Origin: Heterodontus francisci
Taxonomy: Eukaryota
Length of the DNA: 64,000 nt
Direction: 5' to 3'
Assembly: GCF_036365525.1 (NCBI RefSeq)
Contig: NC_090414.1
Location: 19,677,846 to 19,741,845 of the forward strand
Below the pieces are notes generated by a model. It saw only the letters and a list, made by a program, of their open reading frames with translations, was not told the DNA's origin and did no database searches. Of the stretch, positions 1 through 64,000 are shown one piece after another; positions within the stretch are counted from its first letter, which is position 1, and the number at the start of each line of letters is the position of its first letter. The translations under genes were made by a program, and so were the position numbers.

Positions 1-50
1 GCTGCTGAGCGATGAACCTTTCCACTAATTGACCTGCTTTTAAATTCCAG

Positions 51-1958
51 CTGCCAATGGTGAAGGATCGCGGAGTGGCGACACCTTGGCGGGGACCAGT
101 TTGGAGCCACCTCCTGCTGGATCGATCCCAGGATTTCCCTTCTTTCCTCCCTTCCCATCAGCTCCTTGGGTGGGAATGCCACCTCCTCCGTTTGGTAAGT
201 ATGGATGCAGTTTGAGGGTCTTGGTGTGATCGATTTATTAGCATACGCCTGTCCTCCTCCTCCCGTTTATTGGGACTCTGTCGTGTTTAGCCCGCTGGCT
301 GTGTGGAGGGGAGCCAGCCCCCCGTGGAACTGTATCCCAGCAAGGACTGGCACATCGGGGAGAGGAGGAAATAAAATTGGAGCGGCTGGGGGAGGTTTGG
401 GCGTTACAGATATAATTGGAATCCCTCAAGTTGTTGCCCCTTTTTGTTTATTTTTCTGCTCTAGGAATGCCCCCAATGCCGATGCCACCTTCGGGCTTTG
501 CAGGACTGACGGAAGAGGAGCTGCGAGCGATGGAAGGACAGGAGCGGCAGAACCTGGAAGCACGGCTCCAGTGTCTTCAGAACATTCACACCCTGCTGGA
601 CGCGGCCATGGTCCAGATTCACCAGTACCTCTCGGTCGTCGCTACACTCAGGTAGGCTGAGCTGTTGCGAGGCTCAATCACCCAGCAAACCAGGCCAGGT
701 TTTACTGTCCTTGTGCAAAGTTACCACTGAAAGGGTCGTCGCTCACCCGCCCCTCCACTGGGTCAGTTAATATATGCTGGCAAGTGTAAAATTCAAACCA
801 GAAGCATCTGGTTTTTCTCCCTAGCCTCTGCGGACTACACAGAATCATAAACTTTTACAGCATAGAAGGAGGCCATTCTGCCCATCAGTACTCTACCCTG
901 TTTCTGAAAGAGCCTTGCCTTTGCCCCATTCAGCTCTGAAAGAGCTGTTTTCTTAATCCCTCATCCCACTGGATAGGAATTTCCAAGATTGGGCTGACAT
1001 ATGATGCCCTCCACAGTCTTTCAGCCTCACCGTCGCTCAATGTCCGGGCTCACACTTTGGTCCAGGGTCTGAGGACAACCAGCATCCGGGTTTGGAGGAC
1101 GCCGGGGACCCTCGTGAAGGAAATTTTAAAGAATAGGTTTTTGAAGGGGACTGACTTTGCTCCTTTTCTCTAGTCCCCCCAGGCCAACGACAACCGCGAG
1201 TTCGGCACCGAGCACAGAGTCTGCGGATCTGGCATCTGGGTCACAGATGGATTCAACGGGAGACTCTCCTCCTGCAGCCGACAGCACCTCTACACAGCCT
1301 CTCTCGCAACCCGAGGAAATAGGTACCAGTTTCCACATAATGTTGGTGGGGAAGTTGGAGACCGGGTGTGGGGGCTCCAGTTTAGCATTCTTCGAGGAGG
1401 TGACTGATTATGTTGGGTTGGGGGGGAAACACAGTGGATGTGATGTATGTGGACTTTCAGAACACCTCTGACCAGTTTTCCACACAGGAAACGATTAGAA
1501 GCATTAAGGCCTGGGGAAATGGGATCAAGGTAACTAACAGTTTAAAAGGATGGAGAGAATTCCCTGTAATTTGTGAATGCTGGTGTGTCCAGGACAGCTG
1601 TTCCCTCGTTTCAAAGGACCGAGTTACAAGGACATTGTAACTCCACTGAACGCGGAAGCCCCTCATCCTGGTCTATAAGGTGCCTCGGTGGGGTGGGGGG
1701 GAAGGTTTGAGGGAAGCGAGAAATTCTCCTTAGTCCTGTACTTTTATACCTTTCGCGGTGGTAGCTTGGGTGAAGGGCTGAAACTGGTCTTCTTTGACGT
1801 TTGCAGGGCAGAGCGATCTGGAAGGTGCAGTGGGATACTCCATACCCGACTTGGCTGATCTCCCAGACGACGAGAAAGGCTTGCTTAGCGAGCCGGACGC
1901 CGCAGAACTGCGCCGACGGCGGCTGCGGAAACTCGACTTGCCCAGTGCCCAACACTGA
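51..1958 (+). CDS. SYVN1: E3 ubiquitin ligase synoviolin/HRD1, last four coding exons (5' part of gene lies outside the window)
   Basis: Exons 51-194, 465-651, 1174-1322 and 1807-1958 have GT-AG ends and consistent phases. Translation includes PGFPFFPP..WVGMPPPPF-GMPPMPMPPSGFAGLTEEELRAMEGQERQNLEARLQCLQNIHTLLDAAMVQIHQYL and ends EPDAAELRRRRLRKLDLPSAQH*, matching the vertebrate SYVN1 C-terminus. Confidence 0.96.
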
Positions 1959-4900
1959 CCACTTGGATCGGACTACGCGGCTTAATGCCGGTCAGAGGCG
2001 GGGGGAGGTGGGAGGGGGGGTGGTGGTTCAGGCTGGGCCAAGAGAAGGCTGAAATATGACCTTTACATGGAAGGGTGTTTTTTCATCCTCCCACAGATCC
2101 ACACCAAGTGCCATTGATTCTGTGATAACGCAGGAGATCCAAGTTTTGAAAGTCGCTGCCAACTGCCCTGCAGCTGGTCTGAGAATATGGAGAAACTCCA
2201 GTAAAAAAAAAACAGATACACCAGCTGTAAACTCTCATTCTGTCCTTTTCTCTCATGCAACCTGACGTTTGAAACGCAGCCAAGATCTTGTTAAGTGATT
2301 GATTTAATTGGGTTTCCACACAATTCTCACTGCGACCTCTCACAAAGGGTATCTGAGGGGCAGTGCAGCACACCCCCACCCCACCCCCCCTTCGCTCTGG
2401 CACCAGGTGTTACACCCCCACCTCCCCCAAACACCAGGAGCTTCTGAGAATCTGGCAGTGTAGCTTCAGTGTTGCCTCAGCGGTTTACGGATTCAGCCTG
2501 CAGTCATGCCGCACTTTGACTCATGTTGGTGACCGTCTCTCTTTCCCCACCCCATCTTCCAAAACACTGCCACCACCTGACCAGTGTTGGAATGAACGTT
2601 TTCATTTATTGGGCACCCCAACACCAAAGTTTCGGTGCTTCCCACCGCCCCACCGCCCCCCCCTTCTATGCATGCACAGCCTGAGGGAGTGGGGAAGCGT
2701 GACACACCTCAAATAAGAGTATTGAAGCCATTTCACAGAGAGTAAGTCTCGGCGTACCGGAAGATGTAGCTGCGTTAAAATGATCCAGCTCTCGCGTCCC
2801 CTCATTTCTGTTTTTAAAAAGTCAGTATTCACCTCCTCGTTTGTGAATATGACTCACTTGGTTGAATGTCTGAGTGAGGGAGCCCAGAAAGGGTATAAAT
2901 GTAGCAGAGGAATAATTGGTTACAAACAAGTACATGTTTGTCTTTTTATTTAGTGGAAGGAGGAATCTTGTCTGTATTGCCAAACATCCTTCCCTTTAAG
3001 GCAGGAGACCTGAGCTAATAGAGTTGTTCCAGAGTGGCACTTTAAGCAGTTCAACTTTTCCTCTGCACAATAGGATTAAAAAGACAGCTGATTTCAAAGG
3101 AAATAGATACAGTCTGCGACTTTGGGGCTTGAGTAGATGGGCGGTTGATGATTTAATTTTACCTTTTGCTTAAAGCATTTTTTTTTAATGTTTAAATCCT
3201 TGTAGGAAAGTCCCTACTTTTTGTTTAAAGAAAGATTATTAATAGGAGTTGCGGTCGCTGTATGTAGTGACTTTACAAAGAGATGCGAGGGGGTTGGTTT
3301 GGGTGCCCCTTGTCCCGTCTCCGCCCCCGGTTGATCAGAGCACTATGTTTCCGACTTTATTTAAAGATTCCGCCCTCAACCGCAGCTAGTGAAGTGGTCT
3401 GTGCCCGTGATTTCCTCCCCTTATTCTGGGTCCGTCCCGTGTTTTTACAGGGTCAGTCAGTTGGTGCGCCACAAGTGGATCCTATCAGTAACTTGCCGCT
3501 CACCAGACCTGCGGGATAGAGGAAGGAGAAGTTCACTGCGACATCCTCCACTCCCCTACCCTCTTCCTCCCAGTGGTTTTAACACTGTTGAGGACAGTGG
3601 AAACTCTTGCGTAAGGAGAGACAGTCTCACCACCATCACCGCTTTACGTGTGTGCTTTTCTAAATATTGTTTTTCCTGGGCACCCCTCCCCGGTTAAAGA
3701 TTTGAATTGTGCGTTGGGACAGAAAGAGTTTAGTGCTGCACACTGGAAGGGGCAAATAACTTTTTCTTTTTTAAAAAAAAAAGGCCTGTGATTCATTTCA
3801 CAGGGTTAATCTGTGGAGTTTCACGGTAGTATTGTTGGAAAAGCTGCTCGACAGAATTCCGCCTTCAGCCACTTCAGTAGAAAGAACCTCCACCCCACCT
3901 TCCCCAATCAGTGAGACACAGCCATACAAACCAGGAATATCGGGAGTCTTTTTTTCCCTCCCTTTCCCTGTCTCTGTTGAGTCAGCTGATCACAGGAAGT
4001 ATAATTAGCTCCCTTGTTTGGTGAGGAAGTGGGGGAGGAGGATGTGGACTTGTCTCCTGCAGGGGACTCATGGCCGCCGCACGCGGCTGTACAGCCCCAC
4101 CGCCAGTGGGAGCGGGAGGTCAGCTTTGTTACTGGTCACAGGCTCCCTCGCGAGCTCACTGCATGTGGCTGAAACGGGTTCACCTTACACCCTCGAGACA
4201 ATGAGACGGACTCCTCTACCCAGATCACGCTTGCAAATTTACTTGTGACCCTTCCCCTACCCGTTTGTGGGCCACACGCTGACTCTTGGAATCTCCTGGT
4301 CGAGATGCATGTCATTTCCATCAATTACTGCAGGCGGAACCTGCACTCCCAATTCCTGCTGGAAATCATGTGTCGGTGGGTGCCAAATGAGGATCAGATA
4401 GGGTTTAAATCTGCCAGCACACTCTCACTCAGCACACACACACGCACATGAATGAGCACAGGGGCTGCCGAGGGATGTATGCCCCCCCCCACCCCCCCCC
4501 CAGTGATAATCAGCATTGTTTGGAGAGGAGGGGGCAATTGATGCATGTGGTCGGGTGGGGGCCATAGGTCACAAGTAAATTTGCAGATGCGATCTGAATC
4601 AAGGAGTTTGTATTATTGTAGCTTACTGTTAGTCCATGGCTTCAGTTGTCGTGGCTTTTTACAATTCCCACTGCTCTATCCTACTGGAACGACAGCTCCA
4701 AAATATTGCAGGGAATCTTCCTCGCTCTCAGTGTGTCAATGGTCCTCCGATACCTCGGGGTCTTTCTGCAGCCTGTGCTCCCTCATTGCTGTGCACCTTC
4801 TACCGTTTGCAGCCCAGCTGGCTGTAGCTCTCAAGTCCTGACTTGTTACTACTTCACATTCCTCGCTGTCCCGGAAAAGAAGGCTGCTCGGCGATGGGAT

Positions 4901-5690
4901 GGTGGCGGGGTGTTGCCCAGCTTTCACACACTGAATGAAAGGACACCCGTTAGGTCTGTAGTTAATTTTCACTCCCTGTGGGTGGTGCCTGGCTTCCATT
5001 TGACAAGTGCCCATGGTGCGATGATTGAAATCAGGCTCAGTGTGTGACAGGCGTCCATCGCTCTGCGATGCAGTATTTCACTGGGTGAACCTGGAGCAAG
5101 ACGTTGGTCGGGATGCTGAGTTACTGATTGGGATAATGGTAACTCCGCTGCATGGGAAGCTGTCCATTTCCTGTCCTATCGTGGGTTTTAACTCCTCACT
5201 GATTAGTTTTGACATCTGTTCTGTCAGCCAGTTTAACACTTTCTCAGATGCTCCCTGAGGATTTAGGCTGCCAGTTTCTTTTTTTTTTAAAGTTTCAATC
5301 CTCCGTTACTCCCTGGTCACGTGATTGGCACCTCCGTTTCCCCCAGTCAGCTAGGAACGGAGTGCAGGCTACATGCTGATCTAAAACGAGAGGGTCCCCA
5401 TTTGTCTCGGGCAGGCCGCTCGTCATTTCCGGGCGCCTCCCTGGGATCACTGGTTGGAGGTAATTGGATGCAGGGCATGCGGAGTGTGGCCGTAGGATAA
5501 TGCAGAAACAACCTCCTCTCTGTCATGTTCAGGTTAGGGTTTACCAGTAGATTCCTTGCATTAATTCCAAGAGCTCTATAGAGGTGAGGGTTTTGTGGTT
5601 GATTATTTAATTTGTATATATTGTATAAAATTTTAATAGCTGGAATTGTACATACTGCACAATAAATCCTGCTGGTTCTGTCTCGCCTGC
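1959..5690 (+). other. SYVN1: SYVN1 3'UTR (about 3.7 kb) ending near AATAAA at 5661-5666
   Basis: Unique sequence with no recognisable interspersed repeats from the stop codon to an AATAAA preceded by AU-rich TGTA motifs. Repeats resume at about 5775. The 3' end is inferred. Confidence 0.65.
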
Positions 5691-5774
5691 ATTGTCTATA
5701 CAAAAGTCTAATGGCTGTGATTTTTCTATCACAACCATTTCTGCTATGCTAACATGTGGCACATATGAAACATT

Positions 5775-6140
5775 CACTCCCTCCACCACCGCCGCACAGT
5801 GGCAGCAGTGTGTACCATCTAGAAGGTGCACTTCAGTAACTCGGCAAGGCTCCTTCGACAGTACCTTCCAACCCTGGCACCTCTACCACCTAGAAGGACA
5901 AGGGCAGCAGCTGCATCGGAACACCACCACCTGCAAGTCGCACGCCATCCTGCCTTGGAACTATTTCGGCCGTTCCTTCACTGTCACGGGGTCAAAATCC
6001 TGGAACTCCCTTCCTAACAGCAGAACGGGTGTACCTACACCCCCAAGGACTTCGGCGGTTCAAGAATGGGGCTCACTACCCCCTCCTCAAGGGTAATTAG
6101 GGATGGGCAATAAATGACCAATGCCCACATCTCAAATGAA
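5775..6140 (+). mobile_element. 3' end of a non-LTR retrotransposon (abundant shark LINE family)
   Basis: Ends TCAAGGGTAATTAGGGATGGGCAATAAATG. The same tail recurs at about 15590, 34070, 48410 and 51800, and reversed at 57120 and 63780. Confidence 0.65.
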
Positions 6141-9020
6141 TATTAAAACATTAAGCCCTTGGCAGCATACAGTTGCTTACAAGAGAATGGCTTGGAATTA
6201 TACAGCATCTGCCACCCCTTTGAGATGCCCTGAATCAATTTGCATACTATGAAGTCATGTCAGTGTTGTGACGTATGCCGATACAAAAGCCAATTTGCAC
6301 AAAGATCTATTAAATCGCAATGAGATAAATAATTGGATAATCTGTTTCAGTAAGATTACAGGCAAGGACACAGCAGACCTCTTCCACTCAGGCCATTGGG
6401 ATCTTTACAGTCTCCTGGAACGGGCAGGCCGAGCCTCCAATTTAACATTAAATTGAAGCAAAGCAGCTGTGCCAGTGCAGCAGCAGCACTCCTTCAGCAG
6501 TGCACTGGAGTGACATTTCGGATTGTGGGCTGAGAGCCTGCAGTGGAGCTATTGACAGTGGCGAGCGTGGTGTTGAGATGGGACAAAGTCATTAAGAGTT
6601 TCCAACAGTTTGGGATCTTGTCTGCCCGCTGTGGGCTACAGGCTCTCTCAGGGATACACCTCAACTCACTGCATTTAAAAAAAAAAAAAAATTCTCATCT
6701 CCCCTGTGGTTCTGGCACAAATGAGTTTGAGACTGTGTCCCTAATTTACCTTTTCCATATCATTTAGTATCGTAAACTCTATAAGGACCTGTCTTGGGCA
6801 CCTAATGCAAGCAGAACCCGTAACCAGCAAGCCAGAGAACTGGAGTCACATTCCTTTGTTGGGCCTGGTGAAATGGATACAACAACTTTAACGTCATGAG
6901 GCCTTAAAGGGGAAGGTCAAATGAGGCACATCACTTCAGCAGAAGAAAAACAACACATTGTGCATTTCATAGTATACTAATATAATGAAATAGTGATAAA
7001 TGGTACAATGCTCCTGTAACAGCGAGCAATGCCACGGGGCATGTGTTAGCATTATTTTTTTTTAAACTTGCATTTATTTAGCATGATGTCATGTCTCAGA
7101 AACACCTGGAAGCGTTTCACAGCAACAACTTGCATTGAGATGGCACCTTTCACATAGTAATACTTCCTATGGCTCTTTAGAGGAGGAATATAAAACAAAA
7201 TTTGACACTGAGCCATAATAGATTACTTTGGAATGCAGTATCAGTTGTTTAAGCATATTTGTCAGATGAAAAATGTATTCTTGGGATGTAGTAAGACCAG
7301 CATTTATTGTCCCATTTCCAAGGGCAGTTAAATGTCAACCACAGTGCTGTGGATGTGGAGTCACATGTAGGCCAGACCGGGTGAGGATGGCAGATTTCCT
7401 CCCCAGAAGTACTAACCTGGTGGGTTTTTACAACAATCTAGTAGTTGTTATTAATGTGACGAGCATTTCATTTCAGATTTACAAATTGAACTTATCAATT
7501 CTCCTGGTTGCCAAATTGGGATTTGAACTCGCGTCTCTTGAGCAGTAGTCTGAGTCTCTGGATTACTAGTCCAGTAACATTGCCACGATGCCACCATCCC
7601 AGTCCACAGTAGGATTCTATGAGCAGTTTGCTGCTATTGTTTGAAGGGGGAATATTGGACAGGTCACCAGGAGAACTTCCCCTGCTCTTGTTCAAATTGC
7701 GCCATGGGATCTTCCATATCCACTGGACGAGATCTTGGTTTAATATTCCCTCTGAAAGACGTGACCTCCAACAACGCAGCTCTGGGGTGTCAGCCTGGTT
7801 TCTATGTTCAGCCCAGGACTGCTGGGTGTTCCTGTAACCTCGTGTCAAAGAGACAGGAGTGCCCCCAGCTGACCCCGGACACCAGGCCTGTGCAATGATC
7901 GTCACTGGCTATTCAAACAAAAGGCTCATTTTAAGCACTTAAGAGTGGATGAGATCAGTTTAGAAACAAAAGCTTGCATTTATACCTTCAGTGCATTAAA
8001 ACACCATAAAACTCTTCACAGGCGCATTGTCAAACATAATCTGATAGTGAGCCTGGACCACTGAAGGTATGCTGCCAATGGTGGGCGATTAATGCGGTGG
8101 GTGATGTGCAATAACCAGATTATCTGGTTTTTTTTGTGATGTTGATTCAGGGATAAATGTTGTCCAGGCCATCGGCATAACGCCCCAGCTCTTCAAAATA
8201 GTACCACAGGATCTTCTGCATTCACCTGAGAGGACAGATGAGGCCTCAGTTTAACATCTCAGCTGAAAGACAGCATCTCCAACAGAGCAGCCCTCAGCAC
8301 TGCACTAGAATGTCAGCCTAGATTCTTGTGCTCAGGGAATGGAGCTTGAACTGACTCAAAGAGTCAGAGTGCCAACTGAGCCACAGCTGACAATATCAGC
8401 ACGGAGGGAGGTAGGGCTGGAGGAAGATAGAGATTGATTCATACAGTGCTGAATACACAATTTTGACTGTACAGTGCAATTGTTTAATTGCCTACATATT
8501 TGTCCCCAAAAGTCTTTTAAGCAAAATCTAGTATTTCACCACTTCTGAGCCTCTTTCTGCGGGAAAGAAATTGCATTTACACAGCAGGTGTCATGACCCC
8601 AGGACAGCCAACAGACTGCTTTGGCACTGTCGTCACTGTTGTAATGTGGGCCTACGCAACAGTCAATATGGGCACAGCAAGATCCCACAGTCAAGGGATA
8701 AATATCGGCCAGTACATCAGGAGAGAGATCCCCTGCCCTTCTTGGAATACTGCCATGGGAATCATTAACATCTATGGTGGCTGTCAGGTCCTCAGTTTAA
8801 CATCCCTGCCAAAAGACGACATCCCCAACAGTGTATTTAATATGTCTTGGTTGATGGGAGCAGCTCAAGTTGCCTGAGGCTTTTTGGGATGTGGATGTGG
8901 CTAGTAAGGTCAGCATTCATTGGCCGTCTTTAGTTGTGCCACAACTCAGTAACTTGTTAGGCCAATTCAGAGGGCAGTTAAAGAGTCAACCGATGTTAGT
9001 GTGCATCCTTCAGGTGAGAC

Positions 9021-9338
9021 ATATTTATTTATTTTTATTTATTTAGAGATACAGCACTGAAACAGGCCCTTCGGCCCACCGAGTCTGTGCCGACCATCAA
9101 CCACCCATTTATACTAATCCTACACTAATCCCATATTCCTACCACATCCCCACCTGTCCCTCAATTCCCCTACCACCTACCTATACTAGGGGCAATTTAT
9201 AATGGCCAATTTACCTATCAACCTGCAAGTCTTTTGGCTTGTGGGAGGAAACCGGAGCACCCGGAGAAAACCCACGCAGACACAGGGAGAACTTGCAAAC
9301 TCCACACAGGCAGTACCCAGAATTGAACCCGGGTCGCT
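9021..9338 (-). mobile_element. HE1-type V-SINE, 5'-truncated, with (TAAA)n tail
   Basis: Reverse strand reads GACCCGGGTTCAATTCTGGG..GTGTGGAGTTTGCAAGTTCTCCCTGTGTCTGCGTGGGTTTTCTCCGGGTGCTCCGGTTTCCTCCCACA (B-box plus V-domain), then a CR1-like 3' tail and TAAA repeats. Confidence 0.85.
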
Positions 9339-9519
9339 TCTTTCCCGAAGGGGCATGAGTGAACCAGATGGGCTATTACAATGATCTGCCAGCTTGTGGC
9401 CACTTCTTTGCTGAGGCCAGATTTTCATTTCCAGAGTTCTTTAAAAAAATATATATAATTTTCAGGATTAAATGGAAGTCACAGGCTTTAAATCCAAGTG
9501 GACAAGATATTTCAGACTT

Positions 9520-10090
9520 CTCCTCCTCTCCACCCCTCCCTCTCGCTCAGCAGTTTCCGGTTCCGGTGCCTCAGAGGATGGTGACGGGAGTGATGGAGGC
9601 GGCGGAGAATCCGTGGTCGGAGCCGAAGCTGAATCCGCCGGCATCGGCTCCATCGGGCGGTGAGTGAGCGCGGTCCTGTCACCGATCGAGAGAAAAGGAG
9701 CGGTCCGGTTGAAAAGCGCCGATATTATTTAACGGAGAGGGAGGTGGACGAGATTGGTCGCCGACGCCGCGACCGGATCAAACGGGCGCCCCCGCCTCCT
9801 TGGGGTTTCCGATGACGGGTGGGGATGGTTGAGTGGGTGGGTGGGGGAATGGACGCCGGCTTATTGTGAGGTGAGAGCAGGGGGGAAGAGACTGAGGGAC
9901 GTCGTCTACCATCACTATCCTTGAATTTACTCTCCCTGGTTCCGAGATGCGGGGAAACACCGCAAATAATGGCGCCGACGACCGGCCTTTGCGGAGCCGC
10001 TGTGCGCAGGCGCAGAGACCAGATTTTTCTTTGGGGGGGGGGGGGTGGAGGAGAGAAAAGACCCGGATGGGAACCCGGAAGTAACATCCA
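9520..10090. promoter_or_regulatory. CpG island / promoter of the PRPF39-like gene
   Basis: CpG-dense stretch with tandem TTCCGG (ETS) at 9555-9566, ATTGG at 9753, YY1-like AATAATGGCGCC at 9965, NRF1-like TGCGCAGGCGCA at 10003 and CCGGAAGT at 10075. Confidence 0.75.
9578..9659 (+). CDS. PRPF39-like exon 1 (putative start)
   Basis: AGGATGG Kozak context inside the CpG island; [27 protein letters not shown]; donor CG|GTGAGT in phase 1, matching the phase-1 acceptor at 18942. Confidence 0.7.
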
Positions 10091-13000
10091 TCCCCCATTG
10101 AACAGTACAGGGGGTGATGTATGTAGCCCTCCCCCTTGTTGTCTGTGGGAGCTTGCTGTGTGCAGATTGGCTGCTGCGTTTCCTACATTACCAACAGTGA
10201 CGACAGTTCAAAAGTACTTCATTGGCTGTGATGGCCTGAGGTGGTGTAAAAGGGGGAAAGACTTGCCGTTATCGAACCGATAGAAGGTTTACGGCACAGA
10301 AAGAGGCCACTTGGACCATCCAGTCTGCGCTGGCTGAAAAATGATCCATCCAGTCTAATCCCACCTTCCAACGTTTGCTCTGTAGTTCTGCAGGTTACAG
10401 CACTTGAAGTGCGTATCCAGACTCCTGCCTCAACTACCCTTTCAGGCAGTGCGTTCCAGACCCCCACCACCCTTTGGGTGAAAAAAAATGTCCTCATCTG
10501 CCCTCTAATTTTTCTACCAATCACTGATCTCTCAGTTAATGTAAATAGGCCCTTCACCTCCACTGTATCCAGGCCCCTCAAAATTTTGTACATTTCAATC
10601 AGATCTCCCCTCAGCCTTCTCTGTTATATAGTGTCTTTCATGACTACCGGATGTCTCAAAGTGCTTTGCAGCCAATGAATAAAGAACGGTGCTTGTTAAA
10701 TGCAAGTCTTTTGCTTCAATGCTGCAATATGGCTTTTGGTTAAGTGTCTGTATTCCTGTGGAACTTTCCACCGCCACTTATGAATTCTGCAAAGCATGCA
10801 ACACTGCAGCTGTACATGAAAGGTGCCATGCTGTGCCCTATGTCCCACTGATAACCTGCTCCAGTGTAGTTGCTCAAACTTTCTCCTGGTCTCCAGTGTT
10901 GTTGATTCTGATCGGACATATTCCTTAGAGGTTTTGTTGTAAATCCTCCTAAGTCCAACCACCCTCCCAAATGTCCGCTTATTCCATATCCGTTTTCTTT
11001 ATAACTAGTAAGCAGAATGTTCTGAAAGAAAAGAAGCATGAAATTTGTCCTCCCATAATTTTTTTTTATTGGTTTTGTGGGATGTGGGCCAGCATTTATT
11101 GCCCATCCCCAATTGTGCTTAATCTGAGTGGCTTGCTAGGCCATTTCAGAGGGGCATTTAAGAGTCAAACACATTGCTGTGGCTCTGGAGTCACATGTAG
11201 GCCAGGCCAGACCAGGTCAGGATGGCAGATTTCCTTCCCTAAAGGACCTTAGTGCACCAGATGGGTTTTTGCAACAATTGACAGTGGTTTCATAGCAGTG
11301 TCCAGGAGATTAATCTTTAATTTCTGGAGATGCCAGAACAATCCTGGAGGACTGGCAGCTCAACTTATCTCCAGTATAACCCAGATCTCCCTTGATGTTC
11401 CTCTCCTGTTCAGTTGTTGTCATGCTACTCCTCAGTGCTGACTTCTGCAAACACCCAGTTGTAACCTGCTCTGCTCCGTCTATTGGCTCCAGGGATCCAA
11501 CTGTTTGTCATCAAATCCTGACACCGTCCAAACATCCCCTCGTCGGCAAAACTGAAGCTGCTTCGCGTTCCGACTCTGAGAACACAAACTTCCGCTACTG
11601 CTCCCTCACACACAGCTCGGCAGTACATAACCTCTTCCTGTTTGGGTCCCATCGCCGTGGCTTTCTGGTGCCAGAATATTGGCTGTTCCGCGCCCACTCA
11701 TGGGCCTCCCAAACTTTAGCTGATACAAAATCCGATGGCCTGAACCCTCCGCCACACCAGCATACGCTGCCCCTGGAACGGTCTTCCAAAACTACACCAT
11801 CTTCCTGCCTCCTTGCATTTATGTAGCGCCTTTCACATCCTCTGGATATCCCAAAGGGCTTTACAGCCAATATCTTATTTTACTGCAACTGTACACGACC
11901 TTGTTGAGACCTCGTCTGGAGTACTGTGTACGGTTTTGGTCTCCTTGTTTGAAAAATGATATAATTGCACTAGAAGCAGTTCAGAGAAGGTTCACTCAAC
12001 TTATAAAGAAAGGTTGAACAGGTTAGGCCGATACTGATTGGAGTTTAGAAGAATGAGGGGTAGTCTTATTGAAACATACAAGATCCTGAGGGAACTTGAT
12101 AGAGTAGATACCCGGGGTGGGGGTGGGGGGGGGGCGTGTTTCCTCTTGTGGGGGAGACCAGAACCAGGGAACACAGTTTAAAAATAAGAGATCTTCCTTT
12201 CAATGAGCAGAATTTTTTTCTCTGAGAGTTGTTAGTCTGTGGAATTCTCTTCCCCAGAAAGTAGTGAAGGCTGGGTCATTGAATATATTCACGGCTGGGT
12301 TAGATAGATTTTTGATAGATAAGGAAGTCGAGGGTTATGGGGGACAGATGGGAAAGTGGACTTGATTCCATAATCAGATCGGCCATGATCTAACCAAAGG
12401 GCCAAATGGCCTACTCCTGTTCCTAAGTCCTTTGTTCCTATCTCAGTCTCATCACTTTGGGGTAGAGAATTCCAAAGATTCACAACCCTCTGATTAGAAG
12501 GAATTTCTCCTCATTTCAGTCCAAAATGGCCAACTCCTTATCCTGAGACTGTGACCCCGTGTTCTGGACCCTCCAGCCGGGGAGCATCCACCCTGTCAGG
12601 TCCTCTTGATGAAAGGCTGTCCAGAGGATAAGTTGGGAAGGAGCGATGGAGGAACTATATGGAGGGTGAAGTAGTTCACTGGCAGGGTTATCAGAGCATG
12701 GAATGCCTCACTACAGAGTGCTAGTGAGGCAGAGGAGGTCATCATTGAAAGGGAATGGAGGACGAATTTGAAAGGGAAAGTTATGAAAGGATACAGTGAA
12801 ATGTGATCAGAGGATGCTAGCTGTGAAGGGTGGGTGTTCACCCCTGTGCTGTAATTGCTGTGATTCTAGGGCAGATGGGCATTAATGTGGGAAAAGCCTG
12901 GTTTCTCCTTCCCCCATGGACACATTATGTGCCACAGCAACAAGGGGTTCATTCCACTGTTTTTAAAAAGAAAGTCCCCTGTAGACTAAGCAAAATTAGT

Positions 13001-16000
13001 CTCTCAAAACTAAAAATATGACTCTTAAACCATGGCCGGCAAAGCATCAGTTTTCTGTGTACATCAGGGATTGTGTCCTTGTGAGGGGCGGGGAAGGGGT
13101 TGAGTTCAAGTCTCGGGGACCGAACCACCTGTTCGAAAAGGAGCAAAATTTAACTGGAAACTGGCTTGAGATTTCTATGTCGGAGCAAACAAATTAGAAT
13201 TGGGAACTGCTTGTTTTGAAAGTAGTCCCATTTCAAATGACTTGCACTGTCTGCCTTTTAGTTAATGGGACCGGCTAGTTCTTGAGGGAATGTGCAGATC
13301 TGGTACTTCTCCCAGAGCTGATGGGCCATGTTGTAGAGACGAATAATCCAGGATAAAGCTCTGAGTGATATATTAGGACCTGTGGTCTGAGGATAAAGCT
13401 CTGAGTGATATATTAGGACCCAGGGTCTGAGGATAAAGCTCTGAGTGATATATTAGGACCCAGGGTCTGAGGATAAAGCTCTGAGTGATATATTAGGACC
13501 CAGGGTCTGAGGATAAAGCTCTGAGTGATATATTAGGACCCAGGGTCTGAGGATAAAGCTCTGAGTGATATATTAGGACCTGTGGTCTGAGGATAAAGCT
13601 CTGAGTGATATATTAGGACCCAGGGTCTGAGGATAAAGCTCTGAGTGATATATTAGGACCCAGGGTCTGAGGATAAAGCTCTGAGTGATATATTAGGACC
13701 CAGGGTCTGAGGATAAAGCTCTGAGTGATATATTAGGACCCAGGGTCTGAGGATAAAGCTCTGAGTGATAGATTAGGACCAGGGTCTGAGGATAAAGCTC
13801 TGAGTGATATATTAGGACCCAGGGTCTGAGGATAAAGCTCTGAGTGGTATATTAGGACCTGTGGTCTGAGGATAAAGCTCTGAGTGATATATTAGGACTG
13901 TGGTCTGAGGATAAAGCTCTGAGTGATATATTAGGACCCAGGGTCTGAGGATAAAGCTCTGAGTGATATATTAGGACCCAGGGTCTGAGGATAAAGCTCT
14001 GAGTGATATATTAGGACCTGTGGTCTGAGGATAAAGCTCTGAGTGGTATATTAGGACCCAGGGTCTGAGGATAAAGCTCTGAGTGGTATATTAGGACCCA
14101 GGGTCTGAGGATAAAGCTCTGAGTGATATATTAGGACCCAGGGTCTGAGGATAAAGCTCTGAGTGATATATTAGGACCCAGGGTCTGAGGATAAAGCTCT
14201 GAGTGGTATATTAGGACCCAGGGTCTGAGGATAAGGCTCTGAGTGATATATTAGGACCTGTGGTCTGAGTATAAAGCTCTGAGTGATATATTAGGACCCA
14301 GGGTCTGAGGATAAAGCTCTGAGTGATATATTAGGACCTGTGGTCTGAGGATAAAGCTCTGAGTGGTATATTAGGACCTGTGGTCTGAGGATAAAGCTCT
14401 GAGTGGTATATTAGGACCCAGGGTCTGAGGATAAAGCTCTGAGTGGTATATTAGGACCCAGGGTCTGAGGATAAAGCTCTGAGTGATATATTAGGACCTG
14501 TGGTCTGAGGATAAAGCTCTGAGTGGTATATTAGGACCCAGGGTCTGAGGATAAAGCTCTGAGTGATATATTAGGACCCAGGGTCTGAGGATAAAGCTCT
14601 GAGTGATATATTAGGACCCAGGGTCTGAGGATAAAGCTCTGAGTGGTATATTAGGACCCAGGGTCTGAGGATAAGGCTCTGAGTGATATATTAGGACCTG
14701 TGGTCTGAGTATAAAGCTCTGAGTGATATATTAGGACCCAGGGTCTGAGGATAAAGCTCTGAGTGATATATTAGGACCTGTGGTCTGAGGATAAAGCTCT
14801 GAGTGGTATATTAGGACCTGTGGTCTGAGGATAAAGCTCTGAGTGGTATATTAGGACCCAGGGTCTGAGGATAAAGCTCTGAGTGATATATTAGGACCCA
14901 GGGTCTGAGGATAAAGCTCTGAGTGATATATTAGGACCCAGGGTCTGAGGATAAGGCTCTGAGTGATATATTGGGACCTGTGGTCTGAGGATAAAGCTTT
15001 GAGTGGTATATTAGGACCCAAGTTCTGAGGATAAGGCTCTGAGTGATATATTAGGACCCAGGGTCTGAGGATAAGGCTCTGAGTGATATATTAGGACCCA
15101 GGGTCTGAGGATAAAGTCTGAGTGATATATTAGGACCAGGGTCTGAGGATAAGGCTCTGAGTGATATATTAGGACCCAGGGTCTGAGGATAAAGCTCTGA
15201 GTGATATATTAGGACCTGTGGTCTGAGGATAAAGCTCTGAGTGATATATTAGGACCAGGGTCTGAGGATAAAGCTCTGAGTGATATATTAGGACCAGGGT
15301 CTGAGGATAAAGCTCTGTGTGATAGATTAGCACACAGTTGGAAGGTGTCATTGACAGTGCTATTGAGTGTTACTTAGACAGCAAGAACCTGTTCATCGAT
15401 GCTCAGTTTGGGTGCTGCTCGGGGGCCACTCAGTTCCAGACCTCATTACAGCCTTGGTCCAAACACAGATTTTTTTTTTAAATGCTGAATTCCAGAGGTG
15501 AGTTGGGAGTGACCACCCTTAACACCAAGGCAGAATTTGACTGAGTGTCACTGGGTCAGAATGGTGGAACTCTCTCCCTAACAGCATCAAGAAGGCAGCT
15601 CACCACCACCATCGAAGGTCAGTTTGGGATTGGCAATAAATGCTGGCTTTTCCAGTGACACCCACGTCCCAAGAACAAATTAAAAAAAAAGCACACCCCA
15701 GACTATTTCTGTCCTTCCCTGTCACTGTTGACCGTTCTCCCTATTGCTTTCAGTGCTCCCCACTCATCACAGCAAACAAGACAAAAGAACAGCACAGGAA
15801 CAGGCCATTCGGCCCTCCAAGCCTGCGCCAATCTTGATGCTAACACCTTCTGCACTTCCAGGGCCCATATCCCTCTATTCCCTTCCTATTCATGTATTTG
15901 TCAAGATGTCTGTTAAACGTCGCTATCGTATCTGCTTCCACCACCTCCCCCGACAGCAAGTTCCAGGCATTCACCACCATCAGCAGTTTCAATGTCTGCC

Positions 16001-19000
16001 AGTAATGCTTCTTTCCCTCCATCTCCACTGGATTACTATTCTGTCCTGGTCTGCTGTGCACTTAATTTATGTTTCCTTTAATTTTTCTCCCAAAATCGTG
16101 GACTTGACAAATTGGAGGAGGGCAAATCTCGAATTGGTTGATGTAAAGCCTGAGTCAGTGAGGGAGCAGCCCTTTCCACCCATGACCCTTTTCCAATCTG
16201 CCAGGCTCACAAAAAGCTGGTGTGACTGGAAGAGATGTGAGGGGGTTGGGGGGGGATGCGGTGGGTGCTCACCACCCCTGTGCTCCTGGGAGGGAGTCAA
16301 GTTGATAGGTTGTTTAGTTTGGTTAGGGGGTGTGACAGTCTGGTGGTAACTCCTCGACCCCGAGTGTCCTTGGAAGAGAGCTCACTGGGCGTGCAGTGAA
16401 ACTTTTCTGTCGTTTAAGTAAGTGGGCACAGGAATTAAAGCGTGGCATTGCAGAGTCTGACCTGACCGAAGGGATGTGATGCCCTAACATTGGGATTGGA
16501 CTGTCATGGTGCATCAGTTTGAAACTGCTCAGTCCCTGAATACAATGGGGCTTTCAGTTAGTATGTGGCAATGTGGAGAGGTTGTCCCTTTGAAGGAACT
16601 ATGTTTGTGCTGTCCAGGGACTGAAACGTACTCGGAGTTGGGCTCCATGAGCCATGCGTACTGGGCAGATCTGAGAATTGACTCCTCTCTCCTCTGAGTC
16701 AGTTGATTTTAGTTGGGCTGATGATGATGTTACAGCTGCTTTCAGTGCCCCTCTGGATTAAGATGGGGTGGGGAAGTCCTACAGTGTTCCTAGGCCTGAG
16801 TGGTATCAGGAAACTCCTGTTGGGGGGCGGTGGGGTTGTGCGTGTGAGTGAGTGAGTGTTAGTGGGTTACATGAGGTTACATGAGGCTGTGTAGTGATGC
16901 TTCCCAAGGTGAGTAACCTGACGCTCGCAGCACTCGTACGAGCAGCAGGGCCACTGGGCAGTCAGTATCTGTGGGAGTGTAGCCTGGCGGAGAGTTTGCC
17001 CTGTGGGCTGGCAGTGAAATACTTTGGAATGAATGTATTCCCTGCGCTGTTTCGATCAATAGGAGAGTTTTGTGGCAGTTTGATTAAAGTGCACAATATC
17101 GTGTTCATCAAAATCTTCACTTGCAGAAGCTGCTCATTGTGCTGAAAATCTGATGCTCACAATTCCAAGGCATACTTATGCCCGAATCTTGAGAGCCAGC
17201 CACTTGTTCAGAGTCTGTATGCTCTCTTGGTCGATGAAATGCTTCGTTGTCTGTTAGCAGTACCCCGTGCCCTGCGGCGTTCTGTGAACGCTGATACAAA
17301 GCTGGCTCAGTAATTTCCCTGAAAGCAGATGGACAGTCGAAGGGGGAGAATGCTGATGTGACCCGGGAGTTCAGCAAAGTGTACCAGTGCTTTATGTGTA
17401 CATCTCTGAGCTGTCCTTTTATACTTGGCTTGTGTTTTGTGCTTAACCGTGTCAGCCTTGGCTCAGTTGGTAATGCTCTCGTCTCTGAGTCACACAATTC
17501 CAGATTCAGGTCCCACTCGGGGAATTGAGCACTAAAATCCAGGCTGACACTCCAGTGCGGTATTCGGTCCGCCTGCCCCAGGTGGGCATTTAAAAAAACA
17601 AAAAAACAAAATCCCTTGGCACTATTTCGAAGAAGAACGGGGGAGTTATCCCCGGTGTCCTGGCCAATATTTTATCCCTCAGACAACATCACAAAAACAG
17701 ACTTGTGTTGCTGTTTGTGGGAGCTTGCTGTGCGCAAATTGGCCGAGCATTTCTGACATTGCAACAGCGACTGCACTTCAGAAAGTACTTCATTGATTGT
17801 AAAGCGCTTTGGGGCATTTTGAGGTCCTGAAAAGCCCTATAGAAATGCAAGTACTGCTAGTTACATCCCTGTCACTAAAGGCCATGTTTTTGAGGTGATG
17901 AATTAAGGGAATTGGCCAGTCCGATACAGTACATTCGAGAAAACAATCTTCTGCTAGTAATTGGTAACAAAAAGATTGAGCTTCCCTGATGCTGCAGGCA
18001 GCCTAAACTGCAAAAGCTCGACTTCCAATTGTTAAATAAACAGGACCTTCTGCCGTTTCAAACTTGTAACGATTTTTCCAGGGCTTCTTTGGAGATTGGA
18101 ATGTGTTTCAGTTTCTGACTCCCTCGCAGCATTTTCATAACTGGCTGTTGATTGTTTTTTTTTTCATCCGTAACAAAGTTTGACAAAGCAATGCAAGTCT
18201 GCCTATGTAGTTGTGCTATTTTTAATGTGTTGTTTAATTTAGTTTAATGTCATTCAAAACTCTGCTGCCCGTGTCCTAACTCTCTCCAAGTCCCGTTCAC
18301 CGATCTCCTCTTTGCTCGCTGACCCACGTTGGCTCCCATTTAAGCAATGCCACGTTTTTTTTTGTTAAAAGAAAATTCGTCTTTGTTTTCACGTGCCCTC
18401 GTCCCTCCCTATCTCTGTGATCTCCTCCAGTTTAACAGTCCACACTCGAGACCTGTGCACTCCGCTAATTCTGGCATTTTGAGCATTGCAGATTTTAATC
18501 GTTCTACCATTGGCAGCCGTACCTTCTGCTACCTGGGCCCTAAGCTCCTGAATTCTCTTCCTAACCCTCTCTACCGCTCTCTCCTTTAAAACGCTCCTTA
18601 AAACCTCCCTTTTTGATCAAGCTTTTGGCCATCTGTTTTAATATCTCCTTATATGGCTTGGTGTCAGATGTTCGATAAGGCTTAGAAAGCCCCTTAGGCT
18701 GTTTAATTATGTTGAAGGAGCTTTATAGATGCAAGTTATTGTTGGCGTATCTACATCATTTTCCCCTGGTAGATGTTAGGCGTATACACTGAATGGAATA
18801 TCCTCCCATATTTCCCTTCCAAATACAGCCTGTCCTCATTGTCAGCGGAGACAAGCTCTCCTATTGTTTCTCACCAGTATAAACTGTGGTAGTTCCAGGT
18901 GTTTGTGAGTTACCTGTTCTGCCTCTTTCTTTTGTTCGCAGGTGGTGACCAGAAGTTATTCAACAAAGAAAGTCTGGATGGGAGCAATCAGTGCATGGTG

Positions 19001-22000
19001 CAGACTGTGTCCGCAGACTCGCTTGGCTTACATGGTGATCAGAACGTAGTAGAGGAGGCCTCTGCCGACTGTTCGAGCCCGTGTGATGGGGACACTGGAG
19101 AGGAATCAACAGCAGACACTCCGGGCCCAAGTGATGGGGACAGTGGTGAGGACTCGGCAGCTGATTCCACGGGCCCAAATGATGACACCGGAGAGGAGTC
19201 AGCAGTTGATTCCACTGGCCCAAGTGACGGAGACACTGGAGAGGAGTCAGCAGCAGATTCCACTGGCGCAAATGATGGGGCCACTGGTGAGGAGTCTGCA
19301 GCGGATTCTACAGGGCCAAACAATGAGGACACTGGAGAGGAATCCGCAGCAGATTCCACCGGCCCAAGTGATGGAGACACTGGAGAGGAGTCAGCAGCTG
19401 ATAGCCCTGACTCATGTGATAAGGACACTTTATTGGACACAGCAGCTGATTCCACTGGCCCAAGTGACGGAGACATTAGAGAGGAAACGGCTGCTGGTAG
19501 CCCTGGTCCGTGTGACGGAGACACTGTATGGGAGGCGCCGGCTGGTAGCCCTGGTCCGTGTGACGGAGACACTGTAGAGGAGCAGCCTTCTGGTAGCCCT
19601 GGTCCATGTGACGGAGACACTGTAGAGGAGCCGCCTTCTGGTAGCCCTGGTCCATGTGACGGAGACACTGTAGAGGAGCCGCCTTCTGGTAGCCCTGGTC
19701 CATGTGACGGAGACACTGTAGAGGAGCCGCCTTCTGGTAGCCCTGGTCCATGTGACGGAGACACTGTAGAGGAGCCGCCTTCTGGTAGCCCTGGTCCGTG
19801 TGACGGAGACACTGTAGAGGAGCCGCCTTCTGGTAGCCCTGGTCCGTGTGACGGAGACACTGTAGAGGAGCCGCCTTCTGGTAGCCCTGGTCCGTGTGAC
19901 GGAGACACTGTAGAGGAGCCGCCTTCTGGTAGCCCTGGTCCGTGTGACGGAGACACTGTAGAGGAGCCGCCTTCTGGTAGCCCTGGCCCATGTGATGAGG
20001 ACACTGTAGAGGAGATGGCTGTTGATAGTCCGAGCCTGTGTGACGGAAACAATGTAGAGAAATCAGCTGCTGCTAGTCCAAGTCCATCCTGTGTTCAGAG
20101 CACAGCAGAAGAACCGGCTAAAAGTCCTAACCTGCCTTGTGAGCAGGGCACTGTGGCAGAGATGGAAATTGATGGGCCGAACGCGGACAAAGATTCGATA
20201 GAAGAATCAGCTACTGAGTCCCCTAACCTGGGTGCTGGTCAGGATACAGTAGAAGAACTGGCTGCCAATTCTTCAAGCCTGCCATTGTCCAGTGGTGTGA
20301 CGGTACAGGGGGCAGTGACACAATTCCCAGAAAGCTCCAATGGGTCAGAGCAAACGGTAGACAAAGCATTGGCCAACTCTGATGGTGCAGACTACGCTGC
20401 AACAGAGGGCACCACTGCCAGTCTAGATGAGTATGGGCAGGGCAGCAGTGAGTACGGGGTCATAGACTCCGAGGACAGTATCCCGCCGTATCCAGTGGAC
20501 TTCGAGAAATACTGGAAGATTGTGGAGGATAATCCGTACGATTTCACGGGATGGACTTATGTGCTGCAGTACGTGGAGCAAGAGGTGAGGCTCCAAGTAA
20601 CTGGGGCATCAGCTGTGCTGATGCGCCTCCTATATCCCTGTTTCCACCCAGCCTGTTTCTCTGCCCCCTGATCCTAGTGCGTCCCTGTCTACTTGGTCTC
20701 TGTAACCCAGTGTGCGTCTGCATTTCTGGCTGTTTACAGATGTCACTGTGGTAGTAAGATAGACTAGGGCCTCCTCCGTGGCTTTCCCCCCCCTGTCCCT
20801 AGTGTGGGATGCCAAGGCCAAATAATGCTCCCCTGCAGCTGTTTCAACAACACTCCTACAGTGTAACACCTTCTGTGCAGTCAAGTGTTCCAAAGCAAAA
20901 GGGTGACACCAGAGTAACTGGACACTGAGCAGGGACGGGAGAAGGTGCTCGGCTTTTGACTGAAGTCAAGTTCGAAGTTTCGAGGAAGCTTTCGAAGGAA
21001 GACGTTTAGGGAGAGCCTTTCAGAAGCTGAGGCCACTGGAAGTCAGGCGGAGGGAGGGGGCTGAGGGGTAGTGGTGGGCAGTTTCAAAGAGCTCCAGGGT
21101 TGGAATGATTTTGACTGTTGGAGCACAGAGTTGCAGAGAGGAGGCCAGCAAGGGGACCGGTAGAGAAGGATTTTGAAATTGATGTGTTGTGGGAAGATGG
21201 GGGGGCCACTGAAGGCTTGTGAGGGTGGGGAATGGGCCTTCCTGTGTTTTGAAGGTTATTAAAGACAGAAATGGGGAGGTCAGCGAGGAGAGCAATGGGG
21301 TAATTAGACTCTGAATGTGACAGCGGCAGCGTAAACATTATTGGGGGGGACATAGGGATCGAGGCGGCTGATGATGTGGAGGTGGAAATTCGTCTTGGGC
21401 TGGATGTGGGATTGGCTCTGAATGAGGTCGGGCTCAGATTGACTGAGCAGCCAGGGCGAGGGAAGGTACTGTGCATTAAGGTGTGAAGTTTTGGGCAGAG
21501 GGCAAGCAGGATGAGGAGGAGGGAAGCTCAGCGAGGTTACGGTTTGATCAAGTGCAGTGCTGGTGATGTGGTGGGTCAGCGGAGGCCCTATGGCTTGGGG
21601 TAGGGGTGTGTGTAGTGGATGAAAAGATAATGCCATGGGGTGGGATAGCAGGGGGGCATGCAGCTGAATGGTTGGGTAGAGTTATGGGAAACATGCATTT
21701 GAGGGGGGGAAATTCTCTGGACATCTAGCCTGATTTGGGGGGAGGGGTGCGGAATAGATCCCTGAGCTGCATTTTTAGTGAGCTGGGAGGCTCCTTTTGT
21801 GGTGCACTTCCAGCTGGGTGAGAGGGTGGAACACAACACCGCAGAATAACATGTATTAGCACTCAGTAGGTCTTGGGTTCAAGCCCATCTCCAGAGACTT
21901 GAGCGCAAGATCCAGGCCGGCATTCCCAGTGCCAGTGCTGAGGGAGTGCTGCACTGTCGGAGGTGCTGTCTTTCAGATGAGGTGTTAAACTGAGGCCCCC

Positions 22001-25000
22001 TCAGGTAGGTGTGAAAGATCCCGTTTTAAGGAGGTGTAAGGGAGTTCTCCACACGTATCCTGGCCAGTGTTTTTCCCTCAACCAGTATCACTAACTGCGA
22101 ACTCTGTTCCCCTTATGTCAGTGGCACAGTACTGTGGTGCAGCCAGAGCCCACCCACCCTGCTTTTCCATCTCTCTGTGACAGTCTGGCTCACAGGAAAC
22201 TAGCAACACGTTAGGGTACTGCAACCTATCGTTTCCCTGCTCACTGAGCCGTCCCTGCTGGGGCTGAGGCACTAGGCAGCAACGGTGCTGTTTTGCAGTT
22301 CCGCTCCAATGGGCCCCCTGCGGCTGCCGTGTGAAGCTTGGCTCACCCTCCTTCCCTTCCCTTCAGCGAGAAAAGGAGAGGTTGCAGCACAAAATCCCAC
22401 CCTAGTCAGACGGGTCAGGCTGAGAGTGGTATCCCAGGCAGCCCAGATCAGCAAGACTGGCAGTGCCAGATGGGGGGGGAGGGAGGGTCTGACCCTTTGC
22501 CCGTTAGGTGAGTACTACTGGTCTGGCATAGGGAAGTGTTTCTCTGGGTGCATTATGGGGACTGAGCTGCGCCGGTCTGATAAATCTTATCTCCTTTCAG
22601 AATCACATCTGGGCTGTCCGGAAAGCGTTTGATGCGTTCTTTGCCCGCTACCCTTACTGTTATGGTTACTGGAAGAAATACGCTGACATAGAAAAGCGCT
22701 TGGGGTTTACCAAAGAGGCCGAGGAGGTGAGGCAGCGAAGCTGGGAGCTTTGGGCTTCAGTTTCCTTTTGAATTGTTTAAGCTGACTTACTGATGTTGCT
22801 GGTATTTGATCGGGGGGTGGGCGTGATCTGGCTGATAAGTTCCCTCGAATTTTCTTAACCGTTATAATACAGCACAGTCGGCGGGCTCGTTTTGACTGTT
22901 GGCGTCAGCTTGTGAGAGGAGAGTTGTTCTTGCACCAGTGCACTTCGCGTGATATGCTCGTGTTTTATTTTTCTGCTTGTCAACATAGAGATACAGTAGC
23001 CTCGAAGTTGACAGTGTCGAGGAAGGCTGTTTGGCCCGTTGTGTGTGGGTGGGTGCGTGCGCGTGCTGGCCCTTTGTTTTCCCTCCTCTCTCTCCCCAGA
23101 ACCCTGTATCTGCTGTGTCCAAATATTTTTCTGCTCTTTGCGATCTCTCTGCTCCTCTAATTCTGGCCCCTCAAACAACCCCAATTTTAATGCTGCACCG
23201 TTGGTGCCTGCACCTTCAGTTGCCTAGACCCCAAGTCCTGGAATACCCTCCCTAAAGCTCTCCATCTCGCTTTCCTCCTTTAAGACGCTCCTTTTGGTCA
23301 TCTAATCGAATATCTCCTTATGTGGCTTGGTGTCATGTTTTATAGTGCCCCTGTGAAGTCCATTTTATCATAAATCTAAGTTATTGTTAAAGGGATGCGG
23401 CAGTTTCAGCCTCAACAATTCCCTGTGACAAAGCATTTCAAGCTCCAGTCAGACCTTTTAAATTGATGACTGCTTAGTACTGACTCCCCAAGATAAGGGC
23501 TGTCAGTGCAGGGAAATGGAGCTCTTTTTCATTGGTACTGACTGCCCCATCAAATACTCCCAGGGCAGGTACAGCATGGGGTTAGATACAGAGTAAAGCT
23601 CCCTCTACACTGTCCCCATCAAACACTCCCAGGACAGGTACAGCACGGGGTTAGATACAGAGTAAAGCTCCCTCTACACTGTCCCCATCAAACACTCCCA
23701 GGGCAGGTATAACACGGGGTTAGATACAGAGTAAAGCTCCCTCTACACTGTCCCCATCAAACACTCCCAGGACAGGTACAGCACGGGGTTAGATACAGAG
23801 TAAAGCTCCCTCTACACTGTCCCCATCAAACACTCCCAGGGCAGGTATAACACTGGATTAGATACCTGGTGCCTAAGATCCCAAGTCTCAGAAGCATCAC
23901 GTTTCTCCCATTTGCTACTGACATGTTCTAACACCTACAGTGTGCTGTTTTTCTGCTGCAGGTTTACCAGCGAGGGCTCCAGTCCATCCCACTCAGTGTC
24001 GATCTGTGGGTTCATTACATCACTTTCCTGCAGGAGATCCTTGAAACCACCAACCCTGAAACTCCCGTTAAACTCCGGAGGTGAGCCTGAAATATCTGGC
24101 GTTGGAATGGCCGGGGAAGGGGGCGCTCATGTCCAGTGTGCAAACCTAAGTTGCTGTTGGTTTTCTAACCAAGGCTGAGGCTGTTTAGTGTCCTTTTTAA
24201 ACTGTAGCTTTCAAAAGGGAATTGAGTAATTACCTGAAGATAGAGATTTGCAGGACTGCAGGGAAAAGGCAGGGGATTGGAACTGAGTGAGTAGCTCTTA
24301 CAGAGAGCTGGCACAGACATGATGGGCCAAATGGCTGCCTCCTGTACTGTAGCCATTCTATGATCCCAACCTACTCACAATATCCCTCTCCCCAGAAATG
24401 CATCTGATTGTCCCTTTAACCGCAATTATACTGTCTGTTTCACTGTCTCCCCTTATATCCCATTCATAGAAACATAGAAAATAGGAGCAGGAGTAGGCCA
24501 TTCGGCCCTTCGAGCCTGCTCCGCCATTCATTATGATCATGGCTGATCATCCAACTCAGTAACCTGTTCCCGCTTTCGCCCCATATCCTTTCGCCCCAAG
24601 AGCTATATCTCACTCCTTCTTGAAAACATACAATGTTTTGGCCTCACCTGCTTTCTGTGGTAGCGAATTCCACAGGCTCACCACTCTCTGGATGAAGACA
24701 TTTCTCTTCATCTCAGTCCTGAAAGGTTTACTCCGTATCCTTAGACTATGACCCCTGGTTCTGGACTCCCCCACCATCGGGAACATCCTTCCTGCATCTA
24801 CCCTGTCAAGTCCTGTTTAAAATTTTATAGGTTTCTATGAGATCCCCCCTCACTCTTCTGAATTCCAGCGAATATAATCCTAACCGACTCAATCTCTCCT
24901 CATACGTCAGTCCCACCATCCCAGGAATCAGTCTGGACTCCCACTATAGCAAGAAGATCCTTCCTCAAAGAAGGAGACCAAAAGTGCACACAATATTCCA

Positions 25001-28000
25001 GGTGTGGCCTCACCAAGGCACTGTATAATTGCAGCAAGATATCCCTGCTCCTGTACTCGAATCCTCTCGCTATGAAGGCCAACATAGCATTTGCCTTTTT
25101 TACCACCTGTTGCACCTGCATGCTTACCTTTAGTGACTGGTGTACGAGAACACCCAGGTCTCGCTGCATATTCCCCTCTCTCAGTTTATAGCCATTCAGA
25201 TAATAATCTGCCTTCCTGTTTTTGCTACCAAAGTGGATAACCTCACATTTATCCACATTATACTGCATCTGCCATGCATTAGCCCACCCACTCAACTTGT
25301 CCAAATCACCCTGAAGCCTCTCTGCATCCTCCTCACAACTCACCCTCCCACCCAGTTTTGTGTCATCTGCAAATTTGGAGATATTGCATTTAGTTCCCTC
25401 ATCTAAATCATTAATATATATTGTATGTTTAATAGCTGGGGTCCTAGCACCGATCCCTGTGGTGCCCCACTAGTCACTGCCTGCCATTCGGGAAAAGACC
25501 TGTTTATCCCTACTGTTTGTTTCCTGTCCACCAACCAATTTTCTATCCCTTGCAATACACTCACCCCCAATCCCATGCGCTTTAATTATACATGCTAATC
25601 TCTTAAGTGGGACTTTGTCGAAAGCCTTCAGAAAGTCCAAACAAATCACATCCCCCTCATCAACTCTACTAGTTACATCCTCGAAGAACTCTAGTAGATT
25701 TGTCAAGCATGATTTCCCTTTCGTAAATCCATGCTGATTCTGCCCGATTCTACCACTGTTCTCCAAGTGCTCTGCTATAAAATCTTTTATAATGGACTCT
25801 AATGGATTCCACAGCTTGAAAACCCTGACACCCCACTTGGTTATTTTTAAAACTCTGCTCCCCTGGGATTTGAAACCCTTCACCACGGTGAACTGTTTGC
25901 CTGAAGCAACTTTGCCGCACCTTTTGGAAAATTTCACCGGGTCTGTCTTCTCCAAAATAATCCAGGCCATCTTCCTTCACCTTCATTCGTGTCTCCTTTC
26001 AAGGGCCACGGTATATCTTTCCTAGGGTTAGTCGGTAGCACTCCCACCTCCTGAATCAGAAGGTTGTGGGTTCGAGCATCACTCAAGGACCTGCAGCCAT
26101 AAACCCAGCTGACACTCAAGTGCAGTACTGAGGGAATGCTGCTCGGTCAGGGGTGCCTGTTCAAGTGGATGTTGGAAGTTGTCCTGTTGTCTTGGCACCC
26201 ATCGACCTGCACCACCATAAACTGGTCATTCAACCCATCGCTGTTTGCGGGATCTTGCAGTGCCCAAAATGGCTGCTACGCCGCCACACGTCAGGGTAGA
26301 GGCCTGCGACCCGACCCAAACCTGACGGGACCCGATGACATGTCTCGGGTTCAGGTCGGGCCCATCTTTCAGGCTCCGGTCATGTCGGGTCGGGTCAGAC
26401 ACACACGGTAAGTGCTCTGCTGGTAAGTATTGAAATTAAAAAACTTACCTGAGTCTGCGCAGTGAGCGAGTGACGTCACTATGACGTCATCACGCATGCG
26501 CTGCAGCTTCTTGAAGGTTCTGCGTCAGGAAGGTAAGTAAACGGATGGTCGGGTCGAGTAGTGGCGGGTTCGAGGTAAAATCGGAGGGATTCGGGCCAGG
26601 TTGGGCTCTGACCTAAAGCAGGCCTCCACGTCAGGGTAATGCATTGCACGTGAAATTCTTTGAAACCTATCTAAGGGCTCTGTAATTACAGAAAAAAAGT
26701 ATGACCTCCATTTATTTGGACCTTTCACAACCTTAGAATGACCCAGGGTGCTTTAACAGCCAGTGAAGTACTTTTTAAAGTGAAGTCACTATTGTAATGT
26801 ATTGAAACACGACAGCCAATTTATGCACAGAAAGAGCCCAATGAGCAGATAAGCTGTTTTCTAGTGATGTTGGCTGAGGGATAAATACTGTCCCAGGTCC
26901 CCGGGGAAAACCCCCCCCTGCTCTTCTCATAAATAGTGGCCGTGGGATCTCTTGCATCCATCTGAGAGGGCAGATGAAGCCTCGGTTTTAATGTCTCAGA
27001 TGGCACCTGCGACATTGCAGCACTCCCTGAATACTGCCACTGGGAGTGTTGGCCTAGATATTGTGCTCAAGTCCCCAGGGTTGGGCTTGGACCCACTCTC
27101 GGAGGCGAGTGCAAGTGCTACCCACTGCACCATGGCAGGGAGGTGGGCATTCCCCTTTTATATAACAATCCTGTTTGAGATTATACTCCGAATAGCCTAC
27201 GTAAGGGAGATTTATTTTGGACTCTGTATCCTGTTCTGCTCTTGACTGTTGGTCTCTGCCATTGTGTTTTATCTGACGAGCAGTTCTTGTTTTTGCAGTG
27301 TGTTTGAAATGGCATTGGCTGCAGCTGGCACTGATTTCCGGTCTGACAGACTCTGGGACCTGTACGTGAACTGGGAAAAGGAGCAAGGGCAACTGAAGGC
27401 CATGACAGCTATTTATGACCGGGTGCTGTCGATACCCACCCAGTTGTACAGCCACCACTTTGAGAAGTGAGTGAAGGAAGTTTTTTTTTACACTTTGTGT
27501 GCAGTGCTTATAAAACTGGTTGTAGCTGACCTCGGAGGCCGAGTGGATAATAACACTGCCCAGCGCAGAGTCAGAGCCACTTTGATTATCTTAGATAATA
27601 TCATGCAGTGAAACAGCCCATTCGACCTGACAGGTTCATGATGCTCTTTTACTCTCCACATGCTCTTCCTCCCACCCTGCTTCATCTCGCTCCATCGAGA
27701 TGATCTTCTACTCCTTTCTCCCTCGTGTATTCATCCAGCTTCCCCTTAAAGGTCTCCACGTTAATCGCCTCCTCCACTCCCCGTGGTAGCGAGTTCCACA
27801 TTCTCACCATTCTCCGGATAAAGATGTTTCTCCTGGATTCCCGATTGGATTTATTAGCGGCTCTCATATACGTATGAACCCTGGTTTAGCTTTGTGCGTT
27901 TGGGAGCCCGCTCTTGGGGACATTGGAGCAATGGCAGCCAGGAAAAGATGCTCTAGTCCATCCAGCCCGTCCCACGCAACTGCGATACCTTGCGTATCAC

Positions 28001-31000
28001 AAAATATAAACTTAGCTGAAATCGTGGTCGACTGGGAGAGGGAAGAAAGCAGATTTAAAAAGCCCAGGCCAATTTGTTGAGCGGTGAAATCTGAGAAATT
28101 GCTCTCTGGCCCCTGTAGGTGATGGAAATCGTCCTAAATTCTATGCAGGTACCTGCCTTTTGTATAAGATGATCTCCCCCAGCCGGTTACCGGTTCAGTT
28201 CTCGTTTAAAGCTCTGAGCTGTTTAATGTTTAATGTTGAACTGTTTTCTAAAACCAAGGCGACAATGCCTGGGCCCTGCACCCAGGCTCTCAGATAAAAC
28301 AGCATTAGCCCTACAGGCCAGAAAGTTCTGGTTTCAGTTCTTAGTCTGTCTTGAGTTCGCCCAGAAGGCCATTGCGTTTTCAAAATGCATTCTCGCGATG
28401 TAGGCATCACTGGTAAAGCTGGCATTTATTGCCCATCCTTCGCTGTCCCGAGAAGGTGGTGGTGGGTTGCTGCCACCTTCTTGATCTGCTGCTGTATCGG
28501 TTTGATGCAACTGAGTGGAACACTCAGGGAAGTTGAAAGTCGGTTCGCATTGATGTGGGACTTTGAGTCACATACAGGGCTAGACCGGGCAAGGATGTCC
28601 GATTCCCTTCCCTAAGGGACATTGGCGAACCAGTTAGGTTGTTACGACAACTCAATGGTCTCTCTGCTGTTGAGCTGCGCGAGGTGCAAAATTGGCCGGG
28701 TGGCTTTCTGCTCCTGATCACGATCGACAGGCCCCTGCTTGCATGTCTGGTGAGGTCCAGCTTGGCTGTGATGCCCTCTGATAAGACTCACTGTCTCTGC
28801 TCTTGAGGAATGGCCACTTGAACAAGGTAGTGGAGGCCCCGTCGACCCTCACTGGTGAGATGGTATCAGAGTGAGAGCTCTTCCCCTTGAACAGCGTCTT
28901 TTCATTTGCATTTATGCAGCACTTCATGGTAAAATGTTCCAAGGCTGTTTACAGGAGCACTTCCCAAACAAAATTTGTCACGAGATGTTAGGACGGGTGA
29001 CCCAAAAGATTGGTCAAAGAGGTCGGTTTTAAGGAGAGGTTTAGGGAGGGAATTCCAGAGCTTAGGGCCCAGGAAGCTGAAGGCACGGCCGCCAATGGTG
29101 GAGCGATTAAAATCGGGGATGTGCAAGCGGGCCAAATTGGAGAAGTTCAGAGATCTCGGGTTTGTAAGGCTGAGGAAGGGGGCGTGGCCATGGAGGGATT
29201 TGAACATGAGGACAAGAATTTTCAAATGGAGGCATTGCCTGACTGCAAGTCAGTGTAGGTCATGGAGCACAAAGGGGTGATAGGTCAACAGGACTGAGTG
29301 CGAGTTAGGACACGGGGCAGCAGGAAGTGGGGGAAATTGGTGCTGAAGCAAAACGCTGAGTTTTGGACTGCCTCTTGCCAATGTAGCCCTGACCCCACAT
29401 TGTGACGGTTTCAACTAACCTGGAGCCAAGCTCTAACTGCAGGTTTCTCACTGTCCTGCAGGTTTAAGGACCATGTGCAGAATTACTCACCAAAGGACAT
29501 TCTGTCCACTGACGAGTTTCTCAAGCTGAGGTCAGAAGTCGTGACCAGCCTAACGGCGGCCGAAGCAGATTGTGACGAGGGTCCCCCCGGAGATGACCCT
29601 CCCCCGGGCGTGGGGACCACTGACCAAGAGAAGGTGACCCGTTAAGTCTTTTCTGCCTGAGAGTTGTTTAAGAATTGTGGCTGGCTCCTTTACCTCACTC
29701 ACTCCATCCCCCAGATGGCTTAGTTAGTAAAGGCAATATGTAACTGCACCCTTAAAGGGCCCTCATGTTTGTCTAAGGACTGATATCATGGAGTCGATTA
29801 CAGCATAGGAGGCCATTCAGCCCATCGAGTAGTCCAAGCTCCCTCTGCACAAAAAAAAATTTGTTAAAATGGGGTTAGATACAGAGTAAAGCTCCCTCTA
29901 AGCTGACCCCATTAAACACTCCCAGGACAGGTACAGCTGGATACAGAGTAAAGCTCCCTCTACAGCTCTTTGAGAAGCAACCAGTCAGTTCCACTCCCCA
30001 CTCGAACCCTGTAGCCCTGCATGTTTCTTTCCCTCAAGTGGCCATCCGATTCCCTCTTGAATCCATTGATCATCTCCGCTCCACCTCCCTTGTGGGCAGC
30101 GAGTTCCAGGTCATTACCACTCACTGTGTAAAAAAAAAAGTTCTTCCTTGTATTCCCCTGCATCCCTTGTCCAAAGCCATCAATCTGTGTTCCCTAGTCC
30201 TTGTACCATTTGTTTATGGGAACAGTTTTTTCTTATCTAACTTATCGAAGCCTGTCATAATCTTGTACACCTCAATTAAATCTCCCCTCAATCTCCTTTT
30301 GTTCTAAGGAGAACAAACCCCAGCTTTTTAACCTAACCTTGTAGCTAAAATCCCCCATCCCTGGAACCCTTCTGGTAAATCTCCTCTGCACTCTCTCAAG
30401 GACCCTCACATCCTTCCTAAAGTGTGGTGACCAGAACAGGACACAATACTCCAGTTGGGGGCCAAACCAGAGCTTTATAAATGTTCAGCATAACTTCCCT
30501 GCTTTTATACTCGATACCTCTATTTATGAAGTCCAAAATCCCATATGCTTTGCTAACCACCATCTCAATATGTCCTGCCACCTTCAAAGATCGATGCACA
30601 TGCACCTCCAGGTCCCTCTGCCTTTCCCTTCTGCCAAATCTGTTAGCCCTTTGTGCTCAGTCTCAGGCTGGCGGGCAGAATCAGCCAGTTCTGATTGCTA
30701 ACCTGTTACCCACTGCTGGAAAGTAGACATGAATGTGCGGTGAGGGCAGGATCAGTGTTGATTTGTTATGTCCCGCCCCCCCCCCCCCCCCCCCCCCACC
30801 ATGATAGCCGGCCTTGGATTGCAGATGAGGAGTTGTCACTTGGCGAACATTTGACACTCCGATTTTCGCACAAGGAGAGTTGCTGCATGTATAAAATGGT
30901 CACCATAGCTCTGGTTTATCTCTGAGTTACAGTCGCAGATAAAGTAGCCAGTTTTGGAAGGTTGAGGATGTCCTGACTCCTGGGGCTGTGCTGTGACCAT

Positions 31001-34000
31001 TAACTTCCCTCGCTTGTGTTCAGTTTGCTCCTTATCAACTTACTCCTTATGGAGTGTTGGTTCTGCGGAAACTTCCCATTTCAGGCACACAGCACCATGA
31101 TTAATTACTCCCCCGGCACAGGTACAGCACAGGGTTAGATACAGAGTAAAACTCCCTCTACACTGTCCCCATCAAACACTCCCAGGACAGGTACAGCATG
31201 GGGGTTAGATACAGAGTAAAGCTCCCTCTACACTGTCCCCATCAAACACTCCCAGGACAGGTACAGCACAGGGTTAGATACAGAGTAAAGCTCCCTCTAC
31301 ACTGTCCCCATCAAACACTCCCAGGACTGGTACAGCACGGGGTTAGATACAGAGTAAAGCTCCCTCTACACTGTCCCCATCAAACACTCCCAGGACAGGT
31401 ACAGTACGGGGGTTAGATACAGAGTAAAGCTCCCTCTACACTGTCCCCGTCAAACACTCCCAGGACAGGTACGGCTGGATACAGAGTAAAGCTCCCTCTA
31501 CAGCACACCAATGCTGTGATTGAACCCCAGCCTTGAATGAACTTTGCAAATCTTACATTTCTTGTTATGCTTTTCTGTGGATTCTTCAGCTACATTAACT
31601 AAACTTCGGGGAGTGACGGGGATCTGCTGGTGAGGAGGGCGGGGGTAGGGTGGGAAGCTTTGTGCCATGATCTCATGCACTGGGATAGAAGTGACTGACT
31701 GCAGCACTCCATAGATACATGTTGCAGTGGGTGTGATGCTGGGACATTGAGGGCTCTTTGCCAGCTTTATTTATATACCTGCCATTTTGGGAGACTGTGC
31801 GCCTTTGAGTTCCAGTTCCCTTCGCTGACTTTCGTTTCTTTCCCACTGCCACGTCTCAGGCTGACACGGAGCTGGAGAAGATCCGAGCGCACCTAGCGGC
31901 CAGTCGGCACGAGATGTACCTACTGAACGAGGAGGAAGTCAGCAAGAGGTGGAATTTCGAGGAGGCGGTAAGGATGAAGCTGAGCCCCACTGACTGACGT
32001 GTGTTATATAACCTGCTTTCCAGCCCCCATTCCACTGTCATAAAATTGGAGCAATAGTACTGAGGAAGTGCTGCATTGTCAGAGGTGCCACCTTTCAGAC
32101 ATATTATACTCGGGGGCCCTGTCTACATGATCAAGATGTCCACAATCCTATGGCATTATTTTGAGAAGAGTGGGGGATGTTAGGACAGCTGACCAAAAGT
32201 TTGACGAATAATAGAAGTTTTAAGGAGCATCGTCGGGGAGGTGAGCGAAATGGGGAAGTTTAGGAAGGGAATCCCGGAGCTTAGGGACGAGGTAGTTGCA
32301 GTCGGATCCACCAGTGGAAATCAGGATGTGCAAGAGATCTTGGTCCCTCCATCCTGACTTTCACTCAGTTTGTCACCTATGATTTTTTTTTTCTTTTTGT
32401 CGCCCTCTCCTCAGATTAAGAGGCCGTACTTCCACGTCAAGCCCCTCGAACGAGTGCAGCTGAAAAACTGGAAGGACTACCTGGATTTCGAGATTGCCAG
32501 TGGCACTAACGAGCGGGTTCTGGTATTGTTCGAGCGCTGCATGATCGCCTGTGCTCTGTACGAAGACTTCTGGATCAAGGTGAACCCCCCCTTCTCGGAA
32601 GCTCCTGCCAGGATGCAGATCCCGGCTCTCCTGCCGATCTCTCCTGATCGGCGGCTTCTCGTTTTTTTTTTTTCTTTAATTTTGTGTTTGTTGATTTCTT
32701 TTGCAAGCGTTCCAACAAAAAAGAATTTCACGTTTTACTTTGATGATCTGACTTCTAACATAATCTTTTAATTCCATTGCTGTTTTATCTGCACGTGTTG
32801 CTTCAAACTAAAGAAGTTAAGGGATTGCTGAAGAAATGTGTAAGCGTGTTATCACTGTGAGTGCCCCCTCCAGTTCTCAATAAGCTGTACCATGATGTCT
32901 TTTTATTTTTTAACACGGCGCCGTGGCGTCGGAGCAAGTTGATCTTGTTTCCCTTCATCCCTTTCTGACCTCCCTCTGTCCACAGTATGCCAAGTACCTG
33001 GAGAACCACAGCGTTGAGGGGGTCCGTAATGTCTTCCAGCGGGCCTGCATGGTCCACCTGCCCAAGAAGCCCACCCTGCACCTGCTGTGGGCCGCCTTTG
33101 AGGAACAGCAAGGTAAGGAGGTCCCGGTCGCTTGCTCGCACGCACACACTCACGCACCTCCTGCCCTGTATGGGTGGCAGTCAGCGCGGTGGGGGGGGAA
33201 AGGGAAACCGTGAAATGAATTGGCCGTTAAAAGCATCTTAAGCCTTTGAATCCCATTGGCTGCAACGCTTTACAGGGTCGGCCCTGTCCAGTTAGAAATC
33301 CCACTGGGGCAAAGGCACAGTTTGGACAATCTTTACACAGCGCTTTATCGTACCCCTCAGAAACATCCCCAGCACTTCTACTCTTCGAAGTAGATTGAGG
33401 GGGTTCTAGATTGCTGAGCTGCAGTAGCGTACTGGTTACGGGACTGGACTCTGACGCAAAAGCAGAGCAAATTGTGCAACTGGCCTCAACAAGCGTGGCA
33501 GTTATTGAGCCGGCACCGCAGAAGCTGCAAATTGTCGCAAAAACGCACTTGATTCAGTGATGTCCTCCAGCTGTTCAGTTGTTAAAATTCGGGTGACCCA
33601 GGGTAGGGGGTGGCCAATAAAATGCGCCTTCGCCAGCATTGTCCACAGCTATAATTTTTGTTGTGCAGCAGCGCCTACGGCACAGGGCTTGGTTTAACGT
33701 CTCGGCCAAAGAATGATGCATGTGCCGACACCGCGCTGGTGTGCCAGCCGGGGTGCTGGTTACAGACCATTCGTCCCAGATCTGCCTAACTAAATTTGGA
33801 GCTGGGCTGTTCATTCTGAGGTGACGGATAATTTATATTTGGCTATGTGGGGGGAGAGTTGACAATTGCTGGTGTTCAGTGACCATGCAGCTGGTTGGAT
33901 TGTCGTAAAAGCTCATTTGGTTTAGTAACGTGCTTTCAGAAAGGAAACCTATTTGAGACTCTGGTCCCACATCAACGTGATTAGCACTTAACTGCTCTCT

Positions 34001-37000
34001 GTTATGGCCTAGCAAGACACTTCGGTTGTATCAAATCGCTCAAGAGCAAAGACCCACCACCCACCTCCTGAGGGCAGCTAGGGATGGTCAGTTAATGCCA
34101 ACCTTGCCAGCTTTAAGTCCACTGCAGACTTCAGGGGTGGGTTGTCCTCTTCACCAGGGCTCGAGATAGGCGGGTTGGAGAAAATCTTTTCAAGCAGGTC
34201 GATGCTGCTCCCCATTTATGATCGTTTTACTGGTCCCTTGCTTCGCCAACCTCTGCATTGAAGGGGAAAAATTCCTCCCCCAGCCCGGGATATCCGAGCT
34301 GTGTTGATTTGTCAGGTTATAGGCACATGTAGAGACTATCTGCCCCGTCGAGCTATTCCAGTTGAGGCACAGCTGATCTGTGTTTTACTGCCATCCTCCG
34401 CCTTGAGTCCCTAACTGTTAACAAAATTTTTCTCATCCGTCTCCGTTTTGGCATTTTCAGTTAACCCCCCTCCCCCAGTCACTACAGCTTTTTCTGGGGG
34501 GTGCAGTGGGGAAGAGTCCCAGCTTTCCACTCCCCTTTGTGTGAAGAAGTGCTTCCTGACATCGACCAGAAGAAATAGTTTATCTACCTTTAATCATCAG
34601 TTATTTCACCCCTTCATCTTCTATACTCAAAAAAAAAAAATACAAGCCTAGTCTATAAAACCTGTGTCCATAGTTCGACCCTTTTAGCCCCGATATAATT
34701 CGAGTGAATTGTACTACAATCCCTCCAGAGCAAGTATACCCTTCCCGAGGTGCAGTATAATTGTAACATAACTTCCACCCTACGTATTCCGCCCGCAGAA
34801 GGAGCAGTTAATGTCCCAGCCTATAGTGTGAGTAAATTTACCCCCTCTTCTCCACCCCCACTTCTCCTAGGGCTGTATGAAGCCTCTGTAGAAAGACTGG
34901 GAGGAATTGGTTTGAGGTGAACTAGTTGACTTGGCTGCAATGTCTGTGAATGGTCCAAATGCTGAAACCCAGTCGTGGAGGGAATCAGCAAGGTTAAATC
35001 GTCGTAATTCTCAGTTTATTTCTCCTTGGTACAGACGGGCATAATTACACCCCAGTGGCCACAGTTGGGAAGTGTGAATGTCAGATGAAGACTGAATTAG
35101 GACTCCTTCCCCCAGTCAAGTAGCCAGCCCATTCACTCTATGTGTAAATACTGAGATGATGGATGACAGCCATGGACCTGTCTCCCAGCACATCAGCTGT
35201 GGAAACCTAACTCTCAGCTGGTCAGAATAACTTGATCGTAAACTTATGGCCATAATTTTGCACAAAACAGGTGCCCTGTTCCTCTACCAGTTGCTATCCA
35301 GCCTGTTAATTCTTTTTTTTTAAAAAAAACACTTGCCACACAAAGTCTGGTGAAGCCATTGCCCTAATAGCTTAAGCAGTAAAGCAGGAGTGGGCCGTTC
35401 GGCCCTTCATGCATGTACTGCCATTCAGTAAGATCATGACTGATCATCTAACTCAACTCCACCTTCCTGTCCTCTCCCCATTTCACTTAGTGCCCAAAAT
35501 ATCTATCGATCGCAGTCTTGCTTTTACATAACGACTGAGCATCTCATTCTTCTAAACTCCGGGGAATACAGGCATATTCTACTCCATCTCTCCTCATAAT
35601 ACAACCCTCTCACCCTTGGAATCGCACACGTCAGCTCTGTCATTTACAGTTTCACTGTTGCTTCTTTGGGTATGTGTGGGGATTGGCGTGAAGATGGAAT
35701 TGGGATGGGACGCCTGTCCTCTTAAAGAACAGCCTGCCAACCGGATGGACCAAGTGAGGGGGAGGCAAAGCTGAATCAGCAGCCAGTCCCAAATGGCGAC
35801 AGCAGCTGTAATTACAGATACCATGGGCATGAGTGATGTACAGGAAGTGAATTCAGCAATTTTTAAAAGATTAACCAGGGCCAGCAGGAAATTGTATCAC
35901 TTTATAATACTTACAGTTTAACCAAGTGCTGCAGTACACTTCCGTCATTAACAATCCCACCTCAACTTGTTTTGCAGTTCAGGGTCAGGTTGTGCTGGTG
36001 CAAAGTCTGTGCTGAATAAGCCCACAAACTGCGGCAGTTGCTGCTGGACTAGAATGTGTGAGCCATAAATAAAACACCTGACCTCCTGTAACAGACCAGT
36101 GAGCCAACCAACCCGTCAAGCGTGTAAAACTCTTGAAGCCAGTGTGTGTTTTGTCACACTTTGTTACAGACCGTTTGTTTTTAAAAGGAATTGTAAGTCG
36201 GACACTGACATGCAGCCTGAAATTTACACCCGCACTTGCCCTCTAGTTGACCAAAGCAGTTAAGAGGCAGCTACAGTTTGCTGGATTTACCCATTCAGAA
36301 CAGTGGCCTGAAAAAGGACAGGCCAGGTCAACAACTGACCCATCACAAGTGTTGAGCAGTGCCACGGGCATTGGGTGTAGTTGAGAAATGTAAGTGAATC
36401 ACCAAGGTAGTAGAGGTCACCAGTGAGGACTGGAAAGGGATCACACTATGTCCAGTAATGGAGGTTGAAGATGAAGCCAAGCTTGTGTTCTGAAAAGCCT
36501 GCCGGCTGCAAGAGGAGAGGCGGAGGAGGAGGGAGGTGTAGAGTTGGCCAGCATTTGAGGTGTTGGGACAGAATGTGCTGGAACGGGAGTGGTGTGATGA
36601 GTCTCGATTGGTGGGGGGTGAGAGGGAGCGGGCGGGTGTGGTAGGACCCACTGGGGAACGCAAGGAGGAGATGGTGACTGCAGGGCAGCAGGAGGGGGAG
36701 GGGGTGGATTGGGACTTGAGCAAGAGCTGGTAAGTGCCTTCGATACAGGTGCCTGCGGAAGGAACCTCCACAGCTTCTGGCAGTTTTAGGTCCTGACGTT
36801 GACAAAAATCCATCTCGTGCTCCTCCACCCCCGCCCCCCCCCCCCCCCGGGCTATTTGGCACTGAGCCGCTGACGGGGAGGGCAAACGCCCCAGAAACGC
36901 AGGCTGACTGCCACCCGCTACAACCAGTTTGTGCACAATCCCCTATCCTGAGTGATTTGCCGTTGTCTTGGTAGTTTTTGGCTGTGGGCATGGCTTGTTT

Positions 37001-40000
37001 TGGAAAACTGTACTTGCTAGTTGCAGTATCCGTGATCTTGCAATATTCCTTCAGTCTTTACAGGATAATCCCAGTTTAGATGGTATGGAATTCCTGCTAA
37101 ACACTATTTACAAGTAGTTGGTAAGTTTCTGAAGAAGAACACAATATATATATTTTTCAAAAAACAACCAATAAAACACAAAACCACAGAGCTTTGCATG
37201 ATAGATTGTCGTAACCACATCCACTCGATGGCCACTTGCCTGCCGTGGCTCCCTGATGTGATTTTGCTCTCTCTCGTTACTTGCCCAGGTGACCTCGAGG
37301 AAGCCCGACGCATCCTGAAGTCCTTCCAGATGGTGGTGCCCGGGCTGGCTATGGTGCTGCTGCGGCGTGTGAGCCTGGAGCGGCGCTGCGGGCACTTGGA
37401 CCAGGCGGAGGCGCTGCTGCGGGAGGCCATCGAGCAGCACCGGGACACGGCCCTGGCCTCCTTCTTCTCCATCAAGCTGGCGAGGCAGCTCCTGAAAGTG
37501 CAGAAGAGTCTAGTGAAGGCCAGGAAGGTGCTGCTGGAAGCTATTGAGAGGGACAAGGTGAGGGGGAGGGTGGGCGGGCGGGCGTGTGTCTGGGAGCGCC
37601 AGGGATTTGCGGGGTCAAACGCTCCATTCAAAGACGATGAGGCCCTGTCGGGTTGATGTTAAAAATCCCACGGCCACTATTTCAAAGAACATGGGTGTCC
37701 TCTCAGCCAGCGTTATGAAAACACTTGATCTGGTCATTGGTCACATTGCCGTTTGTGGAATCTTGCTGTGCGCAAGTTGTCGGCCGCACGACCCTACATC
37801 AAACAGTGACACTTCAAAAAGTACCTCATCGGTCGTGAGGCCATGAAATGCGTTATCTAAATGCCGCTCTTTCTTTTCATGGTAATGGCCTGATGAACCA
37901 GTGCATTGCCAATGTCCGACATGGTCCTAGGATTAAACACCTACTCGACATTAGCTTGTCTAGGGAGAGATGAGAGGAATTTGAACCCTATTCATTGGAA
38001 CAGGTTAAGAAGGATCAAATAAGAGTTTCTCAAAATTGAGGGATTCTGATTAAGGAGAAACTACTTGCTCTGGGGGGGGGTGCGGGTGGGGGGTGAGTCA
38101 GTAACTAGAGGGCATCAATTTACAACTTGAAGAATTGATGGGGAGTTAGGAGAAATTGTTTTACGCAGTGGCTCATTAGGACTTTGAATTCCCGAGCAGG
38201 AATGGTGGGCAGTGCAGAATCAAGAATCGCTTTTAACAGGAAAGCGGATGAGTGTGTGAAATACAAAATATTTGCAAGTGTACGGGGAATGGGAAAAGGA
38301 GAGTGCTTTCAGAGAGCTGGTCCAGGGGAGATGGGCTGAATGGCCTCATCCTCTACGATTCTGCGTAGACTCGTGCGACAGTTGATCTCAGCACCTCGAG
38401 GAAAAGGTCCCTGGGTTTCCAGTCCTGGTTGTTGGATGGTCAGGAGATGGCTGTCCCGTTAGAGCAGTCTGCTGCTGCCTTCACTGAACGGACTTTCTCA
38501 GTCTCGGCTCATGCGAGGTGCCCGCAATCCTGGAATCCTATCACTGCAGGAGTGAGGGCCTTGTGAAGGGAAGAGGAGAGAGCTGACATACGAAAGAGGC
38601 AGGGCTCCTGCAACTTATTTAGGGGACAATTGATCCCCGAGGTGCAAGAAATACACTGCTTCCCCCTCCCCTTCCCCCCCCCCCACTAACATGTGGAGCC
38701 TTTGACCTTGGCAGGAGAATCCCAAACTGTACCTGAACCTGTTGGAGCTGGAGTTCAGCGGCGATATCCGAATAAACGAGGGGAACATTCTGGGCTGCTT
38801 CGACCAGGTGCTTTCCAGCTCCCTCCCTCTCGAGACCAAAATTGTCTTCTCCCAGCGGAGAGTGGAGTTCCTGGAGGATTTTGGCTGCAACATACGGACG
38901 TGAGTGTCACCGTCTGTGTCCATAGTGTCTGTCTGGGTGTGTCTCCGTGTCTGCGTCCGCCTGTCTGTGTCTGCATCGGGATCTGTCATGGCTGGAGTGT
39001 CTGTGTGTTATACCTATCAGGAAAGGATGAACGTACTGGGTCTCCTTTTCTCTTGATAAGAATAGGGTGGGGGCGTGGTGTTCTGATACAGAGATCTTTA
39101 AAATTATGAAAGGTTTTCATAGAGTAAACGCAGAGAATTTTTCCACTTGTGGGCGAGACCAGAACTCGGGGGCCATCAATATAAGACAGTCACTAATAAA
39201 TCCAATTGGGAATTCAGGAGAAACCTCTTTCCCCAGAGAGTGGGGAGAATGTGGAACTCGCTACCACAGGGGAAGCTGGATAAACACATGAGGGAGAAAG
39301 GAATAGAAGGATATGTTGATGGGGTGAGATGAAGAGGGGGTGGGAGGAGGCTCGTGTGGAGCAGAAGCACCAGCACGGAGCGGATGGGCAGAATGGCCTG
39401 TTTCTGCGCTGTATATCTAGAGGGAAAGAGTGTGTGTCTGTATCGGTCACTTTCTGAGCTGTGCGAGTGTATCTCACTACCAGTGGCACCACCCCTACCC
39501 CCCACCAACCACATTGAGTGATTGGAATGTTTAAATTCCCCCCCCCAACCACCTCCCCACTCTCTCTTCATTTTCTGAAGGCACCCCCCCCCCCCCCCTC
39601 CCCCCACTTTCTGCTCCGGTTCCGTTCGACTGGCGTTAATGCCATTCGACTGTGAAGGGCATCGTGTTCAAACTGGATTCTTTAATACAATGGCCCACCC
39701 CCAGCGGGGGCTCACTGGAGAGCATTCCCAAGTGGGTGGGCGCAGCAGTTTCTTGCCCTTCTGTGGCCCACAGCTCTCTTAAGTACCAGGCTGGCTGAGA
39801 TTGGCTACTTGCTGCAGATCAGCGATCGAGACTGGGGACTTTCCAGGTCTGTGTGCTTGAGCCTTAAGTCTAGACTGGCAAAAGAGGAACTGTAACACTT
39901 GAGAATCTAACCTGCGTTACCTGGAGGCATCTAAATACAGTGGAGAGCTTAAAGGAGGCTTTCGGCTTCTGTTCCTTTGAAACGTTGAGTAGCTCGGCCC

Positions 40001-41896
40001 CCTTCCTAGCTGCTTGCTGCTGGTCGCGGTTATGTATCTGTGCTTGTGTCCCGGCGTCAGTGCATGATATGTGCCATATGTTTCTACCCCCTCCCTCTCT
40101 TCTCCCCCCCCCCCCCCCCACACACCCACTGCAGTTTGCTACACGCCTATGATGAACATCAGAAGCTCCTCAAACAGAACTCCAGTAAGAAACGAGCAGC
40201 TGAGAACGGGTGAGTGCTAAACCCGTCAGTTTTTGCGTTTCCTTGCGCGTCCCTGGTTCGGCTGTGCTGTGCCCATTTCCAGCCTGGGGGGCGGGGGGGG
40301 GGTGGTAGTCGGTCTGGAGAGGGTGCTCTGTGCTCACCGCATAGTTTGTGTTGTGTGCAAGAGTGCAGTACTGGCGTCACCGCTCGTACCCATGCAGTGA
40401 CACCCATGGTGTGCTTTAGGCGACAGCCGGGCTGCAGCTGGCGAGTGTCTGATCTCCTCCCCTCACCTTCTAGCCGAGAACAGCACGCTCCCAATTTCCA
40501 TGGTAATTCCGTGTAATGTGATGTTACCGATGGAAAAAAAAACAAGAGAGACTCGCATTTCTATAGCACCTTTCACAACCTCAGGAAGTTCCCAAAGAGC
40601 TTTACAGCCAATGAAGTACTTTTGAAGTGCAGTCACTGTTGTGATTGTGGGAAACGCAGCAGCCGATTTGCGCACAGCAAGATCCCACAGTGATTAGATA
40701 ATTAATCAGATGATCCGGTTTTAATGGTATTAGTTGAGGAATGAATATTGTCCCAGGATGCTGGGGAGAACTCCCCTGATCATCATCCGATAGTGCCATG
40801 GGACCTTTTACATCCACCTGAGAGGGATGACAGGACCTTAGTTTAATATCTCATCCAATAGTGCAGTGTTCCCTCAGCACTGCTGAGGGAGCTTTGGCCT
40901 GGATTTTGTGCTCAGATCCCCTCTCCTACCTTCAAAGGGGAATCGTCTATAATTGGAGAGCGTTGGGGTGGTTGGGGGGGTGGGGGAGGTGAAGAGAACA
41001 AGGGGGCAGGTGGGCATAAGACAGCAAACTCTTCCTGCCTGCAGTCGTCACTGTCACCTTTAGTGACAGAGACCCCAGCCCCCACAAGAGAAACGTGGAG
41101 CTGTTTATTTTTATTGTGACGCTTGGATTTACAGCACTGAGGAACCAGAGGAGAAGAAGGCGCGGGTGGACGATGTCTCCACCATCAGCGTAGTGAGCAC
41201 GGCAGCAACCACCACCAATTCCACCGCCCTAATGAGCGGAGATGTGACCAGCAGCCAGGCAGCGTACAACTACAGTGCGTGGTATCAGGTACGCGTTGGT
41301 GCATTCACCCCAAATATGGCCCATTGCACCTCTCTTCTTAACATACAGGCTCATTTCCGCAAACGTGGACTGGGGTGCAAATTACAAAAGCGCCAAAACT
41401 CTCCTTGGGCATTACTCTCTCGCTGTGTCCTCAGCGGTCAGTGTAAACTCCTGGATAAGTGTGGGCGACGACTCTCCAATATTTTAGCATGGTTTCTGCT
41501 CCTAAACCTTTTTTCTCATCAGCTGAACACCCGACCCCTGACTTCACATTGTAGTATCGCCCTTGAGATCCCCCATCTCCTTCTGCTCTGCAACTCTATT
41601 TGGTTGCATCTCTGAAAGGCACCAGAACACAGTTCCATTCAGCCAGCCCTGGTGTAGACCAGGTGCTCAGAGACCTCCCCGTGTCAGCCGGGTTTTTGTG
41701 CTCATGTCTGTGGAGTGGGGATCAAGCCCACGATCGTCTGACTCAACATCTTCAGATGGGGAAGAATGGGTGGGATTCCCAGCCAGACACAGCTTCTTAC
41801 TGATTTTCCATGTCTCTCTCTCTCTCTCTGCAGCCTTATGGATCATACGGATATCAGAACCCGTGGAACTACAGTCAGTATTACCCACACAGCTGA
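9578..41896 (+). CDS. PRPF39: Pre-mRNA-processing factor 39-like (U1 snRNP HAT-repeat protein), 14 coding exons, about 1151 aa
   Basis: Exons 9578-9659, 18942-20584, 22601-22726, 23962-24080, 27299-27466, 29462-29633, 31860-31967, 32415-32579, 32986-33112, 37289-37557, 38715-38899, 40135-40209, 41135-41288 and 41834-41896 are all GT-AG and phase-consistent (3456 nt). Hallmark motifs: [63 protein letters not shown]. Probably a paralogue rather than the 1:1 orthologue. Exon 1 and the start codon (9578 or 9593) are the least certain parts. Confidence 0.92.
10280..10625 (-). mobile_element. CR1 LINE 3' fragment
   Basis: Reverse translation [10 protein letters not shown]...[22 protein letters not shown], the CR1 ORF2 C-terminus. 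Confidence 0.85.
11885..12440 (+). mobile_element. CR1 LINE 3' fragment
   Basis: [14 protein letters not shown]...LEAVQRRFT motif followed by a CR1 3'UTR. Confidence 0.85.
13348..15330. repeat. 40-bp tandem minisatellite, about 49 copies
   Basis: Unit CAGGGTCTGAGGATAAAGCTCTGAGTGATATATTAGGACC (variant TGTGG for CAGGG) repeated head to tail in PRPF39-like intron 1. Confidence 0.97.
17450..17855 (+). mobile_element. tRNA-headed DeuSINE-like element (SacSINE1-like)
   Basis: A-box-like TGGCTCAGTTGG head, central GGGGAGTTATCCCCGGTGTCCTGGCCAAT, and L2-type tail AAGCGCTTTGGG..ATAGAAATGCAAG. Many further copies occur in the window. Confidence 0.7.
18942..20584 (+). CDS. PRPF39-like exon 2 (1643 nt, acidic repeat extension plus start of HAT domain)
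   Basis: Acceptor TCTTTTGTTCGCAG; open frame throughout; ends YVEQE|GTGAGG. Confidence 0.9.
19072..20026 (+). repeat. Coding 48-bp (16-aa) minisatellite in PRPF39-like exon 2
   Basis: About 9 diverged [16 protein letters not shown]-type units, then 11 [16 protein letters not shown]-type units at an exact 48-bp period from 19499. Confidence 0.95.
22601..22726 (+). CDS. PRPF39-like exon 3
   Basis: [42 protein letters not shown]. Confidence 0.95.
23545..23865. repeat. 69-bp tandem repeat, about 4.5 copies
   Basis: Unit GGGGTTAGATACAGAGTAAAGCTCCCTCTACACTGTCCCCATCAAACACTCCCAGGACAGGTACAGCAC. Confidence 0.93.
23962..24080 (+). CDS. PRPF39-like exon 4
   Basis: [25 protein letters not shown]... 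Confidence 0.95.
24465..25800 (-). mobile_element. CR1 LINE, 5'-truncated, degenerate RT region
   Basis: [33 protein letters not shown]; [31 protein letters not shown]; (TTTCTATG)n tail at 24465-24480. Confidence 0.93.
26030..26280 (+). mobile_element. DeuSINE-like copy (internally deleted)
   Basis: GAATCAGAAGGTTGTGGGTTCGAG..CAGTACTGAGGGAATGCTGC..GCGGGATCTTGC, shared with the other copies. Confidence 0.65.
26297..26628. mobile_element. hAT-superfamily non-autonomous DNA transposon (MITE), 332 bp
   Basis: TIRs TAGAGGCCTGC / GCAGGCCTCCA (10 of 11 match); perfect 8-bp TSD CGTCAGGG at 26289-26296 and 26629-26636; subterminal CCCGA/TCGGG repeats. Confidence 0.9.
26710..27130 (-). mobile_element. 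DeuSINE-like copy
   Basis: Reverse complement of the SINE consensus seen at 17450 and 55985. Confidence 0.7.
27299..27466 (+). CDS. PRPF39-like exon 5
   Basis: [30 protein letters not shown]...YSHHFE. Confidence 0.95.
28905..29325 (-). mobile_element. L2-clade LINE 3' fragment
   Basis: Reverse translation [35 protein letters not shown]. Other copies at about 18250-18740 (+), 50130-50610 (-) and 54700-55450 (-). Confidence 0.8.
29462..29633 (+). CDS. PRPF39-like exon 6
   Basis: [23 protein letters not shown]...[14 protein letters not shown]; donor AAG|GTGACC. Confidence 0.93.
29960..30620 (-). mobile_element. CR1 LINE 3' fragment
   Basis: [45 protein letters not shown]. Confidence 0.88.
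31118..31503. repeat. 69-bp tandem repeat, about 5.5 copies (same family as 23545)
   Basis: Same GTTAGATACAGAGTAAAGCTCCCTCTACAC unit; a partial array also lies at 29870-29965. Confidence 0.93.
31860..31967 (+). CDS. PRPF39-like exon 7
   Basis: [36 protein letters not shown]. Confidence 0.93.
32415..32579 (+). CDS. PRPF39-like exon 8
   Basis: [27 protein letters not shown]...[11 protein letters not shown]. Confidence 0.96.
32986..33112 (+). CDS. PRPF39-like exon 9
   Basis: [42 protein letters not shown]. Confidence 0.96.
37289..37557 (+). CDS. PRPF39-like exon 10
   Basis: [31 protein letters not shown]...[13 protein letters not shown]. Confidence 0.96.
38715..38899 (+). CDS. PRPF39-like exon 11
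   Basis: [17 protein letters not shown]...[13 protein letters not shown]. Confidence 0.95.
40135..40209 (+). CDS. PRPF39-like exon 12
   Basis: [25 protein letters not shown]. Confidence 0.93.
40550..40915 (-). mobile_element. DeuSINE-like copy
   Basis: GCATTTCTATAGCACCTTTCACAACCTCAGG..CCAATGAAGTACTTTTGAAGTG is the reversed SINE tail. Confidence 0.7.
41135..41288 (+). CDS. PRPF39-like exon 13
   Basis: [13 protein letters not shown]...[12 protein letters not shown]. Confidence 0.93.
41834..41896 (+). CDS. PRPF39-like exon 14 (terminal coding part)
   Basis: (TC)n polypyrimidine tract and CAG; [20 protein letters not shown]. Confidence 0.92.
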   Translation, partial: PYGSYGYQNPWNYSQYYPHS

Positions 41897-43505
41897 GACA
41901 AGTGGGTGATGTGGGCCTAAGAGATGGGAACTGTGTACATACTGAAACCAAGGGACCGATTTCTGTCTCCCTCCCAACCCACCCACGACCCCCCCCCCCC
42001 CCCCACTTCTCCGTTCCCTACCTTTTGTAAACGTCTCGGCCATCAATCACGATCCCCACCCCCCGATGAGCAGGACAGAGTCAACCTGCGAGGTGTTTTG
42101 TGTCTGTTGTGTTGGGTGTGATGTTGCCCTGAAAAAAAATGTAAAATTCCTGGAGAACTGGGACTCTTTGTGTCCAGTTCCTTTTGCAGTCCTGTTTACA
42201 GTTCCCTTTCAAGCACCTGCCCTCCTCCTGATTCTGGCTGTGAAGGGGAGAGGGGAGAAGAGGACAAGAAACGAGAGTGGGTGGTTTATCTGTAGGGAGA
42301 GATCCGGAAGATCCTGTCAGCACAACACAGTCCTGAGTGATCTCTGGCAACTCGTCATCCTGTGTAGGCGCGTTCTCTCCGAGGTGGAGGTACAGAGCGG
42401 GCCTCCCCCCATACCCCACCAGGTGAAGTGTCTGCCCAACCCTCTGCTCGGGATCGAAATTTGGAACATTCTCCCCTCTTCCCCCAAATGAAATACGGAG
42501 CAGGTCTGCACAACAGAAGAGATAGGTTAATCTGTTGGCTGGAAACCCGGCATAAGAACTGGTGAGGCTGCTGTGTATTTCCATGATGTAATGTTCTAGA
42601 ATCATCTCTGGCTTGTTTGACAACACTCAATGCATCACGAGACATCAACTTGCAGGTAGGTGAGTCAGTTTTCCTGACCACTGGAGTTTCAAGCGAGGCC
42701 TAATATTCCCCATGAATTCAGCAGCCTGCAAATGGGATGGTGCCCGGGATTCCAGGCTGGAAAACCTAGTCCTGGGTGGCGTGGCTGTACGTTGCCTGCA
42801 TCTTCCATGATGGTTTTAAATCAGCTTTGTAACCTGCCGACAGGAAGCCCAAAGCCTTTTTCACTCGAAAGGCCACTCGACCATGTTTTGGGGATTTTTT
42901 TATTGGTCGGATTTGCTGTGTGCGCTTGCATCAGATTCGTACCCTTGTAAAGCACAATTCATTTCTGCCTGGATCTGGCGTAGCCACACAGCATTCCACC
43001 GAACCTGACACAGTAGGTAGAGCGCCTGACCGGGCACGTTTCCCCTGCCGACTGGTTGTCCTCCCACCCCATTCCAGCCCCGACACCAAATTTATAAGGA
43101 AAAGCCAGGAATGCGGCAGAATGGGTTTTCCCTACGAGGGGAATCACAGCTGGGCACAATCCTCTCCTGAGCTGGTATCCCCAACACAGGGCCTCCCTCC
43201 CTCCCTCACAGGCACTCCTCAAACCGGTAACACTAACCTGCTTTTTCCGCTGCTACGTCACGTATATGTATATTTTTTTGTCAGCGTCTTCTGTTGTTGC
43301 AGCACCGATGGGACTCTGCACAGGGTGAGCCAGACAATCTCTGCTCTGCCTCAAGACCGTGGTGACTGACAAGCAGATACCAAACACCTCAATGTGAATC
43401 TTTTTTCTTCTGTACAAATTCTTGTTAAGGCAAAAACAAAACGCATTTTTGCAAGTAGTTTTTTAATGAATGTAACGTTCCTTTTTTTTTTGAATGGCTG
43501 GTGTA

Positions 43506-43511
43506 AATAAA
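43506..43511 (+). terminator. Polyadenylation signal of the PRPF39-like gene
   Basis: AATAAA after a ~1.6-kb unique 3'UTR, preceded by U-rich tracts and followed by a GU-rich stretch. Confidence 0.65.
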
Positions 43512-46121
43512 AGGATGCTAGGAGATGGCTATTTCTGTGCATTCTGTCGGAAAGTGCGGTTTTAGGCTCAGTAAAGAATGTTCTGGGTGGAATGCAGACG
43601 CTCTGCACCGTGAAACCCAAAGCGGTCTATACCGAATGAATTGGCCTGCTATCCAGGCACTGCAGGCAGGACAGGGTGAGGGAGAACAGTGGTTGCAGTT
43701 CTGATGTTTGGCTGCCTAAAAAAAAAATTCATTGTATCCATGAACTTATGAAAGTTTCCACACCATGAAACGGATGTATCATGTTGGGTGTATGCTGGAG
43801 AATGATTCTGGTTTTTGAAAGGCAGATTCCAGTTTTTCCGTCTTCCAACTTTTGCAGGCTTGCCACTTGAATGCCAGAACGGGAGACCGAGGCAGCCCTC
43901 ACTCGGAGATTATTGCCAGAAGAGGGAAGGGAGACTGAAACTAAACAACCAAATCGATACCCAAATTGGTCGTTCCAGCAGGAAGATCCATCGAGCGGGG
44001 AAATGTTTTCCCCGGGATCGGGACTGAGCAGCTCCTTGGCCTGGATTCGATGGGCCAAATGGCCTCCCAGGCTGTAATGTTTCTAAATAGCACCCATTAA
44101 TCTACCAATGACCTCTGCTGCTGACAGACAGAGACTGGTCCCCTTGAATCCTGTATTTCTGCTGTTCAATTGGTTCCTATGCTTCAAAATGAAACCATGG
44201 TCGTTTACAGTGCAGATTGAGGCCATTCGGCCCATCTGCGGGAACAGGAGTAGGCCCTTGAGTCCTTCAAGTCTGTTCTTGACATTCAGTGGGATCATGG
44301 CTGATCTACGCTAACTCCACCTTGGCTCTGTGTCACTTACTGTCCTTGACGTGCAATTGTCTTAGCGATCTCCGATTGCAACTGGGCTAACATCAGCTTT
44401 TAATGGGAGAAAGTTCCACACTTCTGTCACCCTTTGCATGAAGAAGTGCTTCCTAACTTTGAATGGCATGTCTCTGATTTTAAGGTTATGGCCCTTTTGT
44501 CCTCGACTCCCTCACCAGCGGAAAAAGTTTCTATCAATTCCTTTCAAAATTATAAAATCCTCCATCAAATCACCCCATATTCAAGCCTAGTTTATGTCAT
44601 CTCCCCTCATATAATCTAACCCTAGGAGCCCTGGTACAATTCTGATGAATGCATTGTGTATTTACTATGATTTAAACTAATCCCACTGTACCTCTCCCCA
44701 GAGCCCTGTATCAATCCCAAACAAATCCCACTGCCCCACTCTGTCCCCGGAGCCCTTTATCTTCCTCTGCTTAAATAATTTATCAAATTTTCCCTTAAAG
44801 GATGCAATGGTCTCTGCCTCTACTACTCCCTGGGATGAAGCAATCTATGCTTCTACAACTCTCGGTGTAAAGAAATTTCTCCTAAAACATTACCCCCCCC
44901 CCCCCCCCCCCCCCCGCCCCCAACTCTCTTCGTGACCATTTTAAATTGAATAACTATTCACTCTTTATCAAGACTTCATACGAAAATTTGTTCAAAGCTA
45001 CAGTGTCTCAGACCTGCAAAGGAGGGTTGATGCCCATTGTAAAGTGGTGCCATGTCCAGCACTGTCAGATCAGACTTGAACACTGCACAGTCACCCCCTT
45101 ATTTTTAGAAACCGTGTAAGGGGGAAAGGCATGCTGGAGACCTCCGTTCCCTGTTAAGTATGAGTTTTATTTGTGTACTGCAGCTTAAGGTATGAATTGT
45201 CCCAGAATAACCTGTGGGACCAGTCTGCCAAGTCTTCAAATGTTCACAATCGGGCTCTGCTGCATGACCGTTCAAACAGGAGTTTCCAGTGTCATTAAAC
45301 AGCTCAGCAAAAGGCCCTTTCAGTTTCTGGTTGATGGAGCGGGAAATCAAATGCAGTCGAGCCCTGCACAAAGTTTGGACTCCATTGGGCAGCAGGGTCC
45401 CTACCCCAGCCAGGGGTGGGAGGGGAAATGGCTACCATGGTCCCCATTCTCAATTGACTCCAAGAGTCCACGTGGCCAGAGAGTGCGAGCACAGGCAGAG
45501 CGGGTCCGGTGCCACACTCGGCTCAATGTGTTGGCCATGGAGAGGGTGCAGATGAGATTTACTAAAACGGCACCAAGGGTGAGAGAATCCAGTAACACAG
45601 CTCTTCCACCAAACTTCTCCAGTCTCGCTAAGAGGTGGTTCAAAATTATGATGATTTTTTGATGAGTAAATAAGGTGAAATAGATTCCAGTGACGGGAGC
45701 GTCAGGAACCAGGATGTCAGTGTGACAATTTTTGTGACTGTTCAGTGGGGAAAAATGGGACACATGTCCTTGTGTCTTTGTGGGAATTCTATCTGATTTG
45801 GTTAAGTGTCTCTCCTCACCTGTACCAAATCCCCGTCACCCATCAGCTCCTGTGTTTCTGGTAAAGCAGCACCTCTTAAAATTCTCATCCGCGACTTCAA
45901 ATCCCTTAATAGCCTCCGTCCTTTCCCCTCCTTATCTACTACATAACCTGAGAATTCGGCGTTCCTCCAACTCAGGCCTCTTGTGCATTCCCCCCACTGT
46001 TGAATTGTTCTCTGTAATCATTACAATCTGAATTCCAGCTCCAGGTCCTTGCATATGAAACCGTATCTACCACCATTTATGGAAACCACTTGAGCAAGTT
46101 TGCGAACTTAAAATGAATAAT

Positions 46122-46127
46122 TTTATT
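46122..46127 (-). terminator. Probable polyadenylation signal of TMEM179B
   Basis: TTTATT on the + strand (AATAAA on -) in an AT-rich block about 2 kb past the stop codon. Confidence 0.5.
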
Positions 46128-48106
46128 TTAATACAATTATTTGGTTAATATACCTGCATTAGGGATTATGCTCACAAAATTTTTTAGCTAATATAAACAT
46201 AAAACTAGTCTAGGTCTAGTGAACGCCAAATTGAATGGTAGGTTTAAATCCTGTTTCAGATCCCATCAATATGAGTGCATAATTGTACGCGATAGATGCA
46301 TGACCCCCCAACCCCGCTTCCCCAAAAACCGCCGTGTGTGACTTCAGATAGTTTGGGGTCTCCTTGTTCGAGTGATGCGAGGAGTTGGTGGCCCCTTTTA
46401 ACTGATTTGAGAGAGTCAGGCAGCAGGAACTGGGATTCTGGTGCGCGTCACAAGTCTTGTCGATGTCAGTGTGTTTGCTCCAGCCTCCTTTTTTTAATGG
46501 CATAAAATTTATGTTTTTTTTAAATGTGCTTAAAATAAGTATGGGGGAGAAATGGAACATGTCTCATTCCAGGCACTCAGTGTCAGTATAACCCACGGCA
46601 TCACTGCTAGTGCAAAAGCAAGTCTTGCATTTCAACCAAGACTTTCAAAATCGCAGGACATCCGCAGGTACTTCACAGGCAATGAAGTACTTCTGAAGTG
46701 TAGTCACTTTTGTAACGCAGGAAACAGCAAGATCTCACATAATGTGGCATTGTTGACATAATTTTAGTGATAGTTGGATGAATATTGACTGGGATAGTAG
46801 GGGGAACTCCCCACCCCTTCAAACGGTGCTGTGGGATCTTTTTTCACACACCTGAAGGGACAAGCAGGTTTTAACATCTCATCCGACAGCACCACTGACG
46901 TTGCAATGCTCGCTCAGTACTCGCACTGGGAGTGTCAACCCAGCTTTTATTCAAGTATGCAGCGAACCCACAACCTTCTGATCGAGGTGAGAATGGGAGT
47001 GACTGAGCCACAGCTGACACCAAACTAGACTGTCGGGTAAAGATTAATGATGGCACCAATCTACGATTTGCCTTTCCCTCACCTATGTGTTGTTAGTTGA
47101 TGCCAAGTCGGGGGGGGGGGGATAGTTTTGTACTGTGAGCCCACTCCCAAGATGACTGGCCAACTTCATTTTACACAGCACTCTCAGCCAACGGACTTCC
47201 CTCCCATCAATCCGGCCTTGATTTCACCCTTGAGCCCAGACGTTGAAGGCATGACCAGGCTCGTTCTCTTTGAATCATTAGTCCAACTATCTGTCAGAAC
47301 AAACCTCAGCACTGCAGCAAAAGCTAATCTCAAACACAGCACTAGCCTTTGCCCTGGTTATGGCAAGGGCCATGGTCTGTCCCCTGACACTGCAGTTGTA
47401 GTAAAGCAGAGAGTAGTGCAGAGTGGCCGGTGATCTTGGTGCAAAGTATCAGTCACAGGGAAGTTTGTTATTGGAGAAACTGGCTTGTTCACTTTTTAAT
47501 GCAATGCTGCTGGCTTTTGGTCACCCATTCATACTTCAGACTGTGGCACGCCACTCACCCCATTGTTTGATCCAAAAAAAAACATCACTCAGTTCTTCCT
47601 TTTCCCATCCCCACTTCCCCTCAAAATTTGTCTGTATCTGCCCCCCCCCCCCCCACCCCACCCCACCCCATCGAACCTTGTCGTGTTGTAACCAATTCAC
47701 AGCCAGGAGCTTGGGCACAGATGAAGCAGAGAATGACGCAGCATCCAACTCTGTCAGAAAAGGATCTCGGTTCAATCGTGACACGCCCGCATTGGAGACT
47801 TATTCACGGAAAGTTAAACCACTTCGAAGGGAACTAATAATCAAACTGTCGCACGAAGCAGCCATTTACACACATACACTTTGGTATAGGCTAGATGGTG
47901 CAGCACCCAACGCTTCCCAGTTGGGCAGTCAGTTAAGGCTTGAGTTCATTGTCAGTAGTTCTGGAGGCTTTGGGCCAGAGAGAGGTGGATGCTGACACAC
48001 AGAGGTAAATATATACACGCACAAACACATGCTGCCAGATTTCCAGCCCATCCTACGTTTGCCACTTGCACCAGCAGAGCCACCCCCCACCCCACCTCAA
48101 ATGGCT

Positions 48107-48271
48107 TCATGGTCGGGGTCCCGACGGCACCAAGCGGTCAGTCTCCCCCGAGCTGGCTGTGCCGTCAGAGTTGGCCCCATTCAGCGGCTTGAAATCGTCT
48201 CCCTGCTTCCGCTGCACGATGAGCAGAGCTAGCACCACGATCCAAAAGAAGAAATTCACCCAGGTCGAGGT
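48107..48271 (-). CDS. TMEM179B: TMEM179B exon 5
   Basis: TSTWVNFFFWIVVLALLIVQRKQ...GETDRLVPSGPRP*. Confidence 0.92.
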   Translation of the reverse strand, partial: TSTWVNFFFWIVVLALLIVQRKQGDDFKPLNGANSDGTASSGETDRLVPSGPRP

Positions 48272-51200
48272 CTGCAGAAAGAATGCTGGATTTAAGATCG
48301 TGGACAAAAAACAGATGGGCACAATACTGACAGCGCAGTGACTCCCCAAAGACACCATCTACAAGGCACAAGTCAGGAGTGTGACAGAATACTCTCTGCA
48401 GCTCACCACCACCTTCTCAAGGGCTATTAGAAATGGGCAATAAAAGAGGAATTTTCTGGTGTATTCCCCCCCCCCCCCCCTCTCTTATTGGGACTGGGTT
48501 TTTTCCTCTCCCAGGAGATTCCAAGTGTTTCCAAGATATACTGTAAGATAGTCATGCTGAGCACTGGAAAAGGGACTTTTTTGTAATCAGTATAAGTAGA
48601 GAAAAGTAAAAGTTTGTGGAACCTGTGTAGATTACTCCAATTGATTGGTAACCACTTTAAATCAAGGACAAGGGACTGTGGGCCTGGGAGGAAGGAAATG
48701 ATTAATCACAATGCTTCAGCCATCAGGAGTTTGACGGACCAGCTGGGCACCTCCTGTCCAATTTTATATGTTTGTATCTGGAACGCGCTGCCTGGAAGGG
48801 CAGTGCCAGCAGATTCAGTAGTAACTTTCAAAAGGGAAACTGGATAAATACTTGTCAAGGATTCATTTGCAAAGCTATGGGGAAAAGAGCTGAGAAGTGG
48901 GACTAATAGCCCTACCAATGAGCCAGCACAGGTGCAAAGGGCTGAATGGCCTGCTTCTATACTGTATGAAGCTCAGGCTTCAGCCCCAGAGGGAACTGGC
49001 AAATTTCATCTTACACACATAATGATTACCACTCCCGTTGTACAAAGTGTCATGCACGCAGCTGACCGGGTTAAATATTCATAAAACTGACCACAACTGC
49101 ACATTGAGAAAGATAGTCATTGCCTGCTGCTCTAGATAACTCGGCCTCCTTCACACAACAGACCGCAACTACCCTATCCTAGAAAGTTAGTCATTTCCTG
49201 GCAACCTCCGTAACCCAGCCTCTTGCCAAGGATTTTACAAGCAGCCGGCCAATGTGAAGAAACAGCTCCAATTACCCTCTGCAAGACCCAATATGGAGTT
49301 AGGCTGCAGATCTCCTTGAATGGAAAACAGGTCTGAGGGGCTGAATTGCCCTCTCCCTACCCCATTATCTGGGGCTAGGAGTTGAGCAGGGGTCTGATCA
49401 TTTGCAGTCTTAAAAGGCCAATCCCACCCGTGCAGCAAGAAGCTCTGAACCCATTAGGGAAAAATAAATTACACGATTTTACAGCACAGAAACAGGCCAT
49501 TCAGCCCATCTGCTCCGTGATGTTTCTGCTCCACACGAGCCTCCTCCCACCCCCTCTTCCTCTCACCCCATCAACATCTCCTTCTATTCCTTCCTCCCTC
49601 ATGTATTTATCCAGCTTTCCCTTAAAACGTATCGATACTGTTCACCTCAACCACTCCCTGTGGTAGCCAGTTCCACATTCTCAGTGAAGGGTCACCACAA
49701 CACAAATGATCCGTCGTCCAACACACGGAATATGACGGCCATTTTAGCTGGAATTTTTTTTTAACCCCGATCATCACTTCCTACTTTGCTCATCACAAGA
49801 AGCTGGTTTTCTGGGGGGGGGGGGGGGGGGGGGGGGGCGGGGGAATTCAGTTCCACGGGTGCTGATTCCTTTGGGCTATTCGACCACAGGAGCTGAACCC
49901 AATCCTGCCACTGCTTGATGATCACAGTTTGTAACGGGGGCTGGAATTCCAGGCAGATTTCCACCACCACCCACCCAAGAGCACAGAGTTGTAGGATGAT
50001 CCCCTTTTATATTGTCTTGGCTAAGATGCAGTACAGATAGGGGATCGAACCCGGGACTCCCCTGGCTATATGGGCAGTGCATATACCCATGGAGTCACTC
50101 AGTTTCCTTTAATGAATCAGAATCAAAAACAATAACTTAAATTTGCAAAGTGCCTTTAAGCTAGTAAAACAAGGCAGTCTGCAGGGGCATAAATCTGACA
50201 AAATTTGACAGAAAATCATATAAGGAGATATTAGGACAGGTGAAAGCTCGGTCAAAGAGGTCGGTTTTAAGGAGTATCTTAAAGGAGGTGAGAGAGAAAG
50301 AGAGGCGGAGAGGTTTAGGGAGGGAATTCCAGAGCTCAGGGCCCCCCAGGCAGCTGAAGGCACGGCCGCCAATGGTGGAGCGATGGGAATCAGGAGGTGC
50401 GCAAGAGGGCGGAGGGTTGCAGAGATAGGGAGTGAGACCGTGGAAGGATTTGCAAACAAGGACAAGGATTTTTAAATTAAGGCGTTGCTGGGCTGGGAGC
50501 CAATGTAGACAATGAGCACGGGGAGGGGGTGTTGACAGATGAACAGGACTTGGTGTGAGTTAGGATACAGACAGCAGAGTTTGCGATGAACTGAAGCTGA
50601 TAGACGGCGGAAGGTATTAGAATGGATAGCTCATGGCGAAGTGGTACAAGAGTTAGGCTCACCTCGGCACTGGTAAAGTTTTGGTAGAATCGGGAGCCGT
50701 TGTATGGAGCCGTCCAGTTCCTTTTTTCAGCATCTGAGCAGCTAAGAAACAAAAATCATTCAAACTTGGCAAGACTCGGGTACCGACCAAGGCTTTCTTC
50801 CATAGTCCCAACACCTTGCCCTTACCACGAACTCCATTCTCCCCGCCACCAACACCCGGTTTGGTCAGGCTGGGCAAGACAGTACACTAAGCTCAATGCT
50901 CTTAGGCTGAACTTTGGATCCACGTCTTACCCAACACCAAAAGCCATTCACTCCCACCTCCTTGCCCATCCAGCTGTTACCCTGCCCCCTACCTCTGCCA
51001 GAACTCTCATCTGCCTTTCCCTTTAACTCGAGAGTCGATGTATCCAGATTCTCCCTGATCCTGCTGCCCAAATCCCATCCCACACCAAGTCCTGTTGACA
51101 ATGGCCTCTGCTGGATCCCTGTCCACGGTGTGCTGGGGTCAATATCAGCCGCCAATAAAACAGATGATCCGCTCATTTATCCCATTGCCGTTTGTGGGAT

Positions 51201-54200
51201 CCTGCTGTGCACAAATTGGCTGCTGCATTTCCTGCATTACAACATTGACTCCTCGTCAAAAGGTTCTTCGTTGATTGTTAAAGCACTTTAGAAAGTCCCA
51301 AGATCATGAAAGCTGCTCTCGGAATCCAAGTCTTAACGTTCTTCCCCACCCCTCGATTTCGTAATTATGTATGGCCCCCTCCCCACCGCTGGTGGCACAG
51401 CCACCTCAGCCCTACTCTCTGGAACTCCCTTCCTAACCTGTCCAATCCTCTGTCCTCCCCAACCCTTAAAACCCCTCAATTCCACCAACATTTCAGTCAC
51501 CTCTTCCAATCCTTCACTCAACCTCTTTGCCCGTCTTCGGGTGCTGTGCGTATGAAGCCACATACTCCTTCCACCAAATATGGTTCTTACCTCTTTATCT
51601 CATGTTCTGCAAGGATAGACTGACAAAACGAGTTGAGCCCAACTCGTAAGAGGCAGCCGGAAACCAGCAAGAAGAACAGGTAGATGCAGGACATCACCAG
51701 GCAGGCTGTGAGCCATCGCAGGCCCCTACACATGCAAAACAGAACAAAGTCTCAATACAACACCCATCTTAAGACAAGGGTACAACCACCACCGCCACTT
51801 TCTCAAGGGCAATTAGGGATGGGCAACGGACACTGGCCTTGCCAGCAACACTCACGTCCCATGAAAGAATAAAGAAGGTTTAATCTTGCTTCACAGAGGC
51901 ATGGTTGAGGGAAGGGCAGGACTGGCAGCTCAATATTCCAGGGTATAGAATCTTCAGGTGTGACAGGGGGATGGGGGGGGGGGGGTGGCTGTAGAAGAGG
52001 AGGTGGCATTGCACTATTGATCAAGGAGTCAATTACTGCAGTAAGGAGGGATGATATCTTAGAAGGTTCCTCAAACGAGGCCATATGGGTAGAACTTAAA
52101 AACAAAAAAGGGGGCAATCACTTGGCTGGGAGTGTACTACAGGCCTCCAAACAGTCAGGGAGAGATAGAGGAGCAGATATATAGGTGCAAAAATAATAGG
52201 TTAATAATAGTAGGGGATTTCAACTTCCCCAATATTAACTGGGATAGTCTTAGTGCAAAAGGGAGCGAAATTCTTAAAATGTATACAGGAGAGCTTTTTG
52301 AACCAGCATGTAGAAAGTCCTACAAGAGAAGGGGCAGTACTGGACCTAATCCTAGGGAATGAAGCCAGTCAAGTGGTAGAAGTGTCAGTGGGGGAGCATT
52401 TCAGGGATAGTGACCGTAACTCTGTAAGATTTAAGGTAGTTATGGAAAAGGACAAAGAGGGACTGGAAATAAAAGTACTGAATTGGGGGAAGGCTGATTT
52501 CAATATGATAAAACAGGATCTGGCCAAAGTTTCTTGTAGGAAAGTCGACATTAGACCAGTGGGAGTCATTCAAAAAGGAAATAGTGAGAGTTCAGATCCA
52601 ACATGTTCTCATAAAGGTGAAGGGCAGGACCAACAAGTCCAGGAAACCCTGGATGTCAAGGGATATAGAGGATTGGATAAGGAAAAAAAAACTAGGCTTA
52701 TGATAGATTCAGAGTGCTGAAAACAGCAGAGGTCCTAGAGGAGTATAGAAAGTGTAGGGAGTACTTAAAAAAGTAATTAGAAGAGCGAAGAGGGGGCACG
52801 AGAAAACACTGGTGGGCAAGATAAATGACAATCCCAAGGTGTTTTTAAGTATATCAAGGGCAAGAGGATAACCAGGGAAAGAGTAGGGCCCATTAGGGTC
52901 CAAAGTGGCAATCTGTGTGTGGAGCTGGAGGACATAGGTGAGGTTTTAAATGATTACTTTTCATCTGTGTTCACTATGGAGAAGGACGATGTAGGTGTAG
53001 AGATCAGAGAGGGGGATTGTGATATACTCGAACATATTAGCATTGAAAGGGAGGAGGTATTAGCGGTTTTAGCAGGCTTAAAAGTGGATAAATCCCCAGG
53101 CCCAGATGAGATATATCCCAGGCTGTTATGTGAGGCAAGGGAGGAGATAGCAGGGGCTCTGACACAAATTTTCAAATCCTCTCTGGCCACAGGAGAGGTG
53201 CCAGAGGACTGAAGGACAGTGAATGTGGTACCATTATTCAAGAAGGGTAGCAGGGATAAACCAGGTAATTACAGGCCAGTGAGTCTAACATCAGTGAAAA
53301 CTATTGGAAAAAATTCTGAGAAATAGGATTAATCTCCACTTGGAGAGGCAGGGATTAATCAGGGATAGTCAGCATGGCTTTGTCAGGGGAGATCATGTCT
53401 AACAAATTTGATTGAATTTTTCGAGGTGGTGACTAGATGTGTAGATGAGGGTAAAGCAGTTGACGTAGTCTACATGGACTTCAGTAAGGCTTTTGATAAG
53501 GTCCCGCATGTGAGATTGGTCAAGAAGGTAAGAGCCATGGGACCCAGGGCAATTTGGCAAATTGGATCCAAAATTGTCTTAGTGGCAGGAGGCAGAGGGT
53601 GCTGGTCGAGGGTTGTTTTTGTGAGTGGAAGCCTGTAACCAGTGGTGTACCACAGGGATCGGTGCTGGGACCCTTGCTGTTTGTAGTGTACATTAATGAT
53701 ATAGATGTGAATATAGGAGGAATGATCAGTAAGTTCGCAGATAATACGGAAATTGGTGGTGTTGTAAATAGTGAGGAGGAAAGCCTTAGATTACAGGATG
53801 ATATAGTTGGGCTGGTAAGATGGGCAGAGCAGTGGCAAATGGAATTTAATCCTGAGAAGTGTGAGGTGATGCATTTTGGGAGGACTAACAAGGCAAGGGA
53901 ATATACAATGGATGATAGGACCCTAGGAAGTACGGAAGGTCAGAGGGACCTTGGTGTACTTGTCCATAGATCACTGAAGGCAGCAGCACAGCTAGATAAG
54001 GTGGAAGGCAGATGGGATACTTGCCTTTATTAACCGAGGCTTAGAATATAAGAGCAGGGAGGTTACAATGGAGCTGTATAAAACCCTAGTTAGGCCACAG
54101 CTGGAATACTGTGTACAGTTCTGGTCACCATACTATTGGAAGGATGTGATTGTACTGGAGAGGGTGCAGAGGAGATTCACCAGGATGTTGCCTGGGCTGG

Positions 54201-57200
54201 AGCATTTCAGCTATGAAGAGAGACTGGATAGGCTAGGGTTGTTTTCCTTAGAGCAGAGAAGGCTGAGGGAGGACCTGATTGAGGTGTACAAAATTATGAG
54301 GGGCATAGATAGGGTAGATAGGAAGAAACTTCTTCCCTTAGCGGAGGTGTCAATAACCAGGGGGCATAGATTTAAGGTAAGGGGCAGAAGGTTTAGAGAG
54401 GATTTGAGGGAAACATTTTTTCACCCAGAGGGTGGTTGGAATCAGGAACACACTGCCTGAAGGGGTGGTAGAGGCAGGAACCCTCACAATATAAAAAGTA
54501 TTTAGATGAGCACTTGAAACGCGGTAGCATACAAGGCTACGGGCCAAGTGGTGGAAATGGGATTAGAATAGATCGGTGCTTGATGGCCGGCACGGTCATA
54601 GGTGGGCTGAATGGCCTGTTTCTGTGCTGTATGACTATGACCTCAGCCCAGCAAAAGGCCCCAGCTCTCTGTCTGGTTCACCTGGATGTGAGCAAACAAA
54701 AATGTGCATTCATCTAGCACCTTTAAGATACTAAAATGTTCCAAGGTGCTTCACAGGAGAGTGAATCAGGAGATATTCGGGACAGGTGACCAAAAACTCA
54801 GTCAAAGAGGTCGGTTTTTAAGGAGCGTCTTAAAGGAGAGAGAGAGGCGGAGAGGTTTAGGGAGGGAATTCCAGAGCTCGGGCCCCCAGGCAGCTGAAGG
54901 CACGGCCGCCAATGGTGGAGCGATGGGAATCGGGGGACGGGCAAGAGGGCGGAATTGGAGGAGCGCAGAGATCTCGGAGGGTTGTGGGTCTGGAGGAGGT
55001 GACAGAGATAGGGAGGGTTGTCGGGGCTGGAGGAGGTGACAGAGATAGGGAGAGGGCGAGACCATTGAGGGATTTGAAAACAAGGATGTGAATTTTTAAA
55101 TATAGGTGTTGCTTAACCAGGAGCCAGTGTAGGTCAGCAAGTACACGGGGTGATAGGGGAACGGGACTCGGTGTGAGTTGAGACACAGGCAGCAGAGTTT
55201 TGGATGAGCTCAAGTTAAGGGGGAGACCAGCCAGGAGTGCATTGGAATAGTCAAGTCTAGAGGTAACAGAGGCATGAATGAGGGTTTCAGCAGCTGATGA
55301 GCTGAGACAGGGGCGACGTTACCGATGTGGAAATAGGCGGTATTAGTGATGGTGCGAATATGAGGTCGGAAGCTCATCTCGGGGTCAAATGTGACATCAA
55401 GGCTGTGAACAGACTGGCTTAATTTCAGACTGTTACCAGGGAGAGGAATGGAGTCAGTACACTGTTGCCCCTGGCACATATCGGCACGGTCTCATGCCAT
55501 CTCCCGCCCCAGGCAGCGTGCAGCCTACGGTGAACACGGTGATACCAACACTCACCGGCTCGCCCCCTCAATGCAGTTGGCGTAGATGAAGTAGAAGACT
55601 GTGCAGAAGCAGTAGACAGCGATCACCACGGAGACGGCACTGATAAAACCACAGAGCGAGCCACTGCCAAACTGGACAAGCCCCAGGGATTTGCTGGTGG
55701 TGTTCCACTTGGCCGCGCCATAGAGAATGCACCTGGAGCCAAACTCGCCCTGCAACCAGAACACAGACACTGGAATCTCAGATACTGAGCCGCACAGATA
55801 CCGGACTCCCAGACAGGAGCCCAATCCACTTCCGAAACCAACACTCGGAGTTACAGGGCAGCCCCTCTTCCCTCCTCCACCTCAGCCTGACACACAGACA
55901 AAACTGACTCTCAGAGCTGCCTTGTTCATCTGGGACAAATGTTTTCAGCCACTCTGAATGGGAGGGTTATTCACGTGGCTTTCTGCGGCAGCACTGGCTC
56001 AGCTGGTATCTCTTTCTCTCTCCCCTCTGAGTCAGAAGATCGTGGGTTTGAGTCCCATTCCAAAGTATATTTGCCCATCATCTAGGCTGACACTCCCAGT
56101 GTCAGTACTAAGGGAGCGCTGCACTGTCGGAGGTGCCGTCTTTCAGATGAGACATTAATCCAGGTCCTGTCTGCCCTCTCAGGTGGATGTAAAAGATCCC
56201 GGGGCCACTACTGGAAGGGGATTGGGGGGGTGTGGTGGGGGGGAGGGAGTTCTCCCCTGGGGCCAATATTCATTCCTCAACCCAACATCACTAAACACGC
56301 GCCATTTATCTGGGTCATTATCACATTGTGGGATCTTGCTGTGCACAAATTGGCTGCCGTGTTTCCTACGTTACAACAGTGACTACACTTCAAAAGTGCT
56401 CGGTCGGCTGAGAAAGGCGCTATAGAAATGCAAGTTCTTTCTTTTAGGGACACAAGCGTGTTTCTGGAGGGAGGAGGAGAAGAAGAAAAAAAAAGTCAAA
56501 TCACGGGATCGAGCAGAAGCTGCTCATTATTTCATTCTCATTCCGAGGGGTGGGAGGAGTAAGAGAGACAGTGGGGGGTGGAGGGGGAACAGTCCATCTG
56601 TACCAGACTGTAGGGGGGGGCCAAACTGGCCATCTCCAGTGCCTCTTCTTGTCAGGATGTTGTTCACACTCAGGGCAGCTGGGCTGCCTCAGGCTGCTGT
56701 AGCTTACTTACACAGACACTGCTCACAAAAATCAGAAAGGATTCTTCCCCCCCCCCCACCCCTCCCCTCCCCTCCCCTGGCTACCTCTTCGCCTTGGCTT
56801 GCAATGTCCAACCTTGTTTTAATACAGCCATATTTTAATATGCACTATATCGACAGTATAATTTCCTCAAGTTCAAGATTATTCTTGTTCTATTGGTTCT
56901 TGGGCCATAGGAAATGCAGACAGGGAAGCAATCACTGCACTTCCCTAGTTGCACAGAACTGACCACTACACAGTGTCACGTACAGGCCCAGAGCAGGGTA
57001 GAGGTTGCAGGTTCCCTTCCCTGAAGGATATTAGTGATCCAGTTCGTCGAGTGTAAATCCGGTAGGTTTTTTTTTTCTGTGTTAATTCTTTCACGGGATG
57101 CGGGCGTCGCTGGCAAGGCCCAGCGTTTGTTGCCCATCCCTAATTGCCCCTTGACAACTGGAGTGGCTTGCTAGGCCATTTCAGAGGTTCTGTGGATCTG

Positions 57201-58455
57201 GAGTCACATGTAGGCCAGACCGGGTGAGGAGGGCAGATTGACCTTCTCTAAAGGGGCTGGGCGGGTCAGGACTCTTGCCGCCGAGTCAGGAGGTTGTGGA
57301 TTCGAGCCCCGCTCTGGAGCCTCGAGCACGGAAAACCATGCCGATGCTCCCCTAGGGGGGAGTGCCACACTGTCGGAGGTGCTGACTTTTGGGTGAGACG
57401 TCGAACTGAGGCCCCGACTACCCTTTCGGGTGGGAGTAAAAGATCCCACGGTCGTGATTGGAAGAAGAGGTGGGGGAAGAACACTTCCCCAGCACGAGGC
57501 CAGCAGCAGAAAGCCATATCCCATTTCCTCCCTTACTCCTGGGAAAGCAGACCCCCCCCCCCACCCCACACCCCTCAGAGATCAAGTGATTTGATTACAG
57601 ACCATACATGGTCCCTGACCAGCTGAGACATACTTGGAACAGGTCTGTCTGATACCTATATTTTGAAGAACGGTGTTTGCAGATGACCCTTAACCCTTAG
57701 TAATACAGCTAAACAGAACATCTCAAACAAAGCAACGTTCAGTGGGACCATCTCTGGGCTGGGGTGTTGGGGGAAAGTGGTGTGAAATTGACACTTGGTA
57801 TCCAACACGTGTTTTTAGCTACAAAAACTGAAAAAAGGGAAGTTATTTTCGTGAAAACATTTTGTTTTTAAATATCTCCGAACTTTTTCCTTTTTGAAAG
57901 TTGGCTTGCTACCCTCTAGTTTAAGACACGTGTTGCCCACCCCTTTTTAAAAACTTTTTTTTTTTAAAAAACTCCAAATCTTTAACTTTTGCCACTAGTA
58001 TCGAACTTGCCCGAAGTTTCCCGTTGCGGTTAGAAATGAAAAGAAATAGCGAGACAAAGATTAATCAAATCAGAAAGTCATACAATTAACAGCAAAATCA
58101 AAAGCAACCACACTTTTAAGGAAAATCGTCAACCTTGCTAAGCAAAACTAACCCAACTTTTCTAGAAACAGTCTTGCTTTTTTTTTTGTGACAAAGTCCG
58201 GTTAATATTTAGTCAAAAGATGTTTCTAAATTGGGATTTATTTGGTTGCTGTTTTGTTCTGCCAGTTTTCCCCCTCTCCTCCCACTTTATTTCATACCTG
58301 GGTCTGGTTGCTGTTTTGTTCTGCCAGTTTTCCCCCTCTCCTCCCACTTTATTTCATACCTGGGTCACAGTAACCAAGGCAGCAGTGACAATCCCACAAA
58401 TAAAGGCAGCTCCATAAACCAAAAGTTCCAAAAATAAGAACACAGAAAGCGCCAT
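48107..58455 (-). CDS. TMEM179B: Transmembrane protein 179B, 5 coding exons, 222 aa
   Basis: Exons 58455-58360, 55749-55556, 51725-51591, 50741-50663 and 48271-48107 are GT-AG and phase-consistent (669 nt). MALSVFLFLELLVYGAAFICG..TQ-GEFGSRCILYG..-SCSDAEKRNWTAP..FYQNFTSAE-TSTWVNFFFW..GETDRLV matches TMEM179B as recalled. Confidence 0.93.
50663..50741 (-). CDS. TMEM179B: TMEM179B exon 4
   Basis: CSDAEKRNWTAPYNGSRFYQNFTSAE. Confidence 0.92.
51591..51725 (-). CDS. TMEM179B: TMEM179B exon 3
   Basis: GLRWLTACLVMSCIYLFFLLVSGCLLRVGLNSFCQSILAEHEIK (not present in the ORF track). Confidence 0.92.
51890..54640 (+). mobile_element. CR1 (HER1-like) LINE, near-complete but disrupted ORF2 (APE endonuclease plus RT), in TMEM179B intron 2
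   Basis: YYRPPNS..IIVGDFNFPNINW (endonuclease); DKSPGPDEIYPRLL; YMDFSKAFDKVPH; [20 protein letters not shown]; LVRPQLEYCVQFWSP. Several frameshifts and stops; short ATGACT tail. Confidence 0.96.
54700..55450 (-). mobile_element. L2-clade LINE 3' fragment
   Basis: SLDVTFDPEMSFRPHIRTITNTAYFHI..; LADLHWLLVKQ..KIHILVFKSLNG. Confidence 0.85.
55556..55749 (-). CDS. TMEM179B: TMEM179B exon 2
   Basis: GEFGSRCILYGAAKWNTT...YFIYANCIEGAS. Confidence 0.93.
55985..56440 (+). mobile_element. DeuSINE-like element, near full length
   Basis: TGGCTCAGCTGG head; CAGTACTAAGGGAGCGCTGCACTGTCGGAGGTGCCGTCTTTCAGATGAGAC core; tail AGGCGCTATAGAAATGCAAG. Confidence 0.75.
58360..58455 (-). CDS. TMEM179B: TMEM179B exon 1
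   Basis: AAGATGGCG start; MALSVFLFLELLVYGAAFICGIVTAALVTVTQ|GTATGA. Confidence 0.92.
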
Positions 58456-58774
58456 CTTCCAGCCACAAGTACAGAAACCCGGAACTGCAATCATTTTCTT
58501 AAAGGGGAGGGGAGGGGATCTCAGGGGAACTGCCTTTTCCTCATCTGACATTCATTTGCAGAACAAGGGGGGGACTCACTCACATTCACTCCCTCATGTG
58601 CAACGGAACTGTTTAATCCTATTTGCAAATGTTATTTTTTGTTTGCATCTGAGTCACATGCAGCCCTTTCCTGGGTTGCTGCCAGCATCAACCCAAGCAG
58701 ATGAGCTTGTCGTTTGTCTCATTTGAAGTGTTAGCCTTGGCTCAGAGGTTTAGCACTCCTGCCTCTGTGCCCAT

Positions 58775-59260
58775 GAAGGACTGGACAAGCCGCTAACTCT
58801 GGACCAGCGGACAAAGGCCGTTAGGTCCTTGGAGATGAGTAAAACTTCCGGAAGCGACGGCTTACCGGTTGAGTTGTATTCGATTCTGTGGGACTGGATC
58901 GGCCCAGACCTGCTGGAAGTGTACGAGAGTTTGCTCCTGGCCGGCAGCATGTCAGAATCCACGAGGAAAGGCATCATCACCCTCATCTACAAGCGGAAGG
59001 GGGGAGAGGGCGGAAATCAGAAATTGGTGCCCCATCTCACTGCTTAATGTTGATCACAAGATTCTGTCCAAAGTCATCGCCAATTGAGTCATGTCTGCTC
59101 TGGAGTTGGTAATTCAACCAGAACAGACCTGTACTGTACCCGGCAGGAAGACTCATCTCCTTTACACTCTTTGTATTGTTGACTTGGTGCTGTTTGGAAC
59201 TGTTTTGTAATGCAGTTTTTTACAGATTTTTATAAATTAAGTATATTTTGGGAAAAAAAA
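58775..59260 (+). mobile_element. L1/Tx1-clade retrotransposon fragment (RT N-terminal part joined to a 3'UTR and poly-A)
   Basis: LDKPLTLD..SKTSGSDGLPVELYSILWDWIGPDLLEVY..RKGIITLIYKRKG..NWCPISLLNVDHKILSKVIAN, then a T-rich 3'UTR and A8. Confidence 0.85.
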
Positions 59261-59317
59261 GGTTGTGGGCTCATGTCCCACTCGAGACTTGAGCACAAAA
59301 ATCCAGGCTGAAGCTGC

Positions 59318-60865
59318 CAGTACTGAGTGGGTGCCGCACTGTCAGAGGGTCAGTGCTGAGGGAGTGCTGCACTGTCAGAGGGTCAGTACTGAGGGAGTGC
59401 TGCACTGTCGGAGGGTCAGTGCTGAGGGAGTGCCGCACTGTCAGAGGGTCAGTACTGAGGGTGTGCCGCACTGTCAGAGGGTCAGTGCTGAGGGAGTGCT
59501 GCACTGTCGGAGGGTCAGTACTGAGGGAGTGCTGCACTGTCGGAGAGTCAGTACTGAGGGAATGCTGCACTGTCGGAGGGTCAGTACTGAGGGAGTGCCG
59601 CACTGTCGGAGGGTCAGTACTGATTGAGTGCTGTACTGTCGGAGAGTCAGTACTGAGGGAGTGCTGCACTGTCAGAGGGTCAGTACTGAGGGAGTGCCGC
59701 ACTGTCGGAGGGTCAGTACTGAGGGAGTGCTGCACTGTCGGAGGGTCAGTGCTGAGGGAGTGCCGCACTGTCAGAGGGTCAGTACTGAGGGTGTGCCGCA
59801 CTGTCAGAGGGTCAGTGCTGAGGGAGTGCTGCACTGTCGGAGGGTCAGTACTGAGGGAGTGCTGCACTGTCGGAGGGTCAGTACTGAGGGAGTGCCGCAC
59901 TGTCGGAGGGTCAGTGCTGAGGGAGTGCCGCACTGTCAGAGGGTCAGTACTGAGGGTGTGCCGCACTGTCAGAGGGTCAGTGCTGAGGGAGTGCTGCACT
60001 GTCGGAGGGTCAGTGCTGAGGGAGTGCTGCACTGTCGGAGAGTCAGTACTGAGGGAGTGCTGCACTGTCGGAGGGTCAGTACTGAGGGAGTGCCGCACTG
60101 TCGGAGGGTCAGTACTGATTGAGTGCTGTACTGTCGGAGAGTCAGTACTGAGGGAGTGCTGCACTGTCGGAGGGTCAGTACTGAGGGAGTGCCGCACTGT
60201 CGGAGGGTCAGTACTGAGGGAGTGCTGCACTGTCGGAGAGTCAGTACTGAGGGAGTGCTGCACTGTCGGAGGGTCAGTACTGAGGGAGTGCCGCACTGTC
60301 AGAGAGTCAGTACTGAGGGAGTGCCGCACTGTCGGAGAGTCAGTACTGAGGGAGTGCTGTACTGTCGGAGAGTCAGTACTGAGGGAGTGCCGCACTGTCG
60401 GAGGGTCAGTACTGAGGGAGTGCCGCACTGTCGGAGGGTCAGTACTGAGGGAGTGCTGTACTGTCGGAGAGTCAGTACTGAGGGAGTGCTGCACTGTCGG
60501 AGGGTCAGTACTGAGGGAGTGCCGCACTGTCAGAGAGTCAGTACTGAGGGAGTGCCGCACTGTCGGAGAGTCAGTACTGAGGGAGTGCCGCACTGTCGGA
60601 GAGTCAGTACTGAGGGAGTGCCGCACTGTCGGAGGGTCAGTACTGAGGGAGTGCCGCACTGTCGGAGGGTCAGTACTGAGGGAGTGCCGCACTGTCGGAG
60701 AGTCAGTACTGAGGGAGTGCCGCACTGTCGGAGAGTCAGCACTGAGGGAGTGCTGCACTATCGGAGGGTCAGTACTGAGGGAGTGCAGCACTGTCGGAGA
60801 GTCAGTACTGAGGGAGTGCCGCACTGTCGGAGGGTCAGTACTGAGGGACTGCCGCACTGTCAGAG
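59318..60865 (+). repeat. 33-bp SINE-derived tandem array A, about 47 copies
   Basis: Unit CAGTACTGAGGGAGTGCCGCACTGTCGGAGGGT. Confidence 0.97.
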
Positions 60866-60959
60866 ATGGGATCTTTAATCCCCCATGCCTGAGGGGGAAG
60901 TCGAGGGCCTCAGTCTAACATCTCATCCAAAAGACAACTTTGACAGTTGCCCCTCCAAG

Positions 60960-61712
60960 AGTGCGGCACACCCTCAGTACTGACCCTCCGACAGTGCGGC
61001 ACTCCCTCAGTACTGACCCTCCGACAGTGCGGCACTGCCTCAGTACTGACCCTCCGACAGTGCGGCACTCCCTCAGTACTGACCCTCCGACAGTGCGGCA
61101 CACCCTCAGTACTGACCCTCCGACAGTGCGGCACTCCCTCAGTACTGACCCTCCGACAGTGCGGCACTCCCTCAGTACTGACCCACCGACAGTGCGGCAC
61201 TCCCTCAGTACTGACCCTCCGACAGTGCGGCACTGCCTCTGTACTGACCCTCTGACAGTGCGGCACACCCTCAGTACTGACCCTCCGACAGTGCGGCACT
61301 GCCTCAGTACTGACCCTCCGACAATGCGGCACACCCTCAGTACTGACCCTCCGACAATGCGGCACTCCCTCAGCACTGACCCTCCGACAGTGCAGCACTC
61401 CCTCAGTACTGACCCTCCGACAATGCGGCACACCCTCAGTACTGACCCTCCGACAATGCGGCACACCCTCAGTACTGACCCTCCGACAATGCGGCACACC
61501 CTCAGTACTGACCCTCCGACAATGCGGCACTCCCTCAGTACTGACCCTCCGACAGTGCGGCACACCCTCAGTACTGACCCTCCGACAGTGCGGCACTCCC
61601 TCAGTACTGACCCTCCGACAATGCGGCACACCCTCAGTACTGACCCTCCGACAATGCGGCACTCCCTCAGTACTGACCCTCCGACAGTGCGGCACTCCCT
61701 CAGTGCTGACCC
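60960..61712 (-). repeat. 33-bp tandem array B, about 23 copies, inverted relative to array A
   Basis: Unit ACCCTCCGACAGTGCGGCACTCCCTCAGTACTG, the reverse complement of the array A unit. Confidence 0.97.
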
Positions 61713-61999
61713 TTTAACAATTAATTTACAAAAGCATTCAAAGAAAAGGAAAATTGACATTTTGTTTTAAGTGCGCATTTAAATTCTTCTCCTGGTTTTC
61801 TTGATCTGTATCAATGACCTAGACCTGGGTGTGCAGGGCACAGTTTCAAGATTTGCAATGACACAAAACCTGGAAGTATTGTGAACTGTGAGGAGGATAG
61901 TGATAGACTTCAGCTCTTGGAGAAGAGTAAATTGCTGGGCTACAGGTGGCCGTGGTGGGGGTGGGGAGGAGCCCTGAGCTGCCTCCTGTCAATCACCCT

Positions 62000-62105
62000 G
62001 GAGGCCACGCCCCCTTTACGACAGCGCCTACCGTCACCGGCCGCTTCTCTTTACGACGGGGCCGTGAGTTGGATTGCTCCCTCTCTCTCCAGCTGCCTGT
62101 GTAAG
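62000..62105 (+). promoter_or_regulatory. EEF1G: EEF1G promoter and 5'UTR with candidate 5'TOP tract
   Basis: CpG-rich; GCCACGCCCCC (Sp/KLF) near 62003; pyrimidine tracts CTTCTCTTT (62044) and CTCCCTCTCTCTCC (62077); YY1-type AAGATGGCGG over the ATG. EEF1G is a known TOP mRNA. Confidence 0.65.
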
Positions 62106-62379
62106 ATGGCGGACGGGGTAAGTGGGAGCTCCGGCTTTAATCCGCGCTGTATCGGCGCCATCCTGGCCTCTGGGCCTCTGCGGCTTCGATCACTGACTTT
62201 TCTGCTTCTCCTCCCCGCAGATTCTGTACACTTACCCCGAGAACTGGCGGGCTTTCAAGGCGCTGATCGCCGCCCAGTACAGCGGTTCCAAGCTGCGGCT
62301 CCACTCCGGCCCGCCGCACTTCATCTTCGGCCAGACCAACAGGAGCGCCGACTTCCTCCAGAAATTCCCCCTGGGCAAG
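62106..62379 (+). CDS. EEF1G: Elongation factor 1-gamma, exons 1-2 (gene continues beyond the window)
   Basis: Exon 62106-62117 MADG|GTAAGT and exon 62221-62379 [53 protein letters not shown]|GTAAAG, matching the eEF1-gamma N-terminus. Confidence 0.97.
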
Positions 62380-62464
62380 GTAAAGAAAGCTGGGGGAGAG
62401 AGCGAGGTGGTTCTCCCCTGTCTCCCACCGCCCCTCGCCATTGTCATTCCCAGAGATATTGGTG

Positions 62465-63655
62465 ACCCCTCACCCCCCCCCCCCAACCCCTCACCCCCCC
62501 CCCCCCAACCCCTCACCCCCCCCCAACCCCTCACCCCCCCCCAACCCCTCACCCCCCCCCCAACCCCTCACCCCCCCCCAACCCCTCACCCCCCCCCAAC
62601 CCCTCACCCCCCCCCAACCCCTCACCCCCCCCCCCAACCCCTCACCCCCCCCCCCCAACCCCTCACCCCCCCCCAACCCCTCACCCCCCCCCCAACCCTC
62701 ACCCCCCCCCCCAACCCCTCACCCCCCCCCAACCCCTCACCCCCCCCCAACCCCTCACCCCCCCCCCAACCCCTCACCCCCCCCCCAACCCCTCACCCCC
62801 CCCCAACCCCTCACCCCCCCCCCAACCCCTCACCCCCCCCCAACCCCTCACCCCCCCCAACCCCTCACCCCCCCCAACCCCTCACCCCCCCCCAACCCCT
62901 CACCCCCCCAACCCCTCACCCACCCCCCCCAACCCCCAACCCCTCACCCCCCCCCAACCCCTCACCCCCCCCCAACCCCTCACCCCCCCCCCAACCCCTC
63001 ACCCCCCCAACCCCTCACCCCCCCCAACCCCTCACCCCCCCCAACCCCTCACCCCCCCCAACCCCTCACCCCCCCCAACCCCTCACCCCCCCCAACCCCT
63101 CACCCCCCCAACCCCTCACCCCCCCAACCCCTCACCCCCCCCAACCCCTCACCCCCCCAACCCCTCACCCCCCCAACCCCTCACCCCCCCCCAACCCCTC
63201 ACCCCCCCCAACCCCTCACCCCCCCCAACCCCTCACCCCCCCAACCCCTCACCCCCCCAACCCCTCACCCCCCCCAACCCCTCACCCCCCCAACCCCTCA
63301 CCCCCCCCAACCCTCACCCCCCCCAACCCCTCGCATCCCCCCAACCCCTCGCATCCCCCCAACCCCTCGCATCCCCCCCAACCCCTCGCATCCCCCCCCC
63401 ACCCCTCATCCCCCCAACCCCTCGCATCCCCCCAACCCCTCGCATCCCCCCAACCCCTCGCATCCCCCCAACCCCTCGCCCCCCCCCCCAACCCCTCGCC
63501 CCCCCCCCAACCCCTCGCCCCCCCCCCAACCCCTCGCCCCCCCCCCAACCCCTCGCCCCCCCCCCAACCCCTCGCCCCCCCCCCAACCCCTCGCCCCCCC
63601 CCAACCCCTCACCCCCCCCAACCCCTCACCCCCCCCAACCCCCCCCCCCCGACCC
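62465..63655. repeat. C-rich tandem repeat (AACCCCTCA-C6-11)n in EEF1G intron 2
   Basis: About 1.2 kb of roughly 16-19-bp units, with later variants AACCCCTCGCATCCCCCC and AACCCCTCGCCCCCCC. Confidence 0.95.
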
Positions 63656-64000
63656 CTTGTCTGCCTACTGTGATCACGGTGCTTTGTTGGGGGGGTGGTG
63701 GGGGTGGTTAAATACCTGTCTGTTTGTGTCTCTGGCTTTTTGTCTGTTCATGGGATGTGAGCATCACTGGCAATGCCCCCACATTTGTTGCCCATCCCTA
63801 ATTACCCTCGAGGTGGTGGTGGTGACTCGTCACCTTGAACTAATGCGATCCGTGTGCTGTAGGTATGTCCACAGTGCTGTGAGGGAGTTCCGGGATTCTG
63901 ACCCAGCGACAGTGAAGCACCGGCCGATATAGTTCCAAGTCAGGATGGTGGGTGACTTGGAGGGGAACTTGCAGGTGGTGGTGTTCCCATGCGTCTGCCT

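Follow-up and report, generated by a model that had tools for sequence, protein, structure and literature searches.

The locus and its gene structure

The window, a 64,000-nt stretch of Heterodontus francisci DNA, carries on its + strand a second jawed-vertebrate PRPF39 paralog, which lies beside SYVN1 and is not the orthologue of human PRPF39. Its second coding exon encodes a long acidic tail that contains an array of 48-bp repeats. The features, all in window coordinates, are as follows.

416..655, + strand: a coding exon late in SYVN1 (synoviolin), the neighbour on the upstream side (phmmer match to human synoviolin 8kes, E 1e-25)
9578..9659, + strand: coding exon 1, ATG, 27 codons and 1 nt (translation identical to P0001, a database model, over residues 1-27)
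18942..20584, + strand: exon 2 of 1643 nt, entered in phase 1 and left in phase 0, coding for the acidic tail and for 32 residues at the start of the HAT region
19073..19498, + strand: 5' layer of nine diverged repeat units, two with Cys
19499..20026, + strand: middle layer of 11 units, all with Cys
19595..19978, + strand: youngest block, eight protein-identical units of two DNA types (4 + 4), one silent base apart
20027..20269, + strand: 3' layer of five decayed units, three with Cys (z 4.1-10.3)
20270..20488, + strand: non-repetitive remainder of the acidic tail
20489..20584, + strand: beginning of the folded HAT part (similar to mouse PRPF39 6g70, E 4e-8)
22601..41896, + strand: coding exons 3-14, encoding HAT-N, linker, HAT-C and C-terminal tail (exact mapping of P0001; Pfam HAT_PRP39_N and HAT_PRP39_C)
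Exons 3-8, at about 22601-22729, 23965-24078, 27297-27467, 29463-29633, 31860-31967 and 32415-32579 (ends of exons 3-14 accurate within 2-3 nt at split codons)
Exons 9-14, at about 32986-33114, 37291-37557, 38715-38900, 40136-40210, 41136-41288 and 41834-41896

Exon 1 ends at a GT donor at 9660 and, judging from sequence, phase and the gene model, joins exon 2 in frame; exon 2 is bounded by an acceptor AG at 18940-18941, preceded by a pyrimidine tract, and by a donor GT at 20585. Downstream of the gene, none of the five ORFs tested carried a Pfam family. Several further tandem arrays lie within the same 64-kb window.

A second PRPF39 in jawed vertebrates

The encoded protein matches PF23240 (HAT_PRP39_N) with 269 bits against a cut-off of 27.7 and PF23241 (HAT_PRP39_C) with 245 bits against a cut-off of 33, in agreement with the family assignment made in an earlier note on this DNA. 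That note had also taken human PRPF39 as the counterpart of the window gene, which proved mistaken. In a tree of 48 rows (from a quick search without bootstrap, with lamprey and hagfish as root) the window protein groups within a clade of 22 rows (SH-aLRT 98), and a separate clade of 24 rows (100) holds the mammals and a further gene of the same shark at locus C9. This canonical shark PRPF39 has a 124-aa tail and adjoins FKBP3, as the human gene does, while the window gene adjoins SYVN1. FKBP3 was recognised by reading the neighbouring DNA, a search for the FKBP family having placed none at the C9 locus among the 20 matches listed. An intronic snoRNA, such as human PRPF39 contains, was unusable as a marker, with no Rfam match across the window and seven C9 loci (134 kb). 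Among the best 120 of 1322 matches, the second clade is seen in sharks, rays, coelacanth, axolotl, turtles, birds and squamates, the dimer interface being intact, and no paper on it was found in the literature searched. Within those 120 matches it was not seen in mammals, ray-finned fish or chimaera.

The repeat array and its reading frame

The array consists of 25 units of a 48-bp (16-aa) repeat in three layers of 9, 11 and 5 units, including eight that are protein-identical, and every unit length is a multiple of 3 nt. Its units of tens of bases run head to tail, in frame, within a spliced exon, and it is as such a coding minisatellite; the frame preservation, the three age layers and the 4 + 4 silent types among the identical units were all described correctly in the earlier note. 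The 3' units resemble the unit consensus at the DNA level, with z of 4.1-10.3 against 1000 shuffles, whereas four segments beyond 20269 reached z of 0-2.2 in the same test. The ME-I/T/V-D motif of the 3' layer can be aligned across sharks and rays. In the 5' layer, the last two units (19403-19498) serve as landmarks that are recognisable one to one in several other sharks, and similar units are present in sawfish and skate. The PPSG ending of the youngest-block units is absent from the unit lists of seven other sharks. A dispersed or mobile repeat was rejected, a genome search having found the 48-bp unit only at the PRPF39-paralog locus (one candidate region, a lower bound), and a 351-aa frame on the minus strand was set aside because it merely shadows the repeat.

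One frame of exon 2 has no stop in 547 codons, as had been claimed, while the other two have 20 and 59. When neutral divergence was simulated 20,000 times, the 13 distinct 48-nt units remained free of stops in 1.9% of the runs, and for the 179 non-array codons p was about 0.0003; since a stop-free outcome is this rare, the open frame exceeds chance. The extension is indeed long and acidic, but the size of about 500 aa given to it is too small, exon 1 adding 28 residues to bring the tail to about 542 aa. Of 515 tail residues 124 are Asp or Glu, with a longest D/E run of three, and Lys and Arg are almost missing from the array. The tail carries 19 S/T-P and 40 S/T-x-x-D/E sites, both of them kinase motifs.

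Inclusion of exon 2 in transcripts

The sequencing runs X1-X7 are classed as RNA by a tool's guess, no RNA holder being listed on the record. In contigs of four out of four runs the 3' third of exon 2 was unbroken and spliced to exon 3, the sequence being continuous up to the donor from 20030/20048 at the latest and reaching 72-91 letters further 5'. For a stretch consisting to 94% of exon, the four runs contained 0.84-0.87 of the words sampled. The earlier note had proposed that an internal acceptor near 20450 would refute a translated array; the contigs, which demonstrate presence and not absence, have no joint there and run on into the next exon, though a rare internal acceptor may still be used. 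In-frame internal AGs are preceded by 6-11 pyrimidines out of 19, compared with 16/19 at the true acceptor, and skipping of exon 2 would shift the frame. Together with phase and the gene models, the 3' contigs and word shares suggest that the exon is included whole. It is conceivable that splicing into exon 2 takes place on the 3' side of the array, or that the unit count is an assembly error, as the read support is confined to the 3' part of the exon and the database proteins are gene models. The unbroken contigs, the word shares, the pyrimidine-poor internal AGs, the frame broken by skipping and the coding-type constraint on the units (see below) make such an artefact extremely improbable.

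Disorder and charge of the tail

The AlphaFold2 model places residues 1-536 almost entirely below pLDDT 50 and without secondary structure, with pLDDT above 90 after residue 540. The predicted HAT part superimposes on mouse 6g70 with TM 0.96 and rmsd 1.9, a fit that the predictor may owe to having learnt that structure. Residues R458, R464, E576 and D577, which belong to the dimer interface as defined on mouse PRPF39 in the portion of PMC6582350 available, are kept in 15 of 15 aligned proteins. The net charge of the tail is -118 and its disorder is predicted, in line with the polyanionic disordered tail first proposed; the lemur tail has -15 and that of the shark's canonical copy -21. Per residue, however, the acidity is the family's usual charge density and is not novel, with a median of -0.21 in eight shark tails versus -0.20 in 22 canonical PRPF39 tails (median 95 aa) and a range of -0.17 to -0.25 across 13 shark species. 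The HAT region is itself net negative (-16), a charge that hardly favours intramolecular binding of the tail. No Pfam family exceeded its cut-off in the window tail. Residues 60-420 had no usable look-alike in the ESM Atlas, a result that points in neither direction. A Cornifin match on the white-shark tail (39 bits, over cut-off), absent from the window tail, was read as composition and period rather than homology.

The array in sharks, rays and other vertebrates

The array is present in all 13 shark species retrieved, in tails of 497-824 aa, although this in-frame count is biased in that protein databases would not show frameshifted arrays. Since these lengths differ and 15-35 units were detected by profile in eight sharks, copy number varies between species. 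The units also vary in form, those of the sawshark being 18 residues long with the core kept, and those of Mustelus having drifted to SPRPSDNG with Cys in 4/15. For the length polymorphism that the earlier note deemed probable, the one comparison made, between two assemblies of one bamboo shark in which the units are diverged, gave identical 502-aa tails. In five carpet sharks the array is frozen, with an almost invariant SPGPCD core. Rays have 0-4 recognisable units and a median charge of -0.10 (four rays) with a conserved HAT domain, and in axolotl the tail of the paralog is 868 aa long, free of repeats and charged at -0.08. Given rays near-devoid of units and a weakly charged axolotl tail, the array and the charge are both dispensable in the paralog. 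In eels, a tail of the canonical clade has been lengthened independently to 408-432 aa by other repeats (-0.21).

Such variation would be expected if the array were tolerated filler, a passenger on a partly redundant paralog on a repeat-prone small chromosome, from which selection removes only stops, frameshifts and sticky residues. Tail lengths spread widely among the 13 sharks, the array is nearly lost in rays, canonical PRPF39 is also present, axolotl and eels have long unrelated tails, and the same 64-kb window holds several other arrays. In keeping with this, short shark chromosomes are described as richer in simple tandem repeats (bioRxiv 10.1101/2022.10.17.512540, in the part available) and repeat-driven, frame-keeping indels as common in long exons encoding disorder (PMC12457776, likewise in part). 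This reading is nevertheless rather unlikely in view of the pattern of change within the units.

Selection on the units

Among the 13 distinct units pN/pS was 0.54 (bootstrap 0.36-0.80), an approximate value as unit pairs are not independent, with 0.39 for codons 1-8 and 0.75 for codons 9-16. Silent divergence was higher in the core (0.57 vs 0.37), and the low core pN/pS in the face of it counts against plain homogenisation. Comparison with organism B gave three replacement changes in 337 sites and three silent changes in 104. In five carpet sharks 26 of 282 array columns are variable, compared with 16/70 and 43/150 in the flanking non-repetitive tail, and within units positions 1-6 vary in 1/72 columns against 18/120 for positions 7-16 (Fisher p 0.002); this conservation was measured on proteins and could partly reflect gene conversion. 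Changes are uneven over unit positions, with Asp6 and Asp8 changing least (7 and 11 times against about 19-21 expected; p 1e-5 to 0.016), and Glu has been replaced by Lys or Arg in six species-level events. Taken from sequence comparison, these patterns point to moderate purifying selection on the units, and an array that is more conserved than its flanks, with variation avoiding the core, argues against mere tolerance.

A conserved core could also mean that each S-P-G-P-C-D-x-D serves as a short linear motif, such as a proline-directed phosphosite recognised by a phospho-binding protein, with copy number setting the avidity for a partner. Core positions 1-5, 7 and 8 are without change in 12 orthologous units of the five carpet sharks, position 1 is Ser in 12/13 window units with both AGY and TCN codons in use, and the sawshark retains the core in units of another length. 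Multivalent docking of this kind is however unlikely, the partner being hypothetical and the window tail having neither a Pfam family over cut-off nor a usable Atlas look-alike, while the 5' layer carries ST in place of SP, the Mustelus units have drifted from the core and rays have lost it.

The periodic cysteines had suggested a redox or metal sensor, in which spaced Cys with adjacent acids would bind metal or form disulfides and thereby switch the protein. Shark tails do contain 10-35 Cys each, compared with a median of none in canonical tails, and none of the 12 Cys columns is variable in carpet sharks. The premise of one Cys per unit fails, however, since Cys is found in 16/25 units (2/9 in the 5' layer, 11/11 in the middle and 3/5 in the 3' layer) and one shark, Mustelus, has lost most. 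Cys is no better conserved than the residues next to it, with 18 changes in 138 distinct units where 17.5-19.3 would be expected. Metallothionein-like metal binders have dense, clustered and invariant Cys (CxC, CxxC), whereas the 18 Cys in 515 window residues are spaced 16 apart in an array with neither CxC nor CxxC. The sensor thus finds little support and is very unlikely.

A possible role for the tail

The explanation that we favour, at somewhat less than an even chance, starts from in-frame duplication of the 48-bp unit, which has made the tail of the second PRPF39 paralog about five times larger in sharks. On this view the tail, for which disorder is predicted, forms a diffuse negative charge, adjustable by phosphorylation, that damps or tunes how the HAT dimer binds RNA and partners. 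In its favour, charge per residue is equal in long and short tails. An RNA mimic or a phospho-array, as the earlier note proposed, may also describe the tail. Copy number would drift by unequal crossover or slippage where neighbouring units are near-identical and would become fixed once neighbouring units diverge, with selection retaining the frame, the charge and the S-P-G-P-C-D-x-D core but not the length. By analogy with mammalian PRPF39, the HAT part would dimerise and aid U1 snRNP at weak 5' splice sites, while putative phosphorylation of the S/T-P and S/T-x-x-D/E sites may modulate the charge of the tail, which in turn could damp or tune RNA and partner binding electrostatically. We know of no experiment on any PRPF39 tail. 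In the accessible parts of the respective papers, the N-terminal 73 residues of mouse PRPF39 are not visible in the structure (PMC6582350), human PRPF39 binds GC-rich RNA and U1C (PMC9808567), and acidic disordered regions are able to autoinhibit nucleic-acid binding (PMC10250230).

Relation to known systems

Mammalian PRPF39 (6G70, PMC6582350; PMC9808567) and the window protein share a HAT-N/linker/HAT-C fold, as predicted for the latter (TM 0.96), the same charged dimer residues and an acidic unstructured tail of equal charge density, and the window gene shares with the shark's canonical copy an exon boundary after the first HAT helices. The mammalian protein differs in belonging to a separate clade, in having FKBP3 and not SYVN1 as neighbour, in its identity of about 58% and in a tail of 73-75 aa compared with about 542 aa; in addition, Tyr536 is Phe in 12 paralog rows and Arg456 is Leu in nine shark and ray rows.

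The tail is a large example of a familiar type, grown by repeats. With the disordered regions described in the available text of PMC12457776 it shares a long internal exon, tandem expansion, a kept frame and encoded disorder; set against those cases, the window array has 25 units over 1.2 kb, is kept across sharks with remnants in rays, and combines stasis in carpet sharks with a conserved core. The D/E-repeat autoinhibitory tail of HMGB1 (PMC10250230, in part) is likewise a disordered, strongly negative part of a protein that binds nucleic acids, but its charge lies in a consecutive D/E run, whereas in the window tail the longest run is three and the charge is spread among Ser, Gly and Pro.

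Yeast also has two paralogous HAT proteins in one genome, Prp39 and Prp42, but the vertebrate duplication is independent and much younger (compared with PMC6582350, available in part). In the same text metazoan PRPF39 is described as a homodimer and an NMD-inducing alternative exon is described for PRPF39. It is a bold and improbable proposal that the second PRPF39, overlooked in most non-mammalian jawed vertebrates, pairs with the canonical protein in a vertebrate re-invention of the yeast heterodimer, with the shark tail a selected multivalent phospho-array whose copy number sets U1 snRNP recruitment to weak 5' splice sites.

Should the tail prove to be filler, it would merely add to the coding minisatellites of a genome rich in repeats. 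The second PRPF39 clade may matter more to splicing specialists, as in structural work metazoan PRPF39 is taken to be a single homodimer. If the tail works by charge, sharks and rays would form a natural series from 0 to 35 units, with the array frozen in carpet sharks and still growing in horn, cat and mackerel sharks, and such a series would help to ask whether it is the length, the charge or a motif of a disordered region that selection preserves.

The Exon 2 Repeat Array

Exon 2 of the window gene, a PRPF39 paralog, extends for 1643 nt in the window sequence, preceded by a pyrimidine tract with AG at 18941 and followed by GT at 20585, and reads as a single stop-free frame of 547 codons, bearing out the long unbroken exon described in the earlier note. 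A period of 48 was detected over 19083-20043 (Tandem Repeats Finder), and slicing the protein in register delimits units that fall into the three layers previously described:

19073-19498: 5′ layer, nine diverged units (in-register protein cut)
19499-20026: middle layer, 11 Cys-bearing units (in-register protein cut)
20027-20269: 3′ layer, five decayed units (DNA compared with shuffled sequence, z 4.1-10.3)

Of these units, eight share one protein sequence and, as had been read, split into two DNA types, four followed by four, one silent base apart. The exon's 515 tail residues include 124 Asp+Glu, 8 Lys+Arg and 18 Cys, with Cys present in only 16 of 25 units rather than the proposed one per unit. 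A search of the Heterodontus francisci genome with the 48-bp unit gave this locus alone, a lower bound. Within a decayed unit (20123-20173) lies a short ME-I/T/V-D motif, kept in sharks and most rays without the array and a candidate linear motif.

Gene Model and Transcripts

The database protein P0001 (1151 aa, source label PRPF39-like, Heterodontus francisci) is identical to the window exons and maps onto 14 coding exons (9578-41896). Since exon 1 contributes 82 coding nt, exon 2 runs from phase 1 to 0 and skipping it would therefore cause a frameshift and loss of the first HAT residues. The in-frame AGs within exon 2 are weak, with 6-11 of 19 pyrimidines vs. 16 of 19 at the true acceptor. 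Contigs of four sequencing runs (two organisms, three studies) were aligned to window 20030-23400, the runs of organism A being one sample possibly related to the annotation source. Each run gave one gapless contig from 20030 or 20048 to the donor, joining exon 2 to exon 3 over a 2016-nt GT..AG intron, and no joint near 20450, where an internal acceptor skipping the repeats had been envisaged, was listed in these contigs. Upstream they extend by another 72-91 letters; if collinear, this stretch is the end of the near-identical block. The runs are putatively RNA, with which the exact intron removal agrees. The array really exists and, on that reading of the runs, its 3′ part is transcribed; that it is an artefact is scarcely credible.

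Elsewhere in the window, intron 1 carries a 40-bp minisatellite (13350-15337, ~50 copies, 94% alike), and two intronic arrays (23541-23865 and 31118-31472) share one 69-bp unit with ~5 copies each. Two oppositely oriented arrays of a 33-bp unit (59318-61713, ~47 and ~23 copies, 85-bp spacer) form a large inverted repeat, the unit resembling a dispersed repeat also found near 21930-21990. Broken reverse-transcriptase-like fragments, presumably LINE-type, lie in introns and downstream DNA (24862-26025, 52093-54460, 58750-59112). A hydrophobic 109-aa open frame on the minus strand (55552-55881) resembles a membrane-protein exon, which we take to be TMEM179B-like; a Pfam search with it gave no match.

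Two PRPF39 Genes

A second gene in the same genome (G000:C9:39403500-39452500; model P0076) encodes a plain tail of 124 aa, with no tandem repeat in the corresponding exon. In a quick IQ-TREE analysis of the HAT region, supported by SH-aLRT only (48 rows picked from 121 fetched proteins to span taxa), the window protein clusters with ray, coelacanth, axolotl, turtle, bird and squamate 'PRPF39-like' proteins (SH-aLRT 98) and the C9 gene with chimaera, ray-finned fish, amphibians, reptiles, birds and mammals (SH-aLRT 100). In keeping with this split, SYVN1 lies upstream of the window paralog and FKBP3 adjoins the C9 gene. Human PRPF39, whose short N-terminus the earlier note set against this tail, belongs to the other clade. 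Four turtle proteins in the paralog's cluster (P0142, P0143, P0147, P0150) are source-named 'E3 ubiquitin-protein ligase synoviolin isoform', a name that suggests a locus shared with the window gene; the label itself is likely an error arising where gene models are adjacent or read through. Human SYVN1 maps to 11q13, and PRPF39-FKBP3 to 14q21; these regions pair with each other through the genome doubling of early vertebrates, from which we infer that the two genes derive. Jawed vertebrates have two PRPF39 clades; among the matches listed (P0016-P0121; best 120 of 1322), 38 of 106 others score nearer to the paralog, none labeled mammal or ray-finned fish.

Databases already annotate the paralog as PRPF39-like. 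A literature search of mostly open-access main text found no paper on the array or the paralog; the paralog may figure in supplementary ohnolog tables. One study describes repeat-grown disorder inside long internal exons as a common process (PMC12457776), to which the array belongs, and another describes small shark chromosomes as repeat-rich (bioRxiv 10.1101/2022.10.17.512540).

History and Constraint

All nine proteins longer than 958 aa that match the exon's last 48 residues are from sharks or rays, and tails measure 497-824 aa in 13 shark species, cluster members included. A unit profile found 15-35 units per protein in 8/8 sharks, four in sawfish and two in one skate (200 shuffles of each gave 0), and none in three other rays or in 12/12 other tails. 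Because units occur in all sharks profiled and as remnants in sawfish and skate, the array appears to predate the shark-ray split, with subsequent decay in rays. Landmark units permit alignment between sharks, relative to which the array grew 5′ in white shark, 3′ in the window species and on both sides in catsharks, each with its own unit ending; sawshark units have 18 residues. Carpet shark tails are 502 aa in four of five species, the fifth having one more unit; for one species a second assembly gives the same 502 residues. Long tails of separate origin occur in eels (other repeats, 408-432 aa at a charge per residue of -0.21) and axolotl (868 aa at -0.08). The axolotl paralog tail is non-repetitive, and conger and eel canonical-clade tails come from a different Gln/Asp/Glu-rich repeat (P0099, P0103, P0104).

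Among 13 distinct 48-nt window units, whose pairs are non-independent, pN/pS was 0.54 (0.36-0.80), being 0.39 for codons 1-8 and 0.75 for codons 9-16. The decayed part differs from organism B by three replacement changes in 337 sites and three silent in 104. Aligning five carpet sharks, with one duplicated unit put aside to preserve register, gave variable columns of 26/282 in the array, 16/70 before it, 43/150 after it and 18/535 in the HAT region. Within the units, the core (positions 1-6) varied in 1/72 columns and positions 7-16 in 18/120 (p 0.002). The array is old and moderately constrained, and that it is tolerated filler is rather unlikely. In 138 distinct in-register units Asp6 and Asp8 changed least. 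A special role for Cys is favored by 0/12 Cys columns varying among the five carpet sharks; against it, Cys changed 18 times vs. ~18 expected in those 138 units and is present in 4/15 units of Mustelus. A Cys sensor is very improbable.

Possible Function

The HAT part is intact in Pfam domains, fold (TM 0.96 to mouse structure 6g70) and dimer residues. AlphaFold2 (83 sequences) gave residues 1-536 no predicted structure. Mouse PRPF39 forms a dimer in which the 73 N-terminal residues are unresolved (PMC6582350), the human protein binds U1C as well as GC-rich RNA and promotes weak 5′ splice sites (PMC9808567), and acidic disordered regions can confer autoinhibition and faster target search (PMC10250230). 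The shark tail has a net charge of -118 and 59 candidate phosphosite motifs; its acting as a multivalent motif array is improbable. Median tail charge per residue is -0.21 in eight sharks, -0.20 in 22 canonical proteins, -0.14 in 11 non-elasmobranch paralogs and -0.10 in four rays. The shark tail may be the acidic tail of the PRPF39 family scaled up, whose charge would tune HAT-RNA contacts electrostatically, a reading that we favor tentatively, at below even odds because of the loss in rays and the net negative HAT region. Mixed dimers of the two paralogs are possible.
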